Shown piece after piece: positions 1-64,000 of a stretch of DNA of 64,000 nucleotides (its first letter is position 1; each line of letters starts with the position of its first letter). The position numbers and the translations under genes are program-made. Under the pieces are notes generated by a model. It made no database searches. It had not been told where the DNA came from and worked only from the letters and a program-made list of their open reading frames with translations. The stretch spans positions 1,054,001 to 1,118,000 of the forward strand of contig OZ176057.1 in the NCBI GenBank assembly GCA_964247055.1. Direction: 5' to 3'. This DNA comes from Paragordius varius (taxonomy: Eukaryota; Animalia; Nematomorpha).

Positions 1-1483
1 GTATATAATAACTTACACTAAACTGTTTTTTTTCAGTTTTATAGGTTATAGATATTGTTCAATCAAGTGATTTTTATTAGTTCTTATTTTAAAATCTGTA
101 TATATACCATTTACACTTCAAATTTATTCTTGAACAATTCAAATTCCACCCTAAAAATATTATGTGTTTTGGGATAATATAACTCCTCATTAATATGAAA
201 TATATATTTACGGAATAGGTTTTCATTTTTTTGGCAAATTAATTTTAACAGAATTTCTTATTTTAAAAATATTATAAAAAAAGTAATTTTTAATCTTAAA
301 AAAACACATAATTTGTTTTAGGGTGAATTTGAATTGTTTGAGAGTGAATTTGAATTGTTCAAGAGTGAATTTGAATTGTAAATGGTATATATATATATAT
401 ATATATATACAGTATGAGTAAGTATACATTGCAATAAAGTTATAAATTATTGCCAAATAGTAAATACAATACAACAAAGGGGGCAGTATTAGTTTGTTAA
501 TAATAGTAAAAAGTGAAAAAAATAACTATAAGCCTATAATACTGCCCTTTGTTGTATTGTATTTACTATTTGGCAATAATTAATAACTTTTTTATATGAA
601 ACAAGCTTATATATATATAGATATATATATATATATATATATAACTTGAATAATATTTTGATTTTGGTTGAGTATGGAAAAATTGAAGTATAATATATTA
701 ATCAGCTGATTTGAATAGTGTAATTTTAATATTTTTCTGGTGGTGAGCGGTTTAAAGTACGCTTTTATATTCTATATTCATTAGAAATTTGAAAATTCAA
801 AAATTTGATTAAAAAAGAAACAAAAAGAAATAAATTATTTTTTTTCTGAAAATTATAAAATAAAAAAAAAATTTTTATGAATTCGTTTCATTAATTTGGT
901 TTTGATTCCAATTTCATTTCAATTATATCTATCATGTCATTTTAAATCCGAAAAATACATATAATTAATAATGCAAGTTATGCATTTTTACGTTCAATAT
1001 ACCATTTACAGCTCAAATTTATCCTCTTGAACAATTTAAAATCACCCTCAAATAAATTAAGTGTTTTTTAAGATTTAAAAATACCCATATTTAATTATAT
1101 TATTAAAAAATGAAATTTCGTTTGAAATTAGCATTTTATTAAACTAAAATAATAGACTATGCTATGAGGAAATAATTCATATTTATGATGAGTTATATTA
1201 GCTGCCCGAAAACATAATTTATTTTTAGGGTTGAATTTAAATTGTTCAAGGGTGAATTTGAATTGTTTGAGGGTTTATTACTTTGAGTTTGTTGTTTTAA
1301 CACTTTTCACAAAAGGTATAACAAATTCACCTTAAAGAATATTTAAAAAAAAGTTTTTTATATCAAAACACAAAATATGAAAATTAATTTATTTTTATTT
1401 TCGAGAAAAAAATCAATCCACTTTAAAAAAAACTTGTCAAGTTCCGTCTTTTTATTTTTAAATCATTTTCTGTTATTCTACAG

Positions 1484-4400
1484 GTGAATAATGCAACAGC
1501 TAAAGTACAACAAACTAATACACCTAAATTAAACAAGGTAGGACCCTTGCAACAATTTTCTGTGTTAAATTCCAGGGATATTTCTACGCTTAATTCGAAT
1601 CGTAAGTAGATTTTTTCTTATACATTATTTTATAGTAATTCGAATTGTAAGTTTATTTCGTTTACAATACTTTATAACAGTGGTGTTTAACAAAAATGGT
1701 TTTACGGGCTGAATTAAAAGGCCAACATTCCCAAAACACATATTTTATGGGAATTGAAAAAATATTTTATTAGATTTTAAATTTCAAACATAACAGTGTA
1801 AAAATTACAACATTTTTTCAAACATTTTCTGCTTGTTTTCTTGTTAATGACAAGATTTATTCAGAAAAAACTTGTTTACGAAAATATCAATTTTACTTTG
1901 ATTTTGTACTGGATGCCTGTCTGTTGAACACCATTTATTCAATTCAAGTTAAAAACAAAAAGACAAATAGTTTATTAGATTTCAAATATAAAAGTTTAAA
2001 TTATCATTTTTTATAACATTTTCTGCTTGTTTTCTTGTTAACGGCAAGATTTATTCAAAAAAAAACCTGGTTTAAAAAATATCAATTTTACTTTGATTTT
2101 GTAAAATTTTGAAGTGAGAATTTCTTGCGGGCTGCCTGCCTGTTGAAAACCACTTAATTAATTCATGGGCATAAAATGTTATAACTAAAAAACAAATATT
2201 TTTTTTACTCAAAAAACCCTACTTTTTCAAACCCTATTTTTTCCGATATAAATTTTTATCTGCATTTGTAAAATATATAATTGATTGTGTTACCAATTTA
2301 CACCACCATTTTATATTTTGCCATTTATAACGATTAAATAAATAAACAAGATTTAGAAAATGTAGCGGGTTTTTTGAAAAAAAACATTTGTATTATTATA
2401 TTGGAATTATAATTCAGCTAAAATTATATGAATTTAGTATATGAATTTTCGATTACTACGAGTAATCTTTTTCATAAAATTAAAATATATACTAAAATTT
2501 TTTACGTTTTATCTTTATATTTTTTTTGTTCTGGTATCTACTGTTTATAATATTTCTTTTTTATCAAAAAATTATGGACACAAAAGTTCTAATATAAAAT
2601 CAAAATTTTAAACTTGGTACATTAACAGTATGTACTCATTGATTAATTTATGTTGGCCAATAGTAATACCCTATGTTAATATATACCATTTAAAGTTTAA
2701 ATTCACCCTTGAACAATTAAAATTCAGTCTAAAATAAATTATTTATTTTTTAAAGTTAGCAATTCCTTTCATTTTATAATATATTGAGAAATATGAAATT
2801 CTGTTTAAAATTAATATAATGCTGAAAAAAAATAATTAACTCTCTCCAAAACATATATTTCATATTAATGATTAGTTATATTATCCCAAAAAAACACAAT
2901 TTATTTTTAGGGTCAATCTGAATTGTTCAAGGGGTGAATTCTAAGTGTTCAAGGGGTGAATTTGAATTGTTTAAGGGGAATTTGAATTGTTCTAGAAAAA
3001 TTTTGAATTGTAAATGGTATTATTTGAAGTAAAATTTTCTTTTGAAAGATGGGTAGAAAAAAACTTATTAAAATATCCACCATTTATATCCTCCTTTTTA
3101 AACCCCAAAAACATAAAAAATGTGCATACTCTTATTTGTTATAGTATCTATACTACATCCTGGCCTAAGCCTAATCAACAATCCCGCACCTAATCATCTT
3201 TTAAATCAAACGATGCCTTTGTTAACTCAAAACACGAATAATAATAATAATAGCATTGGAAACGCTCAATACATTAATGTATCTACAGGTCAAATTTTAA
3301 CACCCCATATGGATGTGGCCACAGGTCAAGTTGTGTTAAAACAACAACAGTTGGTTGGTAGTAATCAACAAACTTTACTCAATCTACAATCAACCCCATC
3401 GCTTTATGGTGAAAATTTGTTGGCTACTTTGTCATTATAACTTTTATATGAAAACTTATTTTTAAAAACGGTATTAAATAAAAAAAATTGCGTACGGTTT
3501 CAAACACTATATAAAAGACTTATTATCTGCTGTTCTATAAGTGTTTTTGTTTTAACTCCTTAACTAGATGTCCCTCTCCTCCTTGGGTAAAAAAAAATAA
3601 GGATGGATATGTTGAAATAATGGTTGTCCTTTATATAAAATTATTAAATAATGTTTTGCAGACGGACATCCTTTATGCAGTGTAAACTGTGTGCGCAATT
3701 TTTTATATTTATTTTATATGTGACGTTTTTAAATAATTTTCCATATATTAAACTATTTACGTGTCAATATATTCTACAATTTATCACATTAATTGTTTTG
3801 GACATTTAACAATGAGCTTTTTGATGATAGTATTATGATGTTTTATTCCTAATTTTTAAATAATGTGTTAAAAGTTAAAATCGTTGTAAGTTGAATTACT
3901 TTTTTAAACACTTATAGTTTGTTTGGGTTTTTTAGTTTAAAAACCCCAAATTGCCATTTTAGTTCTAATATTATTCTATATATTTGTATAATGTTTCACT
4001 TTTAATTATAATTAGAGGGTATTGATTTGATTATTAAGCTATAAATTTTTTTTTTCGCGATCGGGTTATCACGTGATGTCAGCCCTCTTTAATAATCAAA
4101 AAATAAATATTTTAATAATGAAACACAGTTCCAATGTAAGAGCCTTGTATTTTAACACCGAAAATTTTATTTTTAACTCTGTAAAAAGTATATTTATACT
4201 ATATGATAAGGGTTAAACATGTTTTAAATTATTTATAAAGTGATAAATTTAACTCTATAAACCGCTCCTTTAAATAAATACTTTTACCGTTTTGCATTGC
4301 AAAAAATGACATATAAAATTTTTTTTTACAATGCATGTTAATTTTAATAAATGCTTGTTGAGTTATTGTTAATGCTGCTTGCGTTTGTACAAAGATAGTC

Positions 4401-7400
4401 CAATTTTGACCAGTTCATTTATCTTTTTTTAGGTAAAAACAATAATAATATTTTAACCGCCATTTCAATACCATCTACCAATGGTCGGTCTTACCAATAC
4501 AATCATTCGACTGGTGAAGTTTTGAATAAAACAACATCTTTAACGGGCTTTACCAGTAGTACGGGTAAAACCCAAAGTAATCCCCTTCAACAAACTCAAA
4601 TGATTCAATGTATAAATCCACCATCTTCTTTACATATCAATCATCCTACTCATCAAATGCTAAATTATCCAGGAACTTCTAATATGGTTCAATTGGTTTT
4701 ACAACAATCACCAACTCCTTTAGTTTTAGCTAATAATACTAATCATCAAAATCAGCATCATATAAATTCAAATAATAATGTTAATTTGGCAACAGGCCAT
4801 CATAATCTCCTAAATCCAAGTTTGTTTGTGCTCTTTTATTATACGATTTGTGCTCGCTCTAATAAATTTTTTAGGGCAGTGAATATTGAATAACATTTTT
4901 ATGGGGTAACTTAAAAATATATATAGTAAGTACAATCATGTAATATACCATTTACTAATTCTTCCTTGAACAATATAAATCACCCTGAAATAAATTATGT
5001 GTTTTTGTAAGATTCAAAATTACCTGTATTATATTTATATTTTTTTATAAAATCAAATTATAAAAAAATAAGCGCCATAAAGATATATTTCATATTAATA
5101 ATGAGTTATTATATTAGCTGTTCGAAAACACATAATTTATTTAAAGGGTGATTTTGCATTGTTCGTGGGTGAATTTGAATTGTAAATGGTATATAATCAA
5201 TGAATTAAATTTAAATACGTAAAATACTAACAACACAGGGGTGTTCACAAATGGTTTTGCGGGCCGCACTAGAAATATTTTATTAGATTTTTTACATAAT
5301 ACTGTAAAATTTAAAACAATAAACAATTTTTCTGGTTTGTTGTCAATTGGATACACTTTTTTCAGAAAATTTGTTTAGGTATTATTAATTTTACTACTAA
5401 GATTTCATGAGTATATTCTTTCAATTATAAATTTCCAAATTTTTACCGCGTGTTGGACACCCCTGTATTAAATTATTGATTGAAATAACAGATTTATTAT
5501 CGACTTGTCCCTCCCACTTGTAGATTTGCGAATTTACTATTTTTAATTTAATAAAATATATATTACAGTAAAAATTGGAAGTATAAGGACAAAATATTAA
5601 AATATAAAGACACATATTTTTTTAAATCTTTATTTTTTTAAATATAAATCATTGTTTCAAATTGCAAATTATAAAAATGTTATGTATATTCATGACATCA
5701 ATTCTTTATAAAACAATTGTAATTAATAAATAGTTTATAGAGAAAAAAAATTAAGGTTTGAAAAAGTATGGGGTTGTCTTTTAGAATAAAGTATATGTCT
5801 TTATATTGCTACATTTGCTCCGTGCAATATCAGTTTATTTAATATTGCAATTTTTATTCTTCTTATGATAATAGATTTACTCACAAACGCTATTATTCAT
5901 CCAAATCAATTAATTTCACCGTCTCACAATACCTTGATGAATCAAATTAACTCATATGGATCTACAACTCATCCAACGTTAATTATACCTTCACCCACTG
6001 GTCTAACCCCCAATAATAATATGAATTCGAATATGAATTCTCAGGCTTTTATTCTAAATCCTATCAATTCGAATAATCAAAACACAAATAATCAAAGTAA
6101 TTTGAATAATTTAAGTAATTTAAGTCCTGTGCTACAACAAAATACTTTACAACATCAACAACAACACATTATAACAAATTACCCCTTGATGAATAATAAT
6201 GTGGCGAATATGTCATATATCCTAATTCAACCTACTAATCAACAGGTGAATAATGCAAATGCCATACAAAATTTTAATCAACTACCACCAGTTGTGAATA
6301 ATATGACAAATTTAATGGATGCCACTAAAAACCAACAAAGTTTAATAATGACAACTATTCCAAATTCCTTGATATTACCACCTGGAGGGCCAGGCCAAAA
6401 ATTGACTGGTAAGTTCCCTCTAAAATCGATAATTATCGAGTTTGTTTGGACAAAACTTAAAAATTTAAAAAAACAAATATTTTTAAGACACGCACACTTT
6501 AATCCGTGATATCTTCAATATACACTATTATGATTTTGTTATTTCCATTTTTTATTGTAAGGATCAATAGATTAATTATTTATGCAAAACAATAAAAGTT
6601 ATGATTATTTTAGAAAATCATTTTATGTCTTTTTATTTTTACGTTTTGTCTCTATATAACTAAATTTTTACTGTATTTAAATAGGAAAGTTTTTATTTAT
6701 ATATAGCTAAGAATAACATGATTATTTTTAGGGTGTATATCTGTAGCGCAAGTATGTGAACGGTTTTATGAAATGATTAATGGTGAATTTGAAGTGTTTA
6801 GGTATAAAATGTTAAATGGTGAATTTGAAGTCTTCAAATACGAATTGTTAAATGGTGAATTTGAAGTGTTGAGGAGAAATTTTTATGTTTAGAGGACCAA
6901 ATGACTCATGCATGGTGTTTGAGGGTGAAATCTAAGACAAAAAAATTTAACCATAAAAACCGCGTTTAAGTTGTTTAAGTTCTATTAATTATGGATGTAA
7001 TTAAAAGCTTTCATCTAAGATTATTGAATTCTTTCTGTATACTTATAATAAACATTTGAATCTTTACGTTTAAAGTTAACGACAAATTATATGTCATTCC
7101 ATTAATCTTTGTCTATTCATTTGGTTATGCCACATGATGTTTGGTTTTTTTATGTTATGTTTGATGTTGTCTTTTTTCGTTCGGTATACTAAGGAGGGTG
7201 TTTTTTGCGGTTTATATTTCATAGTTTTAATTGAGTGATTGGTTTTTCTTTGCTCTGTGTCGAGCAAAAATATCTTAGTCTGTTCTTTCGTTTGATTTAC
7301 AATTATTTTATGTTTGTATTGAGAGTTCTTTTGTTACATTGTTGTCAGAAAAACCAACTTTAAGTACCTTATTTCCTGTATTTAGCATTTTGGCAAGGTT

Positions 7401-8482
7401 TCTAGGGCAGATAAAATTTAAAACATTTGGCCTATACCCCATGAAATTACATCTTTATTTCTTCTATAATTATTTTATGTCAATTATATAAGTTTTGATA
7501 ACAACAAAAAATATGGCTTATAATATCAATAAAACTAAATTATTGTTTTTGTGATATTTAGATGGCGGATTGTTAATTAGATAATGATCGGCAAGAGATT
7601 ATTTAAAAATTAATTACATTTAAACATTGTCACCAGAAAATTTATTTGGATCATTTTTTAATAATTGCATTTTTTACCGTGATTATATAAAGTAATAATT
7701 AATCAAAAAAAGTTATACTGGAAGAAAAATTCTCATCTCAAACTTTTTGCCGCCAAATATTTTTTTTGAAAAAAAAATTTTTGAGAACTACACAAAATTT
7801 CCATATAAAATTCGTTAAATAATTTTTTTTTACATTTTTAAATTTTAATAAAATCAATATCATTATAAATAATGGTAAAGGTAAAAAATTAATTTATTTG
7901 TAAATTTTACACAATTATTTTAATATAAAATTATAATTTTAAAAAAATTATTTATTTTTTTAACTTTATAATAAAATGTCATAAATAATGGTTAAAGATA
8001 AAAAATATTTTTTTTTATATTTTTAAAACTTTAAATTTTAATAAAAATGTGATTATAAATAATGGTTAAAGGTAAAAAATTAATTTTAATTGTAATAAAA
8101 AAATAAAAGCAATTATATATTAATTTAAATACAGAAAATTTAAAAATTTACATCATCAACATAATTACATTCACTAAAAATTTATTTGAAAATAATTTTA
8201 AGTTTAAAAGCAAAAAATTATTTTTTTTAACTTTTTTCCCCAGTTTTTAATCAATTATATATAGCACTTTATACTTAAATAAATGCTTAATCTTTAATTA
8301 CCATTTACAATGCAAATTCACCCTTGAACAATTCAAATTCACCCTCGAACAATTCAAATTCCCAAAAATAAATTATGTGTTTTTTAAATTTCTAATTACC
8401 TATATATTTTTATATTTTTAAAAATATAATATTGTTTAAATTTAAATTAATACTGAAAAAAATAATAAACTATGTCATGAAG

Positions 8483-8513
<31 letters not shown>

Positions 8514-8715
8514 ATATTAATGTTAAGTTATATTAGCCCTAATATTTATAATTTATTTTTAAGGTCAATTTTAATTGTTTTAGGGTAAATTTGAATTTTT
8601 TAAGGGTGATTTCCAATTGTTTAAGGGTAATTTTGAATTGTTCATTGGTGAATTTGAATTGTTCATTGGTGAATTTGAATTTGTTCAAGGTGAATTTGAA
8701 AACTCACTTATTAAC

Positions 8716-8759
<44 letters not shown>

Positions 8760-11709
8760 TTTTACAATTTACTGTGCAAATTATATAGGCGCAACTTATT
8801 TAAACAACTCAGTTAAACCTTTAAATACCAGCCAAATTTCTTCTCAATATCAACCACAAAACAATAATAATATAAATAATAATTTACAGTTTTTGAATAA
8901 TAATACTAATAATATAGCTGTTAATGGAGGAAATACTAATAAATTTATTTGCTTGGATATAAATGGCACACCTTATTTAGTTTTGAATGCAAATACTGCA
9001 AACCTAAATCCTGTTGCAGTAAGTTTTTAGAAATTTATATAAAAATCAAAAATTTAATATAGTAGAGAATAGTAGAAAGAAAAATACATTTTGAATTCCT
9101 TAGGTTTTTTTTCATTAATGTATACAGTCATGTATCCTTTATTTTATCGAAAATTATTATTTGTTAAATAGGGGAGGTATAAATAATTGGTAAAGAATGG
9201 AAAAAACAAGAGCTCTATGGTACTACAGTCATGTATCCTTTATTTTATCAATTTTTTTTTATTTTCGTTAAATGGGGGGTATAAATATTTGGTAAAGAAT
9301 GGAAAAAACAAGAGCTGTATGGTATTAATAATATATCATATTCATTTAAAATTTATTTTTTTTTCGTTAAATGGGGGCTATAAATATTTAGTAAAGAATG
9401 GAAATAACAAGAGCTCTATGGTATTAACTATATGTCATATTCATCAAAAAAGTATAAGAATTACCATAGAGCTCTTGTTTTTTCCATTCTTCAAATATTT
9501 TACCCATTAAACGAAAAAAAAATAATTTTTTTATAAAGTAAAGGATACATGACTGTAAGATACTCTTTAGTAGGTAAGATAAAATCTATGTTTTGAAATT
9601 TAAAATAAATACTAGATTAATTTCCAAAAAAAATGATAAAAAATGTTAACTTTAATAAATTTTTATAATTTTTTTAGTTTAAAATTTAGAGAAAGGTATG
9701 ATATAACATTTGCAATTCAAATTCACCCTAAAAATATATGATATATTTTCGGGCACTAATATAACTCTTTAAGTAATATGAATTTTATTCTAATGACATA
9801 GTTTATTATTATTTCAGTATTATGTTAATTTTAAACAAAATTTTATTTTTTCAAAAAAAATATCAAATAATATAGGTAATTTTTTAACTTTGAAAAAACA
9901 CATAATTTATTTTAGGGGTGAATTTGAATTGTAAATGGTATATAATCAGCAGCTCTTTGTTTATATACAGTAGCGTATGGCTTAAAACAATATTAGTCCA
10001 TAAAAGAATAAAAAATGTTTTTTCAAAAAAACAAGGGGATGTTATGGATATGTGTACATACAAATAGGCTTGCTCTTCCTTTTATGGAGACTAATATTGT
10101 TTTATGCCATACGCTACTGTAAATGAAACATTGTTTATTGTTACAATTTCTTAAACAAATTAAATCTCTATCTCCATTTGTTTAACAAATTACAATCAGA
10201 TTCATGAAAATGATGATTGCGAATAAATAAATGGAATACCAAATGAGAAAAAAAATAATAAGCACTTGATTAAAAAAATTTATAATAAATACACCATCTA
10301 CGAACCTTATGAAGCTTTTTTGTTGAATATCTACTTACAGATTTAACATATAATTTTTAACCATGTGCTAATCGTTTTTTTTAATTTAAATATTCATTAG
10401 TTATTACTTGATAAACAATGATTTTACTATATATATATATATCATTTCAATGTGGCCCGCGAAACCATATTTGTTTGACACTACTGCGATAGGTTAATAC
10501 CATTTACAATTCAAATTCACCCTTAAACAATTTAAATTCACCCTCAAATAAATTATATGTTTTAAATTAAAATTTACTATATTTTTATATATTTTCAAAA
10601 AATTATGTTTCAAATTAAAATCATATTGAAAGAATAATAAACTATGCCATAAATATATATTTTCATGCTAATAATGAGTTATATTAGTTCGAAAACACAT
10701 AATTTATTTTTAGGATGAACTTGAATTGTTCAAGGGTGAATTTGAACTGTGAATACGTTTTTATTCTTTTATCTTTAATTTATAATTTCATTTTCAATTA
10801 GTTAACTGGCATACAAAATTCAATTATATATGGTGGTCTCCCTAGCCTCAATAATGAAACAAATGTGTGCAATAATGGCATAAATAGTAATAATCAACTT
10901 TTACTAAATACCAACACTACTGGGCAAAATCCTTCAAATTCATTAATCCGCAATTTAACTGGAACGGTAATTATATATATATTTATAAATACCATTTACA
11001 GTTCAAATTCACTCTTGATCAATACAAATTCACCACACTAAAATAAATTATGTGTTTTTTAAAGTTAAAAATTACCTATATAAAATAAAATTTTGTTAAA
11101 AATTATTATAATACTGAAAAAAATAATAAAGTATGCCATAATTATATTATTCATATTAATGCCGAATTATTTTAGGTCGAAAACACATAATTTATTTTAA
11201 GGGTGAATTTGAATTGTTTAAGAGTGAATTTTAATTGTAATATACAGTATACATTATATATAATTATTTTATTTTGAAAAAGGAATTATATTTTATTTAT
11301 AATATATTTATATGCGGACATAAAAGTTTTTACGCATTAAAATGTTCTAAAATAATTTTTTTAATTTAATTTTCTCGATTTATAATATATTTATTGAGAA
11401 AATATTTTCTTTTGAAAACCACTTGTTTGTTTCAAACTAATTTTTTCCAATTGACAATATAATTAATTATAATATAAATGTTTTCAACAACGAAATATTG
11501 CAATTAATAACCAGAAAACCTATATTTTATTAGATTCCTTGTTAGAATCTTATTAAAATAAATTATTTATTAAGAACCTAATAAAGATATTCAATGTGTG
11601 AATGGTTAAAAGTTAATATGGATTGAAAGTGGTTTAATCAAAAGAATAAGTTAAAAATGAATTATAAAAAAGTTTAAATACATTTTTAAGAACCAACTTG
11701 AAGGGCAAA

Positions 11710-11743
<34 letters not shown>

Positions 11744-13880
11744 TCAAAAATAAAATTATAAACTTTTAAAACTATGTTTTAATACATTTAATCTAAAATA
11801 ATAGAAATTTACAATAATTTTTTGTCTATATTCTATTAATAAGATTCAAATTTTTTAATAAAAAAAATTTTAAATGACATTTTATTGTTCATATACAGTA
11901 GCGTATGGCATAAAACAATGTATATTCATAATAGAATAAAAAAATGTTGATTTTAAAAATCTACCCTAATTATATATACATATATTTTTAATATCCTCTC
12001 TTGTTCATCCTAAAAAAACATTTTTTAATCATTTATGGACTAACATCGTTTTATGTCATACGTTACTGTATATTTGCATTGTAATACCAAGGATATATGT
12101 TTAAAAAAATCGCCTTTTTATGATTTATATTTTTTCTCTATTATAGCAAATATACCAACAATATAATTCAAATAAACCTGGAAATAATAACCTTTATACC
12201 AAAAATTTGACACTTCAAAATTATACGGACCCTAACCTCAATAAATCGGGTTCAAGTTAATTTTTTTATTTTTTATTCAGTTTTTCATAAAAAATTTTAT
12301 ATTTTGATTTGAATTCATTAAAATATTCCTATTTTCCTAAGCCTGCTTTGCATGTGAAATTTCTAACTTATAATGTGTGTTTTTTCATTAATATATTTTC
12401 ATAAATGTGAAATTAATTTTTCAGTAAGTATATCGCCAATATTTTACATTTTAAAATTAAAATGTATATTGGTAGAAATAAATAAACTTAATAAATTGAA
12501 ATAAATTAAGTTAACTTTTATTTAACCCGATATATTCTTTTGCTAAAGAAAGACAATAAAATTATAACCTAAAACACGATACGTTTCCTTGAAATAATAT
12601 TTTTAAATATGAATAAATATTTTTGCAATAAAATAATATTATTTAACCCATTTTGTCCTTTTAATATGTATCCTTACACGTATTTTTGTCTTTATATTTT
12701 TTTCTCAATTTTACCTGTAATGTTTATAATGTCATTTAGCAGTTAACCTGAATGTTGGACAACAATCCCATATAAACAATAATTTTGTTTTAACGTCAGA
12801 ATCGGTTAGTTTTAAATTATATTAATAAATACTTTTTTTCAATATATTTTATTGTTTAATGCAAAAAAATATTTTAAAAAACTTATATAATATCAAAAAA
12901 GTGTGAAAATAATTTTATATATCTGCATATTTTTTTAATTTATACTTAGATTGCAAATCAAATCATAACGAACCAGCAAATTGCTATTGCCCAGGCCAAA
13001 GCTGCACAAACTAACACGTAACTAATTTGATTTTTTTAAAAGATTTTTTTTTCATATTCAAAAAAATTATTTTGATTTTTGATTAAAAAAAAATTGATAG
13101 AAAAAATAATTATCAATTGATGTAAACTACTGTTTTATCATTTTAAAATAGTTGTTGTTTTATATAATTTATGATAATTGTGCTTTTAAATTAATATTGT
13201 TGAATGTAACCAGTATACTATCTCAATGAAGTATGTCATATTTTTTCGAATGAAAAAATTGTAAATTTGATTAACAGGAAAACGATATTGCCAGTATATT
13301 AGAAATAGAGAATGGTAAAATATGCAGTTGATTTTTAACTAATTTCTATTTATTTATTGGATTGCTATGATTTTTCAATTTTAATAAAAAGTATATAAGG
13401 AAGGATTTTTTAAATGCTCTACTATACTATATAATTAATTTCCTAAAAAGAAATTCCAAAAAACATATGTTATAAAAATTATAACGGTTATTTTAATTAC
13501 TCAATAATACATATATATAAAAATTGCATACAAATAAAATTAAATAAATATGGTTTTTTTCTATAAACAAAATACTTTTACAATAATAATGTATAGACAA
13601 ATGTTAAAAATTCAAGTTGATTTTCATTATTACACTTTTTAAACCCCTTAGTATTTTCTATTTAAACTATGTATTTGAAATTAAAAATACATATAATTGA
13701 TTGTGTGTTACCAATTTAATTTTATGCAAAAAACGATTTTCTTTTTTAAAAAAATTTAGTTTTCTAATCAATTTTAATTCTTTTCATAGGTCATCCATAG
13801 AGATATCATATTTAATGGAAAATCAAGGCACATCATACTCAACTATGTCGAAATCTAATACAACACATAATTATGTATAA
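1484..13880 (+). CDS. 3' portion (676 aa in window) of an Asn/Gln/Ser/Thr-rich low-complexity, prion-like protein; 5' exons lie upstream of the window or are unresolved
   Basis: Exons 1484-1601, 3145-3408, 4433-4819, 5875-6408, 8789-9018, 10802-10966, 12147-12255, 12740-12804, 12950-13017, 13790-13880 (TAA). All introns are GT..AG, phases chain (1,1,1,1,0,0,1,0,2), and the total of 2031 nt = 677 codons has no internal stop. The larger exons match ORF-track entries 3120, 4522, 5865 and 8617. No recognisable folded domain. Confidence 0.8.
9125..9555. mobile_element. MITE family E (TIR CAGTCATGTATCCTT), with an internally duplicated arm
   Basis: TIR pair flanked by TA, with a second left end at 9226. 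A shorter copy lies at 40976-41171. Confidence 0.8.
9968..10119. mobile_element. MITE family C (TIR CAGTAGCGTATGGC..TAAAACAAT, TA flanks)
   Basis: ~40-bp TIR flanked by TA on both sides. Further copies at 11896-12068 and 20130-20276, and a diverged one at 34696-34804. Confidence 0.85.
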
Positions 13881-14650
13881 TTTTATTTTAAAATTTAATT
13901 ATCTGAAATATTGTTATATATGATTTATGAATTTTTATATGAAACTCAGTTAAAGTTAATTAAATTGTATTATGTTAGTATAATTTATACATACTTATAC
14001 CATTTACAATTACAATTACCCTTAATCAAAATTCACCCTTGAACAATTAAAATTCACCCTCAAATAAATTATATGTTTTTTAAGATTAAAAAGTGCCTAT
14101 ATTTTTATATATATTTAAAAATAAAATTTTGTTCTAAATTAAAATAATACTGAAAAAATAATAAACTACAAAATATATTTTATATTAATATTGAGTTATA
14201 TTAGTTCAAAAACATTTATTTTTAGGGTGAATTTGAATTGTTCAAAGATTTTCAACTGTAAATGGTATATGTAAACTGTAGGTATTTAAAAATATAGTTA
14301 AGATAATTATTTAATTTTAAAATTTATTATACTATATAATTTATACCTTTTTTATTTTTTAAAAAAAATATGTTTATAGAATTTATATCAACAATCATCT
14401 AAGTCAAATAACCGATTTTCACCGTATTGATTGATTTTTTGAATGGCAAAAATAGAAATGTCAAAAATACTTTTAATCATACATATATTATACATATTGC
14501 AATTTTTGTTTAAAAAAATTACACAATTATAATTTGAGTGCAATATAATTAATGTATTTGTATATATATCTATACTGTGAATCAATCTTAACGCGTAAAC
14601 CTATATTATTGTAATTTTTAACCCATGGTAATTATATGTTTTTAAATTTA

Positions 14651-14848
14651 CAGTATGAGTAAGTATCATTGCTAGAAAGTTATTAATTATTGTCAAATAG
14701 TAATAAATACAACAAAGGGCAGTATTATTGGCTTATAGTTATTTTTTTCATTTTTAACTATTATTAGCCAATAATAAATCTCTTTGCTGCATATGCCATT
14801 TGGCAATAATTAATGCTAACTCTAGCAATATATACATTTTCATACTAT
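14651..14848. mobile_element. MITE family D (CAGTATGAGTAAGTAT..)
   Basis: The same sequence occurs at 410-600 and as a right half ending at 29971 (..CTCATACTG-TA). There is an internal inverted segment TTATTGCCAAAT/ATTTGGCAATAA. Confidence 0.7.
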
Positions 14849-16481
14849 AAATCGCAAAATCACCAAATTTATATCCTTAACCAACCAAATATGTATAATT
14901 ATTTTATTATCAATTTTACAATAAATATCAATTGAAATTGAAACGATAAAACGTGATGAAATATAGTATGCATTTTAATGATTGTTGCTTATTTGACACT
15001 ATATATAATTAGGAATTTCGTAACACTGGAGTGTATGAAAAAAAGAAAGAAATAATTTTGTTTATTCAACATTTTGTTGTTTTTTCCATACAATACTCCT
15101 TTGTTGCAAATTGCCCCCTACTATAGTGTGTGAAACAAGCAACCATTAAAATACACACTGTAATAGGCTTAATTAAAGTTATTTTTATGAATGCGATTGT
15201 ATTGTTGAAGCCTAATTAAGTAAGTGTACTTTATTGTTTTAGGTTGTGAAATGATGAACAGTTCATATTCAAATAAAAAAATAAGGTACTATACATATGG
15301 TTGTGTTTATAAAAAATTTTATTCCTTTATTTTTACGTTTTTGTCTTTATAATTTTAATTTTTATTGCATATGAGTAATATAGCATTTTTAATATACAAC
15401 GGCAATATTTTTTTGATAATTATTAATAAATATTAATCAATCAATCAAACTATATTATTGTGTGCTATCAATTTTATACAATAAAATAGAATAATTTAAA
15501 TTATAATTCTATAAAATTGCCGATGTCTGTCATATAAAATTCATCGGAAGTTTATTTAATTAAACAAAGTTATTTTTTTGAGTTATGTTAAAAAATATGA
15601 AAAGTTTGATTTTACTGTAATAGAAAGAATATTTTCTTAAAAAAATATAATCATTTTTATCTGATTGCCTATCGATAGAAATTAGTTTTTTTAATTATTG
15701 ATAGGTAAACTTACTGTAAAGTACGGACAAAAAAATATAGACCCATATTTTTTCCAACGATCATACCTATTTATAGCATATTTATCATATTATTAAACTC
15801 CAAATAAATATGAAATTGATTGTGTTACCAATATTCTTCCAATTTTGTAATTTGCAATTTTAAAGAATATATTATATTAAAAACATGAGATTTTATGGTT
15901 GTCTTTTATAAATTAATATTTGTCTTTATATTTTTATGTTTTGTCCATTTTTACGTAATAGCTTTCAAAATCAAAAAAATATTTTGGGGAATAAGTTGCG
16001 TATAAGAATAAACCAAAAAAACTGATTTTAAGACACTTTTTTAAGAATTATTCATAAAAAATTTAACTATTTTGTTAATTTTTACCTTTTTATTTTAAAT
16101 CATCTGTCTGCTTTTTTCACGTTTCTTGTTTTGAGTTACTTATCGAAACAAACTAATCCATAAATATTTGTGTGTAAAACACTATAATTTAATGATCGCA
16201 AATCAACTCTTTTTGTTTATGTAATATAGGTAAAATATTTATAAACAGTTGGCTTCTTAATATAGTTTTTGTGTTCCCCTTTTATGCGATGGTCACATAA
16301 ATTTTTAAAAATAAAACTGTTTGATTTCCCCATATAACAACAATAGGAGAAATACTACAGTTCTTTATATTTGGCACACCATACTATATATTAATGCAAT
16401 GTCAAAACCTAAAGGTTTAATTTCTAAACGTAAAAAATAAAACCAACCGTTCAATTGTTGAAAAGTGTAGTGAGTCCTCAC

Positions 16482-17116
16482 TGGGGTTGTGCTGACCAAG
16501 TCAGTGACTATTTATTTTTTGACCATGGTCATTAAAAAAACCGTTGTTTTTTTAAAAAAATTGCTGGTAATTTTTTTTGAAAGAATAGTAAGGTTTTATT
16601 GCTTTTTAATATACTTTTTAAATATGAATTAAATATTTAAATATACTTATTTAACAATATAAAATTGTTAAACATGCATCCTTATATGACAATCAAGCAT
16701 TTTGCAAAATATGCCATTATTCTATATATATATATATATATATATGAATTAATAAAATGTAAAAACATTTTATAATTGGATTTTTCAATGATGAAGAAAG
16801 TGTAAAACAAACTAGGTAAAATTTTATCAGAAAATATCCAGTATATTAAAATGAAATTGAAGATTCAGAAGGCCACAAGAATGTGGCAAAATATATTTTA
16901 CAACAAATTCTTGATTAAATTTGATAGATATTGTAAATATAAAAAAAAGTATAAACTTTTAAGAAAAAACATGACTTAGGCAAGTATCTTTCGAACTAAA
17001 AATCCAATATCTCATGGTATTTACTTAGGCAAAAAGTGGCATGACCGTGGTCATGATCATGGTCTGACCGGGTCTGAACGGACTTTTTTGAAAAAGCAGT
17101 CAAATGCACAACCCTA
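16482..17116. mobile_element. Non-autonomous hAT-like element, 635 bp
   Basis: TIR TGGGGTTGTGC / GCACAACCCTA, with a perfect 8-bp direct repeat GTCCTCAC at 16474-16481 and 17117-17124. Subterminal TGACC/GGTCA motifs at both ends. No ORF. Confidence 0.88.
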
Positions 17117-17532
17117 GTCCTCACACAAAAAATCAATCAATTAATACCACCATTATGATTTATAATAAATTAATAAAAAACAAAATTAATCCATAATTTG
17201 TTTCAAAGTTTATACATTTTACGGTAGCAATAATTTTTAAAATAACTATTTTAACGTGATTAATTAAAATATATTATTTAGATAAAATTATGGTTTTATA
17301 TGATATATCCTAAAAATCATGGGTCATTTTTTCAATATTGTAATTCACTCTAAATAATTGTGAGTTATGATAAATTACATGTTTTAAAATGAAACCAGTA
17401 ATATAGCTTTTTTTAAAGTTAAAATTGAATTTATACGTACAAAAGGTAAAAATATAAAGACAATACAACCATATTTTTAATACTTGATAATATAAATGTA
17501 TAAAAAGATTGTCTCATTTTATTTTAATAAGA

Positions 17533-18860
17533 CACCAAATAGATTATTTAAACCACAAAACAGAAAAAGTTTTTCATAAATGCTAAAACCAAGAAAAGTT
17601 GTGACTGCTCAAGTGAACACCAACTATTAATAACAACTATTAAAACGCACAGGATAAAACCCTGAAAGAATAAAAAAGAACACAATTACAACGTTGAACA
17701 AATCCCTTGATAAGATATAAGTAAACAATAGATTTAGAAGCTAAGATAGTTAATAACTCAGAAAACCAATGGAATATAAAAACAAAGTTCACGAGACACA
17801 AAAATATTTACCAACGAAAAAAAAAACATCATATAAAACGGGGTTATCAGATGACTACATAAAATAATTGAAGATAAAAGAAGAGCTAAGAAAAGAGGAG
17901 AAAGAGATATGGTTAAGAAATCAAATTTAAGACTTCATAGACAGAAAAGGTACGACCTTGAGGAATAATGAAACGAACAATGCACGACTATTGAGGTAGC
18001 AAACAGAAAAGGCTTAGGTAAGCCTCGGTTCCAAACCATCAGGAAAATAGCCAATCAAAACAAACTTCCAAATATTAAAATTAAGTACAATGGAAAGATA
18101 TTGACGACAAATAGAATGTAAGCAAAGATTACAGCAAACAACTATAGGCGCCAGGTGCAAACGATAGACAAATATATGGAAATGGGGATCATGAGTTATG
18201 TATACTGTAAGCAGAGGTAGTAAAAGCTTAAAAATCGATATCAATAAGGAGCCTCGGGGATAATACTCCCTTTAAATTAATAAGAGATATACCGATATCA
18301 GTAGCACATAGATTGTGTCAGGATATGGGGGTCAGGTATTTAGCCAAAAGACTGGCAAACTTCACTGTTTATCCCAGTTTTTAAAAAGGGAGATTAATTA
18401 AATTGCGATAATATAGAAACAAAGCTCACATTAGTCATGGAAGCAAAATTTTATTGAAGACTATTCAGAACAGACTACAGTTTAAAACAGAATAACAAAA
18501 AGAGTATTGCCATTCGAAATGTGGTGTTGGAGAAGAATGTTGAACATTAGATTGTCGACAAGGCTAAGAATGAAACAGGGCAACAAAAATTAAATATTGG
18601 AGTCGCTTAATGGAAGCTAAAATAAAAATAAATTCACATACATTGGTCATATCTTAAAAAGTACATCTTTGGCGAATTTAATTTTTGGAAAAGTTGAAGG
18701 GAAAAAACCGATGTTTGGACGGCTGGATACTGTGAAAGAGGAATCTGGTAGATAAAGGAATTGAAAGAAATAGCATGGGAGAGAGATAAATGGAGAGAAC
18801 TCGTCATTTTAATTTCCAAAGGGTCGAACCAGACCTAAGAAATTATTTACCTACCTACAT
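17533..18860 (+). mobile_element. Decayed RTE-clade non-LTR retrotransposon, 5'-truncated, with an internal deletion of the RT core
   Basis: Frameshifted remnants of the end of the AP endonuclease (QIDYL, AKTKKSCDCSSEH) and the linker (FQTIRKI). The RT start (SLFIPVFKKGD, ISHGSKILLKTIQNRLQ) jumps directly at ~18510 to the RTE C-terminus (FEMWCWRRMLNI, YIGHILK, GKVEG, WERDKWRELV), followed by a short TACC-repeat tail. Confidence 0.85.
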
Positions 18861-19305
18861 CCAATCAAACCTAACAATTAATTCTCGTAAACCAAAAATT
18901 TGTTGCAGTGTGTGTGTTGCTACAGTCGAGGTTGTGGACCTTTTGCAATATTGTAAATAATATTTCTCAGTAAATTGCGGTTTTTAATTTTAATGTAGTT
19001 CACGCGGGTTTCTCGTTAAATATCGTACATTTACCTTATCCTTTTTCGGCTCTTTTACGTGTACCGCTAACTTTACCCAACATACCCACACTTTATATTT
19101 ATATAAGGGGGTATTAAATATTGAACACGGCCCTAACCATGCGCTAATCGAAATAACTTTTTTGCAAAAAGTTTCCTTGATTTTTAAATCGTTTGCTCGA
19201 ATATTGTATTTAAAAAGTGGATATTCATTGTTAAAAAATTTAGATTGAGATACGGAAGGTTTGGATCAAATATTTCACATTTTCAAGTTTTACCACTTTC
19301 ATACG

Positions 19306-22300
19306 ATGGATATTTATCCCTCACATGGTGCCTTAATTTCTCACTACAAGTTGGTTGGAGACAAATCAGATTTGGTATGTTACCATTATATTTTATAGTT
19401 GACAACTTTATCGAAATTGTTTACTGAGCAAAACTTGAAATATGATGGGACCACAAATATTAAATCATTGCTGGAAGGACTTGATAGTTTTTTATCTGCT
19501 CCTTTGACTTCAGAGAATATTGGTTATTTTGCAATATAATATTTTTATTTAGAATTCTGTCAATCCTTACTCGTAACGTTTGTACCATTGTTAAATAATG
19601 AAAACGATGATCAGGCAGTTATACAGTTTTGTGATATTTTAACACGAAACCTCGATCAAAAAATACAAGAAGTGCCGAAATACAAGATAATTTGCTTTAA
19701 AACGTTTTATATGATTTTTATTTTAGTCTCTTATGCCTATTTTTAACGTTGGATTTGAAACGACGCGTTAATTACGAAATTTATTTGAAAATCTTGAAAA
19801 TTATCAATTCAAATGCCGAACTAGCTTACATACAAACCGATTTTCCTAAAGTAATACAAAAATAAATATTTATTATATCTCTTTATTTTTTTCTAAAATT
19901 TTTTGTTTTTATGGTTTTAATAACTTTATAAAGTATAAATATCTATAAAAATAGATATGTATCAAAAATGAATGCAAGCTTTTACAAATATGTAGATTTT
20001 AATTAGATAATCGCTTTAAAATTCCAATTGCCTAATATAATAATTGATTATATACTTAAAACTCTTTTTTAATTAACATAATATTAAATATTAACTAATA
20101 TTACAGTTAACTATCTAACAGATCATTTACGGTAGCGTATGGTATAAAACATTATCAGTCCATAATAAAATAAATAACAAGCTTATTGTATAAACACATA
20201 CCCATAATATCCCTTCTTTTTTAAAATAATTTTTTTTTCTTTTATGGACTAATATTGTTTATTCCATACGCTACTGTAATATTACCTAAATATTTTGTAA
20301 ATAAAAACACATTTCTTACCACAATTATTCTAAACATAATTGTTTTAAATATAAATATATATATATATTATAAATTTTATATTTTTATTTGCATTTTTAA
20401 ATTAAAATATAGTTTTTATTAAATAAAATATTAAAAATATATGTATTACCTTTACGATATTGAGATTTTTACACTCTACATAAAAAAAGTTTCCTTTTAT
20501 CAAAGATATATTAACTTTTATTTTTATTTAATAATTTAATTTATATATTCTTATACCATTTTCCAATCAAAAGCAACATTTTTCAATTAAACAGAACTAA
20601 AAATGTTGCGTTTGCTTGAAAAAATGTTGCATTTGCTTGAAAACTGGTATATTACAATAGACATCAAAATATATCATTTTGTTTCATTTAAAAAATATAT
20701 ATTTTTGTTATATCGTCCATTTTTTTCGATTAAAATAATTTTATTTTATACCTTTTTAGTATAAATCGTGGTTTACTGGTTGGAAACTCAAATATGAGGA
20801 AAGAAAAACTTTTGTATATACTTTGATGGATACACTTGATAGACTTGGTCAAAAGTATCAATAACAACACGATATTTATATTAAAATTTTTTGGAAATTC
20901 ACACTTTACTCCATAAATTTTTTCTTGTTTTTTTTGGTTATATACCATTTACAATTCAAATTTGCCCTTGAACAATTCAAATTCACTTTCAAATAAAAAA
21001 TTACCTATATTTTTATATATTTTTTATGAAAAAATGTCGTTTTAAATTAAAATAATACTTTAAAAATAATGAACTCCACAAAGATATATTATATATTAAT
21101 ACTGAGTTTATTAGTTCGAAAACACATAATTTATTTTTGGGGTGAATTTGAATTATTCAAGGGTGAGTTTTAACTGTAAATGGATATTTATTTTACAATC
21201 ATAGAGTTGAATACTTATAAATAGATTAATATTTTTTTACCATATTGATTCACTTTTTACTATTTTTTTATGTGATTTCTCAATTTGTTTTCACTTCAAT
21301 ATTTTACTACTGTCTAAACAACGATAGTTTATATATATACAGTATATATATATATATAAGATAATTTATTAATTTGCATATTTTTTTGACATTTGAATCT
21401 TAACTGTTTTCCCAATTATAATCTTTATGTGCGTTTTTTTTATATTTTTGTGTTTGATATGTTAGAGTTAAGAGTTTTTGGAATTATAGTTGGTTATTTA
21501 TAAAGTAGCCCTTTTTACTTTATATTTGAATTTTTGCATATTTGTGGTTTAATTTTTCTTAATGTTTACTATATTTTTCCCTAATTATTTATCTTTTTGT
21601 TTCATTTTACCGAATTTTCGTATTTATTCTTAATTTTACAGTTAAAGTGTCCAGTCATGGGGTTTAATTTTTAGCATATTGTTTCATTCTTTGATTTTTT
21701 TATAACTTTTTATTACTTTTCATTTGCTTTTTATTTAATTTTATAGTCGTATTGCAATCTTTACATTTTAAATTATTTTTTTTTCTTTTTTTAATTATCT
21801 TAATTTTTTATATTTTGTAATTTTTTTAGAATATTTTTCATATTTTGTAATTTTTTTTATATAATTTTATATAGTCAACGAGCCTTACGTATTATGGTTG
21901 AATTTTTATCTTTTTTGTTTCATTGTTTGATTTTTGATTTTACAGTCAAAAAGACCAGACATACTGGGTTTTTTAGTCTTGAGCTTATTAATAAAATTTT
22001 TTGATTTTTTTTTGAAAATTTTTAATATCTTTGATTAATTTTTTGATTTTTTTTATGACTTATAGTTGTGTTGCATTCTTTATATTTATTATTAGATAAA
22101 TATATTTCCCTTTTTGAATTTCTTCTTTTTCAAATGATTTATCTTAATTTTATATATTTTTTAATTTTTTTTTATAATTTTTTTGTAACTTAATCATTTA
22201 TCATAATTTTTTCAAATAATTTTTTTTCTTTCAATTAATAATTTATCTTAATTTTTTATTTTGTAATTTTTTTAGAATAATTTTTTATAATTTATCTTTT

Positions 22301-23835
22301 TATGTAATTTTACACAGTCAACGAGCCTTACATATCATGGATGAATTTTACTCTTGCATTTGTTTTATTTTAACCAAATTTTAGCATTTTTTTTGATTTT
22401 ACAGTTAAAATAATAGTCCAACATTCTGGGGTTTTTTAACTTATTGTTTCAATTTATTTTTATAAAAATTTTCAATGACTTTTTATAAATTTATTATTTT
22501 ATTTTATAGTCTTGTCATTCTTTACATTTTTAATTTAATATTTTTCGCTTTTCAAATTTCTTTTTATCAAATAATATTTTTATTTTTTTTATATTTTGTA
22601 ATTTTTTTAAAATAATTTTTTTTTAATTTTTTATAATTTTTTTGTAACTTAATCATTTATCATAATTTTTCAAATAATTATTAATTCTTTCAATTTATTT
22701 ATCTTAATTTATATTTTTTTGTAAATAATTTATCTTAATTTTATATATTTTGTAATTTTTTAGAATAATTTTTTTTATAATTTTTTTTCAAAATTTTTTT
22801 CCTTCAAATAATTATTAATTCTTTTATTTATTTAATTTTTTATAATTTTTTTCCTATAAATGATTTATCTTAAGTTTTATAAATTTTTTTACACAGTCAA
22901 CGAGCCTTACATATTATGGTTGAATTTTTATCTTTTTTGTTTGATTTTACAGGATTTTAGCATTTTTTTTGATTTTACAATAGAGTGTCCAACTTACTGG
23001 GGTTTTTTAGTTTTAAAGCTTATTTTTTATTTTTTGATCTTTTTATGACTTTTTTTACTTTTTATTGAGTTCGATTATAATTTTGTCATTCTTTACATTT
23101 TTATTTTAATAATTCATCTTAATTTTTTATTTTTTTATAATTATCTTTTCTTTTAATAAATTATCTATTTTTTAATTTATTATTACATTTTTATCCCTTT
23201 TAATTTTTTTTCCTATATGATTTATTTTATTTTTTTTAAATATTTTTTTATGTGATTTTTACACAGTCAACGAGCCTTACATATCATGGTTGAATTCTTA
23301 CGTGCAAATTACAGTAAAGATAAGATTGATGTCTATTGCAAAGATTTGAAAAGATTACTTTCCTTGCATATCGCTTCGCCTACCATATATTTATTGGATC
23401 ATTTAACTCTGTTACCTGCTATTAATACCCTACATAATGAACCCATTTATAAGGTTTTTTGGGTTAAAATATATTTATATATATATATATATATGTATGT
23501 ATATTGCAATTATCCAATTTTTATTCACCTTTGAACAATTTAAATTTTTAACTCTTGAAAAAATTGAACAATTTAAGTTACCCTTGAACAATTCTTCAAA
23601 TTTAAATTCACCCTTAAACAATATAAATATACCCTTGAACAATTCAAATTCGCCCTTAACAATTCAAATTCACCCTCGAACAACCTAAATTCACCCTTTA
23701 AACGATTCAAATTTACCCTAAAAATATTTTATGTGTTTTCGAACTAATATAACTCATTATTTATATGAAATATATGCTTATGGTACAGTTTATTATATTT
23801 TTACAGTATTATTTTAATTTTGGACAAAATTTTAT

Positions 23836-23898
<63 letters not shown>

Positions 23899-26162
23899 TA
23901 ATTTTTAATCTTAAAAAAGCATATATTTTTTTGAGCGTGAATTTGAATTGTTAGAGGGTGAATTTGAACTGTTTAAGGGTGAAATTGAATTGTTAGAGGG
24001 TGAATTTGAACTGTTTAAGGGTGAAATTGAAATGTAAATGGTATATATTATGCAATTATAATTTAGCTAAAATTATATAAGTTTTGTTGAGTGAATTTTC
24101 GATTTAGTAATCTTTGTCAAACGTAAAATTTACAATATATAACATTTACAATTCAAATTCATATTCATATTCATTACCCTTGAAACGATATAAACTTACC
24201 TTTTGAACAATTTAAATTCATATTCACCCTTGAACAATTCAAAATTAAAATTCACTGTTAATTCATATTCACTTTTGAGCAATTCAAATTCATATTCACC
24301 CTTGAAAAATTTAAAATTCATTACTCTTGAACTATTCTGAATTCACCCTTAAATATTCAAAATTACCTTAAAATAAATTATGTGTTTTTTTAAAAATTAA
24401 AAATTACCTATAAAAAAAATAAAATTTTGTTTAAAATTAAATTAATACCGAAAAAATAATAAACTATGCCCTTATGATGTATTTCATATTAATAATGAGT
24501 TATATTAGTTCGAAAAGACATAATTGTTTTTTTAGGGTGAATTTGAATTGTTTAAGGGTGATGAATTTAAATTGTGAGTGAATTTAAATTGTTCGAGGGT
24601 AAATTTGAAGTAATTAAGGGTGAATTGGGTAAATGAAATAGTCTTTTTACGGTTTTTTTAGTTTCTTGGAGTTTTCTTATAGTAAAAATAAATGGTTTAA
24701 GGACAGAACACAAAAGATTAATTAGATTATTTATTCATATTTTTAAACTAATTTATAAGGGTTTATTGCGATTATTAGAATTATTTTTTAGAGTTAAAAT
24801 TAATGCTTTACGGACAAAATTGATAATACATTAATGCAGTTTAGAGTGAAATCATACGGACAAAATGTGAAAAAAAGACAAATTTTCGTTTTTAAAAGAC
24901 AACCATTATTTTATACTTGCAGTTTTAAAAATAAATTATAACTAAAACAAATCATGATTTAAAAAATAATTTTGTTAAGGAAAAAATATTTATCTTTAAA
25001 TTTTTACGTTTTATCCATAGTATAATTTTAATTTTTACTGTCTTAATTATGGTTTAATAATTTATTTACTTTAATTACTTCTATATATACCATTTACAAT
25101 TCAAATTCACCCTAAAAATAAATTATCTGTTTTCGGGCAAATATAACTCATTGTTAATATGAAATATATTTTTACGACATAGTTTATTATTTTTACAGCA
25201 TTATATTAATTTTTAAACAGACATTTTAATATTTTAAAAATATTTATAAAATAAAAGTTTTAATCTGAAAAAACATTTAATTTATTTTAGGGTGAATTTG
25301 ATTTGCTCAGGGGTGAATTTGAATTGTTTGAGTAACTGTTTAAGGGTGAATTTTAACTGTTTAAGGGTGAATTTGATTTGTTCAGGGGTGAATTTTAACT
25401 GTTTAAGGGTTAATTTGATTTGTTCAGGGGTGAATTTTAACTGTTTAAGGGTGAATCTGAATTGTCAAGGGGGAATTTGAACTGTTTAAGGGTGAATTTG
25501 AATTAAAAATGGTATATAAATTAAATTTATATATATATATATATATTTATATATTTTAGTTACTCAACATTTTTATTCATGGAAAGTATCGTGATTACAT
25601 TGCTTGGTATGATAAATATCATGAATCCACTTTAGAGGAATTAGGTAAATTTTATTTTTTAAAATAATTTTTTTTTATAAAAATATAAATGTTTAATTAT
25701 TTTATATAAATTTTTATAAACATTTTGATCATTAGATTATATATATATATATTTATATATAAAAGTTATTTTAAATATTATCAATTTTTTGAAGTTTTTA
25801 TAATTTTATAACAATAATTGTATTTATTGCGAATGAACATTTTGTAAGTATACAATCAATATTTTGAACAATTTATGTTATAAAGACCTATATTTTACCC
25901 AAAACTTAGTTTTATTAAATTAAAATGTATAAAAAAAAATTTTTTTTATTTAAAAAAGCAATTAAAACCGTATAATATAAACATTTTAACAAATTTATTC
26001 TTGAACGATTCCAATTCATCCTAAGAATAAGTTATATGTTTTCGGGCTAATATAACTTATCATTAATAAGATATATATCTTTATAGATAAAATATAATTT
26101 CTTAAAATATAAAAAAATATAGGTTAGGATGAATTTGAATTGTTCAGGGGGTTGTAAATGTT

Positions 26163-26218
<56 letters not shown>

Positions 26219-29200
26219 AATATATATCATACCTTTATAATTGATATTCATATTTATAAAATATATATATATTAAATCAAGATACAGTAAAAATGCAATT
26301 TTACGGACAAAACTCAAAAATATATACATATATATTATTTCAAAAGACAACCCCATACTTTTTTGAACCTTAATTTTCCCTATTTAATCTATTTAATTAC
26401 AACTGTAAAATATATAATTGATTGCATACCTGTATACAATTCTATTTCATCTTTGCAACTAAAAACAATGGTTATATTGTAAAATAATAAAGATTTAAAA
26501 AGTATGTGGTTGTTTTTTGATAAAAAAATTTGTCTTTATATTTTTACGTTTTATCCATATAATTTCAATTTTTACTGTTTTTTTGTTTTTACCAATTTTT
26601 GATTTAAATGTGCAAAAAATAATTATTTGGAATCAAGTTTTTTTTGTTAAATTAATTTAAAAAAGGTATTTTACATTTGAAAACTTTTAAATAATTTTAT
26701 AACAAAAATATTAGTAAATATGTAAAACAAAACAATTTTATAAGTCCACTCTTATTTTAGTGTTTTAGGTCTAAAATATACCATTACATTTTAAATTTTC
26801 TCTATAATAAATTATTTGCTTTTAAGATTAAATAACCTATATGTTTTTATATTTTAATTTGTAATTATTAGAATACAGAAAAAATTATAAACTTAGCCAT
26901 AAAAAATATTTCACATCAATAATGAGTTATATTACCCCGAAAACACATAATATATTTTTAGGGTGAATTTGAATTCAAGAGTGATTTCAAATTGTTCCAC
27001 GGGCTAATATAACTAACTCATCATTTATATGAAATATATTTTTATGGAATAGTTTATTATTTTTTCAGTATATTGAAAACAAAATTTCATTTTTTTAAGT
27101 ATATAAAAAAATATAAGTAATTTTTAAAATCTTAAAAAACACATAATTTATATTTAGGGTGAATTTGAATTGTTCAAGGGTGAATTTGAATTGTAAATGG
27201 TATATAATTTTAACCAATTTTTTTACGTTTTAAAACAATCTATAGACTATTAAGTGCCTAATACCTTTTTTTTGATAGCCACAAAAAACTATATTTCATT
27301 TTTCCAAATTTTGCAATAATTGCATATTTTCCAAAATTAATTTTAATTAAAAATTTTTTTATTTTTTTTCTTGTGATTATTAGGCCTAAATCATGAAGAC
27401 AATTGTCGTAAAATCCGAATTCTAACATTTATTCAATTAGCCAGTGATGCCTACAATGCCAATTTAAACAAAAGCGGACAAAATATAACTGCGACGACGA
27501 CGAAAAATAGTTTATCAACTCACAATCAATCATCATTTACACCGTAAATATTTTATTTTAGTAAATTAAATTCACCCTTAAACAGTTCAAATTTACCATT
27601 TACAGTTTAAATATACCCTTGAACAATTGATAACCCTTGATCAATTCAAATTTACCCTTGAACAATACAAATTTACCCTTGAACAATTCAAATTTACCCT
27701 TGAGCAATATTAATTCATTCACCCTTAAACAATTTAGATTTACCATTTACAGTTTAAATATACCCTTGAACAATTTAAATATACCCTTGAACAGTTCAAA
27801 TTTATTCTCAAACAATTCGAATTCACCTTTGAACAATTTAAATTCACCCTTAAACAATTCAAATTGACCCTTGAACAATTCAAATTTACCCAACAGTTAA
27901 AATTCACCCTTGAACAATTTAAATTTACCCTTGAACAATTCAAATTCACCCTTGAACAATTCAAATTGGCCTTGAACAGTTCAAATTCACCCTTGAACAG
28001 TTCTAATTCACCCTTGAACAATTTAAATTTACCCTTGAACAATTCAAATTCACCCTTAATCTTTTTAAATTTACCCTTGAAATATCTTTTGAACAATTGA
28101 TATTATTCCTTGAACAATTCAAATTTACTCTTAATCTTTTCAAATTTACCCTTGAAAAATCCCTTGAACTATTCAAATTCACCCTTGAACAATTTAAATT
28201 TACCCTCGAACAATTGACCCTTGATCTATTCAAATTTATTCTTGAACGATTTAAATTTACCCTTGAACAATTCAAATTCACCCTAAAAATAAATTTTGTG
28301 TTTTCGGGCTAATATAACTCATTATTAATATGCAATATATATCTTATGGCATCATAGTTTATTATTTTTTCAGTATTATTTTAATTTAAAACAACAAAAT
28401 TTTATTTATTTATTAAAAATATATCTAAAAATATAGATTTTAATCTTAAAAAATATATAATTTATTTGAGGGTGAATTTGAATTGTTCAAGGGCGAATTT
28501 GAATTGTTTAAGGGTGAAATTGAATTGTTCAAGGGTGAATTTGAATTGTTCAAGGGCGAATTTGAATTGTTTAAGGGTGAAATTAAATTGTAAATGGTAT
28601 ATTTGAAATATATAGATATTATTGGATCTTTATTTTTATAATCAAAAAATATTTATTTTAGAGCTGGTCATTCGATACCGTTTCAAACTATAACGCATGA
28701 ATTAGATATCCCTTTGGATGAATGTGAAGAATATATTATAGATGGTAAAAACATTTTTTTAATTAAAAATTTCAGTAAATTCATAGAATTTAATTTTATT
28801 TAAAGTAACTATAAAGAAAAAGTATTTTTTTTATATGACAGTTTAAAAATTGTACATTTCGATATTTCTTTAATTTACAGTGACAAAATTATTCATTTTC
28901 TCAATGTAATCAGAAAGTTAGATAGTGGTATTTAAGTATAATGAATACATTCTTTTTAACCAATATTAATACACTTTTGCCAATATATATGTTTAATCAA
29001 AATATTTTCAATTTAAAATAGGGAATTTAATATTAACATAATATGGAAATCATTTATATTATGCTATCATTGCAATTAGAGGTCATAGTACTTCCTGATC
29101 AAGTAATAAATGGCTTATAAATGGTTTAAAAAGTACAAATAAAGAGCAAAAACCCATAATATTTATTTTTTTCCAATATATATATATATATTTATAACTT

Positions 29201-29696
29201 AGCAATCCGTACTAAACTTGTACGTTGTTTTAATATAATTATTTTTAGACAAATAACGTTATAATTATATACATGGATAACCAAAAAATAGATATAAAAA
29301 CTACAAAAAAAGAGAGCATTTAAAACTCAAAATATCCATATTTTTAGTATAATAATATAATTATATACATGGAAAACCAAAAAAATTATAAAAACACTCT
29401 TTTTTAACCCAAAATCATTAATATATTTATTTAACTTAGCAATCCGTACTAAACTTGTACGTTGTCGCATCGATGGAGCTATGCAATGTGTTGGTCCCCC
29501 TGAATTTGCTGCTGATAGAAGTTCCATCTTTTCGAATTCTACGAATTCTATGAATTCATCGAATAATCTTAATAATAATAATTCTGCCACTAATAATATA
29601 AATTCAAATTGGTCTACGCTTTCACAATCCCTAGACAACTGGATTAAAGTTTTTGGAAATGTTGGCAAAGCTTATCATGATTTAGTGGAAAATATG
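19306..29696 (+). CDS. EIF3M: Eukaryotic translation initiation factor 3 subunit M (PCI domain), core exons 1-10 (445 codons)
   Basis: Exons 19306-19374, 19399-19522, 19553-19703, 19727-19850, 20760-20854, 23267-23453, 25560-25644, 27384-27543, 28662-28744, 29440-29696, all phase-consistent. The translation aligns by eye to recalled eIF3m: KSWFTGWKL~RKWISDWNL, IMVEFL~VMVELL, LLDHLTLLP~LFDHLLTLKP, LLNIFIHG~LLTIFVSA, RKIRILTF~AKMRLLTF, IIDAIRTKLVRCRID~VIDAVRTKMVYCKID, WSTLSQSLDNW~WQQLYDTLNAW. Confidence 0.88.
21300..23270 (+). repeat. Degenerate T-rich tandem repeat (~370-580 bp units) in eIF3m intron 5, each unit carrying a copy of the exon-6 acceptor and exon start
   Basis: AGTCAACGAGCCTTAC(A/G)TAT(C/T)ATGG(T/A)TGAATT has its AG at 21873, 22316 and 22895, and at the real acceptor 23265. 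A second shared motif (TTTTACA...CCA...TGGGGTTT) also recurs in each unit. Confidence 0.85.
23843..23897. repeat. (TA)n microsatellite, representative of many
   Basis: Pure (TA)n tracts also occur near 386, 8484, 8719, 11713, 26166, 37753, 47397, 54198, 54282 and 61412, often abutting MITE ends. Confidence 0.95.
26285..26577. mobile_element. MITE family B (Tc1/mariner-like ends), representative of ~25 full or partial copies
   Basis: Long TIR CAGTAAAAATTGAAATTATACGGACAAAACGTAAAAATATAAAGACAA...AAAAGACAACCATAC with flanking TA. Other copies at approximately 5568-5830, 15714-15960, 24830-25040, 30780-31270, 39389-39663, 40390-40671, 40842-40890, 42525-42783, 45508-45752, 46700-46978, 47821-48110, 48478-48755, 49490-49755, 49885-50185, 52798-53410 (two), 54110-54850 (nested), 58526-58810, 60230-60490, 61980-62253. 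Confidence 0.88.
27564..28290. repeat. Expanded tandem array (~30+ units) of the 21-bp MITE-A subterminal repeat, in eIF3m intron 8
   Basis: Direct repeats of TTCAAATTCACCCTTGAACAA with point variants. They give the 7-aa periodic ORFs (FKFTLEQ)n, (SNSPLNN)n and (RVNLNCS)n in the ORF track. Confidence 0.9.
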
Positions 29697-30421
29697 GTAA
29701 AATAAATTACTTAGTAAAATTTAAGATTTTTTGGGTTGAATAATAGTTAACATACATTGTTGCCCTCTTGTGGTTTTTTTGCTATATTAAGTAATTTCAA
29801 TGATTAAATATATGCAGGGTTTCATTGTATATGTTATAGATTGAGCAGGTACAATAAAGGGCATTTTTATTGGTTTAGAGACAGTAATAAATGAAAAAAA
29901 TAACTTTGAACCAATGATATTTTCCTTTCTTGTTTATGCATCTGGCAATAGTAAATGAAAAACTCATACTGTATAACATAAATGATTGATTACAAAATTG
30001 TCAAATACCATTTACAATTCAAATCACCCTAAAAGTTAATTCTCTGTGTTTTCGGGCTAATTATTTATATTAAAAATATCTTTAGGCCATAGTTTACTAT
30101 TTCTTCAGTATTATTTTAATGTTAAACAAAATTTTATTTTTAAAAATATAGATAAATATAGGAAATTGTTAATCTTAAAAAAAAATTATTTTTTAGGGTG
30201 AATTTGAAACGTTTGGGGTATATTTAAGGTTATCTTACCATTTTTATTTCTTTATTTTGTGATAAATAAAACAATAGGTTATATTAACCAAAAAATAAGG
30301 TTGAATAAAAAGTATGAAAGCTATTTTTATAAAGTTAATTAAATATAATATTTGTTGTCTTTGAGTTTTTTTACATTATTTTGTCTTTTCTATAGTAATT
30401 TCATTAATAATAATATAAAAG

Positions 30422-33400
30422 GAACTGCAGCCATCATTTAACATTGGGATTGATGGCTCCACATCAACAGCAACTGGTGTTTTGTCAGCCTCTGTTGCCA
30501 TGACAACGGTTGCTATGGCAACCACACCAGCTGTTTTGGCATCTACCACCGGCATTACCGTGGCAACCGGGAGAGAAGAACAAACCCATATGACCGCATC
30601 TCGCATAGGTGGCGCCCCATCACCTGACCCCTACTATAAAATGATTGGTCCTCCACCACCACCCTCTCATCAATTACATGCACAAGGTATACACTTAAAT
30701 ACTCATATGATAAAAATGTGAATATTTTTTTCCAAAAAAATGGATTTTTGCAAAAGTCTGTTTTTGTTTATGATAAATAGTAAAAAATCAAATGATTTTC
30801 CTTATAGTAAAAATTGAAATGTGGGCAAAATGTAAAAATATAAAGTCAATATTTACTTTTTTGCAAAAGACTGTTTTTTGTCAATAATAAATAGTAAAAA
30901 ATTAAATGATTCTCTTTAAAGTAAAAATGAAATAACGACAAAACGTAAAAATATAAAGTTAATTATTAATCTTTTTTGTAAAATGTTTATAATAAATAGT
31001 AAAAAATCAAATGATTCTCTTTAGAAAAAAAATTGAAATAACGACAAAACGTAAAAATATAAAGACAATTATTATTCTTTTTTTGCAAAAGACCGTTATA
31101 CTTTGGTTAAGGGTGTGATGATTTCAAACATACGTCTTTGTTTTTTAATAGCAAATAATGGAATAGTGATGTAATAATATAATAGTTTATGGTTGGGTTT
31201 AGTTTTAAAATAGTATGAGGTTGTTATCTTTAATAAAAAAAAATATTTGTTTTCTTTTTTATGTTCTATCTAACTAAAATTTTTACTGTATGATTAATGG
31301 TATATTTGTCCAAAATGTATTTTAAATGGGTTTTTTTGTTGTTTATACAAATAATTTAATATAAATTATATTATGCTTTATATAATGACAATAACCTTTA
31401 TCGAAAAAAATGTAATACCACACAAAATTCGCGCATATTTATGGATATTTTGTATTTTTCCAAATATCAATCAATACCATTCCTTTCAATATACCATTTA
31501 CAGTTCAAATTCACCCTTGAAAAATTAAAATTTACCCTAAATTTTTGTTTTTTCAGGCTAATATAACTCATTATTTATATTTAATATATCTTTATGGCAT
31601 AATTCATTAGTTTTTGCATTATTATATAAATTTTACGACAAATTTCATTACATAAAAATATAAAATAATGTAGTTTTTAATCTTAAAAAACATATAATTT
31701 ATTTTTAGGGTGAATTTGAATTGTTCAAGGGTGAATATGGATTGTTCAAGGGTCATTTTAAACTATAAATGGTATTATATATCACTTAAATAAAAAGATA
31801 TTTTTACATGTCCATATTCATTACGTTTAAAAAAATTTAAAAATTCAAATAAGTAACTAAATTGCAACATAAATTGTTAAAAAATTATTATATTATTCTT
31901 TCCACAATTGTTTTATTTTCATTTCCTGGAAATTTATTTATAAATCTTATTTAATTATTTTAGGTCCTGCTGCCTATTATGGGGACGAGCCTACCCATCC
32001 ACCTCAATTAATGTATGGTTCTGACTATCCAAGTATATATTTTGTACAATATGTCATTAAACATTAATTTTTTATGATTTAAATTTAAAATTTATTTTAT
32101 AACCTTTTTTAAACTGTAAATGGGAAGTTTTATAATTTTAAAGGGTTTTTTTACAACTATAATATAGACTTTAGATTCTAAGTTACTTAATATGTATATT
32201 ATTTTTTAAGATACAGTGGTAAAAGTAATTGTAATTTATACCTACCAAAGGTAAAAATTAAAAAAAATATTTTTTGAATTTTTAAATATACTAACCATTT
32301 ACACACTTCAAATTCACCCTCTAACAATTCATAGTCACTCTAAAATAAATTATGTGTGTTTTTAATACTTAAAAATTATTTATATTTTTTGTAAAATTTT
32401 TATAAATTAAAATAATACAAATATAATGAAGTAAGCCATAAAGATATATTTCATATTAATAAAAATATATTATATCAACCCAAAAACACATAATTTATTT
32501 TTACGGTGAATTTGGATTGTAAATGGTATATATTTCATCGCTTTGGTTTTCGAAATGAGACTTAGACATAGATGTAAATTGGTAATACAATCAATTATAT
32601 TGATTGTAATTATAATTAAATAGTTTATATGAAAAAAATTAAGGTTTTATAAAGTATGGTTGTTTAGCAAAAATTCTCTTTTAATCAAATGAATCTTTAA
32701 TGAAGTATGGTTGTTTTCTTTTTTAAAAAAATAGTTGTCTTTTTGTTTTAACAAAGGAATCTTTAAGAAAGTATGGCTTTTTTGAAGTTTTCTTATATTT
32801 TTATGTTTTGTCTTATTAATATAAGCTTTTATTGTAAATTTCATGTACATTTTTAAAAATTTATATATTTATATGCCATTTACGATTCAAATTCACCCTC
32901 GGACAAATAAAATTCACCCTCAAATATAATATATGCTTTTAAGATTAAAAATTACCTAAATTTTATATATTTGTAAAAATTAAAAATTGTTTAAATTAAA
33001 ATAATACTGAAAAAATAATAAACTATACCAAAAACACATATTTCATATTAATAATGAGTTATATTAGTTCGAAAACACATAATTTATTTTTTGGGTGAAT
33101 TTGAATTGTTCAAGGGTATTTAAATTGTTCAAGGGTAAATTTGAATTGTTCGAAGGTGAATTTGATGTGTTCAAAGAGTGAATTTGAATTGTTCAAGGGT
33201 GAATTTGAATTGTTCAAGGGTGAATTTAAACTGTAAATGGTATATAAAAAAATTTGAATCTAATTATAAATTGTTTATAGAACCACAGTTACCAGTACCC
33301 CAACCCTTTGTTGATTATTATTCATCGAAATCAGCTGATTTTCAGGCGGGCGCAATGGCGAATATCCGACCCTATGAATATCCGCCGCCTCTGGGAATAC

Positions 33401-34557
33401 CAACAGCTGATCGAAAACCAGATGATTATTATTATGGTAGTAGTGGTAATGCACCAGCATACTATCAATCATCGGATAATAGGAGACCACCACCACCATA
33501 TGATTTGCGTTCTGTACCTCCTGCACCGTATGAGGAGACAATTGGGGCACCACACCACCCCCCACCCTCCCAATTCAGATCTTTGGGGGCTGTTGGTGGG
33601 GTACCCTACAACCCCATTTACGGCAGAGAGTAAAATATACTCCTTTTTTTATTTTAACACTACCTTAATAATTGACAATACGAAAACAATTGTGGCTGTT
33701 TTTTTACAAAAAAAAGGCGTAAAACCCTTGTTAGAAGCGTATAAAATCGGAATAGTTCCTTGGCTATTTAGGGTTCTTATTTTGTAAGGAGCAGTTATAA
33801 AATTTATGTTGTTAATGCTATACGTTTTTTATGACAGCTACATTTTTTACGTCATTTTGAGCATATTTTTCAAACAAAAAGTAAAGTTTATATTATAATT
33901 GTTAATGTGTAATTAACCGCTTATGTGTAAATAATAAGTTATGAGATTATAGATACTTTTTGACAGTTGACATTTATACCTTATAGATAGTTATGTCCTA
34001 CCTAAAAATGCCTAATTTTTTGTTTTGTTTTTGCTATTAGATACGAGGAAGATGTAGATTACACCATGTTAGTACGTCCAACAATGGGAGGGCCTGGGGA
34101 ACGGGGTGCAATTCCACCCCATTATGCATTGCCCTTGGGCGGGGCCCATCATCCTTTACATAATATTCCACCACCACCACCACCCCAGTCATATGATGGA
34201 TTTAGGCGAGGGTCGGCCTTGGGGGCGCATTTATACAGTGGTGGTGGGAACACATTAGCAGCTGGTGTTGACACTTATGAGCACCGTACTAATCATAATA
34301 ATAATAACTATGCTAAAGATTATAATAGCAATCAGACATATGCCGCCGTTCCTTACAACAATTACGGCGGTGGAGAAGGTATCGGCAGCGGTGGTTACCA
34401 TGGCAACGTTGCAGCACCATATGATCGCAGCGGGCCTGGAATGTCATATCCTAGTGTAGGACATTCAAGGCTTCCACTACCCTTACCTCCACCGCTGTAT
34501 GGGGCACCCACACAACCCCAAATGACGTCGTCCCGTAGAAAATATTTGTTGGAATGA
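30422..34557 (+). CDS. Four further coding exons (399 aa, Pro/Tyr/Gly/His-rich low complexity), most simply a C-terminal extension of eIF3m
   Basis: Exons 30422(or 30431)-30686, 31964-32032, 33281-33629, 34041-34557 (TGA). Phases 1,1,2 chain perfectly, the sequence is GC-rich and coding-like, and it matches ORFs 30482, 33178 and 34066. The exon-10 donor ATG|gtaaaa (29697, phase 0) is in frame with AG acceptors at 30421 and 30430. Confidence 0.72.
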
Positions 34558-36340
34558 AAGAATGATGAATCGATCGCACATTAAAAATAATTTTTGATTT
34601 TATTTGAATTTTTTGTCTTGTTTTTATATATATATATGTATTGAGTAACGTTTTTTAAATATTTCTCTCACTTTATTGTTGGCCAATTGACAATACAGTA
34701 TAGCTTGTGGTTAAAAACAACATATATATGAAATTAAACAATGTTTCCCAGAATTTGTTAGCTTATATAAATGGACGAAATTTGTTTTTTATCATACACC
34801 ACTGATTCCAACAATAACGTGAATCGGCCAACAATGAAGTGAGTAGGATATTAACTAATTTTTCTTTATTTTTTTATATATTGGAACGAAATTTTATAAT
34901 TTAGTTTAATTAGGTTTTTGGGGATTATTTGGAGATATTTTTGCATATAATTTTATTTGTTTTACGTTATATAATTAGTTTTGTCAAGAAGTATATGTTT
35001 TTGTTAATAATTGCTTTTTTTCAATAAATGTCATTTGAGTTTATTACACCGTATGACCAAACGGTGATGTGATATTATGTTTATATCTAATATCAATCAA
35101 TAGCTGAGACCTTAGTTAAACTATTATCGTATAATTTGATTTAATCTGCTATAAATTGGAAAAAAACCTATGTAATAATATAAATTATCCTAAAAAATAA
35201 TATTAATTTACAAAAAGTTTTCATTGGTTTATTTTTTGGATTTAGCCAAATTTTAAAAAGTTTAAAATACCAAAAATTTTAATTAACATTTACTATAATT
35301 ATAACATTAAGATATGAGATTGTGTTATAAGGAAATTCAAATAAAACTTTAAAATATAAATTTTTACAACCTTAAAGCACCTGAATAACAATTCCCATAT
35401 TATGTGTCTGTCAAACACAAGAATAAAGGTAATGAAATCTCAATACTTTGGGGGAAAAAATGCTGTTTTGCGTCGTAAAAAAACACAATTTATAGTGAGC
35501 TGTTTAGGGTTTGGTTATTCAAATTTATTTAACTTAAAGAGCTTGTTTACTAAAAATAAACGCAAATATCACTTAATAGCGTGGAATATTTTTATTATAC
35601 ATGCTAGATAATTCAATACAAAATTTTTATGGTATTAAATATGTGTTATCTATGATTTTATTAAAATTGAATAAACTATAAAATATTTTTTTTTAGTCTT
35701 TGTCATGTTTTAACATACATCAAAACGCTATCACTGCATTAGTGTTTATTATTTAAAAAAACTGGCACATTTTAAAGTGGTCCGAAATTTGACACATCTA
35801 AAAGTTAAAACTAAATATAAATATTGCCTTTTATACCTAGATCATATATTTTATTATAAAGGAATGAAGCATGCCTTATTAAAAATTTAACATAAAATGC
35901 ATTAATATTGCTTTTTTTATATGGATCAATCAGCAAAAAAATATAAATATTTTTAAGGTTAAAACCAAAGTTAACACCATAATCCTGATTTATATAGAGA
36001 ATTTTTAACCCCCAATATTTCATCAAAATATTTTACCTGCCCACTGAGTCGTAGGGTTGTTTATGGCTATTCAAAAGTGCATTTATTAATTAAATTTAAA
36101 TCACAGCAATTTTATTTTAATGAGTGTGAATTTGATATGAAAATTTGGAATATGTCTAATAAATAATAAATCGATATAAATTTCGTTAAACAATATATTC
36201 TTACAAAATTATTTTTATGTACAGTAAAAATTTAATTTATAAATGCAAACAGTAAAACTAAAAGACAAATTTTTTAAAACTATTATATCGTTTCGGGTAA
36301 TAATATGGGCATGGAGATGTAAATTGGCAAACATCTAGAG

Positions 36341-36622
36341 CAGGGGTGTCTAACACGCGTCCGCAAGCGGCCCAACTTTGTGAGCCCGTTGAAAATTTGA
36401 AAATCTATAATTTTCAATATGCTCACAATATCTTCATAAAATTGATATTTCTTAAACAATATTTCGAATTATTCTATACCAAAAATTATATTGTGTTTGC
36501 ATGTTACAATCTTATATTTAAAATATAATTAATTATTCGTGACTATCTTTCAAAGGCAGGGCCCGCCAGATTTTTTGAGTCAAAAATGCAGCCCACGAAC
36601 CCATATGTGTTGGACACCCCTG
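36341..36622. mobile_element. hAT-like MITE (CAGGGGTGTC..GACACCCCTG)
   Basis: TIR pair; the 8-nt flanks ATCTAGAG/ATCTGCAG match at 6/8. Related copies at 5236-5465 and ~1678-2153 (the latter with an internal ~200-bp duplication), and a right end near 10455-10485. Confidence 0.75.
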
Positions 36623-36767
36623 ATCTGCAGCAAATACTTCACAATTTTAATCATTCGATTTGTAATAAAAAATTAAATTATAAAAGAGTATACATAGCTG
36701 TTTTAAAATGTTGTCTTTTAGTGTTTACGCTTTATCTTTACAATTTAAATTTTTACTATAATATTAA

Positions 36768-37747
36768 TCATTTTTCAACATTATTATGACTAAACATTGT
36801 ATTCGCTGGTGTTATACCTTGTTTTTCTGAACGAATCGATATAATTTTGGGAACTAACAGAAAGTATAGTTGAATTAGCAATATAACACTGTAACACACG
36901 GTTAAAGTTACTAGGGCAGGAAAGCCCGAGATTATGAAATAAAAAATTATGCCAACAACATAAACAAGGACACTGACATTCGTTACAATTTGTAGGAGTC
37001 GAACTCTGTTTGACGACAGGACCGTATACAAATTACTAAGAGTTAAGCTTTGTAAAACCATGATAATCATAACGCAAATTTGTAGGAAGAGAGTTGGTAA
37101 AAGATAGCTAAGTGTAACTGGGTAAGGACTACAAATTTCTTGAATGACAGGTAAGCCTAAATTTCGTCTCTTACTCCGTGCATACAAATATTGTAATCTC
37201 ACGTCCTGTTCCTCTTTACGTAGCACAGTGGGTAAATGTTTACCCACATAAATCACGTAAATTATGAACTGTGAATATAAAAAAGATTGAAATAAATTTT
37301 AGTTAAAATATCTATGTTATAAAAGAGCGAGTCTTGACAGGGATTGTGACCGCTTTTATAAATAGGTTCAAAAGTAAACATATTTTATTACACGTTATTA
37401 TAAAAATAAAAAATGGCATATTTGCCAAAACGTAGCACAAAAATTGGTAAAAAAAATAAATAAAGATAAAAAATTACTAATTTGGTTTTCATACATGCAT
37501 ATGCATATATGACTGTGGAAAATTTGATAAATCAACGGTTAGACCTATATTTTTCACTAAAATTCGCAATGAATTTGATAAAAAATGAGTGAGTCTTTAA
37601 CTGGAGCATTTAGAAATTAGTTTTAGATTAATTATTTTAAAGTAACGCATATATATATATATATAAACTAACTTTTGCATTCACAAAAACTTTAAACCAT
37701 TGATTAATAATAGTCGGCCCTTTACAAATAAACTGTTATTTTATAAA

Positions 37748-37793
<46 letters not shown>

Positions 37794-40700
37794 GCCACAT
37801 TAAATAAATAAATAAATTTCTAACTTGTATGAGAAATGTTATGATAAAATAACGTTTGACTCCGCGATTAATATCCATCTCAATTGCTTTCGTCACCTGC
37901 TGTTTGTACTTTTTTATTGCAATGTATTGTCGACACACTAAGCTAATGTATATGAAAACGAATGACACCAGAAAACAAAAAAGACTCCATCCACATAATC
38001 CATAACTCAAACGTGGTATCATCAGCAAATAAATTGATACACAACCCAAGAATATACCCAGGGCATGGAAATACAGTATGGATCGATATTCCAGTTGAAA
38101 CGTCAAATTTTTATAATGCCTCAGGTAAAAAGCTATGGCAAAAGCAAGGAGAATCAGTGTGACAGTAGCCAGAAAGTATAAGAAGGCCCAAACGCGTAAA
38201 TTTCGTACATGACTTACTAATAATCGTGCACACTTGGTTTGATTAATGTTAGGTGCTGTGAGGTAGGGACACTTTTTACAAATCTCAAAATTATTCTGGG
38301 CAAGTTTATTAATGGGCGTAAATATTTCGTTTTTGGCACAACCAAGGCAAACCCAACAACATTTACTGGTTGTGGTGTAAGCACGAGTGTTATTAACACA
38401 TGGTTGGGAACAACTCGAGATTGGGGCAGTTTTCCAATCTGAAAATGTATGTCTGTTCCACATTATTGGCTGTTGAATGATAAGTTTAGTTGGGTTTGTA
38501 GTCTGTATGAACCTGCCAACTGCGATAGAGCCTAGAGTACCGTTTAAAAATCGGCGAAAATTAGAGAAACGAATAGGTTCATTCACAGAACGTTCATGAT
38601 TGAAATGGATGTGGCCGGTGAGTGCAAAAAATGATATGTTAGCTATAATGTCTCGAAAATATATCGGTACATTTTGCATGATACATTGGGTTAGGTCTAA
38701 TCTACTATACAGTGTGGTCTTATTATTATTGCTACAATGAGTGGATATAAGTTTGGCGAATCCATACATCATAGTCGTAGTTGCATCCATAGTCAATGTA
38801 ATTCGGGGATTAAGAGCTCCCCTCGATCGTCTTTGAAGATCTGCAATATGAGTTTCCAAATATTTGAACCAAGGATGACTGAGTCCTCCAGTGTTATTTC
38901 GTTTTGAAGTCATCAACCATTCCGAATATTCTTTGGGCACGTTACCGAATTCTGAAAGGATTATACTTCCGTCAACAATGTTGGTCAAATTATGGGATTC
39001 CAGTTCATAGGGCTGAGGCCATGTATCTGGTCCTATGAACAAAAAATATGGATCTTGTTTGATCTTTTGAATCGCTCTCAGCATCGGAACGAACTGATAA
39101 GAATTAAGTAAGGTAAAAACTATTCTTGCAGTAGGTTTGGTACCCATAAGTGCCAAAGTTTGCTGATCAAAAGATATGGGGGAATCACTGTTGACTTTAA
39201 GCGTTTGCCAAAGGCATATATCATTATCCTCCAGAAGTTCCACAAATTGACCATAAAAACGTATGTAATAAGGATCATCCGAGTATATAATTGATACTTG
39301 GTTCCAATGAAAATATCGAACGAATTCGACCATACCCATTAAATAACTATCGTGGGGCGATGTTATTCGATACAAATAATTGAAGCTACAATAAAAATTG
39401 AAATTATACGGATAAAACGTAAAAATACAAAGACAATTTTTTTTCTAAACAAGCTTACGTTTTTAAACCTTAATTTATCCTATAAAAATTATTTAAATGC
39501 AATCGTAATATACATTAATTGTGTTACCCATTTAATCTTTTTTATACTTTCAGTTTAATACAATCAGCATAATTAAAAAATAAACATTAAAAATGTATGG
39601 TTGGTTGTCTTTCAGAAAATAATATTTGTATATTACGTCCCCGTAAAATTTCAATTTTTACTGTAAATTATACTAAATATCTGATTTCTCATATATTTTG
39701 TGTTAGTTAACATATATATATAAATACCAAATTCGTTAGTGAGCAAGTTGGTAGCTCCTTTTAACATTTTTTGGTACATTTTAAAATATTTTACAGTATG
39801 CATTTTAATGGTTGCATATTTCACATTATAATAGGGAAATTTCCAACACAGGAGAGTGTATGGAAAAAAAGGAAATAATTGTTTATTTAACATTTTGTTG
39901 ATACTGTGTGCAAATTGCCCTACAGTGTGATATAAGCGACCATTAAAATGCTTACTGTATTAGAAAATCTTTCATATGTTTCATACTTTATGAAACAAGT
40001 TTTAAATAAATTTTAAATTTTGGGCAGTTTATTAGTCCAATTTGTATCAAAGGATAAGTCTTCATGATTTGTGGTTGCTAATTTATTTTAGCCATCAAAT
40101 TATCTTAAAATATTGTGTTTGCTTAACATAAAATAAAATTTATTTTATTATGAAGTAGCACGATATTTTTAATTCCTAAAACTTTCATTAATATTTACGA
40201 CATCTAATACCAATTTCTATTTACCGTGGAAAAAATGTCAATGATTTTAAAGTTAAAAAAATACAGCAAAATTATACTTAGTCATATCAAGTATATTTTT
40301 CATCTCTTTCACTAATTTAAAAAGCTTTACGAATATTTTATATATATTTGACAATTTTTTGATTTTCCACGATATAATTAGTACAACTTGAAATTATACC
40401 AAAACGTTAAAATATAAAGACAAATATTTTTAACTTAAGGACAACCATACTTTTTTAAACCTTAATTTTTCTCATATATATATAATCATAATTTTAAAAT
40501 ATAATATTCATTGCGTCACCAATATAGATATCAATTCTTCAATATTCAATTTGAAACAATTGAATTTTATATAAAGATATGAAGCTTAAAAAAGTATGGT
40601 GGTTGTCTTTTGAAAAAGAATTGTCTTTTATTTTAACGTTTTGTCTGTATAATTTCAATTTTTACTTACTGTAGTCTATGAAAAAGATCCGAATTGGCCT

Positions 40701-43481
40701 CTGGTGAAATTTGTGTCATATTGTAAAATGATAGGAAAGGGCTAACGTTTGTAGCGACATTACTGGTTAGAGGTCCTACGAGACCCACTATTCTAAAAGC
40801 TTCACGTAAATTCATCATTACTATACATTGAATCTAAATTACAGTAAAAACTAAATACGGAAAAAATGTAAAAATATAAAGACAAATAAATTCTTAATAT
40901 TATAACTATAATATCTATCGTTGTAAGTATCATAATAAAGTGTGCAGGTATAAATTATTATTTCTCTAAGTTATACAGTCATGTATCCATTATTTTAAAA
41001 ATTTATTTTCTTTCGTTAAATGGGTATAAATATTTGTTAAAGAATGGAAAAAACAAGATTCATCAAAAAATAAGAATTACCATAGAGCTCTTGTTTCTCC
41101 ATTCTTTACCGAATATTTATACCCATTTAACAAAAAAAATAATTTTTGATAAAATTAAGGATACATAACTGTATATTTCTCAATTGTAATCTTTTAATTA
41201 ATAAATAAAAATCAATGTTTAAAACGACAAAAATAAATTGTCCTTAAGCTTTTATATGTTAGTTATATAATTTGAATACTGTAGATGGGGGGCTAAATAT
41301 GTTGCGCCTTCATTTATTTTTATGATTATTAATTGAGGAAAAAATATTTTAAAATACAGAGAATTAATTATATATGGATGCACACAAAACATATCCCGAT
41401 AAAATAATTATATTTTGGGATTTTCATGGTGAGTACGGTGCATCCAAGAAAAATAAAAGAAAATATTTTAAAAACTTACAATTGTTTTATATCGTATATA
41501 AATATTTTTATTTTCTCTAGAAATCCAAAATTTTTAGCCCTTTCTAAGCCAGTGTTTTCGAAAAAATTCCCAAATTTTGCCAAACAATTTTTGAATGTTA
41601 GATACAATTTTAAGCTTAAAGTGTATCTGATGGTTGATGTATGATAGAAAAGGTATAACTAACGCCTTTTTTTTAATTTGAAAGATTTACAATTTTTGAC
41701 TAAATGTATTATAATGTTGCAAAATATATATATACATGTATACATATAAATATATATATATATATAACTTAAAATTAAAGTCTATAAATTTTTTAATTAA
41801 AAAGGGTAAAAAATATTTAACTCTATCGAATTAAATATAAAAAGAGATCTTTTACCGTTTCCAGTATCCTTCTAAATACCATTAAATATTATATTATAGT
41901 ATAATTTATCTAACGTTTAATGTTTTAAACAAAGTATGCTTTTTTTCAAAAAAATTTCTTTATTACATATTGCTGAGATATAAGGTTATTGCAAAATCTC
42001 GCTATTTTTTGCCTTTATTTCAACAAAAATACATTTTAGATGGGCTAAATTAAGAATTTCGTAGCCCAGCTTTGTCTTTAAACGTAGTTTAGGAATATAT
42101 TATGATATATTTACGATGATGTTTTTTAAAATAAAGGAACTATCCCGAAAAGTTTTAGCATCATATGTGCTATTTTTGCGATTTTATGGTATATATAAAT
42201 CACAAAAGTGCAAATATTTTTGTTGTATGACACGCAAAGCCCAAAACCAAAAACGCTATTAGAACCTAATATATTCTATAAAATAAATTATATTTTATCA
42301 GGATATATTTTTTACCATGAATCGCATATTTACCATCTTTTATATATGATTTCAGCACCTCATTCCTTTTTAGGCTATTGTACCCTACGTGTTATATACA
42401 AATAACTTAAGAGATATGTATATAACCTTTTAGGCGCATTAGATAATTTTTTAAAAATTTTCATAAAATCTTCATTATGATTTTTACCCTCCAGATTTGT
42501 ATATACTAAAAAACTGACATTTATACAGTAAAACTGAAATTAAAGGACAAAACTTAAAATTATAGATAAACATTTTTATCCAAAGGATAACCATACTTTT
42601 TTAACCTTAATTTTTCCTATATACGTTTATTTAGAGTTATAATTTGTACAATTGATTGGGTTTCACACTTTGCCTGCCATTTTAACAATGTGTTATGAAA
42701 ATCATTTTAAAGGTAGGTTTTCTTTTTGAGAAAATATTCTATATATTTGTACATTTTGTCCGTATAATATCAGTTTTCACTGTAAATTTAATGCATTAAA
42801 TTTTTTTAATATTTTTGAAAACCAGTTGTTGGTTTTGAGTGTTGGATTATATGTGGACTATAATACTCATAAAATTATAAAAATTTTAAGCCTTTATATC
42901 TTATTATAACAATGATTTTAATCATTATTAGACAATATAATGTCTGTTAATAAATTAGCATTACAAATTCAGGGTTCTGCCATAAAAATACCCCATAATG
43001 TATTTTTCACATAAATATTGTAAAATTAGAAAGTATTAATGATTAAAAAAATGTTTAATTATTAGTGTTGACCTATAGTTAGTTATTAAAGTATAAATAT
43101 AAGTTATACTAAAGCTGTTGCAGGGTTAGAGCAGGTAGGGAGTATAAGATACCCCACTTTTAAATTGTACTTTGGGTTAAAATATTGTCGATTCCATTCC
43201 TCTATAATGTAAACCATGGAAAAAGCTTTGACCACAGAAAATTCTTTCAAACTGTCCCCACACATTGAGTAATGATCCAAATTACTGGAATATAGATCGA
43301 ACAGACCCCCAACGTTAATATCACCATCTTTAACGAGTTGAGTAGATGGAAAATTTTTGAGAGATTGCTTTTGCATTTCGTAAGAAGGATTTATTTGAGT
43401 TGTTGTTAATGCGCAAATTATAGTTAACGCCACTGATCTCAAATTTAGAAGGGTAGTAGAGGATAATTTCATAGTGTACAT
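36768..43481 (-). CDS. Class C GPCR, metabotropic glutamate/CaSR/taste receptor-like (~865 aa): signal peptide, Venus flytrap, nine-Cys domain, 7TM
   Basis: Exons 43481-43110, 40833-40670, 39385-37825, 37268-36768 (TGA); phases 0,2,0; 2598 nt. Family motifs: GDINVGGLF, VGYLILPTCS, IVGLVGP, TQISP, FHWNQVSIIYSD, FIGPDTW, ISFFALTGHIHFN, CSQPC..CCWVCLGC..CKKC..KC (9 Cys), and TM7 LLVPKI. Confidence 0.92.
39794..39957. mobile_element. MITE family H (TIR CAGTATGCATTTTAATGG)
   Basis: TIR pair flanked by TA. Related copies at approximately 14963-15160 and 60650-60846. Confidence 0.78.
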
Positions 43482-46400
43482 AAAGGTTTGAAGCAAAAAA
43501 AACTGTTAAAATATCATCATCAAAGAAAATTATTTGCTCAGGTGAATATGGCGCTACGTTTCAAATGCGCTGCTAAAAAACAGATCTTTTCAAATATATC
43601 ACATAATGTCTCTAAAAATCTTTTACAAGAGCGTCTATTACTCAGCAATTTTTTTAATAAATATTTTGATAAAAGAGACAAGATTGAATAGATTAAAATT
43701 AAGATTTCTTTTGCCACCTTCCTTTCATTCCTATTGTTATAAAATGAAAGAAAGATGCAAATATAATATCCAATTAGTGTTTATATTTTAATCACATATT
43801 ATATATTCTATATTAATAAGGCAAATCTATTTAATCATGTTTTTTAATTAAATATCTAACCAATTTGATAAAATAAAAATATTTTTCAATAATTTCACAC
43901 AAAATAATCCCTGCAAACTCCAATCAAAATACATTATTTTTTAATATTACACAGCCCTATAGGTTTTTATTTTTCAAACAACATTCAGGGAAATAGACTC
44001 ACTTAATTACCAAAATGCAATTTATTTGATCAATGCTCCAAGAGTGACTGAAACAATTTTTGAACAAATCAATAGTTTTATCTAAGCGTTTTTTAAAATA
44101 ATTTTGAGTTATATGTATGTTTCCGAAAACCTATGCCCATTCAGTTACAATAAGGAATCTTTTGATTTTTACGTGTGGGTGAACAGAGCCATTTTTTGGA
44201 TAAGCCTTTCAGTTTTTGGCAAAATTCTGAAAAATAAAAGTTTTGAAAAACATTTTTTTCCTTCGAAACAAATTTTTTCGGGTTAGAAGCCCGTTTAAAT
44301 TTATTAATAAATTTTTTAATTGTTTTACAATTGCGTCAAGGCAGACAGAGCCTTTTTTGAATTAACCACTAATAACCCTTCCGTGTGAATATAATGGTGT
44401 AAAGATTGGTTTTAAAGCAATGTTATTTCAAACGCAACCATACTTATTTTGAATTTACTCAATTTTTATTCACAAAAAATGAAATAAAGTTATTAATAGC
44501 AAAATTAATTAAATATTATATTATAGTAATCAAATAATTTAATTAAAAAGAACAAGGTGTTATGAAAAAGTTGGTTCGAGTTTTAAATTTTTTTTATCTA
44601 TTTGTCCTATTAGTACAATATTTTGTAGTTTCATATGTTTATTTATTGCAATCGGTTCTAAAGCGTCAAAATAATGGTCATATGTGTCAGAATTCAACTT
44701 AACCTTGGCTGTGGATGTACCACATACCCTTACCTCTAAATTTTTGCATCAACAATTGAAAATAAACCATGATATGTTATTTATTTCAAATGTTAGTTTT
44801 AAAATATTTTTAATGATATCGTCAATTTCAAACTTTACAATTTTACCATTTGTTATAACATTTTTACAGACATCATTACACCTCTCAATATGGTATACAG
44901 TTGTTTGGCGCTTTTTAATTTATTTTGCTCACGTAGCGTTTAAAATCCAATATATATATTTTGTAAACTTATTGAGGATTTGAGACATATGACCAAAAAT
45001 AAATCTGAAGCTGTAAATTTAACTTTTAGGATTTAAAATTTATTGTGACTATCTTAACACTTATAGCTGGAAATAAGTATATTTAATGGTATAATTCTCT
45101 ACAATAACACTAAGACATTATAAATAATGGGAAATTTAGGTATTAAATTTTATCAATAAATAATTTTAATTAGGTGCTCTTACAAGCGTATTAGGTTATA
45201 CAAATAAGTACAAAATTTCAACGGATCACGCTTTATAGAGCTATCATTTATTTTCTGTTATGTGACTCTTAAAAACTAACTGTATTTTTATAGCAATCAT
45301 AATTTTAAATTTCTAATCTCAAAACAATATATTTTTTATAAGCATTTATGTATGTTTTTAACCTTTTGCAGAAGGGGTAAAATTTTAAATGTTAATAGAT
45401 TAAAATACAATATCGCTATTGTTGTCCTATTGGTGTCCAGCAATGATCTTTATCGTTTTAACAAATTCTTTGAAATATTGATTGCTATACCATAATAACA
45501 GTAAAAATTGAAATTATATTAACAAAAGGTAAAAATTTAAAGAAAATATATTTTTTTAAAAAAACTCTACTTTTTATACCTAAATCCTTCTTGCAATAAC
45601 CATTGTAAAATATTAATTATGTTACCAAATATATCGCTATTTTATACTTTGCAATCTAAAAATTTCATTTTAAAAATTATACTTAGTGGTCTTTTGAAAA
45701 AAATATTTGTTTTATATTTTAACATTTTGTCCGTATAATTTTAATTTTTACTCCAAGATATATCATTCCAAGGTTAAATTAGATACTAGTTTGAATGGGA
45801 ACTAATTATTGGATTTAATATCCACAACCATTTACATTTTATTTCCATAATTAGATGGCGGTTAGAATCTCTGTTAAAACCTTTACATTCCTTAATACTG
45901 ACCATGACTATTTAATATAATTTCTAAATGATTTATTTTTTAAATTTTGCATATTTTATGTGCAAAAAATTAGTTATTGAAATGCAAATTATTTTTTTAT
46001 TACGGAAATATCATTGTTAGTTACCATTTCGCGTTTCCTATTTCCGAAACTTAGCCAGAGTTCGTGAAGAGGTTTTTTTAAAAAATATTTTTTAAAAGAA
46101 CAATTTTTTTTCGTCAACTAAAAAACTAAAATACCCTTTTAACATTATAAAATTCGGATGAATAAATTTTTAACTTAACAAATTAAAAACCTTGTTTATT
46201 CAAAAATATTCAATTATTTTATTTGGGTGAAAATATTATTAATACGGATAAATATTAATTTTCCAGTTTTTATGTTGTTCATATACTGTATTTTATTATA
46301 TTTGCTATTTAAATCAAAGGAATTAAAATATTTAAGCTAAAAAAATCTATAAAATTGATTCAATATTTAATTAAACTTTTTTGAGATATTAAACAATTAC

Positions 46401-47297
46401 TATATAAAATATATTAATATATGTAAGAAAAGGTATTCCAAAAAATTTTTTTGAAAGAAAACCAAAATATCAAAATTTTGCGAATATTTGCCTCAGTATT
46501 TCCGCCCTAAATTTAATCTCATTTTAATAATAACCGTATAGAAACGCTAGTTCATAAACCCGACAAATACGTATTTTAAGATTATTTTAACCCAATTAAT
46601 TGTTTTTTTTGCAATTCATAATCAATTTACGGTTAAAAGCCCCCGGAGAGATAAAAGAGTGTTAATTTAATATTTGTTTTAATTTTTTTTTACAAAATAA
46701 GTTAGGACAAAATGTAAAAATATAACGACAAATATTTTTTATCTAACAGACAACAGTACTTTTCAAATCTTGATTTTTTTAAATATATGTCATTGTTTTT
46801 AAACTGCAAAGTATAATATAGTAATGCAAATTGGTAAAACAATTAATAATGTATTTTACGATTGTAATTAAATAATTTATATAAAAAAATAAGAATTAAA
46901 AAAGTATGGTTGTTTTTTGGAAAAAACTATTTTTCTATATATTTTCACTTTTTGTCCGTATAATATCATTTTTACTGTATATCCTTCAAAAATTTACGAA
47001 ATCTAAGAAAAAAATATTTTTTCAAACATATTTTCTGATAAATATTTCCCAAATTTTGGCAATAAACTAGTAAAAAAAATGTTAACATAAATGCTTGTTT
47101 TGGTGAATACGACCCATGGAACCAATTGTGTTTTAAAGGCCCCTGACTGGCCTGAAACATATATAAAGTACAATTAGTTATTTCAAAACATTTAAATTAT
47201 AAAATTTATTAAACATTATTTGCACATAGCTCTCTAGCTTCTAAACATTATTGCATTGTTGTAAAATCATTATTAAAATCATTACTATTGAATAAAA

Positions 47298-47393
47298 TTA
47301 AATATCTTTTATGGTGGTACTTTTTGAGCTTGGAAAGTCGGATGACGGTGTTTGTTGATTTTTTATATTTGATATGTTGATTTGACTAGGTGC

Positions 47394-47435
<42 letters not shown>

Positions 47436-47788
47436 ATTTACAGTTCAAATTCACCCCTGAACAATTCAAATTCACCCTTGAACAATCCAAATTCACCTTT
47501 AAATCAAATTCACCCTAAAAATAAATTATGTGTTTTCGAAATAATATAACTCATTATTAAAGTGAAATATATGTTTATGGTATAGTTTATTATTTTTTCA
47601 GTATTATTTTAATTTAAAACAAAATTTTTATTTTTTAAAAATATATAAAATATAGGTAATTTTTAATCTTAAAAAACATATATTTTTGAGGATGAATTTG
47701 ACATGTTCGAGGGTGATTTTGAATTCAAGGGTGAATTTAAATTGTTCAAGGGTGAATTTGAGTTTAAGGGTGAAATTGAACTGTAAAT

Positions 47789-47823
<35 letters not shown>

Positions 47824-49754
47824 TAAAAATGAAATTATACGGGGACAAAACATAACAATATAAAGACAAACATTTTTATCTAAAAGACACCAATCATACT
47901 TTTTTAACCCTTAATTTATTTATTAGTAACAATTGTAAATTTTTACAATTGATTGTGTTAATAATATATATATCTCAATTTCATACTTTACCGTTTTAAA
48001 CTGTAGGTAATATATTTTAAAAAAATCAAGATTTAAAATATGGTTGTCTTTTCAATAAAATTATTTGTCTATATATTTGTACGCATTGTCCGTATAATTA
48101 TATTTTTATTTAAAATGTAAAAAAATGGCGATTTCAATCAATTATCCCAACTAGATTCTTTTTTTAATTCACAAATAAACGCTTAACAACATTTTATGGA
48201 AAAATAATTATTATTAAACCGTCTTTTTTGATCTCCACGGGAGCTAACGATTTGGGTAACATAAAAAAAATATTTTTATAAATTATTTTTAAACTTTTTG
48301 AGCTTAAAATAGAATTATGCAAAACTTAAAAAATCAAGAATAATATACCAAGAAAAAATATTTTTTAATCCAGATTATATTTGAATAAAATAATATCCCC
48401 ACGTGTTACCAGTTAACATTTCTAATTTTTTTGTAATCCCAAAGAACTATTTAAAAAAAACTTGAAGTTTTTACAATAAAAATGAAATTATACAGGGGGA
48501 CAAAACGTAAAAAATAAAGACAAATATTTTTTTCTAAAAAACAACCATACATTTTTAATCATGCTTTTTTTTCAAATATAAATCATTGTTTTAATCTGCA
48601 AAATATAAAATAGAAATGTAAATTGGTAACACAATCAATTTTATAGTTTACGATTGTAAATAAATATTTTATATAGCAAAAATTAAGGAAAGTTTAAAAA
48701 AGTATGGTTGTCTTTTGAAAAAATAATTTTGTCTTTACTTTTTGAGTTTTTACTGTATAATTACAATTCGTCTCCGTAATTTAAACTTCTAAAACTGTGG
48801 CTTTAAAAAATAGTATTTTTATATTTTTAATTATCCATTAAATATACCATTTACAATTCAAATTCACCCTTGAACAATTCAAATTCCCCCTTAAAATAAA
48901 TTATGTGTTTTCGAGCTAATATAATTCCTTATAAATAAGAAATATATTCCTATGGCTATATATTATTATTTTTTCAGTATTAATTTTAAACGAAATTTAT
49001 TTTTTTATATATATCAAAAATATAAATAATTTTTAATCTCAAAAAACACTTCCTTTATTTTCAAGGGTGAATTTGAAATGTTCAAGGGCGAATTTAAATT
49101 GCTTAAAGGTGAATTTGAATTGTTAAAGGGTGAAATTGAACTGTTCAAGAATGAATTTAAATTGTACAAGGGTGAATTTGAATTGTTTAAGGGTAAATTT
49201 GAACTGTAAATGGTATATATAAAATTAACTTTTGTAATTTAGTTTAGGTTAGTTAAAATTTTATCATACATATACCATCAAGAGTAATTGATGATTGATT
49301 AAAATGGGTATCCGTAATTTTACTGGAATCAGAATAGTAATTCTGTACTAATTTTGAGTCTTGAACAGAGCAGTTTTGATGAATATTGGAATAATTATCA
49401 TTTCTTCTGTTTTCTATCAAAAAAAAACAAGAAGAATAAATTATAGTAAAGCTTTTGTAAGGACTTAATATTTTTAAAAAGGTAAACAGTTAAAATATAT
49501 ATTAAAATTATACAGGCAAAATGGTAAAATATAAAGACAAATATTTTTTTTTCTAAAAGATAACCATACTTTTTGAAACATTCCTTAAATTTTCTCATAT
49601 AAACATTCCCAACCATATCAATTTCCTACTTTGCGATTTCAAACAATGAGTTTTATTAATATAAATTAGTTTATAATGAGAATGGTTGTCTTTTAGAAAA
49701 AAATCGTTGCCTTTATATATTTACGTTTTGTCCGTATAATTTTAATTTTTACTG

Positions 49755-49802
<48 letters not shown>

Positions 49803-52800
49803 ATTATCAAATTTCAAACATAAGTATGTAATAATGTTAATACATTTAAATTTTTTTGTAATCCATTGTCAATTGGAATGATTTACAGTAAAAATTGAAA
49901 TTATACGGACAAAAGTGTTAAAATATACAGACAAATATTTTTTTTAAAAGACAACCATACTTTTTTAACCCCTATTTCATGCTATAAAAAACAAACATTT
50001 AATTACAATCGTAAAATATATAATTGAATGTGTTACCAATTTACATTACTATATTATACTATAAAGTTTAATATAAAATAAGTAAGTTATATTTACTAAA
50101 ATCTAGATTAAAAAAGTATGGTTTTCTTTTTGAAAAAAAAAAATTTTTTTTTCACGTTTTGTCCGTATATTTTTATTTTTGCTGTAAGTTCTTTAACAAA
50201 TATCAATTTGTCTTTTCAAACATTTTAGCAACTGTTATAGATATATCACAAATTAAATCAACATTGAACTATCCGCTATTTTTAAGTTTCTAAATGTAAA
50301 AAAACTTTTTTTGCACATTTTTACGCACAATCAATAATCATTTTTCAAAAAACATAAAATTTCGAAATAAACCAAGGGTGATCAATACGCGACCCTGCAC
50401 AAAATAATTTTATAAAATTTTACAAATTCCAAGTAAAATTGATTTTAAAAAAAATTTGAAATTTTTTTAGGATAGTCTTATATGCTTGAATCTGATATAA
50501 TAAGATATATGTGTTAATTCCATATATATTTTACAGTCAAATTTCTCCATTAAACTCAATACTAAAAAAATTTTTTTTGCCATAATAATTTTTTTGACAT
50601 AAACAAGAATAATACCTAATTCATATATTTCGGGGGTATCACTAGAGTAATATAGCTCCATACTGTGGTTTCCTTTGCAATTTTCAGGGTTAATTGAGTG
50701 GATGTTACATTTTTTACTTTTTAATTCTTTTTGAGATATAAATGTTGACGTTTTCATATTATTTTTATAATCTACCTTATTAATAAATGGATTTTGTAGT
50801 ATTGAATTAACTTGAGCATTTTCAAAATCAATACTTTCATTATCATGATTAAAATTATGAGGTATTTGAGAATTTAAAAACTCAATATGGTTTTTAGTTT
50901 TTTGCGGGTAATTTATTGATTTGGTTTCAAACTCAAACGTATTATTCATATGAGGGCGTGAATTATGGCCAATGTGTAGGGCTTGAATAATTTCACGAAT
51001 TTTTTTAGCTTTCAGAATGCGACATCGTAAACGACCTCGGAGTAAACACTATAAGTTATCAAAAATATATATTAAAGTTTTTACAATTTAAATTCACGTC
51101 CCTTAAACAATTGAAATTCACCCTTAAACAATTCACCCCCCTTAAACAATTCAATTTCACCCTTAAACAATTCTAATTCACCCTTGAACAATCTTAAATA
51201 ATTTACTAATTTACCCCCTTAAACAATTCAAATTCACCCTTGAACAATTTTAAATTCACTCTTAAACAATTCTCAAATTCACCCTCGAACAATTCAAAAA
51301 ACAATCCGAATTCACCCTTAAAAAATTAAAATTCATTTTCAAACAATTCAATTCACCCTCGAACAATTTAAATTCACCCTTAAACAATTATAATTCACCC
51401 TTGAACAATTTAAAATATTTACCCTAAAATAAATTATGTGTGTTTTATTAAGATTAAAAATTACCTATATTTTTATATATAGTTTTAAAAAATAAAATTT
51501 TGTTTTAAATTAATAAAAAACTGAAAAAAACTATGCGCCATAAAAATATATTTTATATAAATAATGAATTATATTAATTCAAAAACACATAATTTATTTT
51601 TAGGGTGAATATAAATTGTTCAAGGGTGTATTTTAATTGTCCAAGGGTGTATTTAAACTGTAAACAATATATATTAAAGCAACCAAATTATAAAAATGAA
51701 AAATTTTTTATCAAAATTTTTCATATTTTTAAGATGATGGTGGAAATTATAATATAGACAAAACATTTTAACCGTAAAAGATCGAAAAAAACCCATCAAC
51801 TCTTATATATTAATATTGGGATTATTGAATTCAACTATAATTGAATGAAATTTACAAAAGTGAATTTTCGATTATTACTAAAAGTAATCATAAAAATAAA
51901 TTTTACATATAAACTATGAAAAACACTCAATTTTATAAATTTTTACAATATAGTTATTTAACAAAGATCATTTGAAATAATTTGCATTTTTTATCTCACA
52001 ACTATAATTTTACACTTTAAAGTAATTAATGTCAACATCAATCAACTCTTATATATTAATATTGGAATTATTGAATTCAACTATAATTGATTGAAATTGA
52101 CAAAAGTGAATTTTCAATTATTACTACAAGTGATCGTAAAAAATTTAAATTATAACTAATAAAAGTAATTTACATATAAACAAACTATGAAAAACACTCA
52201 TTTTTATAAATTTTATATTTATGAAACAAATTCATTTAAAATGGTTTGCGTTTTTTATCAAACATAATTAATTCAATTACAACCAAACATAGTATATCAA
52301 TAGTGTTTTTTACATTTTTAGCAGCCCGACATCGAATAGTATCTTCAAACGTAAGTTTAACATGAAATTCAATGGCCAATGGGTCATAACTGTAAAATGT
52401 TTCTAGGGGGTTATTACCATTAACCCTTTCTTTGTCGAAAGGCATAATTTTCGATGATTTTGTTGGATTTATCTTGTTTTGAAGAGACATAGTTTTAAGA
52501 GTTTTTGCGGTTTTAGAATTTAAAGGTGTTTTCTCAGTCTTTTCAGGAGGAGTTTTGTCATTTATATCTCGATTAATATAAGATATATTAGTAGCCAATT
52601 TTAACATGGTAAAAACGAGTGAAGTGTAATAATTTTCGCCCTCAAAATTTTTATTGGCATTCTGCACTGATTTATCAGACAGTGTAGCTTGTAAGGTAGA
52701 TCGAGTCCTTACCAATAAGCTTTTACCATCTTTAACCACGTTGGCTACTTCAATATCCTAAAATTTGTTTGTAAATTTCAAAAAAAAGTTTATTAAACAG

Positions 52801-54192
52801 TAAAAATTTAGAGTAAAAATTTTTAAAAAACGTGTAGAAAATATTTTTATCTAAAAGACAACCATACTTTTTTAATCTAAAAAATGTTTATATCAATATA
52901 ACTCATTTTTTTAATAGCAAATTGTGAAATAGAGATGAAAATTGGTAACACAGTCGTCAATTATTTATTTCACAATTGAAATTAAATGTTGCTTATAGGA
53001 TAATTTAAGTTTTAAAAAGGTATATGGTTGTCCTTTGAAAAAAATTTTTGTCTTTATGTTTTACCCGTAAAATTCTGTTTTACAGTAAAAATTGAAATTA
53101 TACAGGGGGCAAAAAAAAATATAAAAAGAAAACAAATATATTTTTTGTTAAATACTGCTGTGTACTGAATTTTTTTGTTAATAACTTAAGTTTATTTATA
53201 TATTAATAATTTTAAATTCCAAGGCATGAAAGATTTTAATTGGTAACACTATTAATAATATATATATATATATATATTTAATTATATTGGAATGGTATAT
53301 AATTATAAATGTATATGTAAGAGGAAAGTATGGCTGTCTTTAGTTAAAAATATAGTATTTGACAACTTTGTTTTTCACGTTTTTATTTGTCTCTAATTTT
53401 ATTTTTTACTGTTTTTAAACAATTTTATTTAGTCACCAAATCTTAGCGTTACTTTGCCTACAATATTGATTAACTAATTATTTTAATAAACTAAAAGTAA
53501 AGGAACCAATTTTTTTCAAACAACTCAAAAAAATTGTGTTTAACATAAAAAGCATTTTTAATTATCAAAAAAAACTTTAAATAACTCTGTATACAGATAT
53601 TCACCTTCAAACAATTCAAATTTATCCACAAATAAATTATGTGTTTTTTAAAGAATAAAATTACCTATATATTTCTATATACTTTTAAAAAATAAAATCA
53701 TTTTGTTAAAAATTAAAATAATAAACTATGCGCCATAAAGATAAATTTCATCTTATATATGAGTTATACTAGTTCAAAAAAAGACATAATAGATTATTTT
53801 TTACGGTGAATTTGAATTGTTCAAGGGTGAATTTAAATTGTTCAAGGGTGAATTTGAATTGTTCAAGGGGTAAATTTAAACTGGAAATTTAAATTTGAAA
53901 AAAAATACTTTTAATTCTGCCGAAATTTTAACGATACCATGACCAAGTAATTTGGGGTGAGGAATAACTAAAGCCATTATATTATCATAAACTACCAGGA
54001 ACCATAAATCGCCATTATTTAATACATTATTATTATTAGTAGTATGGTTTTCTTTCTTTTGTTCTTTATTGATTTCTATTATGCTAAATAAATATAATAA
54101 ATATATATGGTAAAGATTGAAATTAAATATTTATATTAATATATATTAAAAATTGTTGAAATAATATAAAGGACAAAACGTAAAAATATAAA

Positions 54193-54232
<40 letters not shown>

Positions 54233-54279
54233 TAAAAATTGAAATTATATTAAGGACAAAACGTAAAAATATAAAGACA

Positions 54280-54319
<40 letters not shown>

Positions 54320-57300
54320 TGAGTAAAAACTGAAATACACGTAAAAATATAAAGACAAATATTTGTTTTTAAAAAAAGACAACCATACTTTTTAAAAGAG
54401 TCTTTTTTTGCTATATAAAATATTTACTTAAAATAGTAAATTATATAATTAATTCTGCTACCAATTCATATTACATTTTTATGTTTTGCAGTTTAAAACA
54501 ATATATATTTCAAAAAATCAAAATTCAAAAATATGGTTGTATTTTAGGGAAAAATATTAATCTTTATATTTTTACACTTTTGTCTGTATAATTTCAATTT
54601 TTATTGTATTTCTCTAAAAGACATTCCCTATACCTTTTAAATTTTGATTTTTTTAAATATATCTTATCTTATTATTTTAAGTATAAAATAGCAATGTAAA
54701 TTGGTAACCACTAAAAATATATATTTTACGATTTCATTTAAATAATTTTTATAGGATAATTTAAAGTTTTAAAAAAAGCTAGCGGTCTTAGGAGAAAAAA
54801 ATATTTGTCTATATATTTTTACGTGTTGTCCGTATAATTTAATTTTACTGTGATATATAGCTATATATATATATACAAATAAAATTATTGTTAAATAAGA
54901 TTAATTTATACTATCTTAAAATTTCTAAGCTAATAAAAATAAAAGAGGTTTAAAGGGTTAAAATAATTTATTAAGATTGTAAAATGACTATGATATTAAT
55001 TATTCTTGTAAACTAAAATATGTAAAATATGAATTTTTAACAATATTTTTAAAAACCAAGTTTTTCAAGTAAATTTTTTAAATAATTAACAAAAGCTATA
55101 GTTAAATATTTATATATATATATATATATATATTATCATTTGCACTTCGAGAATGTTCTTAAATATAAACATTTTAAGTTGGCCCTTAAAGTTTTAATTT
55201 AACCGTAATTGCAGTTGTTATTTTATTTTATTATTTTTTAACCAAATTTTTTTTAATAATTATATATATTTATTCATCTAAAATAAAAAATTTTATTCAA
55301 AAACCACTTTTTTGTTTAAAACTATTTTTTCTAATTTCACAAAATTATTAACTTTTTAATGTTTTAATAAAAAATTGTGAATAATAACCCAGAAAATAAA
55401 TTTTTATTAGAAAAAATTTTAAAAATATCCAAATTAATTTTGAAAAATTAATAATGATATAGGATTTCTGTTAAAAGTTGATTATTAATTTAAAATTTAT
55501 GTTGAATAATATAAAATAAAAACGATATAGATGAATGATATACCATTTAATAATAAAAGTTAAAAACAAAATAAAAAAATCAAAGGACCAAATTTAAGTG
55601 TTGAAGGACACTCTTGAAGTACAAATGGTATACATGAATATTTTTTAGATCTATTAAATAATTTCAGTATATTTAGTATATTTCATATTTCTTTAATAAA
55701 AATATCTGATAATTTTTATGATAATGTTTAAGGTTAAATATAGTAATAATTCATATTGTATAAATGTAAATATACCCAGGCTTCTGATGAAAATCTAGCG
55801 TACAGGATATTATGTCTTTTTCACCTATAAAGTGTATATATATTTAAAAAACAAATGAAAATCGCTAGTGAATAAATTATGTGCAAAAAAATTTATAAAT
55901 TTTTATTAAAAAAAAATATTTATAAAAAAAACATCAATATGCTGCATTAAAAATTCATTTATATATATATATATATATACCATTTAAAATTCAAATTTAC
56001 CCTAAAAATAAATTATATGTCTGAATAATATAACTCATTATTATTAAATGAAATATATCTTTACGGCATAGTTTATTATTTTTTCTACAATTATTTTCAT
56101 TTAAAACAAATTTTTATTTTTTAAAAATATATAAAAATATCTTAAAAAACACATATTTTATTTGCGGGTGAATTTGAATAGTTTAAGTGCGAAATTGTTC
56201 GAGGGTAATTTGAGTTGAGGATAAATTTAAATTGTTAATGGTATATTTGTAAATTTTTTGATTATATTTCAAAAATATTAATATTATAGTAATTTTTTTC
56301 AGAGCGTAAATAATAATTATATGGATCTTCGTATGTTTTCTAGTCTTTTTGTTATGTTTAAAATATGTTAAAATTATAAAAAGCCCATATATATTTCGAA
56401 TGTAATATTTGTGTTAAAATGCCTAATTTTAAAGCAATTGAAAAAGCGCTAATTTTTAATTCCAAACAAATAATAATAATTGCGTTTTGAAAAGTTTTAT
56501 GTTAAATATTCCTATCTTAAAAGTTTAATTTTCTTTTAGTGCATACCTAAATCTAAAACTGTATCAAAGGGTGGTAATTGACATGATATCCAATATTTTT
56601 GCATAAGGCTATGTAATTTGGAAAAATTGCCATTAATTATATGGCAATTTTTGACATTTAAATGAGTTTTTTCTTGAATAATTTTTCGAAGGGTTATATT
56701 TTGTAGGAATGATTGAAATATCAGCGTATTGAATATGTCCTATATTTATATATAGAATATAACTATTATACGAATCCACAAAATTATTCTTAAAATGTTT
56801 CCTGAGATCTAAAATTTAGATTTTCTATTTCTAAACCGATAAATAAATAATCTCTCTTTCAAAGATATAAGTAAATTTCAATATACTAATGTGAAAATTA
56901 AAGTATTATTACCTATTATTATATAAAAAAATATTCTTTTTTCAAAGATATAAGTTAATTTGAATGTCTTATGTGAAAATAAAAGTATTATTACTTATTA
57001 TTATATAAAAAATATTTTTTATTTTCAAAATATATATATCAAATCCTTTTTCAAATTTATAAATCCCCACGAAAAAACATTGTCAGTTCGAATCTCCATA
57101 TATGTAAAACTTAGCAAAACTATTGAATAATTCAGATAAATTCATCTTAGTTTCGTTAACAATAAAATCAAAAAAAATTATTACAAATTACTCTATAAAT
57201 TATATTAGGATTTATCATCGTCGTAAAATTATCAGGTATCTCCGCTTTAAGGGAATTCTGAATTTCGTTTAAATTTTCATGAGATATTTTTCCAGATTGT

Positions 57301-60300
57301 CCTGAATGAGCCATCTCTTTATTACTAATATTACTTTTCATAGAAGCAATATTATATGGGGCGTACAATAAAACTGTTAAAATTAACGACGAATTTTGCA
57401 AGTTATTTTGTAATTTAGGCTTTGAAAAATAATTGTTAGACTCATAAAAAGCGACATCTTTTTTATGAGAAGGCTGCATTGTTGCTAATAATTGTTGAAA
57501 AAGTCCAGAAAACAATTTTCCAGTGCTGCTTGAAACATCGCAAATGGTATTTACAAGTAATTTTTCATACAACACTGTCCCTTGTTGCATGTCTAACAAA
57601 TTGTTAAAGTCTGTAGAAAGAAAGAAAAAAAATATATTTTTATATATACCAATTACAATTCAAATTCATCAGCCTGCAATTCAAATTCACCCTTAAACCA
57701 ATTCAAATTCACCCTTAAACAATTCGAATTCACCCTTAAACCAATTCAAATTAACCCTTAAACTATTTAAATTTACCCTTAAACCAATTTATATTCACCC
57801 TTGGACAATTCAAATTCACCCTTAAGCAATATAAATTCACCCTCGAACAATTCAAATTGACCCTAAAAATATATTATGTGTTTTCCATCAAACATAACTC
57901 ATGTGATTAATATGAAATATATTATTACGACATAGTTTATTATTTTTTTGGGCATTATATAAATTTTAAACAGAATTTCACATTTTAAAATTGTTTAAAA
58001 AATAAAAGTAATTTTTAAACTTAAAAAAAACACTAAAACACACAAATTTATTTTAGGGTCAATTTGAATTGTTTGAGGTTGAATTGTTTAAGGGTAAATT
58101 ATCCTTTAAAACTGGAAAAACGATATTTTCAATACCCATATTTTTTCCAAATATGTATAAAAAGATTTAGAGGTATATAAGTAAAAGGTAAGTATAATTG
58201 TGAGAAATATAAAAATTTAAAGGTTTAGTAATCGTTAACCTCTAATAATTAGAGCTATAAAAAAATTTTATCAATACATTTTAATTAATTATTTAACCCT
58301 TGTACAACCGTTATATACCATTTTTTAAGATTTAAAATTACCTTTATTTTATATTTTTAAATATGAAATTCTGTTTATAATATAATGCTGAAAAAATAAT
58401 AAAATATGGCGTAAAAATATATTTTATATAAATGATAGTTATATTTGCCCGAAAACTGAAAATTTATTTTCAGGGTGAATATAAATTGTAAATGGTTTAT
58501 AAGTATATATATATATATATATATAGAGTAAAAAGTGAAATTATACGGGCAAAATGTAAAAATATAAAGACAAATATTTTTTTTCAAAAGACAACCCCAC
58601 ACTTTTTTCCTTAATTTATCCTATATAAAAAACATTTAATTACAATCCTAAAATACATAATTGATATTGTCAATATAAATCTCTATACTATACTTTGTAA
58701 TCATAAACAATAAGTTATATCGCGAAAAATAAAGTTAAAGGCGTCTTTTAGAAAAAAAAATTGTCTTTATATTTTTACCTTTTGTCCGTATAATTAAAAT
58801 TTTTACCTGTATATTTATTATTATATATCTTTTATATTATTTATTTAATATACCATTTACACTTCAAATTCCCCCTTGAATTTAAATTCACCCTAAAAAT
58901 AAATTAGGTGTTTTCAAACTAATAGAATTCATTAATTATATGAAATATAACTTTATGGCGCATAGTTTATTATTTTTTCAGTATTATTTTAATTTAAAAC
59001 AAAATTTTTATTTTTTAATCATATAGATAAAAATATAGGTAATTTTTTATTTCAAAAAACATATATTTTATTTGAGGGTGAATTTGAATTGTTCGAGGGT
59101 GTATTTGAATTGTTTAAGGGTGAATTTAAATTGTTTAGGGGTGAATTTGAATTGTTCAAGGGCGAAGTTAAATTGTTTGAGGGTGAATTTATGTTTAAGG
59201 GTAAATTTGAATTGTTCGAGGGTGAATTTATGTTAAAGGGTGAATTTAAATTGTTCGAGTGTGAATTTAAATTATAAATGGTATAGTTACCAGAAATATC
59301 GCTATTAAACAAGGTATCCTCTAATATATCAGTTTTTGAATGCGTTATTTCACAGATGGGTCCGTAATTATTTTGTGAGGAATTTACATTAAAATGAGAA
59401 ATTTTTTTCGCCTCATTACAAGAACATAAAGATGGTGTATTACTTAACATAAAACATGCAAATTTTGCGTTTTGATTAAATTCTTCTTGGCATAATAAAA
59501 GTTTGCAATTTTTGTCAACTTGACCTCCATTGAAAAAGAATGGTAATAAAAAATTAAAAGGTTTAGTAACGATATTTATTGAATTCTTATCCGTACGATT
59601 TTCATGATTAATAAAATCTCCGATAGAAGCAGAATTTTTTGTTTTACATTGCATTGATTTGGTTTGAGGGGGTAGGCTTTCAGTATTAACATAAAATATG
59701 GGAAATATCAAGTCCCATATATCTACCAATAACTCTTCATTTGTCTAAAACACAAAAGACAAGTTTATAATTAATTGCATAAAAATAAAAATTAAAATGG
59801 ATATACCATTTACAAATTCAAATTCACCCTTAAACACAAATTCTAATTCACCCTTGAACAAATTCAAATTTACCTTTAAAAAATTTAAGTTCACTCTTTA
59901 ACACAAACTTAAACTCACCTCGAAAAATTGAAATTCAACCTTAAACAATTTATATTCACCCTTGAACAATTCAAATTCACCCTTAATAACAAATTCAAAT
60001 TCACCCTCAAATAAATAATATGTTTTTTAAGATTAAAAATTAACTTAATTTTTATATATATATGTTAAAAAATAAAATTTTGTTATAAAATAAAGTAATA
60101 CTGAAAAAAGTAATAAACTATGCCATAAAAATATATTGCATATTAATAATGAGTTATATTAGTTCGAAAATTTATTATTAGGGTGAATTTAAATTGTTCA
60201 AGGGTGAATTTGAACTATAAATGGTATATATAAAAATTATAAGAATAAACATCAATTTTTACAAAAGACAACAATACTTTATTTTAAACCTTAATTATCC

Positions 60301-61408
60301 ATTTCTAAACTATTGTTAAAATTGTAAAATATAGAATTGACCTATCTCTATTTCATACTTTGCAGTATAGTTTAAAATAATGTGAGTATGAGGTATATTG
60401 AGAAAAAGTCCGGTTTAAAAAGAGACAGCAAGTTTTAAAAAAATATTTGTCGTTATGTTGTCACGTTTTTATAATTTCGAATTCTACTGTAAAATGTATA
60501 AAATAAAAAGAGATTTATAATATACAGTAACGAGCACTATTATTTATGATAGCCATATCTGTATTATTTTAGTTTAAAGTGTTATTTAACAGTTTAATAT
60601 TTAATTGAACACTGTATAGTTTTTTCAACAATTTTCAAAAATATGTAATTACATTATGCATTTCAATGGTTGCTTATATCACACTATAGTACAGGACAAT
60701 TTGCAACACAGTAGTGTAATATGGAAAAATGATAGGAAAAAATGGTTTATTCAACATTTAGTTGTTTTTTTCATACACTACTGTGTGTTGCAAATTGCCC
60801 CCTACTATAGTGCAGTGAAATAAGCAAGCACATTAAAATGCATACTATTTAACAAAAAAACTCATACATTGCAACAGATAAAAAAAATAATTTCACAATT
60901 TCTAATTTTAATAAAATTGCATTATCCAAAAAAATCTTAAACTTTAGAGAGTTGACAGTTATAAACCAAAAAAACTAATTTTGCCCAAAAAAATAAAAAT
61001 TTAAAGACAAAACTTAAAAACATAAAGACAGCATATTTTTGAAAAGACAACCAAACTAGATTAAGCCTGACAATAATATATTATAATCTTATATTAATTG
61101 AGTTTATTAAGAATTTGAATTCCTATAATTCATTGTTCAACCTAAAACTTGAGGTTATATGCCAAAAAAATTTAAGGTTTTAAAAAATACAATTTTCTTT
61201 TTTTAATTTTTAAATTTTGTCATATACTATAAAAATATTTAACATAAAATATTTTTTAAGACCCTAAATTTCTGAAATATAACCGAGTGTTTGAATAAGA
61301 GTAAGGAATAGAGTTTTAAATTATGGATTTCTTTAAAGCATATGTCAAAAATATGAAAGTTTTCAAAATATTGTTGTTTCAATAAAAAAATTACATTGTC
61401 CTTTCATT

Positions 61409-61463
<55 letters not shown>

Positions 61464-63641
61464 TATAATTTAAAAAAACTTATTAAATAAAATAAAATAT
61501 TACTTCAAGTACTTGAATTAATCGTGGTAACAGCGTTTTAACTAAAATCTCGTGAACAAAATCCCTCATGAAGGCTGGTAAGATTGGTGAAGTGCTTAAT
61601 GAATTTTTATCTAATATAATTTTTGGTATAAAATAAATTCAATTAATAAAAAATTATTTCAAAAAAAAACTTTATATATAATCATATTTGAATATAATTC
61701 ATAAAATTTTTATTTCACGAAAAAAACCTTAATAAATCATATATAAAATTTGCTTATACATATATTTAACGAGTTAAAATCCTTGCAAAATATAATCGAA
61801 ATTCGCATTGCTAAATTTTTTCATTAAAACAAAATATAAAAAGTCTATGGAGAAAAAGTTCCAGAAACCCCAAAAACCAGCAATTTAAAATATCAAAATT
61901 AAATCATTTTCTTTTAAAAGCAACATTTTTTTTTATTAAAGTTTTAGATATAAATAATATATTTTTGATTATAAATCCAGTAAAATTTAAAATTTTACCG
62001 AGGACAAAACGTGTAAAAATATAAAGTCAAATACATTTTTTGTAAAAGACAACTATACTTTTTTATCTTGAATTAATTAATCTAAAACTCTTTGTTTGAA
62101 ACTGCAAAGTATGAATAGAAATCTAATCTAGTAACATAATCTTTTAAATATTTTACGATTATTATTAAGTCAAGTTAATAGGATAAATTAAGTCTAGTTT
62201 TTTGTAAAAAAAATAATTGTCTTTATATTTTCATTGTCCTTCAATTTTTACTGTATTTATAAATGAGGGAGCTATATATTTATTTACAAATGAAAAAGAT
62301 ATCAATCCAAATAATAAGGTGAAAATAATTAATTTAAAAATTATATAATAATAACAAAATTTAACCAACAATTTTATAATATATCCTAATTTATAAATTA
62401 TATTTAGGTTAATTTTTAACAAAAAAATATAGCATTTGTAAATATATTTTACACGAGAAAATATACCTTGCTAAAAAGGGTAAAATAGTTTTAGAAATTT
62501 GAAATTTTTAAATTCGATTCGATACAATTTACAATTCATAATCACCCTAAAAATAAATAATGTGTTTTGGGGCAAATATAATTCATTATTAATATGTAAT
62601 ATGTCTTTATGGTATAATTCATTATTTTTTCAATAATATATTGATTTTAAATAAAATTTTATGATTTAAATATACATAAAAATATAGACAACTTTTAATA
62701 TCAAAAACATATAATTTATTTGAGGGTGAATTTGAATTGTAAATGGTATATTATATTTTGATATTCATATAAATTTTTATTTCAGAAATAAGAACTTTAT
62801 ATGTAATGGGGTATAAAATCCTTAAACAATTCAATTCACCCTAAAAATAAATTATGTGTTTTCGAACTAATTAATTCATTAATAATGTGAAATATATCTT
62901 TATGGCATAGTATTATTTCAATACTATTTTAAATTTAAATATAATTTCATTTAAAAAAAAATACAATCATAATAAATAGGTAATTTTAAATTTTTTAAAA
63001 ACACATAATTTATTTTAGGGTGAATTTGAATTGTTCAAGGGTGAATTCAAAGTGTAAATGATACATATATATATATATATATAATATTAATTGAGTCTTT
63101 AGTAGTTATTTTTTGTAAATTTTTTTACCACATATATGAGACGGAGTTTTAGTTTCATAATTTTGTTGTTCATTTTCGGATTCGCTTGACAGTGGATGTT
63201 CAAATTTTTCTAATCAATTTTATTACAATAAAAAAAATTATATTTATATAAAATTTAAAATAATTTTCTATTAAATAAATAAATACCCCCTTTTTAAAAT
63301 AAGGTATGCTACATATAATTATTTAAAATTTTTACCAATTCTTTATTTTAGCTCTTTCTTATATTAAAAAGTCAATTTTAAACCACAAAAAAACATATTT
63401 TTTTCGAATTAAAATATAAATAATTCTACTAAGATTAAAAAAATATTCAATTTTAATTAATTTTTTTTAAAAAATATTTCTTAAAAATTATTTTATTTAC
63501 CATATCTTTTTGTATCAGGACCAGAAAAATTAGAAATACCATCAACGGCAACAGAAAATTTATTAATATATCTCACGAGAATGGTTAATAACTGAAGTGC
63601 CATATATAGAGTTATTGGTCTTAAATGATTCGTATTCATAA
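47298..63641 (-). CDS. CLEC16A: CLEC16A/Ema/GOP-1 homologue, C-terminal ~908 aa; N-terminal exons lie beyond the right edge
   Basis: Exons 63641-63501, 63209-63129, 61610-61504, 59744-59291, 57610-57192, 56739-56547, 55824-55776, 54083-53909, 52757-52314, 51048-50616, 49413-49276, 47392-47298 (TAA); all phases chain. Matches to recalled CLEC16A: DTVLDLGEKDIISCTL~DDVLDLNNSDLIACTV, WFLVVYDNIMALVIPHPKLLGHGIVKISAELK~RFLAVDIYQMSLVEPDVSRLGWGVVKFAGLLQ, DIEVANVVKDGKSL~DMQVTGVEDDSRAL, LTFEDTIRCRAAKNCLLRGRLRCRILK~FIFSDHIRCIIAKQRLAKGRIQARRMK. Confidence 0.85.
51795..52215. repeat. Local tandem duplication (~246-bp unit) in a CLEC16A intron
   Basis: ATCAACTCTTATATATTAATATTGG..ATTATTGAATTCAACTATAATTGA..GAAATT..CAAAAGTGAATTTTC starts at ~51795 and ~52041. 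Confidence 0.8.
56858..57020. repeat. Tandem duplication (~83-bp unit) in a CLEC16A intron
   Basis: TTCAAAGATATAAGT..GTGAAAAT.AAAGTATTATTAC.TATTATTATATAAAAAA at ~56858 and ~56941. Confidence 0.8.
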
Positions 63642-64000
63642 CTAAAAAAATATAAAATAAAAAAAAATTAAAAAAAAGAAAATTAAATAATGATAATTAA
63701 ATAAAAACCTAATAACATGTTTTGCTTCTAAAGATTTGAAAAAAACATAAAATTTTATCTGCTTATATTATTTTTTACCAATCTGATTTTTCAATAACTT
63801 AAAATGGAAAAAAATTTAATTTTCTTTAATAAATTTATATTGAAATTAAAATAAAATTATTTATTTTAAAAATTATAACACACATATTTTTTTGATAAAT
63901 TTAAAGATCATACACATTGTTTTAAGTTTTTTTAATAAATTTGGGGTAAGTCCATATGGAATAAAAAGATGTAGATTGGTAATGCAACTAAATTACTGTT

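Follow-up and report, generated by a model that had tools for sequence, protein, structure and literature searches.

In the hairworm Paragordius varius, a gene resembling that of the translation initiation factor subunit eIF3m is followed on the same strand by four GC-rich exons that can be joined to it in frame. The locus raises the question of whether these exons (hereafter tail exons) provide eIF3m with an alternative C-terminal tail, switched by splicing, or form a gene of their own. We addressed this question in a window of 64,000 nucleotides, i.e., the whole stretch of DNA analysed (contig OZ176057.1, positions 1,054,001 to 1,118,000). As judged from the sequence, a separate open reading frame (ORF) translated from ATG 30500 appears slightly better than the splice toggle. 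We assign a probability of roughly 0.55 to a separate gene, with eIF3m as a normal-length neighbour. The features discussed below are collected in Table 1.

Table 1. Positions of the relevant features within the window
Feature	Position	Strand	Remarks
eIF3m last exon, AIRTKLVRC...DLVENM-VK-stop	29440..29705	+	acceptor tttaacttAG, ending at 29439
Candidate internal 5′ splice site, ATG/GTAAAA, phase 0	29697..29702	+	hexamer shared with inferred donors at 28745 and 33630
Poly(A)-site-like module: AATAAA (29701-06) and T6GGGTTG (29727-38)	29701..29738	+	
High-copy MITE within the 690-nt gap between eIF3m stop and first acceptor	30005..30227	.	terminal inverted repeats
Consensus-type 3′ splice site, tatAG, 15/20 pyrimidines	30376..30395	+	TAA is the next codon
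Exact TATAAAAG	30414..30421	+	first in-frame AG formed by its final two bases
Tail exon 1	30422..30686	+	contains acceptor 30430/30431, uATG 30453 and in-frame ATG 30500
Tail exon 2	31964..32032	+	23 codons, entered and left in phase 1, acceptor ttattttAG, donor GTATAT
Tail exon 3, PPPY motif	33281..33629	+	
Tail exon 4, PPHY and PPLY motifs	34041..34557	+	TGA end at 34555-57

The upstream gene and its 3′ end

The upstream gene was assigned through a 28-aa exon (27380-27463), whose PDB matches comprised three sequences only, all of them eIF3m, with E values of about 0.2. In human eIF3m (374 aa), the match covered residues 266-287. The remaining exons of the gene, searched singly, gave no matches and were too short to score. 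Together with the C-terminus of the human protein, as we take it to be, the PDB matches point weakly but specifically to eIF3m.

The terminal codon of the eIF3m similarity, ATG, occupies 29694-96, and GTAAAA begins at 29697, as found both by direct reading and by script. If the transcript remains unspliced, the protein ends two codons past ...ENM with V-K-TAA (stop at 29703-05). The last exon continues in phase from the exon before it, whose end is at 28744. By exon arithmetic, the residues left after the match to 266-287 of 374 roughly fit a protein of normal length, and the C-terminus of the worm eIF3m appears to lie roughly near the human end point when an Asn-rich insertion is discounted. 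The predicted protein stops a short way past the PCI/winged-helix region, as eIF3m proteins of about 370-420 aa do. Its likeness to canonical eIF3m (human EIF3M, 374 aa; PDB 3j8b_M and 6zvj_M) lies in the weak PCI-region match and the apparent end point; the difference is the Asn-rich insertion of roughly 30 residues in the last exon. A class C GPCR exon neighbours the locus.

AATAAA overlaps the TAA stop codon of eIF3m, and a U/GU-rich element, T6GGGTTG, follows 21 nt downstream. Since AATAAA or ATTAAA occurs about 6 times per kb in the window, the hexamer alone says little. A similar layout is repeated, however, at the 3′ end of the tail exons, where ATTAAA at 34580 is followed by a T-rich run, which argues for two separate genes. 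The eIF3m protein would then end with ...ENM-VK-stop, and the AATAAA on the stop codon would direct cleavage and polyadenylation of the transcript about 20 nt further downstream.

The same short segment allows a second reading, which we consider possible but doubtful. The last eIF3m exon might be a composite terminal exon that switches between splicing and polyadenylation. Cleavage at the AATAAA on the stop codon would yield normal eIF3m, and binding of U1 snRNP to 29697, 4 nt before AATAAA, would permit read-through and splicing to 30422 or 30431. The resulting fusion of eIF3m with a disordered, tyrosine-rich tail of 396-399 residues is predicted to comprise about 844 aa in total. In favour of this reading, a phase-0 donor is located exactly at the end of the eIF3m similarity, and its hexamer recurs at two inferred donors, one in eIF3m and one at tail intron 3. 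The overlap of the donor with the poly(A) hexamer is the layout expected for competing splicing and polyadenylation. As far as the sequence goes, the terminal exon does contain a candidate 5′ splice site ahead of a poly(A) signal. However, the donors in both genes are degenerate, with 10 different hexamers among 11 inferred donors, so that a phase-0 GT near the end of a gene is not rare. A second donor-like site in phase 0, TTA/GTGGAA, occurs four codons before 29697. A copy of the exon end with its donor (exon-end echo) was sought in the gap and not found. A literature search revealed no eIF3m with a C-terminal extension of this kind. We know of no eIF3m that carries a 400-residue disordered C-terminal tail.

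The tail exons are coding sequence

All four tail exons are bounded by GT-AG introns with consistent phases (0>1>1>2), and together they comprise 1197 nt, corresponding to 399 codons, plus the TGA. Their GC content is about 0.5, compared with about 0.2 in the flanks and 22% in the genome. These GC-rich islands are open from end to end, a property that shuffled sequences matched in 301 of 5000 cases for exon 1, 59 of 5000 for exon 3 and 3 of 5000 for exon 4. DNA contigs also revealed a second haplotype of exon 1 with 12 differences in about 210 nt. Seven of the 12 are synonymous in the tail frame, as against 2 of 12 in either other frame, and the only indel between the haplotypes is an in-frame CCG insertion. 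We conclude from the GC content, the openness beyond that of shuffles and the allelic synonymous excess that the four tail exons are real coding sequence.

The contigs covering the locus also span the introns, which identifies the underlying runs (X1-X4) as DNA. Three further runs with the same species label, guessed to be RNA, gave no contig anywhere on the 5.8 kb of the locus that were compared and are uninformative on expression.

A decaying remnant, or open frames that arose by chance and yield no protein, would be in line with the low complexity of the sequence, the lack of detected relatives and the high polymorphism of exon 1. This explanation is very improbable, because it would have to account for four islands of about 50% GC that are open throughout and share consistent phases and TAG acceptors in a genome of 22% GC. 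It would also leave the synonymous excess, confined to the tail frame, and the in-frame codon indel to chance.

The sequence-only reading had described the eIF3m end at ...DLVENM (29696) with its GT donor and TAA, the pyrimidine-rich acceptor at 30395 that lands on TAA, and in-frame AGs at 30421 and 30430 leading into four more exons and ~399 aa. All of these elements are present in the sequence, with 399 codons and exons numbering four in all. Its view that normal eIF3m ends soon after the PCI domain is consistent with a stop two codons past ENM.

The tail protein is predicted to be disordered

Among the 399 tail residues are 62 Pro, 45 Gly, 36 Ala, 35 Tyr, 31 Ser and 15 His, and neither Cys nor Trp occurs. 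Single-sequence AlphaFold2 models gave a mean pLDDT of 56.6 without secondary structure for exon 3, and a mean pLDDT of 50.7 with a pTM of 0.14, likewise without secondary structure, for exon 4. Thus, the tail protein is predicted to be intrinsically disordered. The three PPxY motifs (PPPY, PPHY and PPLY) fall within the region predicted to be disordered and accessible. No part of the tail reached the usual hydropathy threshold for a signal peptide or a membrane segment; the highest value over 19 residues was 1.44, in a stretch spanning the ATG.

Pfam searches with each tail exon gave no match at E values up to 1. For exon 4 alone, a word search was empty, the Atlas provided no usable match, and an exhaustive search of 1.84 billion representatives returned 0 matches. 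By these searches, the tail is a protein without detectable relatives and matches no described family. A search for syntenic loci in relatives, with the last eIF3m exon as query, yielded no candidates.

Acceptors and promoter-like elements in the gap

The acceptor ...ttttgtcttttctatAG ends at 30395 and is immediately followed by TAA, and none of the three frames stays open for long beyond it. Sites of this strength occur at 0.34 per kb on the + strand. The AGs at 30420-21 and 30429-30 both open an exon in phase 0, and the tail frame is closed just upstream by TAA 30416-18. That both AGs open the tail frame straight after the closing TAA supports the fusion of eIF3m with the tail.

The quality of these acceptors argues in the opposite direction. 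The nine acceptors that could be placed in the eIF3m gene and the tail are without exception T-rich and end in TAG (composition-based p about 1.6e-5), and the three tail acceptors are preceded by 50-110 nt without AG. The acceptor at 30395 conforms to this pattern, whereas those at 30421 and 30430 deviate from it: the former is AAG, and the latter is CAG, contains 6/20 pyrimidines and has a further AG 9 nt ahead of it. The acceptors required for a fusion are therefore atypical, and they are situated 26 and 35 nt downstream of a consensus TAG whose use ends the frame at once. A separate gene is in better agreement with an acceptor pattern that fits 30395 and not 30421 or 30430.

The exact TATAAAAG, a consensus TATA box, lies 86 nt before ATG 30500 and coincides exactly with the rise in GC content; six copies occur on the + strand of the 64-kb window. 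Its position ahead of the tail ORF likewise favours a separate gene and speaks against the fusion. GC content is also mildly elevated at 29750-30050. The terminal inverted repeats of the MITE in the gap are common to copies in the tail introns (D5, D16, I18, I24), and contig depth in the MITE bin was about 116,000, compared with about 150 in the adjacent bin. Neither the gap nor the window as a whole contains a match to Rfam.

A rescue of an upstream start codon by a micro-intron was considered and rejected. ATG 30314 is in the tail frame, but its frame runs into TGA 30362, and none of its codons begins with GT. Micro-introns from GT 30383 or 30395 to 30421 or 30430 leave no ATG in the open frame. 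That no micro-intron rescues the upstream ATG 30314 counts for the fusion. So does the lack of micro-introns at the 5′ end of the tail gene, in which it differs from eIF3m.

The 78 nt upstream of ATG 30500

Evidence against a start at ATG 30500 comes from the 78 nt between AG 30421 and this codon, which behave as coding sequence in the tail frame. With exons 2-4 alone as training set, a codon model assigned +4.5 bits to the 26 codons that precede the ATG (dinucleotide-shuffle p of 0.002). This score is higher than that of the 26 codons directly after the ATG, and 0 of 567 other GC-rich windows attained it. GC content by codon position was 0.50/0.58/0.35 before the ATG and 0.56/0.61/0.37 in the rest of exon 1. 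Three of the four allelic differences in the segment are synonymous third-position changes with 3-nt spacing, and a Ser/Thr/Ala/Val-rich low-complexity block continues across ATG 30500. The segment looks translated and has no preceding in-frame ATG, as expected for a fusion. This argument is weakened by 30422-30475, the part free of DNA-level repeats of downstream sequence, where frame 0 reaches 2.0 bits and frame 1 reaches 1.9 bits, practically the same score.

The coding-like signal would also fit a separate gene whose coding start lies upstream of ATG 30500 and is joined at AG 30421 or 30430. Its AUG would be supplied by a small first exon within 29706-30394 or by a spliced leader ending in AUG. 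Phase-0 ATG...GT mini-exons are available at 29800-29826 (donor GTATAT), 29914-29931, 29936-29950 (donor GTAAAT) and 29982-29999, in a region where GC content is slightly raised. We nevertheless regard this variant as improbable. Like the fusion, it depends on the atypical acceptors, and mini-exons as good as the candidates, none of which is supported, are to be expected by chance in AT-rich DNA. As to a spliced leader, no SL RNA family match was obtained within the window, and our literature search returned no report of spliced leaders in nematomorphs or hairworms.

A proposed separate gene read from ATG 30500

We return to the preferred reading, a separate gene translated from ATG 30500. The first in-frame ATG is at 30500, and its good Kozak context, already pointed out in the sequence-only reading, is gccATGa, with G at -3 and A at +4. 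This context supports the separate gene, as do the apparent end of the worm eIF3m near the 374-aa human end point and the difference in codon composition, since GC3 amounts to 0.35 for the tail and 0.24 for the last exon of eIF3m.

According to this reading, the four GC-rich exons would constitute a lineage-specific gene with a product of about 373 residues, rich in Pro, Gly, Ala, Tyr and Ser. Given its three PPxY motifs, it would most plausibly serve as a flexible scaffold or adaptor for the docking of WW-domain proteins, e.g., Nedd4-type ligases. Two options exist for the 5′ end of the mRNA. Transcription may be directed by the TATAAAAG at 30414 and start near 30440, or the transcript may be spliced onto the acceptor at 30395, either through a 5′-UTR intron or by a spliced leader. 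Under both options ATG 30500 would be the start codon, since every frame closes after 30395 and the interval from TAA 30416-18 to 30500 lacks an in-frame ATG. The analysis establishes the exons with their frames, the coding signal, the predicted disorder and the lack of relatives; where the transcripts begin and end, which codon starts translation and what the protein does are inferred. Apart from the coding-like 78 nt, two points count against the separate gene. Any 5′ UTR beginning upstream of 30453 contains the out-of-frame uATG 30453, which opens 16 codons and whose TGA overlaps the main ATG. Furthermore, the TATA box and the acceptor at 30395 are incompatible within one transcript.

Significance and comparison with known systems

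If the genes are separate, the locus consists of an ordinary lineage-specific gene for a disordered protein beside a housekeeping gene, and it cautions that gene finders might fuse the models of these neighbours in this AT-rich genome. If the fusion is true, eIF3m would be, as far as known, the first core subunit of eIF3 whose low-complexity tail can be switched, and the locus would illustrate, as a clean natural case from a phylum that has received little study, regulation by competition between splicing and polyadenylation. A long form of eIF3m with the PPxY tail might equip eIF3 with a condensate-forming or ligase-docking arm, a conjecture we hold only tentatively. The locus lends itself to a sharp test at the RNA level, since it offers a single donor, a single poly(A) site and three acceptors that all fall within 35 nt.

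Composite terminal exons are known from the secreted and membrane forms of immunoglobulin mu and from calcitonin/CGRP. The locus resembles them in having a 5′ splice site just before a poly(A) signal and in-frame exons downstream; it differs in that the donor is only a candidate and the frame-keeping acceptors are weak. With conjoined (read-through) genes and merged gene models it shares two same-strand sets of ORFs, 690 nt apart, that can be joined in frame. Such chimeras, however, are usually minor transcripts. A downstream gene on the same strand, behind a strong acceptor to which no coding exon is attached, is reminiscent of spliced-leader operons of the nematode type, although the 690-nt gap exceeds that of typical operons.

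Disordered adaptors that present PPxY motifs to the WW domains of Nedd4-family ligases include the tails of ARRDC proteins, the N-termini of Ndfip proteins and the proline-rich region of ALIX. The hairworm tail is devoid of homology to these proteins and of a folded or membrane domain, so that the likeness is one of motifs and composition: like them, it is rich in Pro and Tyr, predicted to be disordered and equipped with three PPxY motifs.

Coding character of the tail exons

The sequence-only reading had described an eIF3m homologue that, at a donor at 29697, either stays unspliced and stops, splices to 30395 and meets a stop at once, or splices to 30421 or 30430 and gains a C-terminal tail of four exons. 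Direct reading of the sequence (AG positions, TAA after 30395, four in-frame exons) bore out its coordinates and all three outcomes. The tail totals 399 codons plus TGA.

The tail exons are real coding sequence. Their GC content is ~50%, compared to ~20% in the surroundings, and the reading frame is uninterrupted across each whole island, which same-base shuffles matched in 301, 59, and 3 of 5000 cases for exons 1, 3, and 4, respectively. The DNA contigs of one sample contained another haplotype of exon 1, of comparable depth (346 vs. 308), with 12 substitutions in ~210 nt (~6%; 30457-30667) and an in-frame CCG inserted after 30655. Seven of the 12 substitutions are synonymous in the tail frame versus 2 of 12 in either other frame (expected, ~0.3). 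No haplotype differences were reported in the DNA contigs for exons 3 and 4, and none was listed for the ~110 nt at ~30325-30436 that carry the acceptors and a TATA-box sequence, where differences within ~30 nt of contig ends go unreported. We regard non-functional tail exons as very improbable.

Coordinates of exons and repeated elements
Feature	Position	Strand	Basis
Last eIF3m exon	29440 to TAA 29703-05	+	direct reading of sequence
Tail exon 1	30422-30686	+	GT-AG, phase-consistent
Tail exon 2	31964-32032	+	GT-AG, phase-consistent
Tail exon 3	33281-33629	+	GT-AG, phase-consistent
Tail exon 4	34041-34557	+	GT-AG, phase-consistent
Copies of SQRALHIMVEFL string	about 21890-22000, 22330-22380, 22883-22957, 23256-23300		
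MITE copies	30005-30227, 31485-31775, 32290-32530, 32865-33255, many others		shared terminal inverted repeats

The upstream gene

The 28-residue exon at 27380-27463 had three matches among solved structures, all eIF3m chains (E about 0.2), and aligned with residues 266-287 of the 374-residue human eIF3m; the remaining exons, searched singly against solved structures, were too short to score and gave no match. Without an Asn-rich insertion of ~30 residues, exons 28662-28744 and 29440-29702 together approximate the length of human eIF3m past that point. Thus, the gene, whose last conserved codons are ...DLVENM (ATG 29694-96), followed by GTA-AAA-TAA, appears to end where eIF3m normally does. Its C-terminal motif presumably resembles the human sequence, which we treat as a lead only. 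The three micro-introns previously placed at 19375-19726 (24, 30, and 23 nt) each run from GT to TAG and each keep the frame.

Three further observations concern this gene. A T-rich, acceptor-like sequence (attttcaAG, 19283-19308) lies 16 nt 5' of its start codon, placed as at nematode trans-splice sites, and is likewise a lead only. The acceptor region of the last exon and its first 26 bases (...taacttag/caatccgtactaaacttgtacgttgt; 29400-29465) recur as a near-exact copy within the preceding intron (29167-29228), ~235 nt 5' of the real site; the frame shuts shortly after this copy, which could be a decoy or an alternative 3' splice site. Finally, a peptide-like string (...SQRALHIMVEFL...) leading into the exon at ~23286 has three or more further copies in the long upstream intron, in what looks like an array of intron/exon boundary copies.

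Acceptor choice downstream of eIF3m

Four sequencing runs covering the locus also cover its introns and are therefore of DNA type, and three small runs, presumed to be RNA, yielded no contigs over 29000-34800. Fusion and separate gene were judged on sequence features. All nine acceptors placed in eIF3m and the tail (G of the AG at 19398, 19552, 19726, 27383, 28661, 29439, 31963, 33280, and 34040) are TAG after a T-run, whereas T occupies -3 at only 29% of the window's AGs (p about 1.6e-5); the tail's three acceptors follow an AG-free stretch of 50-110 nt. The AG at 30394-95 matches this pattern (tatAG, T-rich tract, 15/20 pyrimidines) and is directly followed by TAA. The AGs at 30420-21 (AAG, 10/20 pyrimidines) and 30429-30 (CAG, 6/20, with the other AG 9 nt 5') both enter the tail frame in phase 0, which is shut just 5' by TAA 30416-18. 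Because these two differ from the T-rich TAG rule, cis-splicing here should mostly choose 30395. All three frames are shut after 30395, and the tail reading frame would then be enterable solely at ATG 30500.

The join from 29696 to 30396 had been taken as a source of canonical-length eIF3m. The TAA right after the acceptor is present as described. However, nonsense-mediated decay acts against mRNAs with a stop upstream of further exon junctions, and this stop precedes three of them, so the join is ill-suited to making normal eIF3m. The natural canonical product would be the unspliced, polyadenylated transcript. An AATAAA (29701-06) overlaps the eIF3m stop and T6GGGTTG follows 21 nt further 3'; cleavage sites are usually laid out this way, with a poly(A) hexamer followed by a U/GU-rich stretch.

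Translation start of the tail

The 3' end of the tail gene is similar to that of eIF3m, with ATTAAA at 34580 past the stop and then T-rich sequence. At 30414-21, 86 nt 5' of ATG 30500 and precisely at the GC rise, stands an exact TATAAAAG; this 8-mer, with six copies only, on the + strand, in 64 kb, is a candidate promoter (TATA box) for the tail gene. The context of ATG 30500 is good, with G at -3 and A at +4, and GC3 is 0.35 in the tail versus 0.24 in the last eIF3m exon. Acceptor rule, eIF3m poly(A) module, TATA box, start context, and codon composition would together favor a separate gene that uses ATG 30500 as its start codon, to which we assign a probability of about 0.55.

A fusion of eIF3m and tail, arising from competition between splicing and polyadenylation, seems unlikely to us, yet the 26 codons preceding ATG 30500 (30422-30499) favor a start upstream of that ATG, which a fusion needs. 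With a codon model trained on exons 2-4 only, the tail frame yields +4.5 bits for them, and the two alternative frames yield -2.4 and -39. The tail-frame score is matched by 0.2% of dinucleotide-preserving shuffles and by none of the 567 other 78-nt windows with GC >= 0.42, and it exceeds that of the first 26 codons past the ATG (-2.5 bits). GC at the three codon positions is 0.50/0.58/0.35 upstream of the ATG and 0.56/0.61/0.37 downstream, and of the four allelic differences upstream of it, three are synonymous third-position changes, spaced exactly 3 nt. However, the last eight of these codons are a DNA-level, in-frame repeat of post-ATG sequence, and outside the repeat (30422-30475) frames 0 and 1 are nearly equal (2.0 vs. 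1.9 bits). The GTAAAA donor at 29697 shares its hexamer with the donors inferred at 28745 and 33630, a modest factor toward fusion, but the coincidence is not rare, since donors are degenerate (10 different hexamers among 11 inferred donors) and another phase-0 GT lies four codons 5'. Acceptor rule, poly(A) module, and TATA box roughly offset the coding-like signal before ATG 30500.

A separate gene might also start in an unrecognised upstream coding exon or receive its AUG from a leader, which we consider distinctly improbable. Four phase-0 mini-exons of the form ATG...GT can be read (29800-29826, 29914-29931, 29936-29950, and 29982-29999), none with any support. Perhaps operons with a spliced leader, maybe ending in AUG, are involved; however, we found no paper on spliced leaders and nematomorphs together in the library searched, and the window contained no match to an SL RNA family. 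ATG 30314 was rejected as a start: it is in frame, but a stop follows at 30362 and no micro-intron could rescue it.

An out-of-frame uORF of 16 codons (30453-30503) ends in a TGA that overlaps ATG 30500 (ATGA), a layout shared with termination-reinitiation pairs. Three allelic differences near it are non-synonymous in its frame, and its peptide is thus probably not conserved.

Genomic surroundings

The window is strongly AT-rich (16-34% GC in 2-kb bins); GC in a published hairworm genome is 26.9% (bioRxiv 10.1101/2023.06.26.546503). The introns of the window's genes are packed with a MITE whose termini are ATACCATTTAC...TTCAAATTCACCC; inside it sits an expandable tandem unit of 21 nt (GGGTGAATTTGAATTGTTCAA). 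The contig depth of this MITE, 10^5 to 4.6x10^6 versus a few hundred for single-copy DNA, places it among the genome's most abundant repeats. Convergent with the tail gene, on the minus strand, lies a class C (metabotropic-glutamate-type) GPCR gene (36768-43496), whose open exon at 37741-39375 (544 codons) encodes a Cys-rich motif (CCWVCLGC) and hydrophobic, TM-like stretches. None of 4237 word-sharing candidates matched this exon at E 1e-20 or better, so the receptor is quite divergent.

The tail product

The tail contains 15.5% Pro, 11% Gly, 9% Ala, 9% Tyr, and 8% Ser, along with 15 His; Cys and Trp are absent. Pfam gave no match for any tail exon, and exon 4 had no relative by word search, in Atlas, or in an exhaustive search of 1.84 billion representatives. 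Single-sequence AlphaFold2 models, with mean pLDDT values of 56.6 (exon 3) and 50.7 (exon 4) and virtually no secondary structure, are consistent with a disordered tail. As a separate gene, the tail would encode a protein some 373 residues long and disordered, in which tyrosine occurs 35 times and the PPxY motif three times (PPPY, PPHY, and PPLY). In composition and motifs only, and not by homology, such a product resembles tails that recruit Nedd4-type WW-domain ligases and tails that drive assembly mediated by aromatic residues.
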